In this document: positions 1 to 64,000 of the stretch, in pieces | Layout of the letters: every line of letters begins with the position of its first letter | Position numbering within the stretch: the stretch's first letter is position 1 | Origin: Actinomycetes bacterium | GTDB taxonomy: Bacteria; Actinomycetota; Acidimicrobiia; Acidimicrobiales; RAAP-2 | Direction of reading: 5' to 3' | Assembly (NCBI GenBank): GCA_021848365.1 | Contig: JAJZUS010000001.1 | Location: forward strand, 540,608 to 604,607 | DNA length: 64,000 nucleotides | Made by a program: the position numbers and the translations under genes | The notes under the pieces: generated by a model | What the model was told of the DNA's origin: nothing | The model's input: the letters and a program-made list of their open reading frames with translations, nothing else | The model's database searches: none

Positions 1-88
1 TCGACGCGGCGGACGCGAAGCCCACCACGGCCACACCCAACGTGACGGCATACGCCACGCCGAGCGTGATCTTTGACTTGAGTGACAT
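1..88 (-). CDS. N-terminus of a secreted/exported protein, truncated by the window edge
   Basis: ATG at 88 with GGGAGGA RBS (93-100). Reads MSLKSKITLGVAYAVTLGVAVVGFASAAS: basic N-region, hydrophobic core, AxA site. Not in the ORF track. Confidence 0.7.
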   Translation of the reverse strand, partial: MSLKSKITLGVAYAVTLGVAVVGFASAAS

Positions 89-875
89 GTAATTCCTCCC
101 CTGATGAGCGCTCGCACTGCACACGAGCGCTCCCGGATGATGTCATAGAAGTGCGAAAAGTCAAGAGAGTCTGTATAGCAAAATCGCCTATAAAAAATAC
201 TTCCATATGATTGATTTCATAAATCCGTAGTCTGATATTCTGTGTGTTCTGTCGAATAATCTCGTCAGATCTGAACACCGCGCGCACCTGATCTCCGGTA
301 GTGGGGGGAAGACCATCACGCTGGCACTCGCGGTGGGACGTCGCGTCGTCACCCTCGTTCGTGGGGGTTCCTCGGTCCCGGGGGGAGGGCGACACGATCG
401 TGTGGAGTGCGCCGCGCGAGCCACGTCGGGAGCGGGGGTCTCGCGACGTTCCTGGTGCCGCGACCTCGAGACTCCCGAGTCAACGTCCGGGTCGGGGGAA
501 GCGTGACGCCTGTCAGATTCGACCCGCATCGGCGACGACGTGTCCAACTGTTCGGAGGCCGACCAGTGACAACGCCGGTGTGAAGGGGCGTGCGGGAGGT
601 CACCGACGATGGACGGCCTCGGTGGATGCGGCGGCGCACGAGGGGGACATCACGGGCGTCGAGCCTGATCGTGAACTCGGGGGTGCCCGTGTCGCGCCCC
701 GTCGCCCTCGTGGCGGGCGGCGACGGCGAGGCGGCCCGCGAGGGCCTCTCCGTGAACGTCCGGTCCTCGAGCGGCTCTCGGCGCCCCCAGCACGGGCCGA
801 CTCCGGGGACCGGAGGCCGCTGGGGTTCCTGAGCGACCGATCCGCGGGGGACTTGGCAGCGTCGGCGCGCTTGGC

Positions 876-942
876 TAACGTGGCTCCCTGAGGTGCCGCA
901 GTGGTTCCCTCTCGAGGACAGTAGAGAAGTTAAGGAGGCCTC
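876..942 (+). promoter_or_regulatory. csp promoter (-10 TAACGT) and structured 5' UTR
   Basis: TAACGT at 876-881. 903-910 is complementary to 950-957, and 913-917 to 939-943. Confidence 0.5.
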
Positions 943-1143
943 GTGCCGCAGGGAACCGTGAAGTGGTTCAACGACGAGAAGGGTTGGGGGTTCATCGCCG
1001 TCGAGGGGCAGCCGGACGTCTTCGTCCACTACTCCGAGATCCAGTCCGAGGGACGCCGCACCCTCGTCGAGGGACAGACCGTCAGCTTCGACATGGAGGC
1101 CGGCGAGCGCGGACCGCTCGCCAAGCGCGTCGTCCTCGGCTGA
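943..1143 (+). CDS. cspA: Cold-shock protein (CSD family)
   Basis: [15 protein letters not shown] (RNP1) and VFVHYS (RNP2); 66 aa; AAGGAGG RBS at 932-938. Confidence 0.97.
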
Positions 1144-1167
1144 CTTTCCGGGGGGTCCCCCCGCGGT

Positions 1168-1200
1168 TAGAGTGGTCCCCGTGGTTACCGGAGGGTAACC
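1168..1200 (+). promoter_or_regulatory. -10 box and palindromic operator upstream of the acyl-CoA dehydrogenase
   Basis: TAGAGT at 1168-1173; GGTTACC-N4-GGTAACC at 1183-1200. Confidence 0.55.
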
Positions 1201-1222
1201 CTAGCGAATGGCGGGGTGAGCC

Positions 1223-2437
1223 GTGGCGGACTTCTCGATGGCACTGAACGACGACCAGCGCACGCTGCGCGACTGGGTCCACGGATTCGCGGCCGACGTC
1301 ATGCGTCCGGCCGCGGCCGAGTGGGACGAGCGCGAAGAGACGCCCTGGCCGATCATCGAGGAGGCCGCGACGCTCGGCATCTACTCGCTCGACTTCCTGG
1401 CGAACGCCGTGCTCGACCCGACGGGGCTCTCGTTCCCGATCGTCCTCGAGGAGCTCGCCTGGGGCGACGCGGGGCTCTGCATGTCGATCATGGGCAGTTC
1501 GCTCGCCGTCGCCGGGATCATGGCGAACGGCACGCCCGAGCAGCAGGCCGAGTGGATGCCCCAGTGCTTCGGGACCCCGGGCAATCTCAAGCTCGCGGCC
1601 TTCGCCGTCTCCGAGCCCGACGCCGGGAGCGACGTCTCGAGCCTGCGGACCCGCGCCGTCTACGACCAGACGACCGATGAGTGGGTCCTCAACGGCGTGA
1701 AGACCTGGATCACCAACGGCGGGATCGCCGACCTGCACGTCGTCGTCGCCTCCGTCGACCCCGAGCTCGGCGCGCGGGGCCAGGCCTCCTTCGTCGTCCC
1801 CGAGGGGACCCCGGGGATCCGCATGGGTCAGAAGTTCAAGAAGATGGGCATCCGCGCGAGCCACACCGCCGAGGTCGTCCTCGAGGACTGCCGCGTCCCC
1901 GGACGATGCCTGCTCGGGGGCAAGGACCGCCTCGACGAGCGCCTCGCGCGGGTGCGCGAGGGCAAGAAGGCCTCCTCCCAGGCGGCCATGGCCACCTTCG
2001 AGTCGACCCGGCCCGGGGTCGGGGCCCAGGCCGTGGGCATCGCCCGCGCGGCCTTCGAGTACGCGCGCGACTACGCGAAGGAGCGCCGCCAGTTCGGCCG
2101 GGCCATCGTCGAGAACCAGGCCATCGCCTTCAAGCTCGCCGACATGAAGATGGCCGTCGACGCGGCGCGCCTGCTGGTGTGGCGGGCCTCGTGGATGGCC
2201 GCCACCCGCACCCCCTTCGAGAGCGGGGAGGGCTCGATGTCGAAGCTCTTCGCCGGGGAGGCGGCCGTCAAGGTCACCGAGGAGGCCATCCAGATCCTCG
2301 GCGGCTACGGCTACGTGCGGGAGTACCCGGTCGAGCGGATGCACCGCGACGCGAAGATCTACACGATCTTCGAGGGCACCTCGGAGATCCAGCGACTCAT
2401 CATCGCCCGCGCCGTGACGGGAGTCCACGTCCGCTGA
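1223..2437 (+). CDS. Acyl-CoA dehydrogenase
   Basis: [45 protein letters not shown] (catalytic Glu); 404 aa. Confidence 0.95.
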
Positions 2438-2475
2438 ACGTCCGGACGCGCCGGGGACCCAGCGGCTCCTCGGCA

Positions 2476-2497
2476 ATGTGCTACAATTGACGCACAT
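2476..2497 (+). promoter_or_regulatory. vapBC operator palindrome containing the -10 box
   Basis: ATGTGC-TACAATTGAC-GCACAT; TACAAT at 2482-2487; overlaps the antitoxin ATG at 2496. Confidence 0.65.
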
Positions 2498-2768
2498 GAA
2501 GACGATCGGCATTCGCGAGCTCCAGCAGAACGCCTCGGCGGCTCTGCGCCGCGTGGCCGCGGGCGAGTCGCTCGGCGTCACGGACCGTGGTCGTCTGGTG
2601 GCGGTCTTGAGTGCTCCGTCGATGGCGACGGGGGCGGCCGCGCTCGTCGCCGCGGGCCGGGTCCGGCCCGCGCGACGTCCCCCGACGTCGCTGCCCGAAC
2701 CCACCGTGGTCGCCGAGTCGACCCAGGCGGTGCTCGAGGAGTTGCGTCGCGAACGCGGTGAGGCGTGA
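2496..2768 (+). CDS. vapB: Phd/YefM-family antitoxin (VapB)
   Basis: MKTIGIRELQQNASAALRRVAAGESLGVTDRGRLVA fits the Phd fold; GTGA overlap with the PIN toxin; start moved to ATG 2496. Confidence 0.9.
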   Translation: MKTIGIRELQQNASAALRRVAAGESLGVTDRGRLVAVLSAPSMATGAAALVAAGRVRPARRPPTSLPEPTVVAESTQAVLEELRRERGEA

Positions 2769-3151
2769 TCTGGTACCTCGACACGTCGGCCTTCTTGAAG
2801 GTCGTCGTCGCCGAGGCGGAGTCGCCCGCCCTGCGACGGTGGTTCGCGCGCCAGGACGAGGTCTGGTCGTCCTCGCTCCTGCAGACCGAGGCGCTTCGCG
2901 CGGGCGCTCGGCTCGGTCTCGCGAGTGACGTGGTCGAGGAGGCCCTCGAGACGATCACGCTCGTCCTCCCGACGGCGTCGACCTTCTACGTGGCGGGACA
3001 GCTGGGACCGAGCACCCTGCGCTCGCTCGACGCGCTGCACCTGGCGACGGCGCTCGAGCTGGGGTCCGACCTCGCCGGCGTCGTGACGTACGACGAGCGA
3101 CTGGTGGAGGCCGCGAGCCTCGCGTCGGTCGCGGTGCTCGCGCCACGCTGA
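2765..3151 (+). CDS. vapC: VapC PIN-domain ribonuclease toxin
   Basis: YLDTSAFLK, EA, LRSLDALHLATA and TYDERL supply the acidic PIN residues; 128 aa. Confidence 0.93.
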   Translation: MIWYLDTSAFLKVVVAEAESPALRRWFARQDEVWSSSLLQTEALRAGARLGLASDVVEEALETITLVLPTASTFYVAGQLGPSTLRSLDALHLATALELGSDLAGVVTYDERLVEAASLASVAVLAPR

Positions 3152-3200
3152 CGCGACGACTCGAAGGCCGCGTCCCTCGTCGCTGACACTGACCAAGACC

Positions 3201-3464
3201 TTGACGGAATGGGGTGGGACCAGCGCCACCCAGTCGATCACGGTCTCGTGGTCTCGGGTCCCGGGGGCGACCGGGTACCGCTGCCGCCTGCTCGGGTACG
3301 TCGGCACCCCGGTCCCCTACGCCGAGCCGAGCCTGACCTCGCTCACGACGACGGCGACGCGCTGCGCCGTCGGGAGGCTCCCGCGCACCTTTCGCTACGC
3401 GGTCGCGGTGTCCGCGCTCTCGGTCCTCGGCGAGAGCCAGCCCGCCGTGGTCACGGAGCCCTGA
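3201..3464 (+). pseudogene. Isolated fibronectin type III-like domain, probably a C-terminal gene remnant
   Basis: SITVSWSRVPGATGYR and YAVAVSALSVLGES match the FN3 pattern; TTG start only, no RBS, no signal peptide. Confidence 0.45.
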
Positions 3465-3482
3465 GCCAGAAGACCCCGACCC

Positions 3483-4898
3483 TCAGCGACTGACGATGAG
3501 GATCGTCTCGAGGGAGGAATCGCTGCAGTAGGCGATGCGGCACGTCGTCGCGGCGGCGGCGATCGCGTCGAGGGCCTCGCGGGTCACGAGCTCGCCCGGG
3601 GCGAGGAGGGGGACCCCGGGGGGGTAGGGGCAGAACTGCTCGGCGCTGACCTCGCCGATCGCCTCGCGCAGGGGGACCCGGCGCCGCTCGCGCAGGAAGG
3701 CCTCGCGCGGGGTCATGGCGACCTGGGGCTCGACCCGCCAGATCGAGAGGGGCGAGGGACGGCGGGCCTCGCCCCGGTGGGCCTCGATGAGGTCGCCCAG
3801 GAGGTCGGCGAAGGCGACGATCCACTCTGGCTCGTCGGCGACCGTCGTGGTGAGGATCAGGGTGTCGTGGTCGGCCGACTCGGGGCCGTGGCCCATCCGC
3901 CAGAGCGCCTCGCCGACGGCGACGCCGTCGGCGCCGGTGCCCGGGAGGACGAGGGTCAACTTCGTCGGGTCGACGGGACACCCGGCCGTCTCGTCGTTCA
4001 CGACGACGAGTCCCGGCACGCGCGCGAGGCGCTGTCGGGCCGTGGCGACGGCCTCGATCACGACCCCGAGGCGACGCCCGGCGTCCTCCTCGAGGGCCGC
4101 GCGCGCGCCGTCGATCGAGGCCATCAGGGTTCCCGAGGGCGAGGTCGTCGAGGTGAGGTCGACCCAGCGATCGAGGGTCGAGCGGGGGATGATCCCGGTG
4201 CGCATGCTGACGACGGCCGTCTGGGTGTAGCCGAGGAGGGCCTTGTGGACGCTCGTCACCGAGAAGTCGGCTCCCTGGGCGATCGCCCCGCGACCGGGCA
4301 GGAAGTCGAGGTGGGCCCCCCAGGCCTGGTCGACGACGAGGGGCTCGCCGTGCTCGCGCGCGACGGCGGCGAGCGCGGGGACGTCGGAGATCGTGCCGAC
4401 GTAGGAGGGGGAGGTGACGAAGAAGCCGTTCACTCGCTCCGGGAGGTCGGCGAGGGAGCGGGGCGACATCCCGATCGGGATGTTGAGCTCGGGGTGGATC
4501 TCGGGGTAGACCCAGAGCGGTCGGGCGCCGATGAGGACGAGCCCGGCCTGGGTGCTGCGGTGCGAGGTGCGGTCGATGGCGATCGGGGTGTCCTCGTCGC
4601 CCACGGTCGCGAGGGCCGCGATGTTGCCCTGGGAGGAGCCCCCAACGAGGAATCGGCTGTGCTCGGCCCCGACGGCGCGGGCCCAGAGCGCCTCGGCCTG
4701 CCCGAGGTAGTCGTTCGAGTAGGCGTTGTCGTCGACGCCACCCTGGAGAGGGATGTCGTCACGCACCGTGTCGCCGACGAGCTCGTGGGCCCACCCGGGC
4801 GCGTCGTCGAGGTAGCGGAGCTTGTGCCCCGGTACCTGCATCGGGCGACGCCGCTCGGCGCGCGCTCGGCGCCAGGCGTCCAGCAGTGGCTTCTCCAT
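3483..4898 (-). CDS. PLP-dependent Orn/Lys/Arg decarboxylase family protein
   Basis: MQVPGHK, FLVGGSSQGN, DRTSHRS, VDQAWGAH, SVHK (PLP lysine), C-terminal CPYPPGVPLLAPGE; AGAAGGA RBS. Confidence 0.92.
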   Translation of the reverse strand: MEKPLLDAWRRARAERRRPMQVPGHKLRYLDDAPGWAHELVGDTVRDDIPLQGGVDDNAYSNDYLGQAEALWARAVGAEHSRFLVGGSSQGNIAALATVGDEDTPIAIDRTSHRSTQAGLVLIGARPLWVYPEIHPELNIPIGMSPRSLADLPERVNGFFVTSPSYVGTISDVPALAAVAREHGEPLVVDQAWGAHLDFLPGRGAIAQGADFSVTSVHKALLGYTQTAVVSMRTGIIPRSTLDRWVDLTSTTSPSGTLMASIDGARAALEEDAGRRLGVVIEAVATARQRLARVPGLVVVNDETAGCPVDPTKLTLVLPGTGADGVAVGEALWRMGHGPESADHDTLILTTTVADEPEWIVAFADLLGDLIEAHRGEARRPSPLSIWRVEPQVAMTPREAFLRERRRVPLREAIGEVSAEQFCPYPPGVPLLAPGELVTREALDAIAAAATTCRIAYCSDSSLETILIVSR

Positions 4899-4967
4899 GA
4901 TCCTTCTCTCGCTATCGGCTGGCTCGTTCGGGGCGTCCGTCTCGCGCGGCCCGCGGACGGTCTCGCC

Positions 4968-5852
4968 TCACTCCTCAGCGAGTCCCGCGGCCAGCTCGTC
5001 GCGAGACTGCTCGATGCGCTCCATTCGTCGGCGCGCCGACGACCCGAGCCGGGCGAAGAGTCCGGCGACGAGGAGGTCGGTGACGGCGATGACCGACGCC
5101 ATCGAGTCGAAGGAGCTGACCGACTCGACCGCGGCGGGCAGCACGACGTCCGCGACGGCCGAGATCGGGGACATCCACGGATCGGTGACGAGGATGATCG
5201 AGGCGCCCCGTTCGGCCGCCAGTCGGGCGAGGGCGATGACGTCGTCCTGGTAGCGGCGGACGTCGTAGACGACGCAGACCGTGCGCGGCCCGACGTCGGC
5301 GAGGAAGCCCGACTCGGGCTGCTGACTCCACGAGAGGAGTCGGGTGTCCGGGCGCAGGAGGCGCAGCTGGAGGTCGAGGTACTCGGCCCCGAGCCGGGTG
5401 AATCGCCCGCCGAAGGCGATCACGTGGTGTCGCGGGTTGGCGAGGAGCGTGACGGCCCGGTCGAGGTCGGTGGGGAGGATGGTCGTCATGGTCCGGCGCA
5501 GTCCGGCCCCGAGGATCGACCAGGCTCGCTCGCAGAGTTGGTCGGCCGGGGCGTCGGCGACGTCCAGGGTGAGCGGGGAGGCGCCCCGCACGGAGAGCTC
5601 GGCGCGTATGGCCTCCTGGAGCTCGCGGTAGCCGGGGTAGCCGAGTTGGACGGCGAAGCGCACGACCGTGGGGGCACTCACCCCGGCCCGGCGAGCCAGC
5701 TCGGCCGAGGGGTGCAGCCCGGCCATGGGGTAGTCGGCCATGAGGGCGCGCGCGATCTTGCGCTCCCCGGGGGTGAACAGGTCGGCCCGACTGCGGAGCC
5801 GCTCCATGACCGAGCGGACGTCGCCCTCGGTCGTCGCGTCGCTCGGAGCCAC
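4968..5852 (-). CDS. RpiR/MurR-family transcriptional regulator (HTH + SIS)
   Basis: FTPGERKIARAL..SAELARRAGVSAPTVVRFAVQLGYPGY HTH, followed by an SIS domain. GTG 5852 is 6 nt after TACGCT (5859-5864). Confidence 0.9.
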   Translation of the reverse strand: MAPSDATTEGDVRSVMERLRSRADLFTPGERKIARALMADYPMAGLHPSAELARRAGVSAPTVVRFAVQLGYPGYRELQEAIRAELSVRGASPLTLDVADAPADQLCERAWSILGAGLRRTMTTILPTDLDRAVTLLANPRHHVIAFGGRFTRLGAEYLDLQLRLLRPDTRLLSWSQQPESGFLADVGPRTVCVVYDVRRYQDDVIALARLAAERGASIILVTDPWMSPISAVADVVLPAAVESVSSFDSMASVIAVTDLLVAGLFARLGSSARRRMERIEQSRDELAAGLAEE

Positions 5853-5933
5853 GTCCGTAGCGTACCGATGGGCCCGCCGCTCGTCCGGCCGCTCCCGACG
5901 GACCGGCGCGGACCGGGCTCGCACGACGTCGTC

Positions 5934-6725
5934 CTAGAGCGCCGACACGGTCGTCGTGAGGTCGCTCCGTCGCACCCGCAGGATCGAGTCGGGCGGCAGG
6001 GTCTCCCACTCGCCGGGGAGACCCGAGTGGGCCGCGACGACGCCGCCGGGCCGCTCCGACCAACTGAGGTCGAAGTACCGGTCGAGGTGGGCCGGCGGGA
6101 TGTTCTCGGGCGCGCCGCAGGACTCCTCGAGATCGTCCGTCGGCATCGGCATCCCGGTGTGGGAGTGGACGACGCAGAGCTCGTCGTCGGTGAGGACGAT
6201 GGCGTTGAGACTGGCCACGGGGGCGAACGTGCGAATCGTCGCGACGGTGGCCCGCAAGGCGTCGGCGAGGTCGGGGTGGTGGGTCAGGGACTGGAGGAGG
6301 AGGAGGAAGTAGAGCTCGGAGTCGGTGTCACCGCGCCGCAGCGCCCGCTGCTCGACGTCGAGCAGCGGCTCGATCTCGTCGTGCTCGGCGACCGAGCCGT
6401 TGTGGGCGAAGGCGATCGGTCCGCGGGGGTGGGCGACGAAGGGATGGGTGTTCTCCTCGCGCACCGGCAGGCCGAGGGAGGCCCAGCGCAGGTGCACGAG
6501 GCCGGCGTGAGATCGATCACCGCGCAGCGCCGCGAGGTGGTCGTCATCGCGCGCCGCGCGAGGGGAGCGGTAGACGGCGACCTCGCCGGGCGAGTCCGAC
6601 ACCGCGTAGCCCCAGCCGTCACCGTGGAGTCGCGACAGGTCGACGAACTCGTCGAAGGCGGCGTCCCCGAGGACCCCGGTGGCGCCGGACGGCGTCGTGG
6701 ACGCGAAGCACATCAGCCGACACAT
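5934..6725 (-). CDS. Class II glutamine amidotransferase (Ntn hydrolase, YafJ/EgtC-like)
   Basis: N-terminal MCRL (Cys2 nucleophile), HGDGWG, HLRWAS, ENTHPF, FAHNG, GDTDSE; GGGAGG RBS. Confidence 0.9.
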   Translation of the reverse strand: MCRLMCFASTTPSGATGVLGDAAFDEFVDLSRLHGDGWGYAVSDSPGEVAVYRSPRAARDDDHLAALRGDRSHAGLVHLRWASLGLPVREENTHPFVAHPRGPIAFAHNGSVAEHDEIEPLLDVEQRALRRGDTDSELYFLLLLQSLTHHPDLADALRATVATIRTFAPVASLNAIVLTDDELCVVHSHTGMPMPTDDLEESCGAPENIPPAHLDRYFDLSWSERPGGVVAAHSGLPGEWETLPPDSILRVRRSDLTTTVSAL

Positions 6726-6746
6726 TTCCCGCCTCCCGGTTAGTTG

Positions 6747-6799
6747 TGTTTCGTTTCATGCGATGCTATCGTCCGCGACAATGAATTCTAACGTTCATT
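6747..6799. promoter_or_regulatory. Divergent promoter region with a candidate operator
   Basis: Locally AT-rich; AATGAA-N8-TTCATT at 6780-6799 enclosing TAACGT; an extra GTTTCAT half-site near 6753-6759. Confidence 0.5.
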
Positions 6800-6849
6800 T
6801 GACGCGATGGCTCTCCCGACCGGGAGACGAGCTCGTCGACTACACGCCC

Positions 6850-8190
6850 GTGGCCGACGAGGCCATGGTCAGCGCCCTCGAGGGGGAACTGCGCGGCCGG
6901 GGCGTACGGACCGTGCGGGGCACCTTCGTCGACTCCTCGGGGGTGCTGCGCGCGAAGCAGGTGCCCCTCTCGCGGCTCGGGGCCTTCAACCGCTCCGGAC
7001 TGGGCGCGTCGAACTCCTGGGCCGTCTTCGGCGCCGACGACCTACTCTGCATGACCCCGCGCTTCTCGGCCGTCGGCGACATGCGGCTGCGCGCCGACCT
7101 CGACACCGTGGTCGACCTCGGCGAGGGGGTGGCGTGGACGCCGCTCAGCCTCGTCGACCAGGACGGCGTCGCCCTCGACTACTGCGCCCGCACCGTCCTG
7201 CGGCGTCAGATCCGCGCGGCGAACGAGGTCGGGCTCTCCGTCGTCGCCGCGACCGAGGTCGAGTTCACCGTCTACGACGCCGAGCGCCGCCCCCTCGGGG
7301 GTGCCTCCTACGGGTGGACGCGACTCAGCGGCTACGAGCCCTTCGTCGACGCGCTGTCCCGCTCCCTCGAGAGCGCCGGGGTGCCGCTCGAGCAGTTGCA
7401 CGGAGAGTACGGCCCGGGCCAGTTCGAGCTCTCGGTGGCTCCGGCGAACCCCCTCGCCGCGGCCGACCTGAACGTGCTGGTGCGCGTCGTGATCTCGCGG
7501 GTCGCGCGCTCCTTCGGCTACGCCGTCTCCTTCTCGCCCAAGCCCTTCGCCGACGCCATCGGCAACGGGGCCCACTCCCACCTCTCCTTTCGCCGCGAGG
7601 GTCGTCCCCTCCTCTCGGGGGGCGACGGCCCCCACGGCCTCACCCCCGAGGGGGCGAGCATCGTCGCGGCCTACGTCCGCTACCTCCCCGAGATGGTCGG
7701 CGTCCTCGCGTCGTCGGCCCTCTCGAGCACGCGCCTGCAGCCCTCGACCTGGTCGGGGGCGTACGCGTGCTGGGGTCTCGAGAACCGCGAGGCCGCGGTG
7801 CGGCTCTGCGCCGCGACGCGGGGCAACCCCCACGGCGCCAACGTCGAGGTCAAGTGCGTCGACCCGGCGGCCAACGTCTACGCCGCCTACGCGGCGCTCG
7901 TCGGGGTCGCTCGTCGCGCGCTCGAGTTCCCGGAAGAACTCGGACCCGAGACGACCGTCGACCCGGCGGACCTCAGCCCGGCCGAGCGCGACGCGAGCGG
8001 CATCACCCTCGTGGGAGCCGATCACGCGGCGGTGCTCGACCGGTTCGAGTCCTCGAGCGCGATGCTCGAGGTCCTCGGTGAGGCCTTCGTCGAGACGACC
8101 CTCGCCGTGCGGCGTCACGAGGCCGACCTCGTCGCCGCCGAGGGCATCGCGGCCGTCGCCGAGCGCCTGACCTTCGCGTGGTCGGCCTAG
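6850..8190 (+). CDS. glnA3: GlnA3-type glutamine synthetase-like gamma-glutamyl-(poly)amine ligase
   Basis: GLGAS, EVEF, EQLHGEYGPGQFE, GNGAHSHLS, WGLENREAAVR, NVEVK..DPAAN and the AWSA terminus match M. tuberculosis GlnA3 as I recall it. Start uncertain (6781, 6850 or 6865). Confidence 0.85.
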   Translation: MADEAMVSALEGELRGRGVRTVRGTFVDSSGVLRAKQVPLSRLGAFNRSGLGASNSWAVFGADDLLCMTPRFSAVGDMRLRADLDTVVDLGEGVAWTPLSLVDQDGVALDYCARTVLRRQIRAANEVGLSVVAATEVEFTVYDAERRPLGGASYGWTRLSGYEPFVDALSRSLESAGVPLEQLHGEYGPGQFELSVAPANPLAAADLNVLVRVVISRVARSFGYAVSFSPKPFADAIGNGAHSHLSFRREGRPLLSGGDGPHGLTPEGASIVAAYVRYLPEMVGVLASSALSSTRLQPSTWSGAYACWGLENREAAVRLCAATRGNPHGANVEVKCVDPAANVYAAYAALVGVARRALEFPEELGPETTVDPADLSPAERDASGITLVGADHAAVLDRFESSSAMLEVLGEAFVETTLAVRRHEADLVAAEGIAAVAERLTFAWSA

Positions 8191-8238
8191 CCGGAGATTT
8201 CGTCGCAGTACCGAGAAACAACTAGGGGGGAAGGAAGC

Positions 8239-9744
8239 ATGTCGACAGATTCGGCACCACCGAGGGTGGGTAAGCGGAAGCTGAAGCTGTGGGGGGCGGT
8301 CGCCATCTCACTGGGCATCGTCGGGCCGACGCTGGCGATGGCGGGCAACGGACAGGGGACGGTCGCGGTCGTGGGCAAGTCGGTGCCGCTCGTCTTCGTC
8401 TTTGGCGCCATTGGCATCGCGCTCATCGGCCACAGCTTCATCCGCCTGACGCAGCGCTACTCGCACGCCGGCAGTTCCTACGCCCTCGTCGGGCTCACGA
8501 TCGGCAAGCGGGCGGGCTTCCTCGCCGGGTTCGCGGTGATGATGACCTACGTCTTCTTCGCCATCTGCACACTGGGCGCCGTGGCGAGCTTCCTCAACGC
8601 CTTCCTGGCGGCGGCCGACAGCGGAGCGGCGCACCCGCCGCACGTGCCTTGGGTCCTGGTCGCCCTGATCGCCGTCGTCGTCGGGCTCTTCTTCAATACT
8701 CGCGACATCCAGACCGTGGCGCGCGCGCTGCTCGCCATCGAGGGACTCGGCATCGTCTGCATGACGATCCTCACGATCGTCATCATCTCGAAGGGCGGCG
8801 CCCACTCGACCGGCGTCGACTGGAGCACCTTCTCGCTGAAGGGCAATAGCTTCTCGACGATCATGGGCGCCGTCGTGGCGGCCTTCCTCTCGTGGGCCGG
8901 GTTCGAGGGCTGTGCGGCGCTCGGGGAGGAGACCGACGACCCCAAGCGCAACATCCCGCGGGCCCTGGCCTGGGCCGTGGCGCTCACCGCGGTGCTCTTC
9001 GTGATGGTGATGTTCGCCCAGACCATCGGCTACGGCACCAACGCCGCGGGTCTGCACACCTTCGCCACCCAGGGCAACTCGCTGACGACCCTCGGAAAGA
9101 CCTACATCGGGACCTGGTTCTCCCTCGTCATCTCGTTCGCGGCGGTGATCTCGGCCTTCGCCTGCCACCTGGCCTCGGTGGCGACGGCCGGTCGACTCAT
9201 GTGGGTCTTCAGCCGTGACGGTCTCGGCCCGAAGGGCTGGTCGCGTCTCGACTCTCGCCACTCCCAGCCGGTCAACGCCATCTTCACCGTGGCCGCCGTG
9301 ACGGCCGTCCTGGCGATCCTCGGGGGCATCACCAAGCACCCGGTCGTCGGCACCGGCGACCCGGCGCTCGACTTCTACTTCTACTACGCCACCATCGGCG
9401 CGATGGTGCTGATGTTCGCCTACTTCATGATGGAGCTCGGCACGATCAAGCACCTGCTCGTCGAGCGTCGCGAGAAGGCGGGCGAGGTCGTCTTCCCGAT
9501 CATCGGGGCCCTCTTGATGCTGGCCGTCTTCTACTACAACGTGAAGGGCCAGACCCAGTGGACGGCGGCGCCCTTCATCGCCTTCATGATCCTCGGGGTG
9601 GGCCTGCTCATCACCCTCTTCCTGCCCGGACTCGCGGACAAGGTCGCGGCGGGGCTCTCCTCCGAGCCCGAGGAGGCCGGCCCGGTCGGCAAGGACCTCC
9701 TCGCCCCGGGCATCGAGGCCCACCTCCCGGCGGGGCAGGACTAG
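8239..9744 (+). CDS. APC-family amino acid/polyamine permease
   Basis: About 12 hydrophobic segments; HAGSSY, SWAGFEGCAALGEETDDPKRNIPRA; GGAAGGA RBS. Confidence 0.93.
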   Translation: MSTDSAPPRVGKRKLKLWGAVAISLGIVGPTLAMAGNGQGTVAVVGKSVPLVFVFGAIGIALIGHSFIRLTQRYSHAGSSYALVGLTIGKRAGFLAGFAVMMTYVFFAICTLGAVASFLNAFLAAADSGAAHPPHVPWVLVALIAVVVGLFFNTRDIQTVARALLAIEGLGIVCMTILTIVIISKGGAHSTGVDWSTFSLKGNSFSTIMGAVVAAFLSWAGFEGCAALGEETDDPKRNIPRALAWAVALTAVLFVMVMFAQTIGYGTNAAGLHTFATQGNSLTTLGKTYIGTWFSLVISFAAVISAFACHLASVATAGRLMWVFSRDGLGPKGWSRLDSRHSQPVNAIFTVAAVTAVLAILGGITKHPVVGTGDPALDFYFYYATIGAMVLMFAYFMMELGTIKHLLVERREKAGEVVFPIIGALLMLAVFYYNVKGQTQWTAAPFIAFMILGVGLLITLFLPGLADKVAAGLSSEPEEAGPVGKDLLAPGIEAHLPAGQD

Positions 9745-9747
9745 TCC

Positions 9748-11073
9748 GTGCAGCCCGACCTCTCGTCACTGCCGGCCGAGGCGGCCGACCTCTATCGACG
9801 CGACCTGAAGGCGGTCGCCGGGATCGAGAAGCTGCGCTTCTTCCCGCTGGCCGTCGTCTCCGGCGAGGGCTCCTGGCTCGTCGAGGCGGGTGGACGTCGC
9901 GTGCTTGACCTCACCTCGACCTGGACGGCCTCGGGTCTCGGCTACGGTCACCCCGCCGTCGTCGAGGCGCTCACCCGGGCGGTGCAGGCACCGCCCGGCT
10001 CGGGCGGGCTCTCGGCGGTCCACCCCGACTCGGTCGGCCTGGCCGAGGACCTGCTCGCCCTCACCCCGGGCGAGGGCGAGCGACGCGTCTACCTGGGCCA
10101 CGCCGGCTCCGACGCGTGCGACGTCGCGCTGCGCGCCGTGCGGCTCGCCACCGGCAAGCGACGGATCATCGCCTTCGAGCACTCCTACCACGGCGGCGTG
10201 GGCGTCGCCCTCGGCGCGTCGGGGGTGCACGTCGAGGCCGGCTCGGTCGCGGCCGACCCGGACGTCGTCTTCGTCCCCTACCCGAACCCCTACCGGGAGG
10301 ATGCGCTGACTGCCCTCGCCGCCACTTTCGCCGCGATCGACGAGGCGCTGGCGGGGGGCGACGTGGCGGCCCTCATCGTCGAGCCCTTCCTCGCCGACGG
10401 GGGCATGGTGGTGCCCCCCGAGGGCTTCCTGCGCGGCTGCGCCGAGCGGGCCCGCGCGGCCGGTGTGCCCCTCATCGTCGATGAGGTCAAGGTCGGCCTC
10501 GGTCGCTCGGGGATGCTGCACGCCTTCCAGATCGAGGGCATCGTCCCCGACGTGGTCTGCTTCGGCAAGGTCCTCGGCGGGGGCCTGCCCCTCTCGGCCT
10601 GCGTCGGTCCCGCGTGGATTCTCGATGGTCCCCCGGCGGCGGCCCTCTTGACGACGGCCGGCAACCCCATCTGCTCCGCCGTCGGACGGGCCGTCCTGCG
10701 CACGCTCGTCGACGACGACCTGCCCGGTCGAGCGCGCGCCGCGGGCGAGCGCCTGCGGGCCGGGCTCCGGGCGGCCGATCTGCCCCAGGTCGGCGACGTG
10801 CGCGGGCACGGGCTCTCGATCGGGTGCGAGCTGGTGGAGGACCGGGCGAGCAAGACCCCGGCGCGGACCCTCGCGGCGAAGGTCGTCTACCGGGCCTTCG
10901 AGCTCGGGGCGGCCGTCTTCTACGTCGGGGGCAACACCCTCGAGATCACGCCGCCGCTCATCATCACCGACGAGGAGGTCGACCACGGCGTCGAGATCCT
11001 CGTCACGGCGATCCGCGACGCCGCGGCCGGCCGGGTGTCCGACGCGCTCGTCGCGCCCTACGCGGGGTGGTGA
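9748..11073 (+). CDS. Class III PLP enzyme resembling alpha-amino-epsilon-caprolactam / amino acid amide racemase
   Basis: LYRRD..KLRFFPLA, GLGYGHP, EPFLADGG, DEVKVGLGRSG, FGKVLGGG, C-terminal YAGW. These match Achromobacter obae ACL racemase as recalled. Confidence 0.75.
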   Translation: MQPDLSSLPAEAADLYRRDLKAVAGIEKLRFFPLAVVSGEGSWLVEAGGRRVLDLTSTWTASGLGYGHPAVVEALTRAVQAPPGSGGLSAVHPDSVGLAEDLLALTPGEGERRVYLGHAGSDACDVALRAVRLATGKRRIIAFEHSYHGGVGVALGASGVHVEAGSVAADPDVVFVPYPNPYREDALTALAATFAAIDEALAGGDVAALIVEPFLADGGMVVPPEGFLRGCAERARAAGVPLIVDEVKVGLGRSGMLHAFQIEGIVPDVVCFGKVLGGGLPLSACVGPAWILDGPPAAALLTTAGNPICSAVGRAVLRTLVDDDLPGRARAAGERLRAGLRAADLPQVGDVRGHGLSIGCELVEDRASKTPARTLAAKVVYRAFELGAAVFYVGGNTLEITPPLIITDEEVDHGVEILVTAIRDAAAGRVSDALVAPYAGW

Positions 11074-12191
11074 GCGTGGGCCTCGCCGAGGAGATCGCCT
11101 CGATCCCCCTGCTCGATCACCACGTCCACGGCGCCCTCAAGGATCCGCTCGACCAGGCGGCGCTCGAGTCGACGATCACCGAGTCGGACCGACCACCGGC
11201 GCCCGGGGTCTCGAGCTTCGACTCGCCGGTCGGCTTCGCACTGCTGCGCTTCTGCGCGCCCCTGCTCGACCTCGATGGCGAGGTCAGCCGGGCGGGCTAC
11301 GTGGAGCGGCGCCTCGAGCTCGGGCCCGAGGAGGTCAACCGCCGCTTGCTGCGGGCGAGCGGAATCGCGACCTACCTCGTCGACACCGGCTTCAACTCCG
11401 ACGGCCTCCTCGACGTCGCCGAGATGGCGAGCGCGGGCGCGGCGGAGACCCACGAGGTGGTGCGGCTGGAGGCCATCGCCCAGCGCCTCCTCACGGAGGA
11501 GATCCCTTCGGCGGAGTTCGCCCACGCGCTCGCCGCTGAGCTCGAGCAGTCCCGCACGCGCGGCGTCGTCGGAACGAAGAGCGTGCTGGCCTACCGGGCC
11601 GGCTTCGACATCGATACGACCCGTCCCGACGACGCGGCACTGCGCGCGGCCCTCGATCGCCAGCGAGCCCGCACCACGCGAATCGACGACCCGGTCCTGC
11701 TCGCCGAGCTGCTCTGGGCGGGGATCGATCTCGGGCTGCCCCTGCAGATCCACACCGGATTCGGCGACACCGACCTGACGCTGCACCGCTCGAACCCGAG
11801 CCTGCTCACCCCGTTCCTGCGTGCGAGCGAAGCCTCGGGCACGCCCGTCGTCCTGCTCCACTGCTACCCGTATCACCGCGAGGCGGCCTACCTCGCCCAG
11901 ATGTTTCCCCACGTCTACTTCGACGTGGGGGAGGCCCTCAACTACGCCGGGGCCCAGAGCCGCCAGATCGTCGCCGAGTCCTTCGCCCTGGCGCCCTTCG
12001 CAAAGCAGCTCTTCTCGTCCGACGCCTGGGGGCCGGCCGAGCTCCACTACCTGGGTGCCCTCCTGTGGCGCCGGGCCATGACGCGCGTGCTCGGGGAGTG
12101 GGTCGACGACGGCGACTGGAGCGAGGCCCAGGCCCACCGGGTCGTCGCGATGGTGGCGAGCGAGAACGCTCGCACCGTCTACCGGATCTGA
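11070..12191 (+). CDS. Amidohydrolase_2 family protein (FluG N-terminal / Rv1879-like)
   Basis: DHHVHG, KSVLAYRAG, LQIHTGFGD, LLHCYPY, FSSDAWG; GTGA overlap with the upstream stop codon. Confidence 0.88.
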   Translation: MSVGLAEEIASIPLLDHHVHGALKDPLDQAALESTITESDRPPAPGVSSFDSPVGFALLRFCAPLLDLDGEVSRAGYVERRLELGPEEVNRRLLRASGIATYLVDTGFNSDGLLDVAEMASAGAAETHEVVRLEAIAQRLLTEEIPSAEFAHALAAELEQSRTRGVVGTKSVLAYRAGFDIDTTRPDDAALRAALDRQRARTTRIDDPVLLAELLWAGIDLGLPLQIHTGFGDTDLTLHRSNPSLLTPFLRASEASGTPVVLLHCYPYHREAAYLAQMFPHVYFDVGEALNYAGAQSRQIVAESFALAPFAKQLFSSDAWGPAELHYLGALLWRRAMTRVLGEWVDDGDWSEAQAHRVVAMVASENARTVYRI

Positions 12192-12228
12192 GCGGCGACA
12201 CGAACGTCGGTCCGCCTACCATGGACGG

Positions 12229-12726
12229 ATCGACTCGGTCATCGTCTTCGTCGCCAAGTACTTCCTCTACCTGAGCGTCGCGGCCGTCGGCGTCTACTGG
12301 CTGCGGGCCCGCCGCTCCGACAAGGTCACCCTCGCCTGGCACCTCATCCTCGGCGGGCTCATCGCCCTCGGCCTCGCGCGCCTCGGCGGCCACCTCTACT
12401 ACAACCCCCGACCCTTCGTGACGGGACACCTCACACCCCTCTTCCCCCACGCGCCCGATAACGGATTCCCCTCGGACCACGCCCTGCTCACGTCGTTCCT
12501 CGCCTTCTCGCTGTGGCGGTGGTCACGACCGTTCGCCGCGGTCCTCTTCGCGAACGCGATCCTGGTGGGCGGAGCGCGCGTCCTCGCCCACGTCCACCAC
12601 GTGATCGACATCCTCGGCTCCTACGGGTTCGCCCTGGTGGCCGTCCTCGTGATCGCCGGGATCGAGCGCTACCGCGCCCACGGGCTCAGTCCGCGGCGGC
12701 GAGGAGACGTCGGCTGGCGGAGCTGA
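12229..12726 (+). CDS. PAP2-family membrane phosphatase (BcrC-like undecaprenyl-diphosphatase); start codon non-canonical or lost
   Basis: RPF, FPSDH and RVLAHVHHVIDI motifs. The frame is open from ATC 12229 with no in-frame ATG/GTG/TTG before 12418. Confidence 0.75.
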   Translation: MDSVIVFVAKYFLYLSVAAVGVYWLRARRSDKVTLAWHLILGGLIALGLARLGGHLYYNPRPFVTGHLTPLFPHAPDNGFPSDHALLTSFLAFSLWRWSRPFAAVLFANAILVGGARVLAHVHHVIDILGSYGFALVAVLVIAGIERYRAHGLSPRRRGDVGWRS

Positions 12727-13573
12727 GCGTCGTCCCGGCCCGCCAGAGGGCCCGGATGGACCGGGTGAGCCGCAGTCCGCTGACCGGGACGACGACGAGG
12801 CGCCCGCCCGCGATCTCCCCCTCGACGGCCAGTCGGCTGACGACGGCCGGGCCGATCCCCCGGGCGACGGCCTCCTTCACCGCGGTCGTCGACGCCAGCT
12901 CGACGGCGTAGTGGGGGGCGAGGCCCCGCTCGGCGAGAGCCCCCTCCAGGACCTCGCGCGTCCCCGAGCCCGTCTCCCGTCCGACCAGGGCGCTCGCCGC
13001 GAGCCCCGACGCCGGCACCGGGCTGCGTCGTCGCGCCCAGGGATGTCCCGGGGCCACCACGACGACCAGCTCGTCGAGGTGGACGCCCCGCCCCTCGAGG
13101 CCCCGGGGGAGGTGGAGTCCCTCGACGAAGCCGATCTCCGCCTCGCCCGACTCGACGAGGGCCGCGACGCCCCGCGAGTTCGCCATGCGCAGGGAGACCG
13201 TCACCGGGGGAGTGGCGTCGTAGAGCGGGGCGATCCAGCCGGGCAGGAGGTACTCGGCGACGGTGAGGGAGGCGGCGAGTCGCAGGACGCCGCCGCGCTC
13301 CTCGCGACGCCGTCGCGCCACCGCCGCGACCTCGTCGAGGGCGAGCAGGGCCGCCCGGGCGCTCGGGACCAGGGCGAGTCCGTCATCGCTCAGGCGGGCC
13401 CCCCGCGTCGCGCGCTCGAGGAGCTCGAGGCCGAGGTGGGCCTCGAGCTCGCGCAGCCGGACGCTGGCGGCCGGCTGACTGAGACCGAGGCGCCGCGCGG
13501 CCGACGTGATCGACCCACTCTCCTCCAGGGCGACGAGGAGGGTCAGGGTCGTCGGGTCGATGGGGTCAGTCAT
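12686..13573 (-). CDS. LysR-family regulator (CysL/YeiE-like)
   Basis: GSITSAARRLGLSQPAASVRLRELE HTH; LRLAASLTVAEYLLP; RETGSGTR. Confidence 0.93.
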   Translation of the reverse strand: MTDPIDPTTLTLLVALEESGSITSAARRLGLSQPAASVRLRELEAHLGLELLERATRGARLSDDGLALVPSARAALLALDEVAAVARRRREERGGVLRLAASLTVAEYLLPGWIAPLYDATPPVTVSLRMANSRGVAALVESGEAEIGFVEGLHLPRGLEGRGVHLDELVVVVAPGHPWARRRSPVPASGLAASALVGRETGSGTREVLEGALAERGLAPHYAVELASTTAVKEAVARGIGPAVVSRLAVEGEIAGGRLVVVPVSGLRLTRSIRALWRAGTTLSSASRRLLAAAD

Positions 13574-13588
13574 AAGCAGAGCCTATGA
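13570..13588. promoter_or_regulatory. LysR-type binding palindrome
   Basis: TCATA-N9-TATGA overlapping the lysR start codon and its -10 box (13580-13585). Confidence 0.65.
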
Positions 13589-13657
13589 CTTTGTACGGCA
13601 GGAGGGGTAAGAAAGGGCCTGCGACAACGGAAGACTGGATCCAACGAAGGAGGATCC

Positions 13658-14683
13658 ATGACGATCACCGATACCCCGCCGGCAACGGCCACGCGACGCC
13701 TCGCCCCCGGCCTCGCGCTGGCCTCGGCGCTCGGGCTCGCCGCCTGGCTGATCGCCCGGATCGTTCCCCTCGTCGGGGCGCCGGTCGTCGCGATCGTCCT
13801 CGGCGTCCTCGTCGCCCTGGTGCGTCCGGTGGGGCCGGGGCTGCGCCCGGGGGTCCACCTCGCGGCGAAGCGGGTCCTCCAGCTCTCGATCGTCGTCCTC
13901 GGCCTCGAGCTCTCCTGGCACGAGGTCGTCGTCACCGGGCTTTCCTCGTTGCCGGTCCTCCTCGGCACCCTCGTCGTCGCCCTCGGCGGCGCCTGGCTCG
14001 TCGGGCGCCTCGTCGGCATCGAGGGCGACCTGCGGACCCTCATCGGGGTCGGCACCGCCATCTGCGGGGCGAGCGCCATCGCGGCGACCGACGCGGTGAT
14101 CGACGCCCACGAGCGCGACGTCGCCTACGCAGTCGCGACGATCTTCACCTTCAACGTGGCGGCCGTCCTCACGTTCCCCTCGGTCGGGCACCTCCTGCAC
14201 CTCTCGCCCCACGCCTTCGGGGTGTGGGCCGGGACGGCGGTCAACGACGTGTCCTCGGTCGTCGCCGCCTCGAGCGCCTACGGGCACAACGCGAGCGCCA
14301 CCGCAGTCGTCGTGAAGCTCGCCCGCAGCCTCGCCATCGTGCCGATCGCCCTCGGCCTCTCGCTGCTGCGCACCAGCAAGGTGGCCCACGCCGAGGGACG
14401 GAGCCGCGTCGCGGTCGCCCGTCGCGCCTTCCCCTGGTTCATCCTCTGGTTCCTCGCCGCGGTCGCGGTCGACTCCCTCGGCCTCGTCCCGCGCACCATC
14501 ATCCCCGGCCTCGGTCAGTTGGCCCAGCTGCTCATCGCCATCGCGCTGGCGGGAGTGGGGCTCTCGGTTCGCCCGCGCGAGATCCGCTCGGCCGGCTGGC
14601 GGCCCCTCGCCCTCGGGGCGATCCTCTGGGTCCTCGTCGGCGCGTCCAGCCTCGCGATCGCCCACGTCTTCCCGACTCACTAG
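13658..14683 (+). CDS. YeiH-family membrane protein (putative sulfate exporter family)
   Basis: IGVGTAICGASAIAAT, GVWAGTAVNDVSSVVAA, VKLAR; divergent from the LysR gene; AAGGAGG RBS. Confidence 0.92.
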   Translation: MTITDTPPATATRRLAPGLALASALGLAAWLIARIVPLVGAPVVAIVLGVLVALVRPVGPGLRPGVHLAAKRVLQLSIVVLGLELSWHEVVVTGLSSLPVLLGTLVVALGGAWLVGRLVGIEGDLRTLIGVGTAICGASAIAATDAVIDAHERDVAYAVATIFTFNVAAVLTFPSVGHLLHLSPHAFGVWAGTAVNDVSSVVAASSAYGHNASATAVVVKLARSLAIVPIALGLSLLRTSKVAHAEGRSRVAVARRAFPWFILWFLAAVAVDSLGLVPRTIIPGLGQLAQLLIAIALAGVGLSVRPREIRSAGWRPLALGAILWVLVGASSLAIAHVFPTH

Positions 14684-14693
14684 GCCCCGACCC

Positions 14694-14717
14694 CGCCGCG
14701 CCCGGCCGGGCGCGGCG
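14694..14717 (+). terminator. GC-rich perfect hairpin after yeiH
   Basis: CGCCGCGCCCGG|CCGGGCGCGGCG, a 24-bp perfect palindrome; no U-tract. Confidence 0.5.
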
Positions 14718-14775
14718 AGCGGTCGCGGGACCGACGCCGTTGCGCGACTCGGTCGCCGGGAACTAGGAATGCCGG

Positions 14776-15303
14776 GTGCCCGACGCCCCCCGCACCCTGC
14801 TCACCCTCTGCACCGGCAACGTCGCGCGATCGGTGCTGCTCGCCGGCATGCTGGAGGCCCTCGGGGAGGAGGAGGGCCTCGCCTGGTCGGTACGCAGCGC
14901 CGGGACCCACGCGGTCGAGGGCGCGGCGATCAGCGCCCGCACCCGTGACGCGCTGGCCTCCCTCGCGGAGCCGGGGCTCGGTCCGATCGTCGGGCACCGC
15001 AGTCACCAGCTGAGCGCCGACGACCTCGCCTGGGCCGAGCTCACCCTCTGCGTCGAGGCGAGTCAGGTGACCCTCGTCGAGGGACTCCGTCCCGGTGCGC
15101 GGGCCGTCACGATCGGCCAGTTCGTGCGCGAGGCCGAGCTCGAGGGCTCCTGGCCGGGCCGCGTCGACGCCGTCGTCGCGCGCGGTGCGGATCCCCGCTA
15201 CGACGTCGTCGACCCGGCCGGGGGCGACCAGGCCCTCTACGACGCCGTCGCCCGCGAGCTCTGGGAGCTGGCCCAGGCCCTCGTCACCCTGTTCGGCGAG
15301 TAG
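14776..15303 (+). CDS. Low-molecular-weight protein-tyrosine phosphatase family protein
   Basis: P-loop CTGNVARS, SAGT, VVDP acid loop. Confidence 0.85.
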   Translation: MPDAPRTLLTLCTGNVARSVLLAGMLEALGEEEGLAWSVRSAGTHAVEGAAISARTRDALASLAEPGLGPIVGHRSHQLSADDLAWAELTLCVEASQVTLVEGLRPGARAVTIGQFVREAELEGSWPGRVDAVVARGADPRYDVVDPAGGDQALYDAVARELWELAQALVTLFGE

Positions 15304-15918
15304 TCAGTCGCGCTGGACGGCGCGCAGGCCGCCCCAGGCGAGGGTCGCCGCGCGCGCGGCGAGCCGCTCGGCCTCTCCGCTCGCGGGAGTGGGCCAGCCC
15401 TCGGCCCGCTGCTGGATCAGCCAGGTGAGGGCGACCCCCTCGGCGATGCCGACGACGCCAGCGGCCAGCTGGCGGCGGTGCTCGTCGCTGATCGAGACGT
15501 CGATGTGGGGCTCGAGGAAGCTCACCAGCCCGGCCTCGAGCCGGCGCAGCTCGGCCGAGGTCTCGCCCTCGTGGGGGTGGACGAAGAGGATGCGAAAGGC
15601 GTCGGTCTCCTCGACGACCGTCGCGAAGAAGACGTCGAAGGCCCGCTCGAGCTTCTGGCGCGGGCCGTCCGAGGCCCCGACCGTCGAGGCCAGCTGGTCG
15701 AGGAGGCGGTCGGCGAGTCGCGCGACCACCTCGCGGTAGAGGTCGGCCTTCGAGGTGAAGTGCTGGTAGAGGATCGGCTTGGTGAACCCGGCGGCGCGGG
15801 CGATCTCCTCCATCGTCGTCGCGCGAAATCCGTGCTCGGCGAAGACGCGCTGGGCCGCGTCGAGGAGGTGGTCGCGCCGCTCCTCGCGGCGCGGGCGAGC
15901 GGCGGGGTCGGCCAGCAC
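15304..15918 (-). CDS. TetR-family regulator
   Basis: [32 protein letters not shown]; TAGGCT 6 nt before the GTG. Confidence 0.93.
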   Translation of the reverse strand: MLADPAARPRREERRDHLLDAAQRVFAEHGFRATTMEEIARAAGFTKPILYQHFTSKADLYREVVARLADRLLDQLASTVGASDGPRQKLERAFDVFFATVVEETDAFRILFVHPHEGETSAELRRLEAGLVSFLEPHIDVSISDEHRRQLAAGVVGIAEGVALTWLIQQRAEGWPTPASGEAERLAARAATLAWGGLRAVQRD

Positions 15919-15927
15919 GGGCCCAGC

Positions 15928-18603
<2,676 letters not shown>

Positions 18604-18607
<4 letters not shown>

Positions 18608-19263
18608 TCCGGGTGGCGGGACGGGTCGCGCGCAAGGACCTCCTCATCGAGTGGCGGAGCCGGGTCCTGCTCTGGCAGGTGGTGCCCTTCGGGGCGATGG
18701 CCCTCCTCCTCGCGGGCCTCGCCCTCGGCCCGACCCGGGCCGGGAGCTCGGGGGCCGGACCGGGTCTCTACTACCTCGTGATGGTCCTCGTCACCCTCCT
18801 CGCCGCCCAGCGCAGCGCCCAGGTCGAGCGCGGGGCCGGCACCCGGGCCTCGGTCGCCACCCTCGGGCTCGACCCCGCCGGGGTCTTCCTCGGCAAGGCC
18901 CTCGCCCTCTGCGTCGAGCTCTGGGCGATCGGGCTCGTCCTCGGGGCGGGGACCGTCCTCTTCCTGCACACGGCCCTGCGGGCCGCCCTGGTGGCGTCGC
19001 CCTCGATCGCCGCCACGCTCGCGGCACTCGCGGCTGCGGGGACGCTCTACGGCGCCCTGACCACGGGAGACGGCTCGGCGGCGACCCTCCTGCCGGTCCT
19101 CGCCCTGCCGGGATTCTCGCCCCTGCTCATCGCGGGTGAGCGCAGTTTCAGCGCCGCGGCCGCCGGCGGGGCCACGGGGTCGTGGTGGGTCATTACGCTG
19201 GTCGCGCTGGTCGTGTACCTCGCGGCCGGCGTGGTGCTGTACGGGGTGCTCGAGGACGCGTGA
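18604..19263 (+). CDS. ccmB: Heme exporter permease CcmB
   Basis: RKDLLIEWR, FLGK, LLPVLALP..PLLI; hydrophobic; GTGA overlap with ccmA. Confidence 0.85.
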
Positions 19264-19982
19264 TGACAAGGTTGGCGCAGCGACTGCTCGGACCCGTGAC
19301 CCTGCTCAGCCTGGCCGTGACGGCCTGGCTCGGGCTCTGGGTCACGCCGCCCGACCGGGTCCAGGGGGACCTCGCCCGTCTCGTCTACGTCCACCCGGCC
19401 CTCGCCTGGGTGGCCCTCTACCTCTCCTTCGGGACCGCCACCATCGCGAGCGTCCTCTACCTGTGGCCCCGGACCCGCTCGGTCACGGCCGACCGGGTGG
19501 CCGTCTCGGCGATGGAGGTGAGCCTCGTCTTCATCCTCCTCACCCTGGCGACCGGATCGATCTGGGGTCGCCCGACCTGGGGCGTGTGGTGGGCGTGGGA
19601 CGCCCGGCTCACCTCGACGGCCATCCTCGGGGTCCTCGCCCTCGGGTACCTCGCGCTGCGCCGGGCGAACGACGACCCCGAGGCCCGCGCGCGCCGTAGC
19701 GCCGTCTTCGCGATCCTCTCGGCGATCAACGTGCCGATCATCCACTTCTCGGTCGTGTGGTGGAAGACCCTCCACCAGGGCGCGACCGTCTTCACCTCGA
19801 CCCGCAGCCTCAAGATCCACGGGATCATGGCCTGGACGCTCCTCATCTCCTTCGTCGCCTTCACCCTCGCCTACGGCTGGCTGGTGCGGGCCCGCTACCG
19901 CCTCGAGGTCGCCCGGGCCGGTCGCGAGGCGGCCCTGCTCGCCGAGGCCATCGCCCGCCGGGCGGCCGAGGTGGTCCGGTGA
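19263..19982 (+). CDS. ccmC: Heme exporter / cytochrome c biogenesis protein CcmC
   Basis: YVHPA, WWD domain TGSIWGRPTWGVWWAWDARLT, IHFSVVWWKTLHQ; TGATG coupling. Confidence 0.95.
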   Translation: MTRLAQRLLGPVTLLSLAVTAWLGLWVTPPDRVQGDLARLVYVHPALAWVALYLSFGTATIASVLYLWPRTRSVTADRVAVSAMEVSLVFILLTLATGSIWGRPTWGVWWAWDARLTSTAILGVLALGYLALRRANDDPEARARRSAVFAILSAINVPIIHFSVVWWKTLHQGATVFTSTRSLKIHGIMAWTLLISFVAFTLAYGWLVRARYRLEVARAGREAALLAEAIARRAAEVVR

Positions 19983-20074
19983 GCTACGTCTGGGCCGGGT
20001 ACGCCGTCGGCTTCGGGGGGCTCGCCCTCTACGCCCTCGGCCTCTGGTGGAGAGGACGGCGTGAGCGTCACTGA
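19979..20074 (+). CDS. ccmD: Heme exporter protein CcmD
   Basis: 31 aa, MSYVWAGYAVGFGGLALYALGLWWRGRRERH; single TM with basic tail; positioned between ccmC and ccmE. Confidence 0.75.
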   Translation: MSYVWAGYAVGFGGLALYALGLWWRGRRERH

Positions 20075-20540
20075 GGCGCGGGCCGACCTCTCCCCGGTCG
20101 CCCCGCCGCCGCGTCCGCGCGGCCGGTGGCGCTCGATCGGCGTGCTCGTCGTGGTGGCGCTCGCCATCCTGGCCCTGCTCTCCCAGGGTCTGCTCTCCTC
20201 GCTCAACTACTTCGAGACCGTCGATCAGGTCCTCGCCCATCGGGCCGCGGTCGGCACGAAGGAGATCCGCCTCGAGGGACTCGTCGCCGCCCGCACCATC
20301 GTGCGCACGGCGGTCGGTACCGACTTCGTCGTCACCGGCTCGAAGGGTCGCGTCGTCGTGCACGCGACGGGCGAGCCGCCCCAGCTCTTCGCGGCGAACA
20401 TCCCGGTCGTCGTGGTCGGCCACTTCACCACGCGCCGCGGGCTGACCTTCGCCGCGACCTCGATCCTCGTGAAGCACACCGCCACCTATATCGCCCAGCA
20501 CCCCACCCGGGTGCGCGCCCCGAACGGGTCGACGCGATGA
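20061..20540 (+). CDS. ccmE: Heme chaperone CcmE
   Basis: N-terminal TM; PPQLFAANIPVVVVG; KHTATY (HxxxY heme-binding motif). Confidence 0.92.
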   Translation: MSVTEARADLSPVAPPPRPRGRWRSIGVLVVVALAILALLSQGLLSSLNYFETVDQVLAHRAAVGTKEIRLEGLVAARTIVRTAVGTDFVVTGSKGRVVVHATGEPPQLFAANIPVVVVGHFTTRRGLTFAATSILVKHTATYIAQHPTRVRAPNGSTR

Positions 20541-22474
20541 TCGCCCTCCTCGGGCGGGTCGGCCTCGGGGTCGCCCTGGCCGGCGGGCTCCTCGGCGCCC
20601 TCGACCAGTGGCGGGGGCGGCGCGCCGGGCGGCTCTTCGCCGGGCTCTCCCTCGCCGGGATCGTCCTCAGCGTCGCGGCGATGCAGTACGCGCTCGTCAC
20701 CCACGACTTCGCCCTCGCCTACGTCGCCGAGAACAACGCCACCGTCACCCCGCTCCTCTACTCGATCACCGGCATGTGGTCGGCCCTCGAGGGCTCCCTC
20801 CTGCTCTGGGTCCTCCTGCTCGACGGGGTCGTCCTCGGGGTCGCCGCCACCTACCGGCGCCGGCGCGACGACGGGGTGGTGCGGGTCGCCCTCGGGACGC
20901 TCTTTCTCACCTCGGCCTTCTTCACCTTCTTGATGGTCGGCCCGGCCGACCCCTTCCTCGCGAACCCGGGCCCCGTCCACCAGGGGGCCGGGCCGAACGC
21001 CCTGCTCCAGGACAACCCGCTGGTGGCGGCCCACCCGCCCCTCCTCTACCTCGGCTTCGTGGGCTTCGCCGTGCCCTTCGCCTTCGCGGTGGGGATGCTC
21101 GTCACCGGCCGGGTGGAGGAGCGCTGGGCCCTCGCCCAGCGCCGCTTCACCGTCCTCGCCTGGGGCGCCCTCTCGGTGGGGATCGTGCTCGGGGCGTGGT
21201 GGAGCTACCAGGTCCTCGGCTGGGGCGGCTTCTGGGGCTGGGACCCCGTCGAGAACGCGGCCCTCCTGCCCTGGCTGACGGCGACGGCCTACGTCCACTC
21301 GGTCATCGTCCAGGACCGTCGGGGCCTCTTTCGGGTCTGGAACCTCGCCCTCGCCGTCGCGACCTTCGCCCTCACCGTCCTCGGGACCTTCTTCACGCGC
21401 TCGGGGGTCCTCCAGAGCGTCCACGCCTTCTCCTCCTCGACCCTGGGCCCCCTCCTCATCGGCTTCTTCGCCGTCGTCGTGCTGGTCGGCGGGGGGCTCA
21501 TCGCGTGGCGGGGCGACCGGCTGCGCAGCCCCGTCGGGGTCGACCACCCCGCGAGCCGCGAGGGCCTCTTCGTCGTCAACAACGTCCTCTTCGTCGGCTT
21601 CGCGATCGTGGTGCTGCTGGGGACGGTCTTCCCCCTCCTCTACCAGGCGGTCAACGGGGCCCAGGTGACCGTCGGGACCCCCTACTTCGCGACGGTCGCC
21701 GCGCCGGCCGGGGTGGCCGTCCTCGCCCTCATGGCCCTCGCCCCCCTCGCCGGGTGGCGCGCGACGAGCCGCGCCGTCCTGTGGTCGCGGGCCCGGCCCG
21801 TCCTCTGGAGCGCCCTCGCCGTGACGGCCCTGCTCGCCCTGCGCGGGGTTCGCCGACCGATGGTGCTGGTCGCCGTCTTCCTCGCCGTCGCGGCGGCCGG
21901 GTCGGCGCTGCGGACCCTCGCGCTCGCCCTGCGCGCCGCCCGGGCCCGGGGGGCCCTGCGCCGGGCCCTGCGCGCCCCGTCGACGGGCGGGATGGTGACC
22001 CACCTCGGCGTCGTCGTCCTGGCCCTCGGGGTCGTCGTCGCGACGAGCTACGCGACGCGCCGCGAGGTCACCCTGGCGACCCACCAGGCAACCGTCGTCG
22101 ACGGTCAGCGGGTCGCCTTCGACGGCTTCCACCGCGTGCGCACGCCGCTGCTCGACGCGACCCAGGTCGTTGTGCGGGTCGGGGGTGCCACCCTCTACCC
22201 GGCCGTCACCACCTACGCGGGCCGGGCCAGCCAGCCCGTGGGGACCCCGGCGATCGACTCGAGCCTCCTGCGCGACGTCTACGTGACCTTCGACGCCGTG
22301 GGGGGCAACGGAGCCGCCTCGGGGGCCCAGATCGCGAACGATCTGCCGGCCGGGTCGGTCGTCCTCGGGGTCACCGTCGAGCCCCTGCTCTCCTGGCTCT
22401 GGATCGGCGGCCTCGTCGTGGGTCTCGGGGCCGCGCTCACGGTGGTGCGCCGCCGGGTAGGGGAGGAGGCGTGA
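20537..22474 (+). CDS. ccmF: Heme lyase CcmF
   Basis: WSALEGSLLLW, NALLQD..HPPLLY, LGAWWSY..LGWGGFWGWDPVENAAL, VHAF; ATGA overlap. Confidence 0.95.
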   Translation: MIALLGRVGLGVALAGGLLGALDQWRGRRAGRLFAGLSLAGIVLSVAAMQYALVTHDFALAYVAENNATVTPLLYSITGMWSALEGSLLLWVLLLDGVVLGVAATYRRRRDDGVVRVALGTLFLTSAFFTFLMVGPADPFLANPGPVHQGAGPNALLQDNPLVAAHPPLLYLGFVGFAVPFAFAVGMLVTGRVEERWALAQRRFTVLAWGALSVGIVLGAWWSYQVLGWGGFWGWDPVENAALLPWLTATAYVHSVIVQDRRGLFRVWNLALAVATFALTVLGTFFTRSGVLQSVHAFSSSTLGPLLIGFFAVVVLVGGGLIAWRGDRLRSPVGVDHPASREGLFVVNNVLFVGFAIVVLLGTVFPLLYQAVNGAQVTVGTPYFATVAAPAGVAVLALMALAPLAGWRATSRAVLWSRARPVLWSALAVTALLALRGVRRPMVLVAVFLAVAAAGSALRTLALALRAARARGALRRALRAPSTGGMVTHLGVVVLALGVVVATSYATRREVTLATHQATVVDGQRVAFDGFHRVRTPLLDATQVVVRVGGATLYPAVTTYAGRASQPVGTPAIDSSLLRDVYVTFDAVGGNGAASGAQIANDLPAGSVVLGVTVEPLLSWLWIGGLVVGLGAALTVVRRRVGEEA

Positions 22475-23001
22475 GGCGCTCGGTCGCCGTCACGACCCTC
22501 GCGGTCCTCGTCCTCGCGAGCGCCCTCGCGGCCCTGCTCGTCACGCGCCACCCGGTGAGCGAGGCGACGAGCAGCCCGAGCCCCCTGCTCGGTCGCCCGG
22601 CCCCGACCGTCACGGCCCGCCTCCTCGGGTCGGCGCGGGACTTCCGGCTCGCGAGCGACCGGGGCCACGTGGTCGTCCTCTCCTTCTGGGCCTCGTGGTG
22701 CGGACCGTGCGTCGCCGAGACTCCCGAGCTCTCGACCTTCGCCTGGAGCCACCGGGGGAGCGTCGACGTCGTCGGGGTCGTCTTCAACGACTCCCTCGGC
22801 GCGGCCGAGACCTTCGTGCGCCACTACGGGGCCCTCTACCCCTCGGTCGTCGACCCCGGCGGGTCGATCGCCCTCGCCTACGGCGTGACCTCGCCCCCGA
22901 CGACCTTCGTGATCGACCGCCACGGGCGCGTCGCCGCCGAGCTGCTCGGCGCGACGACGGCCCGCCAGCTGACGGCCGTGGTGGACCGGGTGCGCTCGTG
23001 A
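22471..23001 (+). CDS. ccmG: Thiol-disulfide oxidoreductase CcmG/DsbE (TlpA family)
   Basis: N-terminal TM; FWASWCGPC; YGVTSPPTTFVID. Confidence 0.9.
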   Translation: MRRSVAVTTLAVLVLASALAALLVTRHPVSEATSSPSPLLGRPAPTVTARLLGSARDFRLASDRGHVVVLSFWASWCGPCVAETPELSTFAWSHRGSVDVVGVVFNDSLGAAETFVRHYGALYPSVVDPGGSIALAYGVTSPPTTFVIDRHGRVAAELLGATTARQLTAVVDRVRS

Positions 23002-23381
23002 GGGTCCTGCGCTCCTTCACGCTCTTCGCGGTGGCCCTCGTCGTCCTCACGCTGGCGGTCGCCCTCACACGACCGAGCACGCCCGGCGCGGCCGCGCGGG
23101 TCGCCCACCTGGAGTCCCTGGTGAGGTGTCCGAGCTGCGAGGACCTCTCGGTCGCCCAGTCGACGGCGACCTCTTCGCTCGCGGTGCGTCGGGCGATCGC
23201 GCGCGACGTCGCCGCGGGGAGGAGCGACACCCAGATCCTCACGTCGCTCGAGTCGGTCTACGGGCCCTCGATCCTCCTCAGCCCGCCGACGAGCGGCCTC
23301 GGGACCCTCCTCTGGGCCGTGCCGGCCGTCGGGGTCCTCACCCTCGGGGTCGTCGTCGCGCGCACCGGGCGGCGACGGTGA
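22998..23381 (+). CDS. ccmH: Cytochrome c biogenesis protein CcmH (CcmL-type)
   Basis: LVRCPSCEDLSVAQS (RCxxC motif); YGPSILLSPP; LLWAVP. Confidence 0.9.
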   Translation: MRVLRSFTLFAVALVVLTLAVALTRPSTPGAAARVAHLESLVRCPSCEDLSVAQSTATSSLAVRRAIARDVAAGRSDTQILTSLESVYGPSILLSPPTSGLGTLLWAVPAVGVLTLGVVVARTGRRR

Positions 23382-24100
23382 GCGACCGCCGGGCCATCGA
23401 GGACGAGATCGCCCTGCGCGAGGCCTCCCTCGCCGACGCCCGACGCGAGCACGAGGTCGGCGAGCTCGACGACGCCGGGTACCGGGCGATCGTCGCGCGC
23501 GAGGCGACGGCCCTCGCAGCCCTGCGCGCCCGGGGCGACGCCCTCGGGCCCGCGGCGGCGCCCGCTCGCGCGCCACGGGTGCACCGGCGGCGCTGGCTGG
23601 TGGTGGCGGTCCTCGCCCTCGTCTCGGCGGCGGGGATCGTCCTCGCGCAGACCCTCAGCCCCCGCCAGCCGGGCAGCTCGGTGACGGGCGGGGTGACCCT
23701 CTCGGGCAGCGCGCGCGTCACCCAGCTCCTCACCGAGGCCGAGGCCGACGTCGCCGCGGGCAACGAGTCGGCCGCCCTCACCGCCTACTCTCAGGTCCTC
23801 GCGCTCCAGCCGGGCAACGTGACGGCCCTCACCCAGTCGGGCTGGCTCGAGTTCTCGGCTGGCTCGACGGCGAAGGACGCGACCCTCGTCACCCTCGGCG
23901 AGCGGCTGCTCGCGCGCGCCGCCCAGCGGGCGCCAGCCGACCCCGCGCCGCGCCTCTACCTCGCGATCGCGGCCTTCGCGACCCCGGGCAACGCGGCTCT
24001 CGCCCGGAGCGACTTCCGCGTCTTCCTCGCTCTGCACCCCTCGCCCGCCCAGCTCGCCCTCGCCGCCCCCTATCTCGCCCAGCTCGGCCTCGCGGGATAG
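23378..24100 (+). CDS. ccmI: CcmI/CycH-like TPR protein
   Basis: N-terminal LADARREHEVGELDDAGY, one TM, then TPR-like helices (ALTAYSQVLALQPGNVTAL). Confidence 0.75.
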   Translation: MSDRRAIEDEIALREASLADARREHEVGELDDAGYRAIVAREATALAALRARGDALGPAAAPARAPRVHRRRWLVVAVLALVSAAGIVLAQTLSPRQPGSSVTGGVTLSGSARVTQLLTEAEADVAAGNESAALTAYSQVLALQPGNVTALTQSGWLEFSAGSTAKDATLVTLGERLLARAAQRAPADPAPRLYLAIAAFATPGNAALARSDFRVFLALHPSPAQLALAAPYLAQLGLAG

Positions 24101-24135
24101 CCCCCGGGGACTCTCCCGGGTCTAGGGTGGCCCCG

Positions 24136-26550
24136 GTGACGCCACACGCCCGCGAGGCGGCGGGCTCCGGGACCTCCCGGTCGCGATCGAACCAGGAGAG
24201 GAGAGGGACGCGGGGCCGGCGTCGGTCCTGGACCGCGGCCGCGGGCGCGACGATCCTCGTCACGTCCCTCGCCGCCGCCGTCGGTCCCGCCCCGCTCGTG
24301 CGCGCCGCCAGTGCTCCCGCGATCTCATGGACCTCGCTCGGTCCGCGGGCGATCCCCAACGAGCTCGCGAGCGGACCGAGCGGGGCGAACCTCCCGACGA
24401 CGGGTCTCGCGGCGGCCGGCGAGGTCACCGCCGTCGCCGTCGACGTCAGCGCGCCCGCCACGATATGGGTCGGGCTCGGTGGGGGCATGTGGTGGGGCGG
24501 CGGCTACAGCCAGGGGGGAGTCCTCGGCACCACCGACGGCGGGGCGACCTGGCGACCACTCGACCAGGGGCTCCGCGCCCACTCGGTCGCCGCCCTCTGG
24601 GACGACCCGAGCAGGCCGAGCGACCTCGTGGCGGCGACCGACGGAGGGCTCTTTCGCTCGAGTGACGCGGGGGCTGAGTGGACCCTCGTCGCGACCGACG
24701 CCTTTCGTGACCTCGTCGCGTCGGGCGGCCTCCTCTACGCCGGGGGCGACGCCGGGCTCATGGTCTCGGGCGACGGCGGAGCGAGCTGGCGGCCGGTCGA
24801 CGGGACGACCTTCGTGACCGCGCTCGCGCCATTGCCGGGGGGCGTCCTCGTCGGGGAGTTCGACGGGACCGTGCGGGGCGTGAGCGGGACCAGCGCCACC
24901 GTCCTCGCCCCCGCGGGCCCGTCGGCCTCGGGGTTCTCCGCCCTCGCGGTCGACCCCGCGAACCCCCTCGTCGTCTACGGAGCCTCCGCCGGGACCGGTT
25001 CGCTCGCCCGCAGCGGCGACGGGGGCCGGACGTGGTCGGCGATGCCGGCGTCCTCGGGCCTCCCCGCCTCGGGAGCCCTCGTCCGCACGGTCGCGGTCGA
25101 CCCCGCGTCGCCCGGTGCCGTCGACGTGGGCGGCAACCTCGCCCTCTACGTCTCGAAGGACGGGGGCGCCACCTTCGCGACCCACTACGTCGGAGCCGAC
25201 ATCTGGGGGATCGTCCCCGATCCGGCCGTCCCGGGGTCGATCCTCGTCCTCTCCGATCAGGGTCTCTACCGGGTGAGCGGCGACGGGACGTCGTGGGCGA
25301 GCCTGAACGGGGACCTCTCGAGCGGGCTCAGCTACAGCGTGGCCGTCACCGGCTCGACGATCCTCGCGCGCGAGCACGACTTCTCCCTCGTCGAGAGCGT
25401 CGACGGCGGCGCGACGTGGGCGATGGACGCGATCGCCGGCGGCGAGGACGGCGACGTCGTCGTCGACCCTACCGACCCGACCCACGTCTACGGGCTCGGG
25501 ACCTTCGACGGGCTGACCGTCTCCGACGACGGCGGGCGCACGTGGCGCGTGGTGGGCAGCGTCAGCGCCTTCGCCCCGGGGGACGAGACGATCGCCGTCG
25601 CCCCGACCACCCCCTCCACCGTCTACGTCGCCTCGGGGGCCGGCGTCGCCGTCAGTCACGACGCCGGGGCGACCTGGGTGTCCACCGGCTGGCCCTTCGC
25701 CCACCCCTACCTCGTCGCGGTGGACCCGAGCGACCCGTCGCGGATCGTCGTCGCCGCGTCCTCGCTCCCCTACGACGAGACGCTCGGCGCGGCGTCGATG
25801 ACCAGCGACGGCGGGTCGACCTGGCACGCGCTCGCCCTCGGCGGGGCCCCCTCGGCGGCCCTCTTCGTCGGCGCCGACCTCTACGTGGCGGCCGGCGAGC
25901 GCCTCCTCGTGAGCCATGACGGCGGGACGAGCTTCGTCGATGACTCGTCCGGCCTGGCGTCACTGCCCGCGATCCTCGGGGCCGAGGCCTGGCCCCCGGT
26001 CGAGGCCCTCACGGCGGTCGCGACCACGACCGGGGAGGTCCTCCTCGCCTCCACGACGAACGGCGTCTTCGCCCAGCTCGCCGGGTCCGGTGCGTGGGTC
26101 GACGTCAGCGGGGACCTCATCACCCGCTTCGTCCACCAGGCCGTCGTGGCCGGCGCCACGGTCTACCTCGCCACCTACGGCCAGGGCGTCGTGAGCACGC
26201 CCCTCGCCGGGATCGTCGCGGCCCTATCGGCCCCCCTCACCGTCACGACCCACCCGGTGTCGGCCACGCTGAGCGTGCGCGCCACCACGGCGTCGGGCGC
26301 GCCGCGCGCGACCGCGGTCGTGGGCGGACGGGTGATCGTCGTCCTCTCGTGGCGCGCGGGCCCGCCCGTGACGGCCGGCGCCTGCGGCGTCGGTGCCCAT
26401 CTCGCGATTCTCGCGCGACGGGTCTCGTCGGCGAGCGTGACCTGCTCGCTGCGCGTCGTGGCGGGTGCGCGAGGGGCCGTCACCGGGTGGGTGAGCGCCC
26501 GCGCCGGCGCGACGAGCGTGCGGCGCGCGTGGCGCCTGGCGGTCAGCTGA
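24136..26550 (+). CDS. Secreted Asp-box (BNR) repeat beta-propeller protein
   Basis: About 11 S/T-x-D-G-G-x-T/S-W repeats; long signal peptide (RRRSW..AGATILV..VRAAS); GTG 7 nt after TAGGGT. Confidence 0.85.
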   Translation: MTPHAREAAGSGTSRSRSNQERRGTRGRRRSWTAAAGATILVTSLAAAVGPAPLVRAASAPAISWTSLGPRAIPNELASGPSGANLPTTGLAAAGEVTAVAVDVSAPATIWVGLGGGMWWGGGYSQGGVLGTTDGGATWRPLDQGLRAHSVAALWDDPSRPSDLVAATDGGLFRSSDAGAEWTLVATDAFRDLVASGGLLYAGGDAGLMVSGDGGASWRPVDGTTFVTALAPLPGGVLVGEFDGTVRGVSGTSATVLAPAGPSASGFSALAVDPANPLVVYGASAGTGSLARSGDGGRTWSAMPASSGLPASGALVRTVAVDPASPGAVDVGGNLALYVSKDGGATFATHYVGADIWGIVPDPAVPGSILVLSDQGLYRVSGDGTSWASLNGDLSSGLSYSVAVTGSTILAREHDFSLVESVDGGATWAMDAIAGGEDGDVVVDPTDPTHVYGLGTFDGLTVSDDGGRTWRVVGSVSAFAPGDETIAVAPTTPSTVYVASGAGVAVSHDAGATWVSTGWPFAHPYLVAVDPSDPSRIVVAASSLPYDETLGAASMTSDGGSTWHALALGGAPSAALFVGADLYVAAGERLLVSHDGGTSFVDDSSGLASLPAILGAEAWPPVEALTAVATTTGEVLLASTTNGVFAQLAGSGAWVDVSGDLITRFVHQAVVAGATVYLATYGQGVVSTPLAGIVAALSAPLTVTTHPVSATLSVRATTASGAPRATAVVGGRVIVVLSWRAGPPVTAGACGVGAHLAILARRVSSASVTCSLRVVAGARGAVTGWVSARAGATSVRRAWRLAVS

Positions 26551-26553
26551 GTC

Positions 26554-27258
26554 CTAGGCCGTCACCCGGCAGTGGTCGCTGCGGTTGGCGCGCGAGGTCA
26601 GCGTGACCGTCGAGGCGTCGTAGCCGAGGCCCTCGACGATGCCGGCGACGAGGCCCCGGTCGATCGCGCAGAGCACCGGGTGGTCCTGGGCCGCCGCGCC
26701 GAACGGGCAGTTCTCGGCGACGACCTCGAGGGTCTCGCCCTCGCCCTCGGTGCGGGCGTCGAAGCCGTGGGCCCGCAGGAGCCCGGCGAGCGAGGCGAGG
26801 GCCGCGCGCGCCGGCGGGGCGCCCTCGACGAGGGTCGTGCCGGCGATGGAGCGGCCGTAGTCGAGGCCGACGTCGTGGGCGAGGGCCTCGGCCCGGGTGG
26901 AACCGAGCTCGGTGAGGGCCCGCTCGAGGAGGGCGACGAGCAGCCCGCTCGCCCCGACGGCCTCCTCGAGGGCGGGGGCGCCGTTCGCGACGCGGTAGCC
27001 CTTCGCCGGCCGCCCGACGGTCGCCCGGCGCACCTCGCCGGCGACGACGTAGCCCGCGGCGACGAGGCGCTCCAGGTGGTGGCGCACGACGTTCGGGTGC
27101 ACCCCGGTGTGCTCGGCGAGCTCGCTGGCGGTCGCGCCCGAGTTCTCGCGCAGGTAGAGGTAGATGGAGCGGCGCGTGCGGTCCCCGAAGGAGTGGGCGA
27201 GGCTCGTCACCGTCGCGGTGAAGAGCCCGCTGTCGAGGTCGGCCTCGTGGTGCGCCAC
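26554..27258 (-). CDS. SufR-like winged-helix regulator with a C-terminal Cys motif
   Basis: ATASELAEHTGVHPNVVRHHLERL, VGRPAKGY; ENCPF-X-VLCAID and DHC (C-X12-C-X32-C). Confidence 0.8.
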   Translation of the reverse strand: MAHHEADLDSGLFTATVTSLAHSFGDRTRRSIYLYLRENSGATASELAEHTGVHPNVVRHHLERLVAAGYVVAGEVRRATVGRPAKGYRVANGAPALEEAVGASGLLVALLERALTELGSTRAEALAHDVGLDYGRSIAGTTLVEGAPPARAALASLAGLLRAHGFDARTEGEGETLEVVAENCPFGAAAQDHPVLCAIDRGLVAGIVEGLGYDASTVTLTSRANRSDHCRVTA

Positions 27259-27326
27259 GCCCGGAGTCTAGGAGCCGACGGGCCCGGTGACGGTAGCCTC
27301 GCTGCGGGGGGAACGGAAGGAGTGTC

Positions 27327-28403
27327 ATGAGTGACGACCTGCGCGCCCGGCTGGGCGCGATCCGGGAGCCCCAGCTGGTGCGCGGCCTCGGGGAGCTCGG
27401 CTTCCTCGGGACGGTCTCGGCCGACGCGGTGGAGCTGGTGCTCCCGATCGTGGCGTGGCCGAACCGGGCCTGGCTTGAGGAGGAGATCGCCGAGACGGCA
27501 CCCGGGGTGCGGGTGAGCGTGCGGGCGATGGACGAGGACGAGCGCCTCACCCTGCGCCACTTCCTGCGCGGCGAGATGGTCGCCGAGGGCGAGGACGCCG
27601 GGGCACCGCGCATCACCGGTCGGCTCAGCCGGACCCGCGTGCTCGGGATCTCCTCGGGCAAGGGCGGGGTCGGCAAGTCCTCGGTCACCGTCAACCTGGC
27701 GATCGCCCTCGCCGAGCGGGGCCGCCACGTCGGCGTCCTCGACGCCGACGTCTACGGCTTCTCGCTGCCCCGGATGCTCGGGGCGGTCAACGACCCGATC
27801 GTCCTCGGCGACACCGTCATCCCGACCCTCGCCCACGGGGTGCGCTGCGTCTCGATGGGCTACTTCGTCCCCGACGCCCAGCCGGTCATCTGGCGCGGCC
27901 CGATGCTGCACAAGGCGATCGAGCAGCTGGTCTCCGAGGTGTGGTGGGACGAGCCGGACTACCTCCTCATCGACATGCCCCCGGGCACCGGCGACGTCGC
28001 CCTCACCCTCTCCGAGGTCCTGCCCAAGGTCGAGATGTACGTGGTGACGACGCCCCAGGCGGCCGCCCAGCGGGTCGCCCAGCGATCGGCCTACGCGGCC
28101 CGCACCCTGAAGCTGGCGGTGCGCGGGGTGATCGAGAACATGTCGTGGTTCACCGGCGACGACGGTCAGCGCTACGAGCTCTTCGGCGAGGGCGGCGGGA
28201 CCCGGCTCGCGGAGGACCTCGGGGTGCCGCTCCTCGGCCAGATCCCCTTCGACCCGCGTCTGCGCTCGGGCGGGGACCTCGGTGACCCGGTCGTCGCCTA
28301 CGAGCCCGAGAGCCCGGCGGCCGTCGCCTTCGCGACCCTCGCCGAGACCATCGACCGCCAGGGGCCCGCGCGCATCTACAAGCGCGAGCTCACGATCGCC
28401 TAG
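27327..28403 (+). CDS. mrp: Mrp/NBP35 (ApbC) family ATPase
   Basis: SGKGGVGKSS, DADVYG, VIWRGPML, DMPPGTGD, VTTPQ, IENMS, FGEGGG. Confidence 0.93.
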   Translation: MSDDLRARLGAIREPQLVRGLGELGFLGTVSADAVELVLPIVAWPNRAWLEEEIAETAPGVRVSVRAMDEDERLTLRHFLRGEMVAEGEDAGAPRITGRLSRTRVLGISSGKGGVGKSSVTVNLAIALAERGRHVGVLDADVYGFSLPRMLGAVNDPIVLGDTVIPTLAHGVRCVSMGYFVPDAQPVIWRGPMLHKAIEQLVSEVWWDEPDYLLIDMPPGTGDVALTLSEVLPKVEMYVVTTPQAAAQRVAQRSAYAARTLKLAVRGVIENMSWFTGDDGQRYELFGEGGGTRLAEDLGVPLLGQIPFDPRLRSGGDLGDPVVAYEPESPAAVAFATLAETIDRQGPARIYKRELTIA

Positions 28404-28411
28404 GAGGAGCC

Positions 28412-29257
28412 GTGGACATCCAGGGACGCGTCGCCGTCATCACCGGAGGGGCGAGCGGGATCGGACTCGCGAGCGCCCGCGCGCTCGCGGGCGCGGGCGC
28501 TCGCCTGGTCCTCGGGGACGTCGAGGAGGCGGCCCTCGGGCGCGCCGTCGACGAACTGGCCCACGAGGGGGCGAGCGTCGTGGGCGAGGTCCTCGACGTG
28601 GCGCGCGAGGAGGACCTGGTGGCGCTGCGCGAGACGGCGCTGCGCCACTTCGGCGGCGCGCACCTCGTCATGGCGAACGCCGGGGTGGGCGGCGGCCCGG
28701 TGATCGGGACGCCGACGCCCGTCTGGGACTGGGTGATGGGCGTCAACGTCGACGGCGTGGTGAACGCCCTCGGCGCCTTCCTGCCGCTCCTGCTCGACCA
28801 GGACGAGGGCCACGTGGTGGCGACGGCCTCCCTCGCCGGCCTCGGCGGGGTCCCGGGCATGGGCCCCTACGTCGCCTCCAAGTTCGCCGTCGTCGGCATC
28901 ATGGAATCCCTCTTCTACGAGCTCGCGCTGCGCGGGAGCCGCGTGGGGGCCTCGGTCCTCTGCCCCGGCTTCGTGCGTACCCGCATCCACGAGTCGACCC
29001 GCAACCTCCCCCGCGACCTCGCGGGCTACCTCGACGACCCGGCCGTCCGGGCGGCCGGCGAGCTGGCGGCGCGGGCCGTCCAGGCGGGGATCGATCCGAG
29101 CGAGGTCGCCGCGCTCGTCCTCGACGCGGTGCGCCACGAGCGCTTCTGGATCCTCACCCACGAGCGAGCGGCCACCCGCACCACCGAGCAGCGCCTCGAG
29201 TGGATGCGCGGCGGACCCGCCCCGCGGATCAACCTCGACGGGGCGACCCGGCCCTAG
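28412..29257 (+). CDS. Classical short-chain dehydrogenase/reductase
   Basis: TGGASGIG, NAGV, TASLAG, YVASK. Confidence 0.93.
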   Translation: MDIQGRVAVITGGASGIGLASARALAGAGARLVLGDVEEAALGRAVDELAHEGASVVGEVLDVAREEDLVALRETALRHFGGAHLVMANAGVGGGPVIGTPTPVWDWVMGVNVDGVVNALGAFLPLLLDQDEGHVVATASLAGLGGVPGMGPYVASKFAVVGIMESLFYELALRGSRVGASVLCPGFVRTRIHESTRNLPRDLAGYLDDPAVRAAGELAARAVQAGIDPSEVAALVLDAVRHERFWILTHERAATRTTEQRLEWMRGGPAPRINLDGATRP

Positions 29258-29973
29258 GAGGCCAGGCTGTCGGCGACGTGGGCGATGCCCCGGCCCCAGG
29301 TGGCGAGGACGTTCGGGGGCAGGTAGGACGTACCGGACTTCGTGTGGTCGACGACCGGTGAGGCGACGTAGCGCTCGCGGCCCCGGGGGTCGAGGAAGTA
29401 CGTGATCGAGCTGTGGACGACGTCGGCGTTGTAGCCCCGGGCGACCACGTCAACCCCGTAGGCGCGCCAGATCGACCGCAGGGTCGCCAGGGGCCCGGTG
29501 AGGAAGTGCCAGGTGGCGATGGTGTCGAGGCCGTGGCCGGCGGAGAAGGCTGCGACGTCGGCGACGGCCCGGTGGTAGGGGTTCACGTTCACCGCGAGGA
29601 AGACCGTCCCCTTCGCCGCCGTCCCGAGGTCGTGCTCGGCGTCGACCAGCTCGGCCGCGACGAGCGGGCAGATGTCGGTGCAGTGGGAGTCCATGAAGTT
29701 GATGACGACCGGGTGGCCGCGGAACTGGGCGAGGGAGAAGGTCCGCCCGGTCTGGTCGACCAGGGTGAAGCCCGGCGCGGGGCGGGCCGGGACGGGCGAG
29801 AGCGTCATGGCGTTGGCCTCGCTCGTCGTGACGACGCTCGGCAGGCCGCTCAGGCGTAACGGCGTCGCCGCCGAGGCGGACGAGTGGTGGCGCGCCACGA
29901 CGACGAGGGTCGCGGCGATCGCGATCGTGACGACGAGCGCCGCGACGGTCGCGAGGTAGACCCGGCGGTTCAC
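29254..29973 (-). CDS. SCO1/SenC copper chaperone family protein
   Basis: N-terminal TM; FTLVDQTG; HCTDICP (CxxxC); WHFLTG; VVHSSITY (His ligand). Confidence 0.9.
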   Translation of the reverse strand: MNRRVYLATVAALVVTIAIAATLVVVARHHSSASAATPLRLSGLPSVVTTSEANAMTLSPVPARPAPGFTLVDQTGRTFSLAQFRGHPVVINFMDSHCTDICPLVAAELVDAEHDLGTAAKGTVFLAVNVNPYHRAVADVAAFSAGHGLDTIATWHFLTGPLATLRSIWRAYGVDVVARGYNADVVHSSITYFLDPRGRERYVASPVVDHTKSGTSYLPPNVLATWGRGIAHVADSLAS

Positions 29974-30048
29974 GCGACCACTCTAGGGGCGACCCGAATC
30001 TCGTTCTCCCCGGACCCGTCGCGTCCCTCACTACCATTCGGGTGGATC

Positions 30049-33000
30049 ATGTCGAGTTCCCCCCGAGCCGAGGATCGGGCGCCCGCCCCGACGACGGACG
30101 CGTCCGTCGCCGAGCACCTGCTGCGCCTGGTGAGCGACCCCCTCGTCGTCCTGCGACCCCTGCGCGACGCGTCGGGCGCCCTGGCCGACTTCGAGGTGGT
30201 GGCCGTCAACGAGTCGGTCCTGCGGGGCGAGTCCTTCGACGCGGCCGCCCTGGTCGGGCGGCGGGCCTCCCAGATCCTCCCCGAGTTCGTCCGGGGCGAG
30301 ACGGCCGAGCGTAACCTCGCCGCCCTCGATCGCGGCGAGGACCTCCTCCTGCACGACTGGGTGCTCAATAACCCGCTGCGCGGGGGGCGGCGCCACTACG
30401 ACGTGCGGGCGACCTGGGTCGGCGACGAGGTCGCGGCCAGCTTCCGCGACCTCACCGACGACACCGAGATGCGCGCCCGCTACCGGATGCTGCTCGAGAG
30501 CACCGGTGACGTCGTGCTGGTGGCCGGCCCCGACGGGCTCCGCTGGGCCTCGGACTCGCTGACGGCCCTCGCCGGGTGGCGGGCCGACGACCTCGTCGGA
30601 CGGGACTTCGCCTCCTTCGTCCACCCCGACGACCTCGCGCCCCTGCACGAGGCCCGCCGACTCGTCGCGGCCGGCGAGCGCGCCACCTACCGGCTGCGGA
30701 TGCGCACCGCGGACGGCGGCTACGTCTGGGTCGAGACGACGGTGCGCGACGTCCGCACGTCCGAGGGGGAGCACGAGCGGGTGGCGACCCTGCACGACGT
30801 GACGACCGAGGTGAGCGCCCTCGAGCGACGCCGGGCCCTCGAGCGACGCTACGCATTGCTCGCCCAGAACGCCAACGACGTCGTCGCCCTCACCGACCTG
30901 GAGGGGATCGTCACCTTCGTCTCGCCGTCGATCACCGAGGTCCTCGGCTGGCGCCCGGAGGACCTCGTCGGTCGTCGCGACACGGACTTCGTCGCTCGCG
31001 GCGACCCGGAGCTCGCGCGGGCCTGGCGCGAGCGGGCGCTCTCCGACCCCGCGCCGCTCACCGCCCGGCTACGGATGCGCACGACGGGCGGGCACCCCAT
31101 CTGGATGACCATCCGGATGCGCGCGGCGCTCGACGAGGACGGCGTCGCGACGGGCGTCGTCATCTCGGGGCGCGACAGCGAGGCCGAGATCCGCGCCGAG
31201 CGGGCCTTTCGCACCGTCGCCGAGAGCATCCACGTGCGGGCCCGGGCCACCTCGGAGACCGAGCTCCTGAACGACCTGTGCCGCGTCGCCGTCGAGACCG
31301 GCGGGTACCTCATGGCCTGGTACGGACAGCGCGTCGACGACGCCGAGCACACCGTGGCGAAGGTCGGGATGAGCGAGGGCGCGAGCGACTTCCTCGCCGC
31401 CTTCGACGTCCACTGGGGCGTCGAGCAGCGCGACGTGAGCCCGACCGGTTACGCGGTGGCGACCGGGGAGACGATCGTCGTCGCCGACGTCACGCGCGAC
31501 CCGCGCTGGGACAAGATCCGCGCGACGACGCTGGGTCATCACATCGGCTCGGCGCTCTTCCTGCCGGTCACGGTCGACGGCCGGGTCGACGGGGCCCTCG
31601 TCGTCTACGCCCGCGAGGTCGGCGCCTTCGGCTCGAACGAGATCGAGCTGCTCTCGGTCCTCGCCGAGGGGCTCGGCATCGGGCTCAGCCGACTGCGCGA
31701 TCGGGCCGGGTTCGCCGAGACGTCGCGCGAGAACCGGGTCCTCACCGACGCGATCGACTCGTCCCAGGAGGGCATCCTCATCATCGGCGCCGACCGGCGC
31801 GTCTCCTACGCCAACGAGGCGCTGGCCCGCGCCGTCGGTCGCCGGCGGGAGGAGATGATCGGTCAGGTGCCGCCGGTGCTGCGCTCGACGACGGTCTTCG
31901 TCGCCGACGAGAGCCCGGCCCAGGCCTTCGACCGCGGGGACTCGTGGCGGGGGATCTACTTCTGCGAGTCCGACGACGGCGCGAAGGTCGAGGTCGAGGC
32001 GGTCGTCACCCCGATCCACGACGCCCGCGGCGACGTGCTGGCCTTCGTCGAGATCCAGCACGACCTCTCGGCCACCCGCTCACTCGAGGCGGCCCTCGAT
32101 CGCGACCACCGCGACCGCCGCGCGATCGCCGGGATCATGCGCGACGTACGCGTCGGCGGGAGCGTCTTCGACACGGCCGGCCGCCTGGCACGCGCCGCGC
32201 TGGCGCTCGACACGGTGGCGGGGGCCGCGGTGCTGCTCGCCGACGGCGAGGGGCGTCCCCGCCCGGTGGGGGTGGCCGGGGTGAGCCTGCCGGGCTTCGT
32301 CCTCAACGAGCCCGTCCCCCTGGCCGACGCCGGGTCCGTGTGGGCGATGTGCGCCACGGGACCGGCCACCTTCGAGCTGGCCGATCCGCCGCCGCCGGTG
32401 CGGCCGGAGGCGGCCACGCAGTGGCGCCGGGCCGGGCTGACGACGTCGGCCCTGGTGCCGATCTCGGTCGAGGAGCGGGCCATCGGGGCGCTGCTGCTCG
32501 CCTCGACCGACTCGCTCGCCGGGGCGTCGTGGCCCGAGCGGATCGGCGTCTTCGAGCAGATGGGCATCTTCGCCGGGACCCTCCTCGCCGAGCAGGCCCG
32601 CGACTACGCGGGCTACGAGCGTCGCCGGGCCGAGATCCGGGCGCGGATCGACACCGCCGCCTTCCGACCCGTCTTCCAGCCCTTCGTCGACCTCGGCACC
32701 GACGAGGTCGTCGGCTACGAGGCCCTCACGCGATTCAGCGACGGGGCGCGGCCCGACGAGGTCTTCGTCGCGGCCCACCACGTGGGCCTCGGGCTCGAGC
32801 TCGAGTTCGCGACGGCCCGCGCGGCGGTGGCGGCGAGTGCGGGACTGCCCGAGGGCGTCTGGGTGAGCGTCAACTTCTCCGAGCCGGCGGTCCACGAGCC
32901 CGAGATCGAGGCCCTGGTGGCGACGGCGCCCCGACCGATCGTCATCGAGCTCACCGAGCACGAGAAGATCCGCGACTACGCCGGGGTGCGCCGGGCGATC

Positions 33001-33330
33001 TCGCGATTGACGGGGGTGCGCCTCGCGGTCGACGACGCCGGCTCGGGATTCACGAGCCTCAGCCACATCGTCGAGCTGGCGCCCGACATCGTGAAGCTCG
33101 ACATCTCCATCGTGCGCGGTGTCGACCAGGACCCGGTGCGCCAGGCGATGGCGGCGGGCATCGCCTACTTCGCCCTCGAGAGCGGCACCCAGGTGGTCGC
33201 CGAGGGCGTGGAGACCGAGGGCGAGGCGAACGCCCTGCGCTCCCTCAGTCTCACCGTCGGGGGGCGGCCCCTCCTCGGCCAGGGCTACTACTTCGGGCGT
33301 CCCGAGCCGGTCTCACCGGTCGACGCCTGA
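30049..33330 (+). CDS. Multi-PAS/GAF sensor with C-terminal EAL c-di-GMP phosphodiesterase domain
   Basis: PAS/PAC motifs (FVHPDD, WVET), GAF (GGYLMAWYG..GPT-like SPTGYA), EAL core GYEALTRF, SVNFS, IELTE, VDDAGSG, VKLD, VAEGVET; no GGDEF. Confidence 0.92.
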   Translation: MSSSPRAEDRAPAPTTDASVAEHLLRLVSDPLVVLRPLRDASGALADFEVVAVNESVLRGESFDAAALVGRRASQILPEFVRGETAERNLAALDRGEDLLLHDWVLNNPLRGGRRHYDVRATWVGDEVAASFRDLTDDTEMRARYRMLLESTGDVVLVAGPDGLRWASDSLTALAGWRADDLVGRDFASFVHPDDLAPLHEARRLVAAGERATYRLRMRTADGGYVWVETTVRDVRTSEGEHERVATLHDVTTEVSALERRRALERRYALLAQNANDVVALTDLEGIVTFVSPSITEVLGWRPEDLVGRRDTDFVARGDPELARAWRERALSDPAPLTARLRMRTTGGHPIWMTIRMRAALDEDGVATGVVISGRDSEAEIRAERAFRTVAESIHVRARATSETELLNDLCRVAVETGGYLMAWYGQRVDDAEHTVAKVGMSEGASDFLAAFDVHWGVEQRDVSPTGYAVATGETIVVADVTRDPRWDKIRATTLGHHIGSALFLPVTVDGRVDGALVVYAREVGAFGSNEIELLSVLAEGLGIGLSRLRDRAGFAETSRENRVLTDAIDSSQEGILIIGADRRVSYANEALARAVGRRREEMIGQVPPVLRSTTVFVADESPAQAFDRGDSWRGIYFCESDDGAKVEVEAVVTPIHDARGDVLAFVEIQHDLSATRSLEAALDRDHRDRRAIAGIMRDVRVGGSVFDTAGRLARAALALDTVAGAAVLLADGEGRPRPVGVAGVSLPGFVLNEPVPLADAGSVWAMCATGPATFELADPPPPVRPEAATQWRRAGLTTSALVPISVEERAIGALLLASTDSLAGASWPERIGVFEQMGIFAGTLLAEQARDYAGYERRRAEIRARIDTAAFRPVFQPFVDLGTDEVVGYEALTRFSDGARPDEVFVAAHHVGLGLELEFATARAAVAASAGLPEGVWVSVNFSEPAVHEPEIEALVATAPRPIVIELTEHEKIRDYAGVRRAISRLTGVRLAVDDAGSGFTSLSHIVELAPDIVKLDISIVRGVDQDPVRQAMAAGIAYFALESGTQVVAEGVETEGEANALRSLSLTVGGRPLLGQGYYFGRPEPVSPVDA

Positions 33331-34422
33331 GGGGAGCCGCTCGGTCGGCCACCCGAGCCGCTCGACGGCCTGGCGCACGGCGAAGCGGTCGGTCATCCCC
33401 GCGACGTAGGTGACGGCCCGGTGCAGGGGGTCGCCCGCGAGGTCGTCGGGCAGTTCCTCGGGAACCTCCCGGTAGTGGGCGACGAGGGCGCGGAGCATCT
33501 CGACGACCCGGGTGGCCTGCTCGCGCGAGGCGGCGCGCAGGTAGATGCGCTCGTAATTGAGGGCCCGGAAGGCGGCGAGCGCCTCGGCCGTCGCGGGGTC
33601 CATGCCGACGAGGCCGGTCTCGCGCGAGGCGGTGACGAGGGCCGTGATGAAGCCGCCGAGCTGGCGCCCCCGGCCCGACCCCACCCGTTCGCGCACGACG
33701 ATCGGCAGGTCGTCCTCGGTCACGATGCCGGCGGAGAGGGCGTCCTCGAAGTCGTGGCAGACGTAGGCGATGCGGTCGGCCCAGCTGACGACCTCGCCCT
33801 CGGGCGTCGCGGGGGCCGGGCGAGACCAGGAGTGGTTGGCGATCCCGTCGAGGGTCTCGACGCAGAGGTTGAGGGGGGCGAGGGCGACGTCGGCTCCCCA
33901 GGGCGCGTGGTCGAAGCCGCCCGGTACGAAGGGGTCGAGCGCCTCCTCGCTGGCGTGCCCCCCCGGGCCGTGCCCGCAGTCGTGTCCGAGGGCGATCGCC
34001 TCGGTGAGCGCCTCGTTGAGCCCGAGCGAGCTCGCGACGGCCCGGGCGACCTGTGCGACCTCGAGGGCGTGCGTGAGCCGGGTGCGCATGTGGTCCTCGG
34101 GGAAGATGAAGACCTGGGTCTTGCCGGCGAGGCGGCGGAACGGCGTCGAGTGCAGGATCCGGTCGCGGTCGCGCTCGAAGCAGGTGCGCCAGAGGTCGGG
34201 GTCCTCGGGGCGGGCCCGGTCGCCGGGGCCGTCGGCCCGGGTCGCCCCGGCGGCGAGGGTGACGGCCTCGCGCTCCTCGCGCTCGACGCGGGTGGCGCCG
34301 GGCCCGGGTCCGAGGCTCGCGCGGGAGTCCCGGTGGGCGCGGATGAGGGTCGCGGCGTGGGGATGCCCCCCCATGGTCGCCGCCCAGCGCTCGTGGCGCT
34401 CGCTCGGGAAGGTCTCGTCCAT
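33313..34422 (-). CDS. dgt: Deoxyguanosinetriphosphate triphosphohydrolase (HD domain)
   Basis: FERDRDRILHSTPFRRLAGKTQVF, RTRLTHALEV, GHDCGHGPGGH, ADRIAY, YVAGMTDRFA. Confidence 0.93.
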   Translation of the reverse strand: MDETFPSERHERWAATMGGHPHAATLIRAHRDSRASLGPGPGATRVEREEREAVTLAAGATRADGPGDRARPEDPDLWRTCFERDRDRILHSTPFRRLAGKTQVFIFPEDHMRTRLTHALEVAQVARAVASSLGLNEALTEAIALGHDCGHGPGGHASEEALDPFVPGGFDHAPWGADVALAPLNLCVETLDGIANHSWSRPAPATPEGEVVSWADRIAYVCHDFEDALSAGIVTEDDLPIVVRERVGSGRGRQLGGFITALVTASRETGLVGMDPATAEALAAFRALNYERIYLRAASREQATRVVEMLRALVAHYREVPEELPDDLAGDPLHRAVTYVAGMTDRFAVRQAVERLGWPTERLPSGVDR

Positions 34423-34530
34423 GGGGCCATTGTGCCCGACGGGTCCGTCACCTCGCCCCGTGCGTGAAGAAGGTTTTGTCCCTCCGCGAGGCGAGGCCCG
34501 CCGCCGGCGTCCCCTAGGGTGACGGCGACC

Positions 34531-36519
34531 ATGGGAGCGACCGGCGACGCGGACCAGCGAGAGGGCGACGGCGAGGTCGTCGCCGTCCTCGTCGAGGACG
34601 CTCTCGAGGCGGCGGTCGCCCTGCGCGAGCGCGACGCGACCTGGGAGGTGGCCGCCGCGAACGCCCCCGCCCGCGAGCTGGTCGGACGCGACGTCGACCC
34701 CGTGACGCTCGAGCGGGCCCTGCGCGAGCGGGGACTCTCCTTCGAGGTCGTCGCCGAGGCGGCGCGCGCTCGTCGCACGCGCCGGGCGTCGGCCCCCTCG
34801 GGGGAGTGGACCGCCGAGGCGGTGCCCCTCGCGGGTCTCGTCGTGTTGCGGATCTGCCGTCGCGACGACGCCTTCTACCGAATGCTCGCCACCGACACGG
34901 CCGACGTCCTCTCGCTCGCGGACACCGACGCCGTCCTGCGGTGGGTCTCGCCGGCCGTCACCGAGGTCCTCGGCTACCGACCCGAGGAGATGGTCGGACG
35001 ATCGCTGCTCGACTTCGTGGTCGACCCCGACGACCTCACGGTGCGGGGCGTCCAGCGGCGCCTGCCCTCGGGCGAGCTCGTCGTCTACCAGGTCGACCTG
35101 CGCACGAAGGACGGCGGGGCGCGCTCGCTCCAGATCTCGGTGCGTGAGGTCTCGGACCCCCGCGACGGTGCCAGGGTGCGGGTCGCCTCGTGGCGCGACC
35201 TCGCGGGCGAGCGCGAGGCCCGCGCCCGCCTCGCCGTCTCGGAGGACCGGTTCCGACTGGTGGCGGAGAACGCCTCGGACGTGGTCCTCGAGCTCGACGC
35301 GACGGGCGTCGTGCGGTGGGCGTCACCCTCGGCCACCCGGCTCACCGGCACCGAGGGCGCGGTCGTCGGCACGCGACTCTGGTCCCACGTCGCGACCTCG
35401 GATCGCGTCGCGGCCCAGGTCTGGTGGCGCCGCGCGCAGTCCCAGGGGTCGGCCGTCGAGCGACTGCGGCTGCTCTCGACGGGTGGGGGGCCGCGCTGGT
35501 ACGAGGCGCGGGCGAGTACCGTCGCCACCGCGGGCGGGACCGTCGTCGTCGCCCTGCGCGACGTCCAGAGCGAGGTCGTCGCCCAGCGGGCCCACGCGAC
35601 GCTCAGCCTGGCGACGCGCATCCTCCTCGACGCCGACGACGAGGAGACGCTCCTCGCGGAGATCTGCAACTGCCTGGTCGACGCCGGCGGGTACGCGCTC
35701 GCCTGGTACGCGCGTCCGGTCGAGGACGCCGCGGGCAGCCTCGAGCGCGTCGCCGTCAACCGTCACCCCGTCGGCTACCTCGACGAGATCCGGCCGTCGT
35801 GGCGCGCGGGAGCGAACGGCACGGGCCTGATCGGGACCGTCCTGCTCCAGGGGGCGACGGTCGTGCTCGACGACGCCGTCGCCATCGACAGCGCCAACCC
35901 CTGGCGACTCGTCGCCAAGCGCTACGGGATCGGCTCGGTGATCTCGCTGCCGGTCGAGGTCAACGGGCGCATCGACGGGGCACTCACCGTCTACGCGGTG
36001 GAGACCGAGGCCTTCGGTCCCGAAGTCCGCTCCCTCCTCACCCTCCTCGTCGACGAAGTCGGCGACGGGATCGCGCGCCTGCGCGAGCGAGCGGTCCTGG
36101 CGGAGACCCGTGCCGAGGTGAGCGCCTTCGAGGTGGTGACGAACCTCGCGCGCGCGGCCGTCGCGATCTTCGACCTCGACGGCGCGGTGACCTACGCCAA
36201 CGCGGCCGCCGGACAGGCGGTCGGACTCGAGGCGGAGGACCTCCTCGGGCGGGACCGCACCTGGTTCCGGGACCGCTTCGTCGACGCCGAGTTCCTCGAG
36301 GAAGTGCTCGTCGCCATCGGCGAGCACCGGCCCTGGAGTGGGTCGGTCCCCTTCCACCGGGCGGACGGGTTCACGGTGCGCACCGAGATCTCGGTCAACC
36401 CGGTGATCGACTACGACGGGACGCTCCTCTACGTGGTGGTGATCATGACCGCGCCCGCCCTCGACGCCGCGTCCCTCGACGGCCTATCCCTCGAGGGCCC
36501 GGCGGCACCGTCGCGCTGA
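34531..36519 (+). CDS. PAS-PAS-GAF-PAS sensory protein with no output domain
   Basis: WVSPAVTEVLGYRPEEMVGRS; GAF GGYALAWY..GTGLIG; final PAS ends at the C-terminus. No GGDEF, EAL, HisKA or HTH motif. Confidence 0.82.
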   Translation: MGATGDADQREGDGEVVAVLVEDALEAAVALRERDATWEVAAANAPARELVGRDVDPVTLERALRERGLSFEVVAEAARARRTRRASAPSGEWTAEAVPLAGLVVLRICRRDDAFYRMLATDTADVLSLADTDAVLRWVSPAVTEVLGYRPEEMVGRSLLDFVVDPDDLTVRGVQRRLPSGELVVYQVDLRTKDGGARSLQISVREVSDPRDGARVRVASWRDLAGEREARARLAVSEDRFRLVAENASDVVLELDATGVVRWASPSATRLTGTEGAVVGTRLWSHVATSDRVAAQVWWRRAQSQGSAVERLRLLSTGGGPRWYEARASTVATAGGTVVVALRDVQSEVVAQRAHATLSLATRILLDADDEETLLAEICNCLVDAGGYALAWYARPVEDAAGSLERVAVNRHPVGYLDEIRPSWRAGANGTGLIGTVLLQGATVVLDDAVAIDSANPWRLVAKRYGIGSVISLPVEVNGRIDGALTVYAVETEAFGPEVRSLLTLLVDEVGDGIARLRERAVLAETRAEVSAFEVVTNLARAAVAIFDLDGAVTYANAAAGQAVGLEAEDLLGRDRTWFRDRFVDAEFLEEVLVAIGEHRPWSGSVPFHRADGFTVRTEISVNPVIDYDGTLLYVVVIMTAPALDAASLDGLSLEGPAAPSR

Positions 36520-36556
36520 GCGGCCGTAACATGGGACGGTCGAACGGCAGGTGGTG

Positions 36557-36790
36557 ATGGAGATCAAGATCGGAATCGTCCAGACGATGCGCGAGCTCGA
36601 GGTGGACTTGGCGGACGACGCCGACACCGAGGCCGTGGTACGCGACGTGGAGGCCGCCATCGGAGGCGAGGGCGTCCTGTGGCTCACCGACCGGCGCGGC
36701 AAGCGCCTCGGCGTGCCGGCGTCGCGCATCGCCTACGTCGAGTTCGGCTCGCCGCACGCGGGCCGGGCCGTCGGCTTCGGCGCCAGCTGA
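36557..36790 (+). CDS. DUF3107 domain protein
   Basis: MEIKIGIVQTMREL..LWLTDRRGKR..VPASRIAYVEFG, an actinobacterial signature. Confidence 0.9.
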   Translation: MEIKIGIVQTMRELEVDLADDADTEAVVRDVEAAIGGEGVLWLTDRRGKRLGVPASRIAYVEFGSPHAGRAVGFGAS

Positions 36791-36791
36791 C

Positions 36792-37664
36792 GTGATCGAC
36801 TACCACCTCCACCTCTGGCCCCACGAGGAGTCGAGCGTCTGGTACCGACTGGACCAGATCGCCGACTACTGCGAGCGGGCGGCCGGGGAGGGGGTGAGCG
36901 AGCTCGCCCTCACCGAGCACTCCAACCGCTTCGTCGACGTGATGGATCTCGTCGGTCCCTTCTGGGACCGGTTCCCCCACGAGGCGACGAGCCCGGTGAT
37001 GCGCGACTACATGGCCTTCACCGCGCGTAACAGCCTCGACGCGTACGTGACGCTCGCCCAGCGGGCGAAGGACGAGGGCCTGCCGGTGAAGATCGGACTC
37101 GAGGTCGACTACTACCGCGACCAGATGGACGTCGTCGCCGAGCTGCTCGCCCAGTACCCCTTCGACGTCCTCATCGGCTCGGTGCACTGGCTCGGGAGCT
37201 GGGCCTTCGACGACATCGACAGCCCGGTGCCCATGGCCGAGTGGACCGTGCGCGACGTCGACCAGGCCTGGGCCGACTACGCGACGGCCCTCGAGGAGCT
37301 GGCGGCGACGGGGGCGGTCGACGTGCTGGCCCACCCCGACCTGATCAAGGTGGCGGGGTACCACGCGAGCAACCCGGCCGACTACTGGGACCTGATGGCG
37401 GCGGCCGCCGGGGCGGCCGACGTCTCGGTGGAGTGCTCCTCGGCCGGCTGGGTGAAGCCCGTCGGCGAGCAGTACCCGGCCGAGGGCTTCCTCGACCGCC
37501 TGGTCGCTCGCGGGGTCACCTTCACCACGGCGAGCGACGCCCACCGCCTCAACCGGGTGGGGGAGCGCACCGGCGACCTCGCCACCCTGCTCGAGGCCCG
37601 CGGGGTCCACGAGCTCGCGAGCTACGACCGTCGACGGCGCGTGATGGTCCCGCTGCGCGGCTGA
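36792..37664 (+). CDS. PHP-domain hydrolase (HisJ-like histidinol-phosphatase family)
   Basis: DYHLH, LTEH, GLEVDY, IGSVH, AHPDL, SDAH. Confidence 0.88.
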   Translation: MIDYHLHLWPHEESSVWYRLDQIADYCERAAGEGVSELALTEHSNRFVDVMDLVGPFWDRFPHEATSPVMRDYMAFTARNSLDAYVTLAQRAKDEGLPVKIGLEVDYYRDQMDVVAELLAQYPFDVLIGSVHWLGSWAFDDIDSPVPMAEWTVRDVDQAWADYATALEELAATGAVDVLAHPDLIKVAGYHASNPADYWDLMAAAAGAADVSVECSSAGWVKPVGEQYPAEGFLDRLVARGVTFTTASDAHRLNRVGERTGDLATLLEARGVHELASYDRRRRVMVPLRG

Positions 37665-39139
37665 TGGCGACCCTCGCCGAGCTCGCGATCGCCCGCACCG
37701 ACCTCGGTGAGCCCGTCGTCGACCACCTCCTGCGCCTCACGGCCTCGTGGGGGCTCCTCGCCGACCTCGCCTTCTCCGACCTGCTCCTCATGGCCCCGAC
37801 CCGGGAGGACCCCGAGACCCTCGTCGTCCTCGGCCAGGTGCGGCCCAACAACCGCGCGACGCTCATCAACGACGACCTCGTGGGAAGCCTGCACCCCCGC
37901 GAGGAGTGGGTGGTCGTCGCGCGCGCCCTCGACGAGGGCCAGCGCGCCACCGGCGACGCCCGCATCCCCGCCGTCGACGAGTCGGTCGCCCTGTGGGCCG
38001 TCCCGGTCCGGGCCGGCGACCGGGTGGTCGCCGTCCTCGTGCGGGTCCTCGGCCCCCTGCGCGGCCCGGCCTCCCTCTACGAGCAGGCCTACCTTGGGAT
38101 CTTCATCCGGCTCTGCGACATGGTCGCGGACGGGACCTTCCCCTTCCGCGAGGAGGAGGTGGGCGGCGCGACCTCGCCCCGGGTCGGCGACGGCATCATC
38201 CTGCTCGAGCGCGACGGACGGGTGGAGTTCGCGACGCCCAACGCCACGAACGCCCTCCACCGCCTCGGTATCTACGCCTCGCCCGAGGGGCGCTCCTTCG
38301 TCACCCTCGGCCTGAAGGTCCGCGCGGCCGAGCGGGCCCTCGCCTTCGGGCTGCCCTCCATGGAGGAGATCGACCGGGGCCACGACGTGGCGATCCTCTT
38401 CAACTGCGTCCCCCTGCTCAGCGCCGGTGAGGTGACCGGCGTGCTCGTGCTGCTGCGCGACGTGTCGGACCTGCGCCAGCTGAACCGCGTCGTCCTGCAC
38501 AAGGAGGCCGCGGTGCGCGAGGTGCACCACCGGGTGAAGAACAACCTGCAGACGATCTCCTCGCTGCTGCGCCTCCAGGCGCGCCGCAGCGAGGAGATCG
38601 AGACGCGCACAGCTCTCCTCGAGGCCGAGCGGCGCGTGCGCTCGATCGCCGTGGTGCACGAGGTCCTCTCGCGAGAGCCCGGCGAGGAGGTCGTCTTCGA
38701 CGAGATCGTGAGCGCTCTCGTCATGCTCGTCGAGGACACCGTGCTCGCGCTGCACCCGGTCGAGATCGTCGTGAACGGGGGGCTGGGCATCCTCCCCACC
38801 GACCTCGCCACGCCCCTCGCGGTCGCCCTGGCCGAGCTGCTCACGAACGCCGTGGAGCACGCCTTCGTCGACTTCGGGGGCCCCGAGAACGACCACGTGG
38901 GGGTGGTGACGCTCAACCTCGCGGTTCGCGGCGGGGAGGCGATCGCCGAGATCCGCGACAACGGACGCGGCCTCGGGGCCGACTTCTCCCTCGAGACCCC
39001 GCGCAGTCTGGGGCTCTCCATCGTGCGCGACCTCGTGCGGACCCAGCTGCACGGCACGATCGAGATGCGCTCGGTGCCCCTCGCCGAGGGCGGGGGAGCC
39101 TACGCCCGAGTGGCGATCCCGCTCGGTCCGCGCCGCTGA
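37664..39139 (+). CDS. pdtaS: PdtaS-type soluble sensor histidine kinase
   Basis: W-LLADLAFSDLLL N-terminal GAF, PRVGDG, PAS, EVHHRVKNNLQ, ELLTNAVEHAF, DNGRG, SLGLSIV. Confidence 0.92.
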   Translation: MATLAELAIARTDLGEPVVDHLLRLTASWGLLADLAFSDLLLMAPTREDPETLVVLGQVRPNNRATLINDDLVGSLHPREEWVVVARALDEGQRATGDARIPAVDESVALWAVPVRAGDRVVAVLVRVLGPLRGPASLYEQAYLGIFIRLCDMVADGTFPFREEEVGGATSPRVGDGIILLERDGRVEFATPNATNALHRLGIYASPEGRSFVTLGLKVRAAERALAFGLPSMEEIDRGHDVAILFNCVPLLSAGEVTGVLVLLRDVSDLRQLNRVVLHKEAAVREVHHRVKNNLQTISSLLRLQARRSEEIETRTALLEAERRVRSIAVVHEVLSREPGEEVVFDEIVSALVMLVEDTVLALHPVEIVVNGGLGILPTDLATPLAVALAELLTNAVEHAFVDFGGPENDHVGVVTLNLAVRGGEAIAEIRDNGRGLGADFSLETPRSLGLSIVRDLVRTQLHGTIEMRSVPLAEGGGAYARVAIPLGPRR

Positions 39140-39163
39140 CGGGCCGTCCTCTAACGTGGGGGC

Positions 39164-39808
39164 GTGACCACCGAGGAGCTGTTCGACCTGATCGTCGCCG
39201 ACGGCCCCGCCCTGCGGGAGGAGACCCCGCGGGCGCTGCTGCTGCGCGCGGCGATCCGTCACCTCCTGCGCGACGACGAGTCCTCGATCCGGGTGCTCCA
39301 GATGAGCCGAGAGATCGGCATGAGCGCGAGCGTCATCTACTCGAACTTCGGCTCGCGCCAGGGCCTCGTCGACGCGGCCTACCTCGAGATCTACCGGTCG
39401 GTGACCTCGGCCTCGCGGGCGAACCTCGCCGAGCTGGCCGGCCGGGTCCGCACGCGCGAGGACCTCGCGGCGCGCTGGGCCTCGGGATCGGAGGCCCCCG
39501 AGTACCAGCGCCGCCAGGCCCTGCGTCGCCGAGTCCGCATGCAGGTGCTGGGCAAGACCCTCACGCGCCGTCGCCTGGCCGAGAAGGTCTTCGTCGAGCG
39601 CCGCACCTACCAGACCGAGCTCACCGACTACTTCCAGTCGCTCGTCGACGCCGGGGTCCTGCGCTCACCGCTCAGCGCGCGCCAGCTCGCGGCGTTCCAC
39701 ATCGGCCTGCACCTCGTGCGGGCCGTCGACGACGTCTCGGGGGACCCCCTCACCAACGACGAATGGACGATGGTGAAGCGAGTGGTCTTCGGGCTCGAGA
39801 CGGATTAG
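39164..39808 (+). CDS. TetR-like regulator
   Basis: IRVLQMSREIGMSASVIYSNFGSRQGL HTH; TAACGT 6 nt before the GTG. Confidence 0.75.
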   Translation: MTTEELFDLIVADGPALREETPRALLLRAAIRHLLRDDESSIRVLQMSREIGMSASVIYSNFGSRQGLVDAAYLEIYRSVTSASRANLAELAGRVRTREDLAARWASGSEAPEYQRRQALRRRVRMQVLGKTLTRRRLAEKVFVERRTYQTELTDYFQSLVDAGVLRSPLSARQLAAFHIGLHLVRAVDDVSGDPLTNDEWTMVKRVVFGLETD

Positions 39809-40101
39809 GCGATCAGGCCGCGCCGGCGGGCGGCCAGCCACTGCTTGCGCAGCTTGCGGCGCTCGTCCTCGCTCGTCCCGCCCCAGACGCCCGACTCCTG
39901 GTTGGTCGCCAGGGCGAACTCGAGGCAGGCCTTCTGGGCGTCGCACTTGTCGCAGACGCGCTTCGCGGACTCGATCTGATCGGTCGCGACGCCGGTCGTG
40001 CCGACGGGGAAGAAGAGCTCGGGGGTCGTGTTCCGGCACGCCGCACGGGTGCGCCAGTCCGACTCGTCCCACGCGTAGGTGCGGTTCCAGATGAGCGACA
40101 T
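39805..40101 (-). CDS. whiB1: WhiB-family Fe-S transcription factor (WhiB1-like)
   Basis: WRTRAAC..PELFFPVG..AKRVCDKC..CLEFAL..GVWGGTSEDERR; four Cys; near pdtaS as in mycobacteria. Confidence 0.92.
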   Translation of the reverse strand: MSLIWNRTYAWDESDWRTRAACRNTTPELFFPVGTTGVATDQIESAKRVCDKCDAQKACLEFALATNQESGVWGGTSEDERRKLRKQWLAARRRGLIA

Positions 40102-40156
40102 TCGGGGGGTCCTTCTGTGGAGCGCCGGGCGGGGGGGGTTGGCGTCCCGGGGGGAA

Positions 40157-40185
40157 ATTTTACCGGGTGACGGCTCGGTGAACAA
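40157..40185 (-). promoter_or_regulatory. Sigma-A type promoter of whiB
   Basis: On the minus strand, TTGTTC (40185-40180), 17-nt spacer, TAAAAT (40162-40157). Confidence 0.65.
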
Positions 40186-40222
40186 GGGGTAGCCGGGGTC
40201 ATTTGCCTGAGAGACTGGGACC

Positions 40223-40924
40223 GTGACCCTCATCGTCGCCCACCGGGGCCGCCACGACCAGCTGCGCGAGAACACCCTCGCCGCCTTCGCCGCCGCCCGG
40301 GAGGCGGGGGCCGACGCCGTCGAGCTCGACGTGCGCCGCAGCGCCGACGGCGTCCTCGTCGTCCACCACGACCCGGTTCGCGACGGCCGGCCGATCGCCG
40401 CGACGCCCCGGGCCGAGCTGCCCGGGGACGTGGCCGAGCTCCCCGACGCCCTGCGGGCGGCGGCGCCCCTCCCGGTGAACGTCGAGGTGAAGAATCTTCA
40501 GGAGCCCGACGGCGCCTACGACCCCTCGGGCGAGTTCGCCCGGGCCGTCGTCGCCGCGGTCGAGGGAACCCCGGGGCGCGGACCGGTCTTCTACTCGAGC
40601 TTCGACCTCGCCACGTGTCGGGACCTCGCGCGGGCGAGCGCCGACCCGGTCGGCTGGCTCCTCGACGTCGGCGAGCTCGACGCCACCGCCCTCGAGCGGG
40701 CGGCCGACGCGGGCCTCGCCGCCGTGCACCCCTACGTCGCCGACGTCACCGCCGAGCTCGTCGCGGCGGCCCACGACCGGGGCCTCGCGGTCCACGTCTG
40801 GACCGTCAACCGCGCGGGCGACCTCGAGCGGATGTTCGCCCTCGGCGTCGACTCGGTGATCACCGACGACGTCCCGTCGGCCCGGGTCCTGCGACCCGAC
40901 GAGGGGTCGGCGCGGCTGGCCTAG
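40223..40924 (+). CDS. Glycerophosphodiester phosphodiesterase
   Basis: AHRG, ENTLAAF, ELDV, HHD, NVEVK, VWTVN, ITD. Confidence 0.92.
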   Translation: MTLIVAHRGRHDQLRENTLAAFAAAREAGADAVELDVRRSADGVLVVHHDPVRDGRPIAATPRAELPGDVAELPDALRAAAPLPVNVEVKNLQEPDGAYDPSGEFARAVVAAVEGTPGRGPVFYSSFDLATCRDLARASADPVGWLLDVGELDATALERAADAGLAAVHPYVADVTAELVAAAHDRGLAVHVWTVNRAGDLERMFALGVDSVITDDVPSARVLRPDEGSARLA

Positions 40925-40934
40925 ATTGGGCCCC

Positions 40935-41708
40935 ATGAACGTAGTGGTGTGCGTCAAGCAGATCCCGGACCCCGCGGCGCCCGCGTCGCTCGATCCCTCC
41001 TTCAACCTCGACCGATCGGGCAAGCTGATCCTCGACGAGGCCGACACCTACGGGGTCGAGATGGCCCTGCAGCTGGTCGACGCGGCCGGCGGCGGTGAGG
41101 TCACGATCGTCTCCATGGGCTCGGCCGCCGACGTCGCGGGGCTGCGCACCGCGCTCGCCATGGGCGCGGCGAAGGCCGTCATCGTGAGCGACGACGGCCT
41201 GCGCGGGACCGACGCCCTCGGCACCGCGAAGGTGCTCGCGGCCGTCATCCGGCGCGACCTGCCCGACCTCGTGCTCTGCGCGACGGAGTCCTCCGACGGC
41301 TACACCGGCACCCTGCCGGTCCAGCTGGCCGAGCTCCTGGGCCTGCCCTCGATCACCTTCGCGAAGGCCGTGCGAATCGCCGACGGCACCGTGCGCGTCG
41401 ACCGCCAGACCGAGGCCGGCTACGACGAGGTGAGCGCCCCGCTTCCCGCCGTCGTCACGGTCACCGCCGGGGTCGTGGAGCCCCGCTACGCCTCCTTCAA
41501 GGGCATCATGGCCGCGAAGTCGAAGCCGGTCGAGATCCTCTCGGTCGCCGACCTCGGGCTCGCCGGCGAGGTCGGCAGCGCCGGGGCCCGCCAGGCGATC
41601 ACGTCGGTCGAGGCCGCCGAGGCCCGCCAGGCCGGCGAGAAGCACGTCGACGACGGCGACGGCGCCCAGAAGATCGTCGAGTTCCTCGAATCCCTCAAGG
41701 TCCTGTAG
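40935..41708 (+). CDS. etfB: Electron transfer flavoprotein beta subunit
   Basis: [38 protein letters not shown]; ATG 7 nt after TAGATT. Confidence 0.95.
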
Positions 41709-41719
41709 GAGGCCCGATC

Positions 41720-42676
41720 ATGACCCTCTCCACCCTCTGGGTCGTCGCCGAACCCGCGGGCGACGGACTGTCGACCACCTCCCTCGAACTGCTGAGCGCC
41801 GCACGCGGCCTCGCCACCACGGTCGCCGCCATCACCTGGGGCCCCGGCGACCACGCCGCCCAGGCCGGCGAGTACGGGGCGAGCACGCTCTACTCGGTCG
41901 GCGACCTCGACGGCGCGCTGCCCGGGGTCCCGGTCGCCGCGGCCCTGGCGGCCCTCGTCGCCGCGGGGGCTCCCGACGCCATCCTCGTGCCGGCCAGCTA
42001 CGACGGCCGTGACATCGCCGGACGGCTCTCGGCCCGTCTCGACCGGCCCGTCCTCACCAACGTGACCGGCCTCGCCGACGACGGCGGGCTGGCGACGGAG
42101 CACCCGATCTTCGGCGGCACCCAGGTCGTGCGGGCTCGCTTCACCGCACAGGGCCCGGGCATCGTCGTCGTGCGCGCCAAGTCCTTCGCGGCCGAGTCCG
42201 CGGGCGGCGCCCCGGCGAGCGTCCAGGCGGCCCCCGTCGGCGAGCTCGGCCCCGAGGGGGCGGCTCGCGTCACGGCGAGCCACGTCGAGGAGCGCACCGG
42301 CCCGAAGCTCGAGGAGGCCGCCGTCGTCGTGTCGGGCGGCCGCGGGCTCGGCGAGGCCGCGGCCTACGCGATGGTCGAGGAGCTCGCTCGCCTGCTCCAC
42401 GGCGCCCCCGGCGCCTCGCGGGCCATCGTCGACGCCGGCTGGGTCCCCTACGCCTACCAGGTCGGCCAGACCGGCAAGACCGTGAAGCCCTCCGTCTACC
42501 TCGCCTGCGGGATCTCGGGCGCCACGCAGCACATGGTGGGGATGAAGGGCTCGAAGAACATCGTGGCCGTGAACAAGGACCCCGACGCCCCGATCTTCCA
42601 GATCGCCGACCTCGGGATCGTGGGCGACGTCCACAAGGTCCTGCCGGCGCTGATCGAGGCCCTGAAGTCCCGGTGA
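41720..42676 (+). CDS. etfA: Electron transfer flavoprotein alpha subunit
   Basis: [45 protein letters not shown]. Confidence 0.96.
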
Positions 42677-42717
42677 GTCGTCGGCGCGGCGCGTCGGTGG
42701 GGTCCTAGGCTCGACCG

Positions 42718-44166
42718 GTGGGGCCCGAGCAGAGTCGACGGCGGTGGCTGACCCTGGCCGTCCTCGGGGTCACCCAGCTGATGGTGACCCTCGACGCCAC
42801 GATCATCAACATCGCCCTGCCCCGGGCCCAGGTGGCCCTCTCGTTCTCGGCCGCCGACCGCGAGTGGGTCGTCACGGCCTACGCCCTGAGCTTCGGGTCC
42901 CTCCTGCTGCTCGGCGGGCGCCTCGGGGACCTCTGGGGACGCCGCACCGCGCTGCTCGTCGGCCTCGTCGGCTTCGCCGGGGCGAGCGCCGTCGGAGGCG
43001 CCGCCACGAGCTTCACGATGCTGGTGAGCGCGCGGGCCGTCCAGGGGGCCTTCGGGGCGATTCTCGCCCCGGCCGCCCTCGCCGCCCTCACGACGGCCTT
43101 CACCGACCCCGACGAGCGGGCGCGCGCCTTCTCCATCTACGGGGCCCTCGCGGGCTCGGGGGCGGCCATCGGGCTGATCCTCGGCGGGGCGCTCACCCAG
43201 TGGGCGTCGTGGCGCTGGTGCCTCTACGTCAACCTCGTCTTCGCCCTCGTCGCCGTCGTCGGGGTCATCCCGCTGGTGCCGGGCGGGCGCGGGCCCTACC
43301 ACCGGCACGTGGACCTCCTCGGTGCCGTGCTCGGCTCGGCCGGACTCTTCGGCGTCGTCTACGGGCTGAGCCACGCCGTCACGGCCTCGTGGTCGGCGAC
43401 CCTCTCCTGGGGCTCGATCGTCGCCGGGGCCGTCGTGCTGGTGCTCTTCGTCCTCGCCGAGCGCCGCTCGTCCCACCCCCTCCTGCCGTTGCGGGTGGTG
43501 CTCGACCGGGCCCGCGGGGGCTCGCTCGCCGGGCTCTTCCTCACTAACCTCGCCCTCTTCGGGGCCGGGCTCTTCCTCGCCTACTACCTCGAGAACTCGC
43601 TCGGCTACTCCCCGCTGCGCACCGGGATCGCCTTCTTGCCGATGGTCGCCGCCATCGCCGTCTCGGCCCAGGTCGCGGCGGCCCGGCTCATCACCCTCTC
43701 GGGCCCCCGGCCCCTGGTGCCGGCCGGCATGCTGCTCGCGGCCCTCGGGCTGATCCTCTTCACGCGGCTGCCGCTGCGGGCCGACTACCTGGGCGACGTG
43801 CTGCCCGGGCTCGTCCTGCTCGGCCTCGGGCTCGGCCTCGTCTTCGCGCCGGGGATCGCCACCGCGACCGGCCGCGTCGCCCCCGCCGACGCCGGCGCCG
43901 CCTCGGCCAGCGTCAACACCGTCCAGCAGGTGGGGGGGTCGGTCGGCACGGCCCTGCTCAACACCCTGGCCGTCGACGCGACGGCCCGGTCGCTGAGCGG
44001 CGGCGGGGGCTCCGCACTCGCCGCGGCCCGGGCCGCCCTCCACGGCTTCGCCGTCGCCTACGGCTGGGCGGCGGGCATCCTGCTCGGCGGAGCGCTGGTG
44101 CTCGTCGTCCTGCTGCCCTCGGTCGGGTCGCTCAGCGCGCCCCGGGTCGATCAGGCGAGCGAGTAG
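42718..44166 (+). CDS. MFS drug:H+ antiporter (DHA2, EmrB/QacA)
   Basis: [41 protein letters not shown]; about 14 TM. Confidence 0.93.
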
Positions 44167-44867
44167 ACGACCTCGACGCTGACGCTGAGCGTCTGGGTGC
44201 CCGGCGAGACGGGCACCACGGCTCCGGCCCGCGCGGCCGACGCGTTGAAGACGACGGGGGAGGGCCAGAGGACCGGCGCGGTGTTCTCCTGGTCGACGAG
44301 GGAGACGACCCCGCCCAGGGAGCGGCCGGCCGCCCGCGCGATCTCCTCGCCCGCTCGGTGCGCGGCGGCGACGGCGTTCGCGCGGGCCCGCGCCAGGGCC
44401 GCCGACGACGACGAGAGCGAGAAGCTGACCCCGCTCAGCTGGGCGGCGTTGCCCGCGGCGGTCGCCACGTCCCCGAGGAGTCGCCCGAGGCGGGCCACCT
44501 CGTGCGTGGTGATCGTCAGCTGGTTGTCGGCCTGGTAGCCGGTGACCCGTCCCCGGGCGTCGGTGAGGGGCTGGAGCGAGAGGTTGGTCGTGGAGAGTCC
44601 CGACGCCGGCAGGCCGTCGGCCCGGGCCGCCGCCGTGACCGTCCGGGTCCGGGCGTCGTTGGTCGCCAGCGCGGCGGCGTTCGACGCGCCGGTGGTGACG
44701 ACGTCGACGGTGAAGGTCGCGGTGTCGGGCGCGGCCGTCGCGGTGCCCGAACCGGTCACCCGCAGGGTGGCGGTCGCGGGCCGGTGGGCGAGGTAGCCGA
44801 CCCCCACCCCGACGACGAGGACGACGAGGACGAGGGTGAGGACGGTGAGGGTGCGAGAGCGGGACAC
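44151..44867 (-). CDS. SIMPL (DUF541) domain exported protein
   Basis: N-terminal TM; [14 protein letters not shown]; GYQADNQL; [25 protein letters not shown]. Confidence 0.85.
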
Positions 44868-44941
44868 GGGACTCCTTTCACCGGGGTTCTGTCCGCTCGG
44901 CCCCTCCGACTACCGCCCTATCCGGGGCGCCCGCTCGGACC

Positions 44942-45646
44942 TCACACGAGGGGCCAGGGGTAGGGCGGCCAGGGCCGGTCCTCGTCGGGGAGGGGGAAGC
45001 GGCCCGAGCGCGCGAGGGCGTCGGCCCGGTCGAGGGTGAGGGCGACCTCGGCGGGGCTCAGCCACTCGACGAGGCCCCCACCGTCGCTCGTCGCCACCCG
45101 GCGGGCGAGCTCGATCAGCCCCTCGTCGAGCTCCTCGCCGGCCCAGTCCCAGATGACGGTGCGCAGCTTCTCCTCCTCGTGGAAGCAGAGGCCGTTGTCG
45201 ATGGCCCAGGGGTGGACGCCGTCGAAGAGGACGTGCCCCGACTTGCGATCGGCGTTGTTGGCGATGGCGTCGACGACGCAGAGCGTCCGGAGCCACCCCG
45301 CGAGCTCGGGTCGGTCGCGCAGCGTGAAGTAGTGGTCGCCCTCGTGCTCGATCCACCACTGGAGCGACCCCGGTCCGAAGGGCAGGTCCTCGCGGCCGAC
45401 GGTCGTGGGCACGAGCTCGGTCCCACAGAGCCGGTCGAGCTCGTAGGCGGCGACCTCGCGCCGCCAGAGGCCGTCGGGGAAGTCCCACAGCGGGCGCTCG
45501 CCGGCCTCGGCCTTGTAGCAGGCGAGGGCCGTCGCGCCGTCGAGGCTCACGCTCACGAGGAGGGCCTGGTTGGAGGATCCGGCGATGCGCCCCTCGACGG
45601 CGATCTCGCCGTGCGACAGGAGCTCGCGCTGGTCGACCCGCTCCAC
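44942..45646 (-). CDS. SCO1664-family protein (PI3/4-kinase-like fold)
   Basis: YKAEAGERPLWDFPDG-LWRREVAAY, GPGSLQWW, NNADRKSGH, IDNGLCF. Confidence 0.9.
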   Translation of the reverse strand: MERVDQRELLSHGEIAVEGRIAGSSNQALLVSVSLDGATALACYKAEAGERPLWDFPDGLWRREVAAYELDRLCGTELVPTTVGREDLPFGPGSLQWWIEHEGDHYFTLRDRPELAGWLRTLCVVDAIANNADRKSGHVLFDGVHPWAIDNGLCFHEEEKLRTVIWDWAGEELDEGLIELARRVATSDGGGLVEWLSPAEVALTLDRADALARSGRFPLPDEDRPWPPYPWPLV

Positions 45647-45652
45647 GACCGC

Positions 45653-46132
45653 CTAGCGCCGCGGCGCGCGGTGTCCGTTGGTGCGCGGGCAGTCGTGACC
45701 GCGCGGGTCGAGGGGCAGCCCGCATAGGGGGCACGGTGGCCGACCGGCCTCGACGAGCCGCGTGACCGCGATGGCGAGGGCGCCGGCCCACTCCCTGGTG
45801 AGGGTGAGGACGAGCTCGTCCTCGTCCTCGATCCCGCGGAAGGTCACCTCGAGGGTGGCACTCTCCTCGTCGAGGGCGACGACGATCTCGCCGGCGTCGA
45901 AGTCGGACTCGTACTCGGGCTCGAGGGCGAGGTCCTCGGGCAGGTGTCCGGGCCGGCCGAGCGTGTCGAGCACCTCGCCGATCCAGGTCGCGAGGGCGGC
46001 GAGCTGCTGCTTCTCGCACTTCACGATGACGAGGCGCCGCCCCTGGCGGGCCTGGAGGAGGAAGCGCCGCTCGCCGACGGGGCCGTGGGTGCCGACCATG
46101 ACCCGGTCGGGGGCGTCGAAGACGTGGATCAT
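45653..46132 (-). CDS. DUF3090 family protein
   Basis: VMVGTHGPVGERRFLLQA, EKQQLAALA, VEAGRPPCPLCGLPLDPRGHDCPRTNG. Confidence 0.9.
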   Translation of the reverse strand: MIHVFDAPDRVMVGTHGPVGERRFLLQARQGRRLVIVKCEKQQLAALATWIGEVLDTLGRPGHLPEDLALEPEYESDFDAGEIVVALDEESATLEVTFRGIEDEDELVLTLTREWAGALAIAVTRLVEAGRPPCPLCGLPLDPRGHDCPRTNGHRAPRR

Positions 46133-46749
46133 CCGAGGACCTCCGCGAGCGCGCCGGCGTTGACGCACAGCGCCACCGGGGCGCCCGCGCCGAGGGCGAG
46201 GGCCGAGACCGAGCAGGTCCCGATCACGGTGCGCTGGAAGAGGTCGAGGGGCACGCCCTGGGCGTAGGTGACGGCGGCCTTGATGGGGTCGGCGTGGGAG
46301 ACGGCGACGACCGTCTCGCCGGGGTGGCGGGCGGCGAGGGCCTCGAGGGCGTCCCAGATGCGTCGCTGCATCTCGGCGAAGGACTCCCCGGCGGGGAAGC
46401 GGAAGGCGCTCGGGGCGTGCTGGACGAGTCGCCACTCGCGACGCCGGCGCAGCCGGGCGAGGGACTCGCCGGTCCACTCCCCGAAGTCGCACTCGAGGAG
46501 GCCCCGCTCGACGCGGGGCCGCAGCCCGAGGGCCCGCCCGATGGGGGCGGCCGTCTCGCGGGCCCGCTCGAGGGGGGAGCAGTAGAGGGTGCTCGGGCGC
46601 TGGCGGAGGGTGGCGAGCTGCTCCGCCACCCGTTCGGCCTGGGCCCGCCCGCGCTCGGAGAGGTGGAGCCCGGGCGCCCGACCGGGTAGGACCGACCCGG
46701 TGGTCGCGGTCTGGCCGTGACGGACCAGGAGGATCGTGGTGGGGCGCAC
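46129..46749 (-). CDS. Histidine phosphatase (MSMEG_4193-family putative phosphomutase)
   Basis: LLVRHGQT, SPLERARETA, ECDFGEWTG, VSHADPIK; GTG 7 nt after TAGCAT. Confidence 0.9.
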   Translation of the reverse strand: MRPTTILLVRHGQTATTGSVLPGRAPGLHLSERGRAQAERVAEQLATLRQRPSTLYCSPLERARETAAPIGRALGLRPRVERGLLECDFGEWTGESLARLRRRREWRLVQHAPSAFRFPAGESFAEMQRRIWDALEALAARHPGETVVAVSHADPIKAAVTYAQGVPLDLFQRTVIGTCSVSALALGAGAPVALCVNAGALAEVLG

Positions 46750-46766
46750 GGCGCCGATGCTACCGG

Positions 46767-47888
46767 TCACCCCGGACGGACCGGGAGGCGCCGCGGGCCG
46801 GGGTCGGCCGACTCGGGCCAGCGCCGGCGCGAGACCGTGGCGAGCTTGCGCAGGAGGGCGACGGCGCCGGGGTCCTCGTCCCCGGGGCGGACCTCGATGC
46901 GCCCGGCGGCGGCGAGGCCCGCGACGAGGGAGCGCCCGAGCTCGGTGCGCACGATGACGAGCGTCCAGTCGTTGTCGGCCCCGATGCCGCCGGCCGACAG
47001 GTCGGCGTGCTCGGCGGCGAAGTCGGGGCAGTGGAGGCAGCCCTCGCGGGTGAACTCGTGGGCCTCCTTGAGGGGCACCTCGTGGACGGCCCCGTCGCGG
47101 GTCCAGATCTGGAAGACGCCCTTGATGTTCATCTTCACGATCTCGGCGCGGGCGATGCCGTAGCGGGCCTCGAAGAGCTCGTCGAAGATCCGGTCGTCGA
47201 AGGTCTTCGAGCAGAGGAGTCCGATCGTGAGGCTGAGCCGTCGCGCGATCTTGCCGGACTTGCGGACCTGCATCACGCCGGGCGCACTCGCCATGCAGCC
47301 CATGCCCACCAGGGCGATGCGCTCGGCTCCGCCCTCGGCGGCGGCGGGGTAGGCGAGGAGGTTGGCGCTGTAGGTGTAGCGCGAGCCGGCGGTGGCGAGG
47401 ACCTCCTCGCGGGTCCGCACGACGGCCGGCTCGGCCCGCCACTGGCCGTCGCCCGAGAGCGCGCTGACGAGGGCCGCGTCGACGAGGTCGTTCTCCAGCG
47501 CGTAGACGAGCGCGGCCGAGACGAAACCGCCGTCCTGTCCGGCCGCGGCCTCCTCGGGGTCGGTCGCCCGGGCGAGGAGGACGTCGCCGACGCCGTAGAC
47601 CTCGTCGTCGTGACGCTCGCGCCCGGCCCGGTGGACGTCGATCTCGCGCTCCCAGGTCCGAAAGCGCGGACAGGCCCGGGTGCACATGGTGCAGCCGCGC
47701 TCGCCGTGGGTGCAGTCGGACCGTCCACCGTCGGCGTCCACGTGCCAGGGTCGGTAGGTCCCCGGCGGGTCGTCGTACTCGAGGACGTCGTGAGGGCAGG
47801 CCACCACGCAGGCCGCGCACCCGGTGCAGAGCCCCGAGGTGACGACCTCGCTGAAGAGCTCCTTCCAGTGGGGCTTCTCGACGGGCAC
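46767..47888 (-). CDS. Coenzyme F420 hydrogenase/dehydrogenase beta-subunit (FrhB) family protein with N-terminal ferredoxin domain
   Basis: CTGCAACVVACP and CTMCTRACP; GQDGGFVSAAL, GSRYTYS, VGMGC, GLLCSKTF, CLHCPDF. Confidence 0.88.
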   Translation of the reverse strand: MPVEKPHWKELFSEVVTSGLCTGCAACVVACPHDVLEYDDPPGTYRPWHVDADGGRSDCTHGERGCTMCTRACPRFRTWEREIDVHRAGRERHDDEVYGVGDVLLARATDPEEAAAGQDGGFVSAALVYALENDLVDAALVSALSGDGQWRAEPAVVRTREEVLATAGSRYTYSANLLAYPAAAEGGAERIALVGMGCMASAPGVMQVRKSGKIARRLSLTIGLLCSKTFDDRIFDELFEARYGIARAEIVKMNIKGVFQIWTRDGAVHEVPLKEAHEFTREGCLHCPDFAAEHADLSAGGIGADNDWTLVIVRTELGRSLVAGLAAAGRIEVRPGDEDPGAVALLRKLATVSRRRWPESADPGPRRLPVRPG

Positions 47889-47924
47889 GGGTCCATGGTA
47901 GTGACCCCCCGCTACGCTGCCCCG

Positions 47925-48707
47925 GTGCCCGAAGTGCTCGAGGTCGAGTCGTACCGCGAACTCGCCGAGCGGGTGGTCGGGTCGCGCATCCGCGCGGCCG
48001 AGGCCGACCGCTACGCCGCCGCGAGGCTCGTCGCGCCGCGCGCCTTCGCGCAGGCCGCCGTCGGGCGGCGCGTGGTGGGCACCGGGCGGCGGGGCAAGCT
48101 GCTCTGGCTCGAGACCGACGGCGTGCGCCTCGGACTGCGCTTCGGGATGACCGGCGTCCTCCTCCTCGACGGCGAGGCGGGGATCGAGGGCCTCTTCTAC
48201 GGTCCCCACGGCTACCGGGACGAGTGGGTGCGCGCGAGCCTCACCCTCGACGACGGGCGCCGCCTGATCCTGCACGACCCGCGCCGCCTCGGTCGGGTGG
48301 AGATCGACCCGTCCCTCGAGGGCCTGGGCCCCGACGTCATCGGCCTCTCCCGCGCCGACTTCGACGCGGCCCTCGCGGTGCGCGGGGAGGGCCCCGCGGT
48401 GAAGGCCCGCCTCCTCGACCAGTCGATGGTCGCGGGGATCGGCAACCTGCTCGCCGACGAGATGCTCTTTCGGGCGGGCATCGATCCACGCACCCCCGTC
48501 GGCCGTCTCGACGTCGCGCGCCGCGCTCGCCTCTACCGGGCCCTCGGCCAGACGATCCGCACCCTGCGACGTCGCGGCGGCTCGCACACCGGGGACCACA
48601 TGATGGCCCGCCACCCCGACGGGCGCTGCCCGCGCGACGGGACGTCCCTCGCCGTCGCGACCGTCGGGGGCCGCACGACCTACTGGTGCCCGACTCACCA
48701 GCGCTGA
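47925..48707 (+). CDS. Fpg/Nei DNA glycosylase/AP lyase
   Basis: N-terminal PEVLEVE, RRGKLL, FGMTG, DPRRLG, GIGNLLADE (H2TH), zinc finger CPRDG..WCPTHQ. Confidence 0.92.
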   Translation: MPEVLEVESYRELAERVVGSRIRAAEADRYAAARLVAPRAFAQAAVGRRVVGTGRRGKLLWLETDGVRLGLRFGMTGVLLLDGEAGIEGLFYGPHGYRDEWVRASLTLDDGRRLILHDPRRLGRVEIDPSLEGLGPDVIGLSRADFDAALAVRGEGPAVKARLLDQSMVAGIGNLLADEMLFRAGIDPRTPVGRLDVARRARLYRALGQTIRTLRRRGGSHTGDHMMARHPDGRCPRDGTSLAVATVGGRTTYWCPTHQR

Positions 48708-48756
48708 ACGCCCGGCGCTGACGAGTCCGCGCGGACGTCTCGGCGCGACGTCCCGA

Positions 48757-50202
48757 TCAGACCTCGACGTGGACCCGAGACCGGCCCTCGCGCTTCGCCC
48801 GGTACATGGCCTGGTCGGCCGCGCGCAGCCAGCCGGCCGCGTCGTCGGCGGCGTCGCTCAGGGCGACGCCGATGCTCACCGAGGTCGCGAGGGTCGCCTC
48901 GCCGATCCGGAGCGGCTCGGCGACCCGCTCGGCGACCCGACGGGCGAGCTCGCGCGCCTCGGGCGTGCCGTGGACGCGACGGCAGATGGCGACAAACTCG
49001 TCGCCGCCGGGGCGGGCCACGAAGTCGTCCGGGCGCAGGGCGTCGCGCACCCGCTCCGCGACCACGCGCAGCAGAGCGTCGCCCACGTCGTGGCCGTAGG
49101 TGTCGTTGACCTCCTTGAACCGGTCGAGGTCGATGAAGAGGAGGGCGGCGGTCGAGCCGGAGGTGCGGGCCTCGTCGCGCGCCGCGGCGAGGGCGCTCGT
49201 GAAGCTCGCGCGGTTGGCGACGCCGGTGAGGGGGTCGGTCGCCGCCGCCGTCGCGAGTCGTCGCTCGCGGGCCCGGCGCTCCGTGGCGTCGCGCACCACG
49301 GCCGACACGGCCGTCGCGTGTCCCGCCTCGTCACTGAGGGGCGAGGCCGTCACCTCGACGGGGATCCCGCGCCCGTCGAGGTGACGGAACTCGGTCGTCG
49401 CGGCGACGATGGTCGCGCCGTCGCGGGCCCGGGCCCAGATCTCCGCGTTGCGCTCGACCGCCTCGTCGGTGTCGAGGAGGGCGACCGGGGCCCCGAGGAT
49501 CGTCGCCTCGGGATAGCCGAGGAGTTGCTCGGCCGCGGGGTTCCACGTCGTGACGGTGCCGCCGTTCACGGTGATGATGGCGTCGCCGCTCTGCTCGACG
49601 AGGGTCGCGAGTTGGCGCTCGAGGCGCTGGCGGCGGCGCTCGTCCTGGCCGTGGCGGCGCTGGAACCGTCGGTCGAGGGCGGTCGTGAGCAGTCCGAGCA
49701 GGACGAGTAGGACGACGGTGAGGGTGCGCACCGTGGTGCGCACGCGGGACGCGGTGGCGGCGAGGCTCGCGGCGTTCGCCGCCTCGTGGGTGGCCGTCTC
49801 GCCGAGGGCGTCCTCGAGACGGCGGGCCCGGGCCGCGGCGACGCTCGCCACGTGGCGGGCGTCGGTCGCCGAGTTCACGCTGAGGGCGGCGACGAAGTCG
49901 CGCTCGAGGAGTTGGAGGCGGGCGTCGTGGGTGTGGGCGACGGCGATGCCGAGGAGGGCCACCTCGCCGGGGGGGTAGGCGGCGTCGGTCGTGAGGGCGA
50001 CGACCTGGTCGAGGGCGACCTTGGCGGCCTGGGACCGGACCTGGCTGGCGCTCGCCCGGGTCGAGGCGGAGTCGGTCACCCGCCACCCGCCGACCAGGAT
50101 CACGACGGCGAGCGCGAGCGCCCCGACGGCGAGGGCCGGCCGGTCCGCCCGCTGCCACCACGTGACGGCCCGGCGGGGCGCGGTCTCGGGGCGAGTGACC
50201 AC
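48757..50202 (-). CDS. Membrane-anchored PAS-GGDEF diguanylate cyclase
   Basis: Two TMs, PAS (WNPAAEQLLGY), TDPLTGVANR, FIDLDRFKEVNDTYGHDVGD, RPDD I-site, RPGGDEF, ADQAMYRAK. Start approximate. Confidence 0.9.
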   Translation of the reverse strand: MVTRPETAPRRAVTWWQRADRPALAVGALALAVVILVGGWRVTDSASTRASASQVRSQAAKVALDQVVALTTDAAYPPGEVALLGIAVAHTHDARLQLLERDFVAALSVNSATDARHVASVAAARARRLEDALGETATHEAANAASLAATASRVRTTVRTLTVVLLVLLGLLTTALDRRFQRRHGQDERRRQRLERQLATLVEQSGDAIITVNGGTVTTWNPAAEQLLGYPEATILGAPVALLDTDEAVERNAEIWARARDGATIVAATTEFRHLDGRGIPVEVTASPLSDEAGHATAVSAVVRDATERRARERRLATAAATDPLTGVANRASFTSALAAARDEARTSGSTAALLFIDLDRFKEVNDTYGHDVGDALLRVVAERVRDALRPDDFVARPGGDEFVAICRRVHGTPEARELARRVAERVAEPLRIGEATLATSVSIGVALSDAADDAAGWLRAADQAMYRAKREGRSRVHVEV

Positions 50203-50293
50203 GACCCCACTATGGTCCGGCCCCCCGCGCACCGTCCAATGGCCGCCACCGGCCCGGCGCCCGCCCCGGGGCGGAATTTGGAAGAATGTCCGG

Positions 50294-50926
50294 ATGTCCT
50301 CCTTCGTCCAGCACTACGGCTACCTCGCGCTCTTCCTGCTCGCGATCGCCGAGTCCGCCCTCGTGCCGATCCCCTCGGAGGTCACCTTCGGCTTCGCCGG
50401 GGCCCTCACCACCGCCGCCGTCACCGGCCACGCCCAGTTCTCCGTGCTGGGGGTCGTCCTCGTGGGGGTGGTCGGGTCCCTCATCGGGTCGGTCGTCGCC
50501 TACGAGGTCGGACGCACGCTCGGACGGACCCTCGTCGACCGCTACGGCAAGTGGATCCTGCTGACGCACCACGACCTCGACGTCGCCGAGCACTGGTTCT
50601 CTCGCTACGGCAACGCGTCGGTCCTCATCGGCCGGGTCCTGCCGGTGGTGCGCACCGTGATCTCCCTGCCCGCCGGCGTCGCCGAGATGCGCCGGGGTCC
50701 CTTCGTCGTCCTCACGGTCATCGGCTCGGCCGTCTGGGTGGCGCTGCTGACCCTGCTCGGCCACGCCGCGGGGGCCAACTGGACCCGGGTGAGCCACGAC
50801 ATCCACCTGGCCCAGAACCCGATGATCGCGATCATCGTGATCCTGCTCGTCTGGGGATTCGTCCTGCGGGTCCGGGCGGTGCGTCGCCACAGCGGGCCGT
50901 CGACGCGGGGCAAGCACGCCCGCTGA
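50294..50926 (+). CDS. DedA family membrane protein
   Basis: IPSEVTFGFAG, WFSRYG, GRVLPVVRTVISLPAG. Confidence 0.93.
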   Translation: MSSFVQHYGYLALFLLAIAESALVPIPSEVTFGFAGALTTAAVTGHAQFSVLGVVLVGVVGSLIGSVVAYEVGRTLGRTLVDRYGKWILLTHHDLDVAEHWFSRYGNASVLIGRVLPVVRTVISLPAGVAEMRRGPFVVLTVIGSAVWVALLTLLGHAAGANWTRVSHDIHLAQNPMIAIIVILLVWGFVLRVRAVRRHSGPSTRGKHAR

Positions 50927-50940
50927 GGCGGCGCGCCGCC
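50927..50940. terminator. Short palindrome between convergent dedA and bcp
   Basis: GGCGGCGCGCCGCC, a perfect 14-bp palindrome. Confidence 0.35.
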
Positions 50941-50945
50941 CCGGG

Positions 50946-51410
50946 TCAGCCCTCGAGGGCGGCGCGCACCCGCGCCGCGTGGCCCTTCGCCTTCACCCCG
51001 TACCAGGCGTGCTCGATGCGTCCGGTCGGACCGATGACGAACGTGGAGCGGATCACCCCGACGACGGTCTTGCCGTAGAGGGACTTCTCGCCGTAGGCGC
51101 CGTAGGCCGCCATGACGGTGTGATCGGGGTCGCTCAGGAGGGGGAACCCCAGCCCGTGGCGCTCGCGGAAGGTCTGGTGCGTCGCCGCGCCGTCGGGTGA
51201 GACGCCGACGACCGCCGCGCCGAGGCCCTCCAAGGTCGCGAGCTCGTCGTTGAAGTCGCAGGCCTCGATGGTGCAGCCGGGCGTGAGGTCGGCGGGGTAG
51301 AAGTAGAGGACGAGGCGCCGACCCCGGAAGTCGGCGAGCGCGACGGTCCGTCCGTCGGCGTCGGGCAGGCGGAAGGCGGGGGCGCGGTCCCCGGTCGTGA
51401 GTCTGGTCAT
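50946..51410 (-). CDS. bcp: Bcp peroxiredoxin
   Basis: YFYPADLTPGCTIEACDF, GVSPD, IRSTFVI. Confidence 0.94.
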   Translation of the reverse strand: MTRLTTGDRAPAFRLPDADGRTVALADFRGRRLVLYFYPADLTPGCTIEACDFNDELATLEGLGAAVVGVSPDGAATHQTFRERHGLGFPLLSDPDHTVMAAYGAYGEKSLYGKTVVGVIRSTFVIGPTGRIEHAWYGVKAKGHAARVRAALEG

Positions 51411-51520
51411 GCGGTCTCCTCTCCGGTGACCCGTAGACTAGGGGGCAGCCCCACTACGAGGGCGTGGGCCCATCCCCTGACGAGTTCGCCGGTTCCGGGT
51501 CCGACCGCAGAGGAACATCC

Positions 51521-52756
51521 GTGACCCAGATCCCGACCTCGGCTTCGGCCGACACGTACGCGACCAGCCAGACCTTCGTCGACCTCGGCGTCCACCCCGG
51601 TCTGGTCGCCGCGCTCGCCGCCCAGCACATCACCGCGGCCTTCCCGATCCAGGCCCTGACCATCGCCGACGCGCTCGCCGGGCGCGACGTGTGCGGCAAG
51701 GCGAAGACCGGCTCGGGCAAGACCCTGGGCTTCGGGCTGCCGATGCTCCAGCGCCTCGCGGCGACCGAGCGCCCCGCCGGAGCGGGCCCGGCCCGCCCCC
51801 GCGGACTCGTCCTGTTGCCCACGCGCGAGCTCGCCGTCCAGGTCCACCACGTCCTCGAGCCCCTCGGCGCCGCGATCGGACTCACGGTGACCGCCGTCTA
51901 CGGCGGGGCCGACATCGAGCGACAGATCAAGCACCTGCGCGAGGGCACCGACGTCGTCATCGCGACTCCGGGTCGGCTCATCGACCTCGGGGACCGCGGC
52001 GAGATCAGCGTCGCGTCGCTCGACGTGCTGGTGCTCGACGAGGCCGACCGGATGGCCGACATGGGCTTCATGCCCCAGGTGGAGTGGGTGCTGCGGCGCA
52101 TCGCCGAGCGACCCCACCAGACCCTCCTCTTCTCGGCGACCCTCGACGGCGCGATCGACCGACTGGTGAAGCGCTACCTGACCGACCCGGTCTTCCACGA
52201 GGTGGCGAGTGACACCCAGACCGTCTCGGCGATGGTCCACCACTTCCTCAACGTCCACCAGATGGACCGGGTGAAGGTCGCAGCCGCCATCTGCCGCGCC
52301 AACCGCAAGACGATCGTCTTCTGCCGCACGAAGCGCGGCGCCGACCGCCTGGTGGAGCAGTTGGAGAAGGAGGGCGTGCGCGCCGCCGCCATTCACGGCG
52401 ACCTGCGCCAGGGCCAGCGTGAGAAGGCCCTGGCCGACTTCACGGCCGAGAAGCTCCCGGTGCTCGTCGCGACCGACGTCGCCGCCCGCGGCCTGCACAT
52501 CGACGGGGTCGACTGCGTCATGCACTTCGACCCGCCCGAGGACCACAAGGCCTACGTCCACCGCTCCGGACGCACGGCCCGCGCCGGCTCGACCGGCGTG
52601 GTGGTGTCGCTCCTGCTCTGGAACCAGATCGTCGAGGCCCAGGTGGTCATGCGCCGCCTCGCCCTCAAGCGGCCCATCGTCGAGGTCTTCTCGAACAACC
52701 CCCACCTGGCGGACCTCGCCGCGTGGGAGCCGTCCCTGGAGGAGTCCGTCCTGTGA
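51521..52756 (+). CDS. DEAD-box RNA helicase
   Basis: Q motif, TGSGKT, PTRELA, TPGR, DEAD, SAT, ARGL, HRSGRTAR; start set at GTG 51521 after AGAGGA. Confidence 0.95.
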   Translation: MTQIPTSASADTYATSQTFVDLGVHPGLVAALAAQHITAAFPIQALTIADALAGRDVCGKAKTGSGKTLGFGLPMLQRLAATERPAGAGPARPRGLVLLPTRELAVQVHHVLEPLGAAIGLTVTAVYGGADIERQIKHLREGTDVVIATPGRLIDLGDRGEISVASLDVLVLDEADRMADMGFMPQVEWVLRRIAERPHQTLLFSATLDGAIDRLVKRYLTDPVFHEVASDTQTVSAMVHHFLNVHQMDRVKVAAAICRANRKTIVFCRTKRGADRLVEQLEKEGVRAAAIHGDLRQGQREKALADFTAEKLPVLVATDVAARGLHIDGVDCVMHFDPPEDHKAYVHRSGRTARAGSTGVVVSLLLWNQIVEAQVVMRRLALKRPIVEVFSNNPHLADLAAWEPSLEESVL

Positions 52757-53484
52757 CACTGCCCAAGTACCACCGCGACCGCGCGATCCGGCGGGCCCTC
52801 GTCGTGATGGCCCACCCCGACGACGTCGACTTCGGATCGGGGGGCACGATCGCCCGCCTGACCGACGACGGCGTCGACGTGCGCTACTGCCTCGTCACCT
52901 CGGGCGACGCCGGCGGCGACGCCTCGCGCGCGACGCCCGAGGAGCGCGCCGCCACGCGCGAGTCCGAGCAGCGCGGGGCCGCGAAGGTCCTCGGCGTGAG
53001 CGACCTCACCTTCCTCCACTACCCCGACGGCCGCGTCGAGGTCACCCTCGAGTTGCGTCGCGCCATCGCCCGCGAGATCCGTCGCCACCGACCGGACCTC
53101 GTGATCTGCCAGAGCCCGGAGCGCAACTACGACCGCGTCTTCGCGAGCCACCCCGACCACCTGGCGGCCGGCGAGGCGACGTTGCGCGCGGTCTACCCCG
53201 ACGCGCGCAATCCCCACGCCTTCCCCGAGCTCCTCGCCGAGGGCCTGCAGCCCCACGCGGTGTCCACGGTCTGGCTGGCGACGGCGGTCGAGCCCACCCT
53301 GGGCGTCGACGTGACGAAGACCTTCGACCGCAAGGTCGAGGCCCTGCGCCAGCACCGTAGCCAGGTCGGGGATCGCGACGACCTCGAGGCCTCGGTGCGC
53401 CAGTGGGGTCGCGTCGCCGCCAAGCGGGCCGGCTGGGCGAAGAAGCGCCTGGCCGAGACCTTCCGCGTCGTCACGACCGCGTAG
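52753..53484 (+). CDS. PIG-L/LmbE-family deacetylase
   Basis: MAHPDDVDFG, TSGDAG, RESEQ, HPDH; GTGA overlap with the helicase gene. Confidence 0.9.
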   Translation: MTLPKYHRDRAIRRALVVMAHPDDVDFGSGGTIARLTDDGVDVRYCLVTSGDAGGDASRATPEERAATRESEQRGAAKVLGVSDLTFLHYPDGRVEVTLELRRAIAREIRRHRPDLVICQSPERNYDRVFASHPDHLAAGEATLRAVYPDARNPHAFPELLAEGLQPHAVSTVWLATAVEPTLGVDVTKTFDRKVEALRQHRSQVGDRDDLEASVRQWGRVAAKRAGWAKKRLAETFRVVTTA

Positions 53485-53494
53485 GTCCCACCAA

Positions 53495-53579
53495 ACTCTC
53501 AGGCAGTCGGGAGCCCCCTCTGAGAGTGGCTCCGTAAGTTGCTCAGCGGATCGGGCGACCCTCGCCCGACTGAAGGGGA
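53495..53579 (+). promoter_or_regulatory. Structured leader/operator upstream of the secreted repeat protein
   Basis: Several complementary segments (see findings); TAAGTT at 53535-53540; AAGGGGA RBS at 53573-53579. Confidence 0.4.
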
Positions 53580-53586
53580 TCTCATC

Positions 53587-55158
53587 ATGACTGTTCGACG
53601 TCTGACCCGAGGTGCGTCACTCGGCGCCGCCCTGGTGCTCGGGGCCGGCTCGCTCGCCGGGGTTGCCGGCGCGGCCAGCGTCGCGCGCGCCGGCTCGACC
53701 ACCACCGTCACCGGGACCGTCGTCGCGACGAGTTCCGTGCGCGACACCATCGTGGTCGTGGACCGCGGGGCGCTCGCGACGCTGCGGGTCTCTCGGGCCG
53801 CCGCCCGCTCCCTCCGTCCCGGCGAGCGCGTCGTCGCCCGGGTCCGCGCCCTCGCCGACGGCACCGACGCCACGACCTCGCTGCGCACCGCCGGTCGCGG
53901 GGGACGCGTGAGCTTCCGCGCCGTCGTCGCCGCCCGGACCGCGGGCGGCGTCGTCGTCTCCGGCGGCGGCAGCAGCGTCCTCGTGCGCACCGGGGGTCGC
54001 CGCGCCCACGACGGGGCGACGACGGGCACCGTCGGCTCGGTCGTGAGCGTCTCGGCCGACCTCGGCGGCAACGGCCTCACGGCCACCTCGCTGTCGAGCA
54101 CCGGCGCGAGCGGCGTCGTGGAGCTCGAGGGCCTCGTCACCGGCCTCGCCAACGGGACCCTCTCCCTCACGCTCGAGGGCGGCGCGCCGGTCACGGTGAG
54201 CGTCGGAACCGTCACCCTGCCCACGACGCTCGCGACGGGGCAGTGGGTGGAGGCGATCACCTCGTACTCGAACGGCGCGTACTCGCTGCTCGCCCTCCAG
54301 GTGGACGGCGCGTCGGCCGGTCAGTCCGGTCTCGGACTGACCCAGGCCGGCACCTCGGCGACCGTGCGCCTCGAGGGCGTGGTGGTCGCGGCGTCCCCGA
54401 CGAGCATCACCGTCCAGCCCGGTGACGGGGCCGCCCCGGTGGTGGTGGCGATCCCGGCCACCCCGACGACGCCCGTTCCGACGGTGAGCGTCGGCGATCA
54501 CGTCCACGCGATCGTCACCTACGCGGCTCCGACGACGTCCGGGACACCCGCGCCCGGCACGACGAGCACGCCCTCGGCGACTCTCGTCTCGCTCTGGGTC
54601 GAGGGTGGCGCCCCGCCGAACGTGGTGACCGAGGTCGAGGGCGTCGTCGTCGCCTACCAGGGTGGCGTCCTCATGATCCAGCCGAACGAGTCACCGGTCG
54701 CCACCCCGGTCTCGATCACGGTCGGGGCGACCGGTCCCGTGCTGCCGACGACGATCGTCGGCGCCCGAGTCCACGCCCGCGCGACGATGGTGAATGGCGT
54801 CCTGACGCTCGTCTCCCTGCGGGTCCAGTCGCCCGAGGGTGACCACAACGGCCAGGGCAACAACGGCCAGGGCAACAACGGACAGGGCACCTACGGCCAG
54901 GGAGGAAGCGGGTCCGTCGGCGTGACGGCCCCCGTCGTCCACCTCGACGGCACGGTCGCCGCGGTCGTCGCCCCGACGACCGTCGGTGGGGCCGTCTCGT
55001 TGACGCTGCTGCCCGGCGACAACGCGCCGGCCGCCACCGTCAGCGTGCCGGCGAGCGCCCTCGGGACCCTCACGCTCGCCGTGGGGATGCACGTCTCGAT
55101 CACGGCGACCTCGACCGGCGGCGCACTCGTCGCCACGAGCGTCACGCTCAGCAACTGA
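53587..55158 (+). CDS. Secreted Thr/Val/Gly-rich protein with about five DUF5666-like OB-fold repeats
   Basis: Signal peptide MTVRRLTRGASLGAALVLGAGSLAGVAGAASVARA; repeats of (V/T)x(L/V)EGxV...(I/L)T(L/V)...(V/I)xV. Confidence 0.75.
   Translation: MTVRRLTRGASLGAALVLGAGSLAGVAGAASVARAGSTTTVTGTVVATSSVRDTIVVVDRGALATLRVSRAAARSLRPGERVVARVRALADGTDATTSLRTAGRGGRVSFRAVVAARTAGGVVVSGGGSSVLVRTGGRRAHDGATTGTVGSVVSVSADLGGNGLTATSLSSTGASGVVELEGLVTGLANGTLSLTLEGGAPVTVSVGTVTLPTTLATGQWVEAITSYSNGAYSLLALQVDGASAGQSGLGLTQAGTSATVRLEGVVVAASPTSITVQPGDGAAPVVVAIPATPTTPVPTVSVGDHVHAIVTYAAPTTSGTPAPGTTSTPSATLVSLWVEGGAPPNVVTEVEGVVVAYQGGVLMIQPNESPVATPVSITVGATGPVLPTTIVGARVHARATMVNGVLTLVSLRVQSPEGDHNGQGNNGQGNNGQGTYGQGGSGSVGVTAPVVHLDGTVAAVVAPTTVGGAVSLTLLPGDNAPAATVSVPASALGTLTLAVGMHVSITATSTGGALVATSVTLSN
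54847..54906 (+). repeat. 15-bp tandem repeat (about 4 copies) encoding NGQGN
   Basis: AACGGCCAGGGCAAC x2, AACGGACAGGGCACC, TACGGCCAGGGAGGA. Confidence 0.9.
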
Positions 55159-55170
55159 CGTACCGACTCG

Positions 55171-55206
55171 ACGCCCGCCGCCCCTCGAACGGGGGGCGGC
55201 GGGCGT
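55171..55206 (+). terminator. 14-bp stem hairpin after the secreted repeat protein
   Basis: ACGCCCGCCGCCCC-tcgaacgg-GGGGCGGCGGGCGT; no U-tract; abuts the sulP -10 box TAGGGT (55206-55211). Confidence 0.65.
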
Positions 55207-55217
55207 AGGGTGAGCCC

Positions 55218-56933
55218 ATGGCCCACCCGGTGCAGCGTCACCCGACCCCGCGCACCCCGGTCGCCCGCCGCCAGAGCCTGGGGGGACTCACCGACACCTT
55301 CCGGGGCGTGAGCCGCGACAACGTCGGCCGCGAGACGCTCGCGGGGATCACCCTCCTCGCCATCGCGATCCCCGAGCAGCTGGCGACCTCCCAGCTGGCG
55401 GGGGTGCCGGCCTTCCTCGCGATGATCGCCTTCATCGCCGCGACGCTGACGTTCGTCCTCGTCGGCTCGAACCCGATCGTCTCGGTCGGCGCCGACTCGA
55501 CGATCGCCCCGCTCTTCGCGATCGCCATCGCCCACCTCGCGGCGAGCGGGTCACCCGACTACCTCACCCTCGTCGCCGTGACGGCCGTCGTCGCCGGGCT
55601 GCTCGTCGGCGCCGTCGGGCTCCTGCGGCTCGGGTGGATGGCCGACTTCCTCTCGGCGCCGATCGTGAACGGCTTCCTCGCCGGGATCGCCGTCATCATC
55701 GTGGTGCACCAGCTCCCGAAGGCCCTCGGGGTCGCGGGGGGCGGGGAGTCGGTCGCCGCGCGACTGCACGCGATCGCCACCCAGTTGGGCGACGTGCGGC
55801 CGTGGGCCCTCGCGATCTCCCTGGGGACGGTCGTCGTCATGGTCGTGGGGGAGCGGCTCAACCCGCGGCTGCCGACGGCGCTCGTCGCGGTCGTGGGCGC
55901 GACCGCGCTCTCGGTCGTCCTGCACCTCACCCGTCACGGCGTCGCCTCCCTCGGCGCGGTCATCGTGGGAACGCCGGTCTGGCGACTGCGGTGGCTGAGC
56001 GTGGGCCAGTGGGGGTCGGTCGTCGTGACCTCGCTCACGATCGCGATCGTGATCATCAGTCAGAGCGCGATCACCTCGCGCGTCTCGGCCGACGAGATCG
56101 GCATCGCCGAGGACCTCGACCGGGACTTCGTGGGCGTCGGCGCGGCGAACGTGGTGGCCGGGCTGCTCGGGACCTTCCCCGTCGACGCGAGTCCCGCGCG
56201 GACCACGGTCACGCGGCTCGCCGGTGGGCGGACCAAGTTTCCGGGACTGGTCGCCGCGGTCGTGGCGCTCGCCCTCTCGCCGCTCGCCACCTACGCCCAC
56301 ACCATTCCGATGCCGGCCCTCGCCGGGGTCCTCTTCTTCATCGCCGGCCGCCTGGTGAAGACCGCCACCCTGCGGGCCATCTGGCGCTCGAGCCGGGCCG
56401 AGTTCGGGGTGGCCTGCGTGTCGCTCCTCGGCGTCGTCGTCCTCGGGGTCGAGGTCGGCCTCGCCGTGGCGGTCGGCCTCGCCATCGGGGTGCGCACGTG
56501 GCGCTCGGCCCGGCCCCGCATGGTGGCCCTCGGCCGGCGTCACGGCACCACCAGTTGGGAGCCCCTCGACCGGCCGTCGGTCGAGCCGGTCGACCACGTC
56601 CTCGCCGTGCTCTTCGACGAGACCCTCTACTTCGCGAACTCGGGGGTCTTTCGCCGCGAGCTCCACGACCTACTCGCAAAGTATCCCGACACCCGGGCCG
56701 TCGTCATCGACGCCGTCGCGATGGCCGACCTCGACTTCACGGGGCTCCAGGTGCTCACCGAGATCGTCGCCGACCTCGACGCCGAGGGGATCACGGTCGC
56801 CGTCGCGCGGGCCAACGCCGCGGTGCGCCACCAGCTGACCCACGCGCTCGACGAGCGAGTGCGCGCGATGCACCTCGCCGACAGCGTCGACGCCGCGGTG
56901 GAGCGGGCGCACCACCACCACCGCGGCGACTGA
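55218..56933 (+). CDS. SulP/SLC26 anion transporter with STAS domain
   Basis: LAGITL..IPEQLA, VGADST, NGFLAG, GTFPVDASPART, LYFANS, DLDFTG. Confidence 0.93.
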   Translation: MAHPVQRHPTPRTPVARRQSLGGLTDTFRGVSRDNVGRETLAGITLLAIAIPEQLATSQLAGVPAFLAMIAFIAATLTFVLVGSNPIVSVGADSTIAPLFAIAIAHLAASGSPDYLTLVAVTAVVAGLLVGAVGLLRLGWMADFLSAPIVNGFLAGIAVIIVVHQLPKALGVAGGGESVAARLHAIATQLGDVRPWALAISLGTVVVMVVGERLNPRLPTALVAVVGATALSVVLHLTRHGVASLGAVIVGTPVWRLRWLSVGQWGSVVVTSLTIAIVIISQSAITSRVSADEIGIAEDLDRDFVGVGAANVVAGLLGTFPVDASPARTTVTRLAGGRTKFPGLVAAVVALALSPLATYAHTIPMPALAGVLFFIAGRLVKTATLRAIWRSSRAEFGVACVSLLGVVVLGVEVGLAVAVGLAIGVRTWRSARPRMVALGRRHGTTSWEPLDRPSVEPVDHVLAVLFDETLYFANSGVFRRELHDLLAKYPDTRAVVIDAVAMADLDFTGLQVLTEIVADLDAEGITVAVARANAAVRHQLTHALDERVRAMHLADSVDAAVERAHHHHRGD

Positions 56934-56937
56934 CCGG

Positions 56938-59610
<2,673 letters not shown>

Positions 59611-59669
59611 CTGCCCATTCTGCCCCCAATCCGGGGCACCCGCCGGCGGGGTCGTGCGAGACTGGAGCG

Positions 59670-61382
59670 GTGACGAGCACCTACGACGAGCTGCTCTCGC
59701 GGCTCCGGGTCGGCTTCGACGCCGTCGCCCCGGGCGCCGATCCCGTGCTGCGCCCGAGCGAGCACGCCGACTACCAGGCGAACGGCGTGATGGCCGTGGC
59801 GAAGGCTCTGGGGCGTCCGCCGCGCGAGGTCGCGACCGAGGTTGTCGCGCACCTCGACCTCGGCGACCTCGCCGCCGTGGAGGTCGCCGGGCCGGGCTTC
59901 CTCAACCTGCGGCTCAGCGCCGACTATCTCAGTCGGCGCCTGCTCGCCCTGCTCGAGGACCCGACGCTCGGGATCGAGCGGGCGCGCGAGTCCCGGCGGG
60001 TGGTGATCGACTACTCGGCGCCGAACGTCGCGAAGGAGATGCACGTCGGTCACCTGCGCTCGACGGTGATCGGCGACGCCCTGGTGCGCCTGCACCGGCT
60101 CGTCGGCCACACGGTGATCGCGCGCAACCACGTCGGGGACTGGGGCACGCCCTTCGGGATGCTCATCGAGCACCTGCTCGAGCTGGGCGAGGACCGCGCG
60201 ATCGCCGAGCTCTCGATCGGCGACCTCAACGCCTTCTACCAGGGGGCCCGCGCCTCCTTCGACGCGGCGGAGGAGTTCCGCGAGCGCAGCCGGGCTCGCG
60301 TGGTGATGCTCCAGCGCGGCGACCCCGAGACCCGTCGACTGTGGCGGATCCTCGTCGACCAGTCGGTCGCCTACTTCAGCGAGGTCTACGCCAAGCTCGA
60401 CGTCCTGCTCTCGCCCGACGACGTCTGGGGCGAGTCGGCCTACAACGACTACCTCGAGGGCGTCGTCGCCGACCTCGACGCCCTCGGCCTGCTCGTCGAG
60501 AGCGACGGGGCCCGCTGCGTCTTCCCCGAGGGCTTCGTCGGCCGCGACGGGGAGCCCCAGCCCCTCATCGTGCAGAAGAACGACGGGGGCTTCGGCTACG
60601 CGGCGACCGACCTCGCGGCCGTGCGCGACCGGGTCTTCGGGCTCGAGGCCGACGAGATCCTCTACGTCGTGGGCACTCCGCAGGCCCAGCACTTCGCGAT
60701 GGTCTTCGCGGCCGCTCGCGAGGCCGGCTGGCTACCCGAGCGCGTGCACTGCGAGCACGTGGCCTTCGGTCACGTGCTCGGTCCCGATCGCAAGATGTTC
60801 AAGACCCGCAGCGGCGAGACGGTGAAGCTGGTCGCCCTCGTCGACGAGGCCGTCGAGCGGGCCGAGGCCGGCCTCGTCGAGCGGGGCGCCGACCTCACGC
60901 CCGACGAGCGCGGCGAGCTCGCCGGCCAGATCGCCCGCGCGGCGATCAAGTACGCCGACCTCTCGACCGAGCGCCAGCGCGACTACGTCTTCGACCTCGA
61001 CCGCATGCTCGCCTTCGAGGGGGACACCGGGCCGTACCTGCAGTACGCGCACGCTCGGCTGCGGTCGATCCTGCGTCGGGCGGGCGACGCGGCGGTCCCG
61101 GACCGCCTCGCCCTCGCGGAGCCCGCCGAGCGCGACCTCGCCCTCGGACTCCTCGCCCTGCCCGAGGCGGTCGCCTCGGCGCTCGAGGGGTCGGCCCCGC
61201 ACCGCCTCTGCACCCACCTCTTCGACTTCGCCCAGCGCCTGACCGCCTTCTACGAGGCCTGTCCGGTCCTCTCGGCCGAGGGCGAGGTGCGCGACGAGCG
61301 ACTGGCCCTCTGCCGCCTGGCCGCGAGGACCCTCGCCCTGGGGCTCGGCGCCCTCGGGATCGACGCCCCGGAAAGGATGTAG
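59670..61382 (+). CDS. argS: Arginyl-tRNA synthetase
   Basis: [67 protein letters not shown]. Confidence 0.97.
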
Positions 61383-61435
61383 CCGGCTCGGTAGAGTGAC
61401 GCCGAGCGCCCGCGGGGCGCGTCGAGGGGGGATCC

Positions 61436-62587
61436 ATGCAGGTACGCGCGTCCGTCGTCAGCGAGCTCCACGGGCCCTGGCGCACCGAGGTCATCGAGAT
61501 CGACGAGCCCCGAGCCCACGAGGTGCGGGTGCGCATGGCCTTCGCCGGGCTCTGTCACTCCGACGAGCACCTGCGCACCGGGGACATGGCCCAGGACCCC
61601 TCGATCCTCGAGATGATGACCGGTCGCCCGTCGATGTTCCCGATCATCGGGGGCCACGAGGGCGCGGGCTTCGTCGAGGAGGTCGGCCCCGGCGTCACGG
61701 GCCTCGCACCGGGCGACCACGTCGCGGTCTCCTTCGTGCCGAGCTGCGGGACCTGCCCGGCCTGCGCGTCGGGCCGCCAGTACCTGTGCGACCTCGCGGC
61801 GACCACGCTCGCCGGGCCGATGATCAGCGACGGGACCTGGCGTCACCACCTCGGCGAGACCCCCCTCAACCGCATGGCCCAGCTCGGGACTTTCGCCGAG
61901 CAGATCGTCGTCCACGAGGCCTCGCTCGTGAAGATCGACCCCTGGTACGACCTGCGCGCGGCGGCCCTCATCTCGTGCGGCATCTCGACGGGCTTCGGCT
62001 CGGCCGTCGACCGGGGCGCCGTGCGCCCGGGCGACGTCGTCGCCGTCATCGGCTGCGGGGGCGTCGGGTCGGGAGCCATCCAGGGGGCCCGTCACGCCGG
62101 GGCCCGGGCCGTCGTCGCGATCGACGTCGACGAGAGCAAGGTCGAGCGAGCGAAGGCCATCGGGGCGACGCACGGGTGCGCGAGCGCCCTCGACGCGGCC
62201 TTCACGATCCTCCCCGAACTCACCATGGGGCGCAACTGCGACGTCGTGATCGTGGCGACCGGCGTGCTCACGAGCGAGCTGGTCGAGCAGGCCCGCTCGA
62301 TCACCGCGAAGGGCGGTGCCGTCGTGGCGACGGCCATCGCCCCGTACCACCAGACGTCGGTGGACCTCAACCTCTTCATGTTCTCGATGTTCAACCAGGC
62401 ACTGCTCGGCACGGTCTTCGGCTCGGCGAACCCCCGGCACCAGATCGCGCGCCTGCTGCGCCTGCACCACGAGGGCCAACTGATGGTCGACGAGCTCATC
62501 ACGCGCGAGTACACGCTCGACGAGGTCCAGCGCGGCTACGACGACCTGGCCGAGGGCCGCAACATCCGCGGGGTGGTGCGCTTCTAG
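61436..62587 (+). CDS. Zn-dependent NDMA-type (nicotinoprotein) alcohol dehydrogenase, mycofactocin-associated family
   Basis: GLCHSDEHLRTGD, GGHEGAG, CGTCPAC..LCD, CGISTGFGSA, GCGGVG, GRNIRGV. Confidence 0.88.
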   Translation: MQVRASVVSELHGPWRTEVIEIDEPRAHEVRVRMAFAGLCHSDEHLRTGDMAQDPSILEMMTGRPSMFPIIGGHEGAGFVEEVGPGVTGLAPGDHVAVSFVPSCGTCPACASGRQYLCDLAATTLAGPMISDGTWRHHLGETPLNRMAQLGTFAEQIVVHEASLVKIDPWYDLRAAALISCGISTGFGSAVDRGAVRPGDVVAVIGCGGVGSGAIQGARHAGARAVVAIDVDESKVERAKAIGATHGCASALDAAFTILPELTMGRNCDVVIVATGVLTSELVEQARSITAKGGAVVATAIAPYHQTSVDLNLFMFSMFNQALLGTVFGSANPRHQIARLLRLHHEGQLMVDELITREYTLDEVQRGYDDLAEGRNIRGVVRF

Positions 62588-63960
62588 CGCTCGGCGCGTC
62601 GTCGGGGGATCAGGGGGCGGAGCGTGCGCGCGGCGATCGCGCCGCGCACCAGCCCGCTCGCGTAGACGAGGTCGTCGAGGGCGCCGGCGAGGGCGACCGT
62701 CGGGCCGCCCCGTCGCAGTCGGCGAAGGGCCGTGAGGCCGAGGACGGCGAGGCCGACCGGGCGTGTCGCGCGCGCGGCGAGACCGAGGACGACGAGGGGG
62801 CCGTAGGCGCGGGAGAGTGCTCGGGGCAGCTCGCGGGCACCCTCGACGAGCGAGGAGCCGACGAGCCCGACGGCGACGACGCTCGGGCGCGGGGTGTCGG
62901 CGGGCAGGGCGGCGCGCACCCGCCTCGTCGCCCACGCGGCGACGGCGAGGGCCGGACCGGGACCCGCGAGGAGGCCGAGGCCGAGGACGACGAGGGGCGT
63001 CGAGAGGCGTAGCGGGGCCAGGCGCTCGCCGTGGATCCGGGCCAGGGGGCCCGCCGAGCTGCCGTAGCCGGCTCGTTGGCCCCACCACTCCCGCAGCGTC
63101 GCGCGGGCGGCGTGGGTGACCGAGACCTCGGCGTCGTAGCGCACTAGCCAGCCGGCGTCGCCGAGGCGCCAGACGAGGTCGACGTCCTCGCCACGTAACA
63201 GGGAGGGGTCGAATCCGCGACCGACGGCGGCGCGACGCACCAGGAGGCAGGCGCTCGGGACGAAGGGGACGGCTCCACCCGGGCGCACGAGGGCGCTCGC
63301 CGGTCCCCGGTCGAGGGCCCCCTCGACCCGCTCGTAACGCTCGCGCCATCCCGGTCCGCCCGCGCCCCGTACCCGGGGCGCGACGGCGCCGACCCGGTCG
63401 TCACCGAGGGCACCGAGCAGCCGCCGCGCGACGGCCGTCCCCTCGCCGACGTCGACGTCGGCGTCGCAGAACCAGACGAAGGGCGCCGTCGTGCGCCGCA
63501 GCCCCGCGTTGCGGGCGCCGGCCGGTCCCCCCGATCGGGCGCGACGCACCAGCCGGGCTCCGTGCGAGCGAGCGATCGCGGCGATCGCGCTGGCGTCGCT
63601 CGATCCGTCGTCGACGACCGTGACCGCGAGGCCCCCCAGTCCGCGCAGCAGCCGGTCGAGGCCCCGTGCGTCGTCGCGCACCGGGACGACGACGTCGATC
63701 TCTCCGAGCGGTGGCCGAGCGGGGGGCCGGGCGAGGAGGAGACCCCGGTCGACGAGCTGTCGCGCCAGGATCCCGCGGGAACCGACGACGCCGCCCTCCA
63801 TCCAGGTCCGCACGATCGGTCGGGCCGCCGGGGCGATCCGCAGGAGGCCCCACGGGGAACCGCCCGCGAGCAGGGTGGGCCCGCGCCACCGCGTACTCGG
63901 GGCGGGCCCCAGTCGCGTCGACGGCGCCAGCGAGGGGCCTCGGTCGTCGGGTCGGTCCAC
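62584..63960 (-). CDS. mftF: Mycofactocin system glycosyltransferase
   Basis: LAGGSPWGLLRIAPAA N-terminus, VVPVRD, DDGS, GPAGARNAG, DADV, VPSACLLVRR, GEDVDLVWRL, YGSSAGPLARIHG. Confidence 0.85.
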   Translation of the reverse strand: MDRPDDRGPSLAPSTRLGPAPSTRWRGPTLLAGGSPWGLLRIAPAARPIVRTWMEGGVVGSRGILARQLVDRGLLLARPPARPPLGEIDVVVPVRDDARGLDRLLRGLGGLAVTVVDDGSSDASAIAAIARSHGARLVRRARSGGPAGARNAGLRRTTAPFVWFCDADVDVGEGTAVARRLLGALGDDRVGAVAPRVRGAGGPGWRERYERVEGALDRGPASALVRPGGAVPFVPSACLLVRRAAVGRGFDPSLLRGEDVDLVWRLGDAGWLVRYDAEVSVTHAARATLREWWGQRAGYGSSAGPLARIHGERLAPLRLSTPLVVLGLGLLAGPGPALAVAAWATRRVRAALPADTPRPSVVAVGLVGSSLVEGARELPRALSRAYGPLVVLGLAARATRPVGLAVLGLTALRRLRRGGPTVALAGALDDLVYASGLVRGAIAARTLRPLIPRRRAER

Positions 63961-64000
63961 GCGACAGTGTCCCAGAGACCCGCGCGGCCCGGCGAGAGTT

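Follow-up and report, generated by a model that had tools for sequence, protein, structure and literature searches.

A divergent actinobacterial gene cluster pairing an aminocaprolactam racemase homologue with a γ-glutamyl ligase: a candidate route for the salvage of α-amino amides or lactams

Gene Content and Organization of the Cluster

The window analyzed here, a 64,000-nucleotide stretch of the genome of an acid-mine-drainage actinobacterium, contains a cluster of seven genes at positions 3483-12191 (Table 1). The minus-strand left arm comprises the decarboxylase (DC), RpiR and GAT2 genes, and the plus-strand right arm comprises the GS/GGL, APC, RAC and AH2 genes. Direct reading of the sequence shows that RAC and AH2 are coupled by a GTGA overlap at 11070-11073, that RAC follows APC after 3 nt, and that GAT2 and RpiR are separated by 9 nt. 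A previous sequence-only reading had described the seven genes, their divergent layout and the overlap, all of which are borne out by the open reading frames, the Pfam matches and the sequence; its gene-family calls are likewise right, and every enzyme keeps its catalytic residues. Its statement that the cluster lacks aldehyde dehydrogenase (ALDH) and amine oxidase genes also holds, since none were found within 10 kb. Cell-wall recycling genes and other biosynthetic genes were not found near the cluster either. Open reading frames at 3777-6743 on the plus strand and 1082-3307 on the minus strand were rejected as high-GC antisense artefacts (72-75% GC).

Table 1. Features of the seven-gene cluster, with positions in the window
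Feature	Position	Strand	Basis
DC, Orn/Lys/Arg-family PLP decarboxylase, short form, 471 aa	3483-4898	-	Pfam OKR_DC_1 (3e-32) and OKR_DC_1_C
RpiR/MurR-family regulator	4968-5924	-	Pfam HTH_6 and SIS
GAT2, stand-alone class-II (Ntn) glutamine amidotransferase-like hydrolase	5934-6725	-	Pfam GATase_4/GATase_6, starts Met-Cys
Divergent control region	6726-6849		sequence
GS/GGL, glutamine-synthetase-like γ-glutamyl:amine ligase	6850-8190	+	Pfam Gln-synt_C (3e-61); alternative start 6781
APC-superfamily permease	8239-9744	+	Pfam AA_permease_2 / AA_permease
RAC, α-amino-ε-caprolactam (ACL) / amino-acid-amide racemase homologue	9748-11073	+	Pfam Aminotran_3
AH2, FluG-N-terminal / SCO6961-type binuclear-metal amidohydrolase	11070-12191	+	Pfam Amidohydro_2

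The control region is locally AT-rich and has blocks conserved in close relatives: CGATGCTATCGTCC and AAATCAAACGTTCA are kept in loci L001-L004 and L030. It also holds a direct repeat, TTCGTTTCATGCGATG / TTCATTTGACGCGATG, and no σ70 consensus promoter was found in it. The intergenic length is 124 nt with the GTG start of GS/GGL used here (6850), or 55 nt with the ATG start (6781) given in the contig's public annotation. Because that ATG lies within a stretch of DNA that close relatives share and is followed by non-conserved codons, we kept 6850, which on this pattern is the more likely start. The regulator, whose start may be placed ~39 residues too far upstream, plausibly controls both arms. 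RpiR genes are found with the module in Actinobacteria, Alphaproteobacteria and Pseudomonas, with 34-43% identity to the window protein; the best NCBIfam match of the window protein is a MurR/RpiR-family model, at a score far under the cut-off.

Assignment of the Enzymes and the Permease

Judged by clade and signature residues, the PLP-dependent enzyme RAC is a true homologue of ACL/amino-acid-amide racemases. Its PDB matches are 5M46 (3e-119), 6GIO, titled 'amino acid amide racemase' (7e-115), and 2ZUK, titled 'ACL racemase' (7e-114), with the next family at 2e-66 and a gap of about 50 orders in E-value to GABA aminotransferases. The earlier racemase identification therefore stands (1e-114 to 1e-119 versus 1e-66 for the next family, all signature residues present). 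RAC shares 49% identity with its Rhizobium freirei counterpart and retains W49, Y137, D210, K241 and K267; D210, K241 and K267 are kept in all 116 orthologues spanning those positions, and Y137 in 115. We take 5M46 to be the ACL racemase of R. freirei, although its PDB title says only 'Aminotransferase class-III'. In the R. freirei enzyme, D210 and K241 are the pair of residues replaced by Ala in structures 5M4B and 5M4D; typical class-III aminotransferases have other residues there. Characterized substrates of the ACL-racemase clade are α-amino lactams, amides, esters and one thiolactone, all without a free carboxylate (PMC7431475; PMC11391342).

The best solved relative of GS/GGL is PA5508 (4HPP), with 34% identity. 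All residues of the metal, ATP and glutamate motifs are retained, and the R359 equivalent is Lys in 18/18 type-A orthologues. The protein is 48-51% identical to the ligases of GS-AH2 pairs in Pseudonocardia and Amycolatopsis and groups with AH2-linked actinobacterial ligases. It had been called a GlnA3-type ligase, of which the GS-like family assignment is upheld, but it scores under the true-GS equivalog cut-off and also under that of the γ-glutamylputrescine synthetase PuuA (218 bits versus 650 needed). The sole PDB match of AH2 is 2QPX/LSEI_0440 (2e-41), and AH2 retains 7/7 of its catalytic residues (HxH, the carbamylated Lys, Tyr, His, His and Asp), with residue roles taken from PMC6478659. 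Together, AH2 and the ligase are a split version of the FluG / GlnA3-SCO6961 (SCO6961-SCO6962) pair.

GAT2 starts with the Met-Cys nucleophile and has the R / HNG / TDSE motifs of the glutamine site; it matches the EgtC model only weakly (49 bits versus 218) and is proposed to cleave a γ-glutamyl amide; its slot is taken in other lineages by an FGase (PF05013) or a Peptidase_M20 protein. DC shows the SxHK PLP-lysine motif (SVHK), and its specificity is not assignable because it is only distantly related to characterized decarboxylases (best PDB E-value 6e-23). The APC permease, which met no NCBIfam equivalog, is the presumed importer; no linkage in Actinobacteria is tighter than that between APC and the racemase, and Alphaproteobacteria have SBP-dependent ABC importers from the HAAT family (amino acids/amides) in place of APC.

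Distribution of the Module and Related Systems

The same seven genes occur in the isolates Nocardioides aquiterrae and Mycobacterium yunnanensis, in agreement with the predicted synteny in relatives, and this recurrence in distant actinobacterial orders places the arrangement far from chance. For a broader view we used 113 loci chosen by racemase similarity only and counted neighbours within 8 kb. A GS-like ligase was present at 64% of these loci, an amidase (AH2 or isochorismatase-like) at 68%, a deacylase (GAT2 or FGase) at 64%, the full ligase/amidase/deacylase triad at 52%, and RpiR at 52%. A decarboxylase was found at just 8% and ALDH near 5%; DAO-type oxidase genes lie near a few clusters (L009, L093 and L111), hinting at Puu-like oxidation in some lineages. 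DC is an accessory member of the module and occupies three positions: N. aquiterrae has it where the window does, M. yunnanensis has it at the end of its right operon, and in palsa metagenome-assembled genomes it is directly divergent. In Pseudomonas, RpiR-isochorismatase-PA5508-FGase-APC was found at 78 of 80 loci, uninterrupted by any oxidase, ALDH, racemase or decarboxylase gene; one of these 78 has ALDH nearby, and a decarboxylase is present in 0/80. Across the variants, unrelated hydrolases take the place of the amidase (AH2 or isochorismatase), as they do that of the deacylase (GAT2, FGase or M20), and the ligase and RpiR stay homologous. With this multi-phylum synteny, the window cluster is the actinobacterial variant of a larger, widespread module. 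We found no description of the module in the open literature, consistent with the earlier view of it as a candidate undescribed pathway.

The sequence-only reading of the genes as one coherent route is partly supported; it missed three links, to the FluG/SCO6961-SCO6962 pair, the PA5508 operon and the R. freirei racemase cluster. The Pseudomonas aeruginosa PA5506-PA5510 operon (PA5508 is PauA7) likewise encodes an RpiR regulator, a GS-like γ-glutamyl ligase, an amidase, an N-acyl/γ-glutamyl deacylase and an APC permease, which are 36-39% (RpiR), 34% (ligase) and only 23-26% (permease) identical to their window counterparts; it differs in having an isochorismatase-like amidase and an FGase instead of AH2 and GAT2, and in lacking the racemase and decarboxylase. 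The cluster of R. freirei PRF 81 that encodes the crystallized racemase is of the same kind, RpiR-isochorismatase-GS-FGase-racemase plus importer, with a ligase matching PA5508 at 3e-136, and about 45 other alphaproteobacterial loci share this arrangement. It too has isochorismatase/FGase for AH2/GAT2 and no decarboxylase, and a Liv/HAAT-type ABC importer replaces APC. The Streptomyces coelicolor glnA3-SCO6961-SCO6960 operon resembles the window in joining a GS-like ligase and an Amidohydro_2 protein in one operon (PMC5403932), and Streptomyces GS-AH2 pairs are 48-52% (AH2) and 34-38% (GS) identical to the window proteins; however, it lacks the racemase, permease, Ntn hydrolase, RpiR and decarboxylase, and GlnA3 has been shown to act on polyamines. 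FluG of Aspergillus nidulans, whose role is developmental, and plant NodGS fuse the two domains that in the window are separate and two genes apart. The two FluG halves can be functionally replaced by 2QPX/LSEI_0440 and PA5508 (PMC6478659), the best solved relatives of AH2 and GS/GGL, with which all catalytic residues are common.

Proposed Pathway and Alternative Interpretations

The reading that we favour, at a probability of roughly 0.4, is that the module serves the catabolism or salvage of an imported α-amino carboxamide or α-amino lactam via a γ-glutamyl intermediate. The racemase family suggests this substrate class, in which the lactams of lysine and ornithine and amino-acid amides are candidates. 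The compound would be imported by APC, and RAC would interconvert its D and L forms so that both enter one stereospecific route. GS/GGL would then attach glutamate through its γ-carboxyl to the free α-amino group at the expense of ATP, AH2 would hydrolyse the amide or lactam of the masked intermediate to a γ-glutamyl amino acid, and GAT2 would remove glutamate to release the free amino acid. Where DC is present, as in the window, this amino acid (probably basic) would be converted to an amine, and RpiR would act on the two arms from the control region between them. We infer the order of the reactions, what RpiR does and which substrate DC takes. Such a pathway would give aminocaprolactam racemase, an industrial enzyme, a natural role.

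This order is suggested by the amidase, which is the only consistently encoded enzyme that could modify an intermediate between ligation and deglutamylation, because the Pseudomonas core has neither oxidase nor ALDH and just 5% of racemase loci have an ALDH nearby. E. coli Puu and the ethanolamine pathway of S. coelicolor and C. salexigens likewise combine GS-like γ-glutamylation, a change in the masked intermediate and deglutamylation with a dedicated transporter and regulator; the window differs in that its sole encoded modifier is a hydrolase rather than an oxidase or dehydrogenase plus ALDH, in the added racemase, and in a class-II Ntn hydrolase where γ-glutamylation catabolic pathways have a class-I GATase. 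In the ethanolamine γ-glutamylation pathway, the γ-glutamylglycine amidohydrolase step is assigned to the FGase family (PF05013; PMC9397018); its substrate is a γ-glutamyl amino acid whose carboxylate is free, which makes it a precedent for the last step. The reported preference of PA5508 for bulky amines (PMC6478659) counts in the same direction, the AH2-GS fusion in FluG argues for coupled steps, and AH2, GS/GGL and GAT2 each retain their catalytic residues, in favour of catalytic competence. A catabolic direction is favoured by the ABC importers of other lineages, the Crc control of PA5508 and PA5510 and the co-expression of PA5506-09. On the other side, it is not obvious why ATP should be spent on hydrolysing an amide; detoxification, or a lactam opening that is unfavourable by itself, would be speculative answers. 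Moreover, most close AH2 relatives are in plain GS-AH2 pairs lacking a racemase, and the FluG authors proposed that the amidohydrolase precedes the ligase (PMC6478659).

The reverse order, close to that of the sequence-only reading, is the alternative to weigh most seriously, though we regard it as unlikely. Here, AH2 would open the imported aminolactam or amide, equilibrated by RAC, to Lys or Orn, DC would form cadaverine or putrescine, and the ligase would γ-glutamylate the diamine; GAT2 would act on a γ-glutamyl ω-amino acid after unlinked oxidation, or the γ-glutamyl amine would be the end product. GlnA3 of S. coelicolor, the best-studied AH2-linked ligase, glutamylates polyamines, and its operon, which has an AH2 gene, is polyamine-induced (PMC5403932), which also counts against the favoured route; M. 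tuberculosis GlnA3 reportedly does likewise. The grouping of GS/GGL with AH2-linked ligases, the three independent arrangements of DC and the few loci with DAO or ALDH genes fit as well, and the decarboxylase is also compatible with a diamine as ligase substrate. There is also a parallel in the industrial route to lysine by racemase and L-lysine-lactamase and in the 'amidase process' (ACL racemase and stereoselective amidase), which turn D/L aminolactam or amide fully into one amino acid (PMC7431475); those pairs join enzymes of different organisms without γ-glutamylation, whereas the window couples racemase and hydrolase genes by an overlap. However, with nothing to modify the intermediate between them, ligase and Ntn hydrolase become a futile pair in the earlier order unless an oxidase and ALDH come from elsewhere, and these are absent within 10 kb of the window cluster and rare across loci; descriptions of canonical clusters for γ-glutamylation (puu, ethanolamine pathway) include their own oxidizing enzymes. 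Nor can the chain from lactam through Lys and diamine to γ-glutamyl diamine be the general logic of the module, because the decarboxylase is accessory and the Pseudomonas core lacks both it and the racemase. The score of the ligase under the γ-glutamylputrescine synthetase cut-off points the same way.

Quite improbable is a GlnA3/Puu-type detoxification of polyamines or monoamines, with the PLP enzyme as a class-III aminotransferase and the two hydrolases as redundant γ-glutamyl amidases. The fold and the database annotation (GABA aminotransferase) of the PLP enzyme, the GlnA3 literature and a layout of GS, permease, γ-glutamyl hydrolase and regulator that recalls PuuA/P/D/R are in its favour, but D210 and K241 mark the racemase clade, the E-value gap separates RAC from GABA aminotransferases, no ALDH is present for an aldehyde product, and two non-homologous hydrolase slots side by side across phyla argue against redundancy. 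We give very little weight to peptidoglycan-fragment salvage, in which RAC would invert the D-amide centre of amidated stem-peptide residues (γ-linked D-isoglutamine, amidated diaminopimelate), AH2 would remove the amide, GAT2 would cut the now-L-γ-glutamyl bond, and a MurR-like RpiR would sense cell-wall turnover. It is pure inference, though D-isoglutamine and amidated diaminopimelate are natural D-α-amino carboxamides, stem peptides natively hold γ-glutamyl links, MurR regulates MurNAc recycling, the regulator is of the RpiR/MurR family, and the decarboxylase family works on diamino acids. This scheme offers nothing to do for the module's most conserved enzyme, its ATP-dependent ligase, and cell-wall recycling genes are absent nearby. 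Least probable of all is a FluG-like biosynthetic or signalling module making a γ-glutamylated metabolite for storage or export. FluG, as a fused AH2-GS protein, does control fungal development through a γ-glutamylated intermediate (PMC6478659), and downstream catabolic genes are missing, as had been observed; against this stand the lack of further biosynthetic genes nearby, the SBP-dependent ABC importers of sister clusters, the dedicated deglutamylating hydrolase (a deacylase at 64% of racemase loci) and the Crc catabolite control of the Pseudomonas operon.

Organization of the cluster and its conservation in relatives

The seven ORFs and domains described in the sequence-only reading were borne out by ORF calls and Pfam searches (see table), and the GTGA overlap of the PLP-enzyme and Amidohydro_2 (AH2) genes was read directly in the sequence. 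The permease (APC) and PLP-enzyme genes are separated by 3 nt, and the genes for the class-II GATase-like Ntn hydrolase (GAT2) and the RpiR regulator by 9 nt, thus the layout fits two divergent operons. No aldehyde dehydrogenase (ALDH) or amine oxidase is encoded within 10 kb, in agreement with the absence remarked upon earlier. Two long ORFs, 1082-3307 (-) and 3777-6743 (+), of 741 and 988 aa, were rejected as high-GC artefacts antisense to real genes, namely an acyl-CoA dehydrogenase gene at 1238-2437 (+) and the entire left arm.

Genes of the cluster, with window coordinates and supporting features
Gene	Coordinates	Strand	Support
Decarboxylase	3483-4898	-	OKR_DC_1 + C-terminal domain
RpiR	4968-5924	-	HTH_6 + SIS
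Class-II GATase-like protein (GAT2)	5934-6725	-	Met-Cys start
GS-like protein	6850-8190	+	ORF + domain
APC permease	8239-9744	+	ORF + domain
Class-III PLP enzyme	9748-11073	+	ORF + Pfam Aminotran_3 2.5e-77
Amidohydro_2 protein	11070-12191	+	ORF + domain

The window has a GC content of 72-75%, and its PLP enzyme shares 97% protein identity with Acidimicrobiaceae/Ferrimicrobium-like MAGs (L001). Among sequence runs, the cluster DNA occurs mostly in mine-drainage metagenomes; the run searches for expression returned DNA metagenomes only and no RNA. The possibility that the genes are not syntenic in relatives is contradicted by recurring clusters: among 31 loci seeded with the PLP enzyme, the core of GAT2 divergent from GS-APC-racemase-AH2, together with RpiR, is found again in Acidimicrobiia and in Mycobacterium, Jatrophihabitans, and further Actinomycetota. 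The seven-gene layout of Nocardioides aquiterrae is identical to that of the window. Mycobacterium yunnanensis has all seven genes, with the decarboxylase gene last in the right operon, where it overlaps the stop codon of AH2, and three peat ('palsa') Acidimicrobiaceae MAGs have the decarboxylase gene directly divergent from GS and a Peptidase_M20 gene in the place of GAT2.

The PLP enzyme as a racemase homolog

The PLP enzyme has the class-III aminotransferase fold and is nearer to characterized racemases than to transaminases. Its best PDB matches are structures of α-amino-ε-caprolactam (ACL) and amino-acid-amide racemases (E-values 1e-114 to 1e-119), followed by archaeal broad-specificity racemases (2e-66) and GABA transaminases (~1e-58), and it is 49% identical to the Rhizobium freirei racemase of PDB entry 5M46. 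Residues W49, Y137, D210, K241, and K267 are all kept; in the Achromobacter obae numbering, we take Lys267 to form the Schiff base, Tyr137 to be the second base, and Asp210 and Lys241 to bind the substrate. Entries 5M4B and 5M4D are the D210A and K241A variants of the racemase structure. In each of the 116 related loci covering these positions, D210, K241, and K267 are unchanged, and Y137 is kept in 115. The enzyme is thus predicted from its sequence to belong to the ACL/amino-acid-amide racemase clade (EC 5.1.1.15) of class-III PLP enzymes, and a plain GABA transaminase was rejected on the signature residues.

ACL racemase has been used industrially for decades in the production of lysine and chiral amino acids. 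Among the publications searched, none describes a natural or physiological role for it, and its regular embedding with ligase, amidase, deacylase, and RpiR genes provides a testable physiological context.

Ligase, hydrolases, and decarboxylase

The closest solved relative of the GS-like protein is the Pseudomonas aeruginosa ligase PA5508 (PDB 4HPP, 34% identity), and its metal, ATP, and glutamate motifs are retained. At the position of GS R359 (ExR motif), it has a lysine (residue 335, window 7852-7854), as do all 18 type-A ligases; this position is an arginine in 54 of 55 PA5508-type ligases, and the lysine is a clade-specific substitution in the active site. Assignments as a true glutamine synthetase (GSI; TIGR00653, 128 bits vs. 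the 429 cut-off) and as the γ-glutamylputrescine synthetase PuuA (NF045547, 218 bits vs. 650) were rejected, and identity to the GS proteins of Streptomyces GS-AH2 pairs is only 34-38%.

The sole PDB match of the amidohydrolase is 2QPX/LSEI_0440 (2e-41), with which all seven binuclear metal/catalytic residues align (HxH, carbamylated Lys, Tyr, His, His, Asp), as listed for LSEI_0440 and the N-terminal half of FluG (PMC6478659). As in FluG-type pairs, AH2 and a GS of the PA5508/GlnA3 clade are encoded together, both on the right arm and two genes apart. In M. tuberculosis, the counterparts of SCO6961/SCO6962 are presumably Rv1879/Rv1878.

In the Ntn hydrolase, the nucleophilic Cys and the motifs of the glutamine site are in place. 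The protein is a remote relative of the ergothioneine γ-glutamyl hydrolase EgtC and of 3MDN, and what it has in common with EgtC is limited to the class-II Ntn fold and a Cys as nucleophile; its identification as EgtC was rejected (TIGR03442, 49 bits vs. 218.65; no egt genes nearby). For the left-arm decarboxylase, the earlier assignment to the Orn/Lys/Arg family holds by family and SxHK motif; Lys, Orn, or Arg as substrates would follow from family membership only, as the protein is far from every characterized enzyme.

A larger module across phyla

A second scan, seeded with characterized racemases, yielded 80 loci, mostly alphaproteobacterial. They include the R. freirei PRF 81 locus (L082): its racemase, 100% identical to 5M46, is preceded by genes for RpiR and an isochorismatase-like hydrolase, then by those for a GS-like ligase that matches PA5508 at 3e-136 and for an FGase (PF05013) deacylase, and a Liv/HAAT-type ABC importer is encoded divergently. 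Mixed forms (L083, L111, and L117) combine GS, AH2, FGase, and racemase. Across 113 loci chosen solely by racemase similarity, a transporter gene was found within 8 kb in 82%, an amidase (AH2 or isochorismatase) in 68%, a GS-like ligase in 64%, a deacylase (GAT2 or FGase) in 64%, the full triad in 52%, and RpiR in 52%; a decarboxylase was present in 8% and an ALDH in 5%.

Scans with other seeds gave related gene sets. The PA5508-seeded scan returned 80 Pseudomonas loci, with RpiR-isochorismatase-PA5508-FGase-APC in 78 and a racemase or decarboxylase in none. The scan seeded with the window AH2 returned mostly plain GS-AH2 pairs of the glnA3-SCO6961 type in Streptomyces, Pseudonocardia, and Amycolatopsis; a GS-like gene adjoins AH2 in at least 62 of the 80 loci, there are a few intermediates (GS-APC-AH2, and GS-AH2-APC with GAT2), and AH2 is paired with a close racemase ortholog only in the window clade and one further locus (L204). 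The conserved core consists of ligase, amidase, deacylase, transporter, and RpiR, with the racemase and decarboxylase as add-ons, and unrelated hydrolases have several times filled the amidase slot, and likewise the deacylase slot.

When the flanking ORFs were clustered de novo, the only further recurrent genes were those for ABC transporter parts and Peptidase_M20, plus SDR, DAO, and ALDH genes that turned up sporadically. The PDB relatives of the binding proteins from sister clusters are generic HAAT amino-acid/amide proteins, and this comparison indicated no specific ligand. Several lineages carry further genes. The racemase clusters of Celeribacter and Rhodobium (L037, 1-4824; L031; L007) have an importer of the SBP_bac_8 type and add an aldehyde dehydrogenase and HyuA/HyuB, of the ATP-dependent hydantoinase/oxoprolinase/lactamase family, which may point to chemistry on lactams or hydantoins in that lineage. 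In alphaproteobacterial clusters L057, L060, L063, L068, L076, L095, and L102, a second, divergent isochorismatase-like paralog (36-42% identity) is encoded directly upstream of the racemase (at about 9160-9400), besides the copy adjoining FGase, which suggests two amide hydrolysis steps. Genes for DAO-family FAD oxidoreductases (PuuB-like fold) lie adjacent or a few genes off in L009 (11681-12988), L093, L111, and L034 (1011-2150), and could be the source of an oxidative step in these lineages.

Comparison with known systems and proposed pathway

Known systems that come nearest to the cluster are the PA5506-PA5510 operon, the R. freirei racemase locus, glnA3-SCO6961, FluG/NodGS, and the Puu and ethanolamine γ-glutamylation pathways. 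As in Puu-type systems, a ligase, a γ-glutamyl hydrolase, a transporter, and a regulator are co-clustered in the window; however, the hydrolase is a class-II Ntn enzyme rather than the class-I PuuD, an RpiR protein takes the place of PuuR as regulator, and the defining oxidase/dehydrogenase and ALDH are absent within 10 kb, an ALDH gene also being rare near the related loci. The canonical γ-glutamylation pathways (puu; ethanolamine, SCO1611-1615) include their own modifying enzymes, and the γ-glutamylglycine amidohydrolase assigned in the ethanolamine pathway is an FGase-family protein (PMC9397018). All five functional slots of PA5506-PA5510 (RpiR, ligase, amidase, deacylase, and permease) are filled in the window; RpiR and the ligase are homologs of the Pseudomonas proteins, and non-homologous enzymes stand in for the amidase and the deacylase. 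We class the cluster as a putative γ-glutamylation-dependent catabolic module with a hydrolytic modifying step, into which a racemase has been recruited. The literature searched holds no functional description of the module or of PA5506-PA5510, and some of the neighborhoods may already have been noted by Iyer et al. (2009).

Since the amidase is the only enzyme consistently encoded beside the ligase and deacylase, the simplest self-contained scheme is a hydrolytic one. After import of the compound, the free α-amino amide or lactam would be racemized and its α-amine γ-glutamylated; hydrolysis of the amide or lactam in this masked intermediate would then yield a carboxylate, after which the γ-glutamyl amino acid would be cleaved and the freed amino acid optionally decarboxylated. 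We give this scheme, with masked hydrolysis preceding deglutamylation, a probability of about 0.4, and both the identity of the substrate and the order of the reactions are inferred. Such a scheme fits the activity of the FGase, M20, and EgtC-like families, whose substrates are N-acyl amino acids bearing a free carboxylate, and it fits the SBP-dependent importers of sister clusters. The reported preference of PA5508 for bulky amines and the fusion of an amidohydrolase with a ligase in FluG (both PMC6478659) fit as well, and so do the control of PA5508 and PA5510 by Crc and the co-expression of PA5506-09. The scheme leaves the ATP cost unexplained, and the polyamine activity of S. coelicolor GlnA3 (PMC5403932) conflicts with it.

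The sequence-only reading had proposed another order, in which the amidohydrolase and decarboxylase precede the ligase, the latter acts on the resulting diamine, and the Ntn hydrolase follows. Nothing acts there between the attachment and the removal of glutamate, so the two steps would be futile unless unlinked oxidizing enzymes intervene, and we consider this order distinctly unlikely. The remaining probability is shared by readings of the cluster as a transaminase/polyamine pathway, as a biosynthetic one, or as one for the salvage of peptidoglycan amides.

If masked hydrolysis does precede deglutamylation, the logic of γ-glutamylation would extend from an oxidative to a hydrolytic change of the masked intermediate. 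A much broader proposition, doubtful at present, is that hydrolysis of γ-glutamyl-masked amides and lactams may be a widespread, previously unrecognized catabolic strategy of Actinobacteria, Alphaproteobacteria, and Pseudomonas, and would be what ACL racemases and PA5508 do in nature, as well as, by extension, the FluG/NodGS-type fusions; the substrates would be α-amino lactams (those of ornithine or lysine) or amides of D/L amino acids, perhaps including D-amides derived from peptidoglycan. The module takes in PA5508, an orphan with a solved structure and without a pathway, as well as bacterial counterparts of both halves of FluG/NodGS, a long-standing substrate puzzle. Three orphans (ACL racemase, PA5508, and FluG-type proteins) are thereby joined in one hypothesis testable in culturable organisms, and direct tests are possible in P. 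aeruginosa, R. freirei, N. aquiterrae, and M. yunnanensis.

Control region and flanking genes

In the public annotation, the GS-like gene begins at ATG 6781 (469 aa), with GTG 6850 as the alternative. ATG 6781 falls within an AT-rich, operator-like block, CAATGAA(A/T)TC(A/T)AACGTTCA, that is conserved in close relatives, and the ~20 codons that follow it show no conservation there, so GTG 6850 is still a plausible start and the start codon is ambiguous. The scan of 3300-12700 for σ70 promoters and intrinsic terminators found none and is uninformative at 72% GC in an actinobacterium. No 14-mer that could mark a universal RpiR operator occurs in every type-A intergenic region; the k-mer with the best score (36 total mismatches vs. 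44-49 in shuffles) reflects within-clade conservation only. The GAT2-GS intergenic regions of the Mycobacterium, Nocardioides, and Jatrophihabitans clusters (L021, L028, L034, L036, and L015) have in common a TGAAACATTCATGACA-like box, TGAAAC(A/G)T(T/A)(C/T)(A/G)TGACA, upstream of the GS-like gene. This box is a candidate RpiR operator; its counterpart in the window is a loose match, AACGTTCATTTGACG at 6792-6806. Control of the cluster by RpiR is put forward as a prediction.

Downstream of the cluster, window 12418-21000 encodes a PAP2 phosphatase, LysR, a YeiH-like membrane protein, an LMW phosphatase, TetR, a glycosyltransferase, and an epimerase, followed by a cytochrome c maturation system I block (CcmABC-E-F); these genes look unconnected with the cluster. 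Just upstream of the decarboxylase gene lies a VapBC-type toxin-antitoxin pair (2496-3151, +), in which a PhdYeFM-like antitoxin gene (weak Pfam match) overlaps the PIN-domain toxin gene by 4 nt, and the pair is followed by an 87-aa ORF (3201-3464) with no Pfam match.

What the first reader, a model, noticed from the sequence alone, without database searches (positions are those of the whole stretch)
5934..6725. Class II (Ntn) amidotransferase as a candidate gamma-glutamyl-amine hydrolase
Established: the E. coli Puu pathway removes the glutamyl group with a class I enzyme (PuuD), while EgtC, a class II Ntn hydrolase, deglutamylates an ergothioneine precursor. Seen in sequence: an intact Cys2 Ntn hydrolase with no synthase partner, transcribed divergently from glnA3; no egt genes are nearby. 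Inference: it supplies the deglutamylation step for the GlnA3 route.
Basis: inference. Interest (0 to 1): 0.55.

Follow-up and report, generated by a model that had tools for sequence, protein, structure and literature searches.

The report
Glutamate-removing enzyme in conserved amine cluster
This intact enzyme most likely removes a glutamate tag that a neighbouring enzyme attaches, in a widespread but unstudied bacterial gene set that also holds an amino-acid-amide racemase; the chemistry is known, but the natural substrate is not and is probably not a simple polyamine.

Summary
Observation confirmed: 5934-6725(-) is an intact stand-alone class II (Ntn) amidotransferase-family protein (Cys2, glutamyl pocket kept; closest fold EgtC) head-to-head with a GlnA3/PA5508-type ligase. 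No egtB, egtD or GCS2 gene was found in the 96.7%-complete genome. 69 of 80 homologous loci have the ligase nearby, in several gene orders. But it is not the general GlnA3 partner: none of 20 sampled ligase+amidohydrolase loci carry it, and in one genus 114/151 genomes have the FluG-type amidohydrolase but only 19 this enzyme. It tracks a larger RpiR-linked module: ligase, transporter, aminocaprolactam/amino-acid-amide racemase homologue, two hydrolases, often a decarboxylase. In racemase-anchored loci it never co-occurs with an N-formylglutamate-amidohydrolase (23 vs 13, both 0); an M20 hydrolase sometimes takes the place. This supports deglutamylation (about 65%) but points to a gamma-glutamyl-amino acid rather than gamma-Glu-putrescine or -GABA; the cluster has no oxidase, and a PuuD-family gene lies elsewhere in the genome. 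No activity was measured. New variant of known gamma-glutamylation routes.

The parts
5934..6725 (-). Stand-alone class II (Ntn) glutamine amidotransferase-family hydrolase, 263 aa; Cys2 nucleophile, Arg80/Trp81/Ser83/His94/Asn109/Gly110/Asp135 pocket
6782..6797 (.). 16-bp imperfect palindrome (TGAAT-N6-GTTCA), probable RpiR operator shared by both arms (inference)
   Evidence: pattern in 62 of 64 divergent GATase-ligase spacers vs 1 of 11 loci without ligase (pattern derived from about 20 of these loci); also in later-fetched loci including Brucella and Shinella upstream of rpiR; 5 sites in the whole genome
6781..8190 (+). GlnA3/PA5508/FluG-C-type gamma-glutamyl-amine ligase (start codon uncertain; 6781 may be leaderless)
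   Evidence: Gln-synt_C; best PDB hit 4HPP; Trp flap and tree
8239..9744 (+). APC-family permease
   Evidence: AA_permease_2; present in 65 of 80 loci
9748..11073 (+). PLP enzyme of the alpha-amino-epsilon-caprolactam / amino-acid-amide racemase (ACLR) family
   Evidence: PDB 5M46, 6GIO, 2ZUK at E 1e-114 to 1e-119 versus 1e-58 for GABA transaminases; Asp217, Lys248, Lys274, Trp59, Trp441 kept
11070..12191 (+). Amidohydro_2 metal hydrolase of the FluG-N / SCO6961 / Rv1879 type
   Evidence: Pfam; only PDB hit 2QPX, E 2.5e-41; PMC6478659
4968..5807 (-). RpiR/MurR-family regulator (HTH_6 + SIS)
   Evidence: in 65 of 80 loci
3483..4898 (-). Orn/Lys/Arg decarboxylase-family PLP enzyme (accessory)
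   Evidence: in 43 of 80 loci, on either arm; replaced by a Pyridoxal_deC enzyme in L266

Best explanation
The protein is the gamma-glutamyl amide hydrolase of a conserved module made of an RpiR regulator, a transporter, a GlnA3/PA5508-type ligase, an ACL/amino-acid-amide racemase and a second amide hydrolase. After Met removal, Cys2 attacks the gamma-amide of a gamma-glutamyl-X held in a conserved glutamyl pocket; the thioester is hydrolysed, releasing X and glutamate (mechanism from family knowledge of EgtC and GlmS; residues seen here). Inferred order: an alpha-amino amide or lactam is imported and racemised, the ligase glutamylates its amine, the amidohydrolase (isochorismatase family in Proteobacteria) opens the amide or lactam, and this enzyme frees the amino acid, which the accessory decarboxylase may turn into an amine. 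Shown: fold, residues, linkage, exchange pattern. Inferred: the reaction (about 65%) and that X is an amino acid such as Lys or Orn rather than a polyamine (about 30% for that detail).
For: Catalytic Cys2, Arg80, His94, Gly110 and Asp135 are invariant in 32 of 32 ligase-linked homologues; they align with the GlmS glutamate-binding motifs. Closest structure is EgtC, a proven deglutamylase (PMC9103826). 69 of 80 homologous loci carry a GS-like ligase, 64 head-to-head; linkage occurs with four separate ligase lineages. Racemase-anchored loci over 9 kb with a ligase: this enzyme only 23, FGase (PF05013) only 13, both 0, neither 9; 4 of the 9 carry an M20 hydrolase (L193 by layout) and 2 are cut off. 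The swap occurs inside two different ligase clades. The FGase family is the predicted gamma-glutamylglycine hydrolase of the GlnA4 route (PMC6529630). Operons of GATase+ligase+racemase without the amidohydrolase exist (L256). A sister clade sits head-to-head with a different gamma-glutamyl ligase, GCS2 (L056, L067, L068, L076). All 15 racemase-bearing genomes of 151 in one genus have the GATase, 14 within about 4 kb.
Against: No activity measured. FGase always comes with an isochorismatase and the GATase mostly with the amidohydrolase, so which replaces which is inferred from chemistry, not from the counts. The FGase role is itself a prediction. Eight of the 13 FGase loci are one Klebsiella-type element and about 55 of the 80 loci are mycobacterial, so counts overstate independence. 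Some members of the same GATase clade have no ligase nearby (L057, L069, L086, L167-L169). Three racemase+ligase+amidohydrolase loci (L242, L243, L249) show none of the three exchangeable hydrolases.
Confidence: 0.65

Rival explanations
1. The FluG-N-type amidohydrolase (11070-12191) removes the glutamyl group, and the class II enzyme cleaves the other amide (the alpha-amide or lactam of the racemase substrate), so it is the counterpart of the isochorismatase rather than of FGase.
For: SCO6961 is proposed as the hydrolase of the S. coelicolor GlnA3 route (PMC5403932, untested). The amidohydrolase accompanies GlnA3-type ligases far more widely than the GATase does. The GATase co-varies with the racemase.
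Against: The glutamate-binding residues are fully kept, as expected for a gamma-glutamyl substrate. Ligase operons with GATase and no amidohydrolase exist (L256). The FluG N-domain is modelled as acting upstream of the ligase (PMC6478659). GCS2-linked sister clade has no racemase.
Confidence: 0.15
2. First reader's narrow version, a sub-case of deglutamylation with another substrate: the decarboxylase makes putrescine or cadaverine, the ligase glutamylates it, oxidation happens in trans, and this enzyme is a class II stand-in for PuuD on gamma-Glu-GABA or gamma-Glu-aminovalerate.
For: An Orn/Lys/Arg decarboxylase is in 43 of 80 loci. S. coelicolor GlnA3 glutamylates polyamines (PMC5403932). 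An aminotransferase plus FAD oxidase pair exists elsewhere in the genome.
Against: Proteobacterial versions keep ligase, racemase and two hydrolases without a decarboxylase. No PuuB- or PuuC-type gene recurs in the cluster. The genome already has a Peptidase_C26 gene. PA5508 is not polyamine-induced and prefers bulky amines (PMC6478659); M. tuberculosis glnA3 is not spermine-induced (10.1101/2023.12.14.571729).
Confidence: 0.15
3. It is a glutaminase subunit that supplies ammonia to a partner in trans, for example to build an amino-acid amide that the racemase then epimerises.
For: Same pocket as GlmS and PurF glutaminase domains, including Trp81.
Against: No synthase recurs in the neighbourhood; the ligase lacks the ammonium-binding glutamate flap; the families that replace it are hydrolases, not ammonia donors.
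Confidence: 0.06
4. It is a general gamma-glutamyl peptidase (EgtC- or Dug3-like salvage) whose position in the cluster is incidental.
For: Unlinked members of the clade exist; no GGT match in the genome.
Against: Linkage is kept through rearrangements and across phyla, with a shared palindrome; no egt or GCS2 genes here; mycobacteria with the cluster keep a separate true EgtC beside egtD.
Confidence: 0.05

Closest known systems
EgtC (ergothioneine biosynthesis amidohydrolase; PDB 4ZFJ; TIGR03442)
   Same: Stand-alone class II Ntn fold, Met-Cys-Arg start, closest solved structure (Z 26.1); probable gamma-glutamyl amide hydrolysis.
   Different: 49 bits against a cut-off of 218.65; 21-26% identity; no egtB or egtD in the genome; linked to a GS-like ligase; separate true EgtC in mycobacteria that carry both.
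E. coli Puu pathway / PuuD (class I, Peptidase_C26)
   Same: Same logic: a GS-like ligase adds glutamate, a hydrolase removes it.
   Different: Unrelated fold; no oxidase or dehydrogenase in the cluster; a racemase and a second hydrolase instead; a C26 gene lies elsewhere in this genome.
GlnA3-amidohydrolase pair (SCO6962/SCO6961, Rv1878/Rv1879, fungal FluG)
   Same: Ligase of the same clade and the same amidohydrolase family (2QPX) are in the cluster.
   Different: Most such pairs lack the GATase, racemase, permease and RpiR; this is an extended version.
PA5508-type operons of Proteobacteria (RpiR, isochorismatase, GS-like, FGase, transporter, ACL racemase), seen here in Brucella anthropi, Shinella, Klebsiella plasmids, Celeribacter
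   Same: RpiR, ligase, racemase and two hydrolases (a transporter in most); matching palindrome in several.
   Different: Hydrolases are FGase plus isochorismatase instead of class II GATase plus Amidohydro_2; no decarboxylase.
YafJ/PA1307 (1TE5) and SPO2029 (3MDN), uncharacterised stand-alone class II GATases
   Same: Pfam GATase_4; His-x-Asp-Gly-Trp-Gly motif shared with 1TE5.
   Different: Distant (E 2e-11 and 2e-18 by profile); their gene context was not examined.

Membership tests
Class II (Ntn) glutamine amidotransferase family | Cys at the mature N-terminus | tested here: met
   Met1-Cys2, no earlier in-frame start, RBS upstream; Cys in 32/32 linked homologues
Class II (Ntn) glutamine amidotransferase family | Ntn four-layer fold | tested here: met
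   Model pLDDT 95; Z 23-26 to EgtC, PurF, GlmS
Class II (Ntn) glutamine amidotransferase family | Glutamyl pocket and oxyanion hole (GlmS Arg73, Thr76, His86, Asn98, Gly99, Asp123; numbering from my own knowledge) | tested here: met
   Arg80, Ser83, His94, Asn109, Gly110, Asp135 align to the 1XFF motifs
Class II (Ntn) glutamine amidotransferase family | Synthase domain or subunit that accepts ammonia (true amidotransferases) | tested here: not met
   263-aa single domain; no recurring synthase neighbour
EgtC | TIGR03442 score over 218.65 | tested here: not met
   49.1 bits
EgtC | egtABD(E) in the cluster or genome | tested here: not met
   No EgtD, EgtB or GCS2 match, genome 96.7% complete
EgtC | Hydrolysis of a gamma-glutamyl amide | not testable with these tools
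   Needs an assay
Puu pathway / PuuD | Class I (Peptidase_C26) fold | tested here: not met
   Class II fold
Puu pathway / PuuD | Clustered oxidase (PuuB) and aldehyde dehydrogenase (PuuC) | tested here: not met
   None in the window cluster or among recurring neighbours
GlnA3/PauA7/FluG-C ligases (neighbour 6781-8190) | GS fold with Trp in place of the Glu flap; clade with mycobacterial-type glnA3 | tested here: met
   named Rv1878 or SCO6962 sequences were not on hand, so orthology rests on unnamed loci
ACL / amino-acid-amide racemases (neighbour 9748-11073) | Asp at the class III Glu position, Lys in the DEVK motif, two Trp, high score to solved ACLRs | tested here: met
   (116-120 of 120 homologues keep each); 5M4D carries Ala at the DEVK lysine
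ACL / amino-acid-amide racemases (neighbour 9748-11073) | Racemase activity | not testable with these tools
   Needs an assay

The most novel reading that the evidence does not exclude
The module is the native pathway of aminocaprolactam racemases: it salvages amino-acid lactams or amides (for example lysine or ornithine lactam) by ATP-driven gamma-glutamylation, ring or amide opening by a FluG-N-type amidohydrolase, and release of the amino acid by this class II hydrolase. That would give natural substrates for ACL racemase, GlnA3/PA5508 and FluG-like proteins at once.
Probability: 0.2. Interest if true: 0.72.

Novelty: new variant of a known kind. Interest (0 to 1): 0.46.

Why it matters
Removing glutamate with a class II Ntn enzyme is known (EgtC), so the enzyme alone is a modest find. 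Its value is as a handle on an uncharacterised module found in Acidimicrobiia, environmental mycobacteria, other Actinomycetota and Proteobacteria. The exchange of three hydrolase families in one position narrows the likely intermediate to an N-glutamyl amino acid and separates the jobs of the two hydrolases. That makes testable the open questions of what GlnA3/FluG-type ligase-amidohydrolase pairs act on (PMC6478659 leaves it unresolved) and what ACL racemases, used as biocatalysts (PMC7431475), do in nature. I found no paper describing this pairing in the open-access library searched; subscription papers were not covered.

Tried and rejected
EgtC identity: rejected. General GlnA3 partner: rejected. 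GABA or polyamine transaminase reading of 9748-11073: disfavoured by score gap and residues. Sigma-70 promoter scan: nothing. GATase search of plasmids: no match. RNA runs: no RNA holder listed, no evidence either way. Tree change counts (9 and 10) are not used: L039 and L036 were mislabelled as unlinked, and backbone support is weak. No complex prediction was run because no binding is claimed. The genus is unnamed; I read it as Mycobacterium from genome sizes and similarity, which is an inference.

Full report
Observation. The ORF at 5934-6725 (minus strand) encodes 263 residues starting Met-Cys-Arg, with a ribosome-binding site and no earlier in-frame start. It passes Pfam GATase_4 and GATase_6 but scores only 49 bits on the EgtC model, whose cut-off is 218.65. 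An AlphaFold model (pLDDT 95) matches EgtC best: Z 26.1, rmsd 2.1 over 214 residues; Foldseek puts EgtC chains in ranks 1-13. PurF and GlmS domains follow closely (Z 24), so the fold gives family, not function. Arg80, Ser83, His94, Asn109, Gly110 and Asp135 align with the GlmS glutamate-binding motifs; Cys2, Arg80, His94, Gly110 and Asp135 are invariant in 32 ligase-linked homologues. The genome (1.96 Mb, 96.7% complete, about 70% GC) has no match to EgtD, EgtB, GCS2, FGase or GGT. Its nearest homologues come from Acidimicrobiia.

Surroundings. Left arm: GATase, RpiR regulator, Orn/Lys/Arg decarboxylase. Right arm: GS-like ligase, APC permease, class III PLP enzyme, Amidohydro_2. The ligase's best solved relative is 4HPP (PA5508) and it has Trp where true GS has the glutamate flap. 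The amidohydrolase matches 2QPX, the model for the FluG N-domain and a relative of SCO6961 (PMC6478659). The PLP enzyme matches aminocaprolactam and amino-acid-amide racemases at E 1e-114 to 1e-119, far above GABA transaminases at 1e-58, and keeps their signature Asp, Lys and Trp residues.

Co-occurrence, forward. Of the 80 closest genomic loci, 69 have the ligase, 64 head-to-head; 65 have RpiR, 65 the permease, 61 the amidohydrolase, 59 the racemase in place, 43 the decarboxylase. About 55 are mycobacterial and not independent, but the link also holds in Blastococcus, Nocardioidaceae, Jatrophihabitans, Microbacteriaceae and Acidimicrobiales, in co-directional as well as divergent orders, and with four separate ligase lineages. 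In the window's own genus, GATase, ligase and racemase occur together in G000 and G212; G210 has a distant GATase alone. Four of the unlinked loci have the GATase head-to-head with a GCS2 gamma-glutamyl ligase instead.

Co-occurrence, reverse. In a phylum-wide draw, 27 amidohydrolase loci were fetched; 20 have a GS-like gene and none has this GATase subfamily. In 151 genomes of one genus (read as Mycobacterium), 114 have the amidohydrolase, 19 the GATase and 15 the racemase; all 15 have the GATase, 14 within about 4 kb. So the enzyme belongs to the extended racemase-type module and is not the standard partner of GlnA3. Two mycobacteria with the cluster keep a true EgtC next to egtD elsewhere.

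Exchange pattern. Racemase homologues in Klebsiella plasmids, Brucella anthropi, Shinella and Celeribacter lie with RpiR, a GS-like ligase, an FGase (PF05013) and an isochorismatase-family hydrolase; the Klebsiella ligase is 46% identical to the window's. Among racemase-anchored loci over 9 kb with a ligase, 23 have the GATase only, 13 FGase only, none both, 9 neither. Of the 9, four carry an M20 hydrolase (one by layout), two are truncated and three show none. Eight FGase loci are one element, leaving about five independent cases. The swap occurs within two separate ligase clades. FGase is the predicted gamma-glutamylglycine hydrolase of the GlnA4 ethanolamine route (PMC6529630; a prediction). 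FGase, M20 aminoacylases and EgtC all act on N-acyl amino acids (own knowledge; EgtC in PMC9103826). Some operons have GATase, ligase and racemase with no amidohydrolase (L256).

Mechanism. Most likely (0.65) the enzyme hydrolyses the gamma-glutamyl amide made by the ligase, through a Cys2 thioester. The racemase implies a substrate without a free alpha-carboxylate, an alpha-amino amide, lactam or ester (PMC7431475, PMC11391342). The simplest order is uptake, racemisation, glutamylation, amide or ring opening by the amidohydrolase or isochorismatase, then deglutamylation to a free amino acid, with optional decarboxylation. Every step of that order is inference. The polyamine version is weaker: proteobacterial copies lack the decarboxylase, no oxidase or dehydrogenase recurs, the genome has a separate C26 hydrolase and two other GS-like genes, PA5508 is not polyamine-induced (PMC6478659), M. 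tuberculosis glnA3 is not spermine-induced (10.1101/2023.12.14.571729) and is most efficient with ethanolamine in vitro (PMC13740247). The main rival (0.15) is that the amidohydrolase deglutamylates, as proposed without test for SCO6961 (PMC5403932), and the GATase cleaves the other amide; the counts cannot exclude this because the hydrolases travel in pairs.

Regulation. A 16-bp palindrome at 6782-6797 fits a pattern found in 62 of 64 divergent spacers and 1 of 11 loci without ligase. The pattern was derived from about 20 of these loci, but it also appears in later-fetched loci, including upstream of rpiR in Brucella and Shinella. It is probably the RpiR operator; binding is untested.

Verdict. 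Real gene, correct family, strong and specific linkage. Deglutamylation is the best reading, limited to the extended module and probably on a gamma-glutamyl amino acid. It works like EgtC and fills the role of PuuD but is a member of neither. New variant of a known kind; interest 0.46. An earlier first-reader note on this window (e1-5189631) had flagged the racemase cluster; I reached that reading before seeing it and tested it here.

Noticed in passing
window 6782-6797: Conserved 16-bp palindrome, probable RpiR operator; an extended -10-like TGCTATCGT just upstream of the ATG at 6781 suggests a leaderless ligase transcript.
   Followed up: partly
L180 3624-10326 (Klebsiella plasmid OW969657) and about 44 Klebsiella plasmid records: A near-identical RpiR/ligase/permease/racemase/FGase/isochorismatase element on Klebsiella and Pluralibacter plasmids, near an arsenic-resistance operon in the one record examined; its racemase is 62% identical to the window's, suggesting cross-phylum transfer.
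   Followed up: partly
L056, L067, L068, L076 (around 6800-8800): A sister clade of the GATase sits head-to-head with a GCS2/YbdK-type ligase in Microbacteriaceae and Nocardioides.
   Followed up: partly
L064 3244-11889, L073, L210: Variant cluster: isochorismatase, SDRs, GS-like ligase, amidohydrolase, GATase, GntR, methylaspartate ammonia-lyase-like enzyme and CoA transferase, without a racemase in L064 and L073.
   Followed up: no
L266 10465-11988: A group II (Pyridoxal_deC) decarboxylase stands where the Orn/Lys/Arg decarboxylase lies in mycobacterial clusters.
   Followed up: no
L081 14174-14902 (G000:C2:138 kb): Peptidase_C26 (PuuD-family) gene directly after the glycine cleavage genes, with no GS-like neighbour.
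   Followed up: partly
L083 6449-9902 (G000:C1:980 kb), L082 5847-7142, L271 7159-9959: Two further GS-like genes, one followed by an aldehyde dehydrogenase and SDR (resembles a glnA4 route), and an omega-aminotransferase plus FAD oxidase pair: separate amine routes in the same genome.
   Followed up: partly
G000:C3:401141-401156: A perfect palindrome of the same pattern elsewhere in the genome; neighbouring genes not examined.
   Followed up: no
window 2478-3151: Short antitoxin-like gene and PIN-domain-like gene (VapBC-type pair by sequence appearance) just beyond the decarboxylase.
   Followed up: no
L034 6618-9658: A mycobacterial locus keeps GATase and RpiR but has lost the ligase arm from the neighbourhood.
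   Followed up: no

Follow-up and report, generated by a model that had tools for sequence, protein, structure and literature searches.

The window analysed here, a stretch of 64,000 nt from a metagenome-assembled genome of the Acidimicrobiaceae (source: mine drainage), carries an operon in which genes for a GS-like ligase, a permease, a putative racemase and an amidohydrolase follow each other in this order, with the gene for an EgtC-like hydrolase in divergent orientation and those for an RpiR regulator and a decarboxylase next to it (Table 1). The putative racemase, ORF 9748-11073, probably belongs to the family of alpha-amino-epsilon-caprolactam (ACL) racemases (ACLR) and amino-acid-amide racemases (AAAR), a small group of vitamin-B6 enzymes that interconvert the enantiomers of amino-acid amides and lactams.

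Table 1. Genes of the locus and motifs of the putative racemase, in coordinates of the window.
Feature	Position	Strand	Description
Short-form Orn/Lys/Arg decarboxylase	3483..4898	-	471 aa; conserved beside the module
RpiR/MurR-family regulator	4968..5924	-	HTH_6 + SIS
EgtC-like class-II (Ntn) glutamine-amidotransferase-like hydrolase	5934..6725	-	conserved divergent partner
GS-like gamma-glutamyl-amine ligase	6781..8190	+	469 aa; Gln-synt_C; best PDB match 4hpp; syntenic
APC-family amino-acid/amine permease	8239..9744	+	ends 4 nt before the racemase start
ACLR/AAAR-family gene	9748..11073	+	intact ORF, GTG start, 441 aa; class-III PLP fold, PF00202
KLRFFPLA N-terminal motif	9829..9852	+	aa 28-35; common to ACLRs, not in GabT/ArgD
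W59	9922..9924	+	Trp of A. obae / R. freirei 'LSGAWGAAS'
EPFLADGG	10381..10404	+	aa 212-219, includes D217
D217	10396..10398	+	D210 of ACLR; transaminases have Glu
DEVKVGLGRSG	10480..10512	+	aa 245-255
DEVK, D245 to K248	10480..10491	+	D245 = D238, pyridine-N partner; K248 = K241
K274 in CFGKV (aa 271-275)	10567..10569	+	PLP Schiff-base lysine, K267 of ACLR
E399 in NTLEITPPL	10942..10944	+	where GabT NVLRILVPL has the alpha-carboxylate-binding Arg
W441, final residue of YAGW (aa 438-441)	11068..11070	+	stop codon immediately after
Amidohydro_2 metal hydrolase	11070..12191	+	373 aa, GTG start; best PDB relative 2qpx, of unknown function

The GTG start of the amidohydrolase gene overlaps the stop codon of the putative racemase gene (GTGA, 4 nt), which suggests translational coupling. 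The NCBIfam model closest to the GS-like ligase is gamma-glutamylputrescine synthetase, with a score under the cut-off; the EgtC-like hydrolase is a candidate gamma-glutamyl-amide hydrolase. A promoter and terminator scan of positions 6600-12800 gave no signals, no inverted repeats were found in the 55-nt divergent intergenic region, and tRNA and Rfam scans of the 64-kb window came back empty; the larger ORFs scanned between 22 and 64 kb are housekeeping or signalling genes with no evident link to the pathway, and none of the ORFs scanned with Pfam has an aldehyde-dehydrogenase or amine-oxidase domain. A search for sequencing runs, with no restriction on their type, yielded only metagenome runs labelled as probable DNA and none labelled as RNA.

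At the loci compared, the racemase gene always stands beside a transporter and an amide-type hydrolase. The gene set is conserved in Actinomycetota, where the hydrolase is of the Amidohydro_2 family. Versions with other hydrolases are found in Alpha- and Gammaproteobacteria, with isochorismatase and formylglutamate-amidohydrolase-family (FGase) genes in Brucella, Shinella, and Klebsiella. In Leucobacter, the racemase gene is accompanied by a polysaccharide-deacetylase-family gene and an NCS1 permease. At roughly 17 of 31 related genome loci, the gene immediately 3' of the racemase gene is of the Amidohydro_2 family; in Mycobacterium yunnanensis the decarboxylase gene has its place inside the operon, immediately after the amidohydrolase, and in Actinomycetota, Brucella, Shinella, and Klebsiella the module comes with an RpiR gene. 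The alphaproteobacterial module adjoins a near-orthologue of a characterised ACLR, and many Klebsiella plasmids carry the module (the permease there is 46% identical to the one in the window). The same gene set is found in a Brevibacterium genome paper, under the automatic label '2-aminohexano-6-lactam racemase'; a literature search on the module of GS-like, FGase, isochorismatase, and RpiR genes turned up nothing relevant.

Aminotran_3 (PF00202) is the sole Pfam family matched by ORF 9748-11073, and no NCBIfam model reaches its cut-off, the best match staying below half of it: the GabT and ArgD models give 184-237 bits (cut-offs 410-639), LeuMetRace gives 236 bits (cut-off 800), and the model for Ala/Ser racemase gives 217 bits (cut-off 639). 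NCBIfam thus gives the ORF no name; for its homologues, JGI uses '4-aminobutyrate aminotransferase', the label that a preliminary description of this DNA had expected from automatic annotation, and NCBI uses 'aspartate aminotransferase family protein'. In a phmmer search of the PDB, the ACLR/AAAR entries are matched at E-values of 3e-119 to 1e-114 and about 384-402 bits, other racemases at 205-228 bits and GabT at 200, with nothing outside ACLR/AAAR above 228 bits. Judged by these scores, the likeness to ACLR/AAAR is far beyond chance. Over the full length, the ORF is 48.6% identical to 5m46, 47.3% to 6gio, and 47.0% to 2zuk, against 31% to GabT and 27.5% to ArgD; the characterised ACLR/AAAR enzymes are themselves just 53% identical to each other.

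The check proposed in the preliminary description, an alignment and tree against GabT and ArgD, places the ORF with the racemases: in a neighbor-joining tree (90 taxa, 60 bootstraps), GabT and ArgD stay outside the racemase clade in 60/60 bootstraps. The smallest clade that holds the ORF together with the three racemases comprises 30 of the 90 taxa; this exact 30-member set is recovered in only 13/60 bootstraps, and the internal branching of the clade is therefore soft. The branch of the ORF is sister to the clade of all three solved enzymes, and a characterised member was looked for on it, with none found; the sub-branch includes a Celeribacter homologue (64% identity), from a Rhodobacteraceae relative of Citreicella sp. 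SE45, the source of a characterised ACLR. The AF2 model of the ORF (pLDDT 87.1, with low confidence in loop 297-303, which adjoins the active site) leads to the same family: its 12 best Foldseek matches are all ACLR/AAAR chains (TM 0.87-0.92), followed at ranks 13-24 by free-amino-acid racemases of the same fold with 29-32% identity.

All the motifs from which the preliminary description had argued (KLRFFPLA, EPFLAD-GG, DEVK, FGK, and the C-terminal AGW) could be placed by coordinate, and the equivalences it had given for D210, K241, K267, and the terminal Trp hold in the alignment, where these columns match in the enzymes of A. obae, R. freirei, and O. anthropi. In the phmmer alignments to PDB entries, the columns of D217 and K248 are those that are Ala in 5m4b and 5m4d, which by their entry titles are the D210A and K241A mutants of ACLR; catalytic roles for D210 and K241 were reportedly described by Okazaki in 2009 and Frese in 2017. 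Among 150 close homologues, the residues equivalent to D210, K241, and K267 are conserved in 150/150 each, as is the G of the C-terminus, and the W in 149/150; all complete homologues end in '[YF]-x-G-W-stop'. Y147 and D245 align with Y137 and D238 of ACLR, and with K274 the PLP-binding set of ACLR is complete in the alignment; in 5M46, D238 and Y137 are partners of PLP (PMC6424897). The W59 column is Ala in O. anthropi AAAR and Ile in GabT and ArgD.

The K248 column is Gln both in transaminases and in free-amino-acid racemases. The two carboxylate-binding arginines of GabT, R141 and R398, are lost, with G150 (at the arginine of GabT YHGR) and E399 in their place; in the three solved ACLR/AAAR enzymes these columns are C/N and E, respectively. 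The columns are taken from the alignment, and the numbers Glu211, Gln242, Arg141, and Arg398 follow the numbering of E. coli GabT. The preliminary description made no mention of the loss of both substrate arginines, which together with the Lys of DEVK is the real discriminator.

Scored over 103 full-length representatives of 50% clusters, these positions define three signature classes. The D-K-E-W class, comprising all top scorers, has 21 representatives; D-Q-R-W has 8, and the one member tested finds its best match among free-amino-acid racemases; E-Q-R without the terminal Trp, the pattern shared by E. coli GabT and ArgD, has 24, every one of them at 220 bits or less. Neither the Asp before GG nor the terminal Trp is specific to ACLR, as both also occur in free-amino-acid racemases; in these alignments it is the Lys of DEVK and the Glu replacing Arg that set the ACL class apart. 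Of the ACLR signature read in the preliminary description, the Lys therefore discriminates, whereas the Asp and the terminal Trp do not.

The homology, the residues, the clade membership, and the fold together point to a PLP-dependent fold-type-I racemase of the ACL/AAAR family (EC 5.1.1.15-like) rather than a transaminase, a reading to which we assign a probability of roughly 0.78; the racemase activity and the role of each residue are predicted by comparison with the solved enzymes. K274 would hold PLP as the internal aldimine and be displaced by a substrate with a free alpha-amino group and a masked carboxyl (an amide, lactam, ester, or thiolactone). The alpha-proton would then be removed, leaving a carbanion stabilised by the pyridine ring, which would be protonated by D245 and stacked on Y147, and a proton would be given back on the opposite face. 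One face would be served by K274, while the D217/K248 pair, standing in for the Glu/Gln of transaminases, would line the other side of the pocket; as G150 and E399 replace both substrate arginines, there is presumably nowhere for a carboxylate or 2-oxo acid to bind. Relative to A. obae ACLR, the pocket has L215 for Gln, G150 for Cys, and TTAG for TLHG, and the substrate range may therefore differ.

These pocket differences, on a branch that is itself uncharacterised, bear on the alternative that survives best: that the ORF has the fold and chemistry of ACLR, with a native reaction or substrate class other than the racemisation of amides and lactams, for example epimerisation of a natural-product intermediate, a reaction on homoserine lactone or homocysteine thiolactone, or a non-racemisation PLP reaction on an amide. 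It would be in keeping with this that the natural substrate of the ACLR family is undocumented in the literature searched, that AoACLR also acts on homocysteine thiolactone (PMC11391342), and that amino-acid esters are substrates of ACLR homologues (PMC7431475). Nevertheless we consider it unlikely, given that the catalytic set is fully conserved and that transporters recur beside amide-type hydrolases in three non-homologous versions; such partners agree better with an amide or lactam that is taken up and hydrolysed than with biosynthesis.

Still less probable is a true class-III aminotransferase of the PuuE/GabT/SpuC type, whose likeness to ACLR would be merely phylogenetic and which would deaminate GABA, a polyamine, or a gamma-glutamyl-polyamine in an operon for amine catabolism by gamma-glutamylation. 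The surroundings lend themselves to such a reading: the adjoining GS-like ligase, gamma-glutamyl-type hydrolase, permease, and decarboxylase recall the puu cluster of E. coli, which ends with puuE and has the class-III transaminase PuuE as a normal member; the only Pfam family is Aminotran_3, pipelines call the homologues GABA aminotransferase, and A. obae ACLR is reported to show slow side transamination. Against it, both substrate arginines of GabT are gone and its Glu211/Gln242 pair has become Asp/Lys, the E-Q-R representatives all lie in the low-scoring group without a terminal Trp, no NCBIfam transaminase model comes near its cut-off, GabT stays outside the clade in every bootstrap, and neither an aldehyde-dehydrogenase nor an amine-oxidase domain turned up among the ORFs scanned with Pfam. 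Of the members of a Puu-type pathway (GS-like ligase, gamma-glutamyl-amine oxidase, aldehyde dehydrogenase, gamma-glutamyl hydrolase, and transaminase), the locus has the ligase and a candidate for the hydrolase; its class-III protein lacks the transaminase residues. The transaminase reading is rejected on the residues and the tree.

A free-amino-acid racemase or epimerase (of the isoleucine 2-epimerase, Pyrococcus broad-specificity, or Ala/Ser racemase type) is the next-best relative in PDB score and fold rank, and 9wrf, read residue by residue, has in common with the ORF both the Asp that precedes GG and the Trp at the C-terminus, but this class keeps the Gln and the carboxylate Arg (DEVQ and NVLRIAPPL in 9wrf) where the ORF has Lys and Glu, and the LeuMetRace and Ala/Ser models stay far below their cut-offs, so that this reading, rejected on K248 and E399, is the most improbable.

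With the ORF taken as a racemase of the ACL/AAAR family, the operon as a whole might tentatively be read as serving the catabolism of a compound taken up from outside, an alpha-amino amide or lactam derived from a basic amino acid. The permease would import the compound, and the racemase would funnel both enantiomers to the coupled amidohydrolase, or else to a stereospecific GS-like ligase; the amino acid released would then be decarboxylated. The ligase would add a gamma-glutamyl group that the EgtC-like hydrolase later removes, comparable to amine catabolism of the Puu or GlnA4 type. Beyond this locus, the recurring gene set (RpiR regulator, GS-like ligase, transporter, ACL-type racemase, and two hydrolases in interchangeable, non-homologous versions) could conceivably represent an undescribed pathway for the breakdown of alpha-amino amides or lactams, the likeliest substrates being lysine or ornithine lactam or the amides of basic amino acids. 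Were this so, the racemase would perform a dynamic kinetic resolution in vivo, the amine would be handled by gamma-glutamylation, and a natural role would be defined for ACLRs, so far known as industrial catalysts only. The literature searched yielded nothing on the physiological role or natural substrate of the family, and the conserved operon provides a testable hypothesis for its native substrate, which extends to the partners: the 2qpx-like amidohydrolase, the EgtC-like hydrolase, and the GS-like ligase. The operon, which the preliminary description called informative, is a putative gene cluster for uptake and breakdown, conserved across phyla, and gives a testable clue to the natural role.

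The same description had considered an actinobacterial member valuable: the source is indeed actinobacterial, but such homologues are not rare, many being present in public data. By alignment, the catalytic signature is complete in a large sister lineage of Actinomycetota, and as none of the NCBIfam models captures this lineage, the pipelines mislabel most of its members. With a residue rule (Asp before GG, DEVK, Glu at the carboxylate-Arg position, and G-W at the C-terminus), thousands of database entries would be corrected and further enzymes would join the panel, to which the ORF adds a variant from an acid-mine-drainage organism. The ORF would be an actinobacterial addition to the already known ACLR/AAAR family, with a predicted activity and a putative natural substrate.

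Among the known enzymes, the ACLRs of A. obae (2ZUK/3DXV/3DXW) and R. freirei (5M46 series) are 47-49% identical to the ORF (TM 0.87-0.91), and all have KLRFFPL, the Trp of 'AWG/TWT', GHxGSDA, D210, D238-E-V-K241, K267, Glu in the place of the carboxylate Arg, and a C-terminal '..AGW'. The ORF differs from them in EPFLAD for EPIQSD, YHGG for YHGC, and TTAGNP for TLHGNP, in its sister branch and actinobacterial host, and in its partner hydrolases, which are Amidohydro_2 and EgtC-like here and of the isochorismatase and FGase families in the ACLR systems. O. anthropi AAAR (6GIO; 47% identity) is the best structural match at TM 0.92 and shares EPxLxDGG, DEVKVGLGR, FGK, TTAGNP, and the terminal Trp, but has Ala for W59 and a C-terminal MMW where the ORF has AGW. 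The fold is also that of isoleucine 2-epimerase (4YSN/5WYA) and of the Pyrococcus racemases (9WRF, 9WQZ), to which the ORF is 29-32% identical; both 9WRF and the D-Q-R-W class, which best matches these enzymes, retain the DEVQ Gln and the carboxylate Arg in place of Lys and Glu. GabT and PuuE have in common with the ORF the Pfam family, the PLP lysine, the D-E-V motif, and the overall fold; at 31% identity, however, GabT has E211, Q242, R141, and R398 for D217, K248, G150, and E399, and lacks the Trp-ended C-terminal extension.

At the level of the operon, the closest parallels are the E. coli puu and S. coelicolor glnA4 clusters, which likewise combine a GS-like ligase, a permease, and a proposed hydrolase for removal of the gamma-glutamyl group; the glnA4 cluster (SCO1610-1615) is the ethanolamine cluster of S. 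coelicolor, with a divergently transcribed regulator and with SCO1615, which is predicted to be a gamma-glutamylglycine amidohydrolase of the FGase family (PMC6529630). Where these clusters have oxidase or dehydrogenase steps, the present operon has the racemase and an amide-type hydrolase, and a basic-amino-acid decarboxylase is added in several lineages of the module. The pairing of racemase and hydrolase itself has an industrial counterpart in the L-lysine process, in which ACLR and L-ACL hydrolase, combined from separately sourced catalysts, convert both enantiomers of the lactam or amide (PMC7431475, PMC6061476). The Amidohydro_2 hydrolase of the operon is uncharacterised and comes from a family unrelated to the industrial L-ACL hydrolase, and the pairing here, unlike that of the process, is native and conserved, with genes that overlap by 4 nt.

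The 441-aa product of the racemase ORF is, with a probability of roughly 0.78, a PLP racemase of α-amino compounds with a masked carboxyl group; this reading is based on homology, active-site residues, clade and fold, and the activity and the residue roles are predicted from these. The ORF is single and intact in the ORF listing of the window, and all motifs quoted in the preliminary description are found in its translation (see table). It starts 4 nt after the permease stop and ends in a TGA that shares bases with the GTG start codon of the amidohydrolase gene (GTGA), which places it inside an operon. Very long antisense or out-of-frame ORFs, of up to 988 aa, also run through the region; the 988-aa ORF has no match in Pfam, and another is the amidohydrolase frame extended upstream, overlapping the racemase gene out of frame. 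They are by-products of the G+C content of ~73%, the genes being only the frames with GC3 > 0.9.

Coordinates of the racemase gene, its motifs and surroundings, and of related modules in other records (window positions unless a record is named)
Feature	Position	Strand	Remark
PhdYeFM-antitoxin/PIN-toxin gene pair	2496-3151	+	90 + 128 aa, 4-nt overlap
Short Orn/Lys/Arg decarboxylase	3483-4898	-	
RpiR/MurR regulator	4968-5924	-	
EgtC-like class-II amidotransferase-type hydrolase	5934-6725	-	
GS-like ligase	6781-8190	+	divergent from the three genes at 3483-6725
APC permease	8239-9744	+	
Racemase	9748-11073	+	GTG start
KLRFFPLA	aa 28-35		racemase ORF
EPFLADGG	aa 212-219		racemase ORF
DEVK	aa 245-248		racemase ORF
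FGK	aa 272-274		racemase ORF
YAGW	C-terminal end		racemase ORF; stop codon directly after
Amidohydro_2 hydrolase	11070-12191	+	
Long ORF	3777-6743	+	
Long ORF	8308-9723	-	
Long ORF	9766-10986	-	
Long ORF	10614-12191	+	extended amidohydrolase frame
Cytochrome c maturation cluster	17972-22474	+	ccmA-like ABC ATPase, CcmB, CcmC-type, CcmE, CcmF
Signalling genes, dense	29884-39139; 48757-50232		
Module of pOANT01 (NC_009669.1)	5228-10311		Brucella (Ochrobactrum) anthropi ATCC 49188 (L040)
Module of OW969657.1	59725-79026		Klebsiella plasmid (L042)
Module variant, JGI 3300037150 contig	517-13954		L044
Deacetylase-family/racemase locus	8803-12821		L034

Pfam assigns the protein to the class-III aminotransferase family and to nothing else, and all NCBIfam models stay far below their cut-offs (best 291 bits, where 608 are needed); close homologues are thus named '4-aminobutyrate aminotransferase' or 'aspartate aminotransferase family protein' by their sources, the former being the label that had been predicted. 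In the PDB, the seven best sequence matches are the Rhizobium freirei α-amino-ε-caprolactam (ACL) racemase (ACLR) series 5m46, 5m49, 5m4d and 5m4b (398-402 bits), the O. anthropi amino-acid-amide racemase (AAAR) 6gio (388 bits) and the Achromobacter obae ACLR 2zuk and 3dxw (384 bits), after which the scores drop to 205-228 bits for other class-III-fold racemases and 200 for GabT. Full-length identity is 48.6%, 47.3% and 47.0% to the three solved racemases, 31% to E. coli GabT and 27.5% to ArgD; the O. anthropi enzyme shares only 53% with the other two, so the distance from the protein to each characterised enzyme is barely greater than the distances among them. A Foldseek search with its AlphaFold2 model (mean pLDDT 87.1, pTM 0.88) returns ACLR/AAAR chains as the 12 best matches (TM 0.87-0.92), followed by free-amino-acid racemases and only then by GABA transaminases.

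In HMMER alignments, D217 and K248 share columns with the alanines of 5m4b and 5m4d, which are by their PDB titles the D210A and K241A mutants, bearing out the correspondence to D210 and K241 proposed earlier. K274 corresponds to K267, the PLP Schiff-base lysine, and D245 and Y147 to D238 and Y137, which in 5M46 contact the pyridine nitrogen and the ring of PLP, respectively (PMC6424897). W59 matches the Trp of 'AWG' in both ACLRs, which is Ala in the O. anthropi enzyme. Two further substitutions, absent from the preliminary description and taken straight from the alignment, are G150 and E399, which stand where GabT has the arginines of YHGR and NVLRILVPL, in columns occupied by C/N and E, respectively, in the three solved racemases. 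These arginines, R141 and R398 of GabT, which bind the substrate carboxylates, are both lost; this suits substrates that lack a free carboxylate and speaks against the use of 2-oxoglutarate. Across 150 close homologues, there is no variation in the Asp, the two Lys or the terminal G, and 149 have the terminal W; every complete homologue among 31 related genome loci ends in Tyr/Phe-x-Gly-Trp-stop. In the predicted reaction, K274 would form the aldimine with the substrate, D245 and Y147 would stabilise the quinonoid, and the D217/K248 pair would occupy the pocket where transaminases have Glu/Gln.

To assess how specific this signature is, the protein was scored against one representative per 50% cluster of ~15 billion proteins, and the columns of D217, K248, E399 and the terminal Trp were read in 103 full-length representatives. 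D-K-E-W is found in 21, comprising every top scorer from 532 down to ~235 bits; 24 have E-Q-R without the terminal Trp, the pattern of E. coli GabT and ArgD; and eight have D-Q-R-W (P0144, P0146, P0152, P0161, P0168, P0186, P0214 and P0246), a class that sits between ACL-type racemases and transaminases. For one D-Q-R-W member, the highest scores are those to 9wrf, the Pyrococcus broad-specificity amino-acid racemase (395 bits), and to isoleucine 2-epimerase (380), and 9wrf itself carries EPIQGDAG, DEVQ and NVLRIAPPL and ends in RAW; Asp and terminal Trp thus mark the whole racemase superclade of the class-III fold, and the C-terminal Trp seems to be characteristic of all its racemases. The signature proposed from the sequence is therefore correct but discriminates only in part, since its Asp and Trp are common to this superclade, while the ACL/amide subclass is marked by the DEVK Lys together with the Glu that replaces Arg.

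In a neighbour-joining tree (Kimura distances, 90 taxa, 418 columns), the smallest clade uniting the protein with the three solved racemases has 30 taxa, with D-K-E-W in every member whose columns had been scored. GabT and ArgD fall outside the racemase clade in 60/60 bootstrap replicates, the outcome expected of a racemase in the tree check proposed beforehand; the exact 30-member set is recovered in only 13/60, so the internal branching is soft. The basal split places the three solved enzymes on one side and the window protein on the other, with Nocardioides, Mycobacterium, Streptomyces, Leucobacter and a nested alphaproteobacterial group (Celeribacter, Cohaesibacter, Rhodobium). No characterised member is verified on this large, mostly actinobacterial sister branch, to which the window gene belongs as an uncharacterised family member; an ACLR from Citreicella sp. 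SE45, cited as characterised in PMC6061476, might belong there.

That the protein has ACLR chemistry with another native substrate or another outcome is unlikely. A true transaminase within a Puu-like operon is quite improbable, since residue pattern, scores and tree all contradict it. The reading as a free-amino-acid racemase, the next group in the fold search, is contradicted by K248 and E399 and is hardly credible.

The source is a metagenome-assembled genome of the Acidimicrobiaceae (GCA_027395525.1); the window sequence occurs in mine-drainage metagenomes, and the nearest genome records are Acidimicrobiaceae and Acidimicrobiales. For the GS-like ligase, the nearest model is gamma-glutamylputrescine synthetase, below cut-off, and the best PDB match 4hpp; the sole PDB relative of the Amidohydro_2 hydrolase is 2qpx, of unknown function. 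Contig ends truncate many of the 31 loci; across the set, ~22 have the permease immediately upstream of the racemase gene, ~17 have the Amidohydro_2 gene immediately downstream, and ~18 contain a GS-like gene. Nocardioides aquiterrae, Jatrophihabitans and Mycobacterium are among them, with identities of just 38-55% for the partner proteins. Mycobacterium yunnanensis has the decarboxylase gene within the operon, directly behind that of the amidohydrolase. A module variant on a JGI contig has two GS-like genes, an M20 peptidase and the decarboxylase, with a D-serine-dehydratase-like gene (Ala_racemase_N fold) and an ornithine cyclodeaminase directly downstream, possibly a hint of ornithine or D-amino-acid chemistry. 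Elsewhere in the window, the PhdYeFM/PIN pair, whose gene calls and Pfam marks are those of the identical public contig, is located immediately upstream of the decarboxylase, a glycosyltransferase and a GDP-mannose-dehydratase-family gene precede the cytochrome c maturation cluster, and the signalling genes encode a 1148-aa multi-PAS/GAF/EAL protein, a 666-aa PAS/GAF protein, a PdtaS-type GAF histidine kinase and a PAS-GGDEF cyclase.

The module recurs in other lineages. On pOANT01, RpiR, isochorismatase-family, GS-like and formylglutamate-amidohydrolase-family genes are followed by the racemase gene, last in the operon and 83.5% identical to the characterised R. freirei ACLR, with an ABC transporter alongside; Shinella has the same parts, and since B. 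anthropi ATCC 49188 is culturable, the native role of an ACLR is testable there. A version of the racemase gene is found in 44 Klebsiella plasmid records; in the one inspected, the order is MurR, GS-like, PuuP-like permease, ACL-type racemase and FGase-like and RutB-like hydrolases (of the FGase-like and isochorismatase kinds), with identities to the window of 63% for the racemase and 46% each for the GS-like protein and the APC permease. This plasmid module adjoins an arsenic-resistance operon. Celeribacter, Cohaesibacter and Rhodobium have the proteobacterial version, and a Brevibacterium genomic island carries an ipuC-type ligase, murR, cadA, a '2-aminohexano-6-lactam racemase' and PuuP (PMC12467314). 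In Leucobacter, Ancrocorticia and some Acidimicrobiales (L020, L021, L030, L032, L033, L034), a polysaccharide-deacetylase-family hydrolase gene directly precedes the racemase gene, a third, non-homologous hydrolase-racemase pairing; the Leucobacter and Ancrocorticia loci (L032-L034) also have an NCS1 (hydantoin/allantoin-type) permease beside it. The constant core is transporter, racemase and amide-type hydrolases, with GS-like ligase and RpiR regulator usual; the hydrolase pair is swapped for non-homologous versions between phyla, an argument for the same two hydrolytic steps being required throughout.

The ACLR family, its signature and its recognisability in silico are already known, and some pipelines put the ACLR name on homologues. 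For the cross-phylum module of ACL-type racemase, GS-like ligase, transporter and interchangeable hydrolases, and for the three-class residue rule, no description was found in the searchable literature; together they make the natural role of the family testable. Tentatively, the permease-racemase-hydrolase operon may break down the amide or lactam of a basic amino acid. That the conserved decarboxylase is one for basic amino acids points to a substrate derived from lysine, ornithine or arginine, with the lactams and amides of these as candidates; ACL is the lactam of lysine. Gamma-glutamylation would either precede hydrolysis, with the amide as its substrate, or follow decarboxylation, with the polyamine as its substrate; among the ORFs scanned, a part of those in the window, neither an oxidase nor an aldehyde-dehydrogenase domain is found. 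The translational coupling of racemase to hydrolase mirrors the industrial pairing of a racemase with an L-specific hydrolase (PMC7431475, PMC6061476), and the pairing of the GS-like ligase with an EgtC-like or FGase-family hydrolase resembles the protect/deprotect logic proposed for the Streptomyces glnA4 cluster, in which the FGase-family SCO1615 is a predicted gamma-glutamyl-amino-acid hydrolase (PMC6529630).
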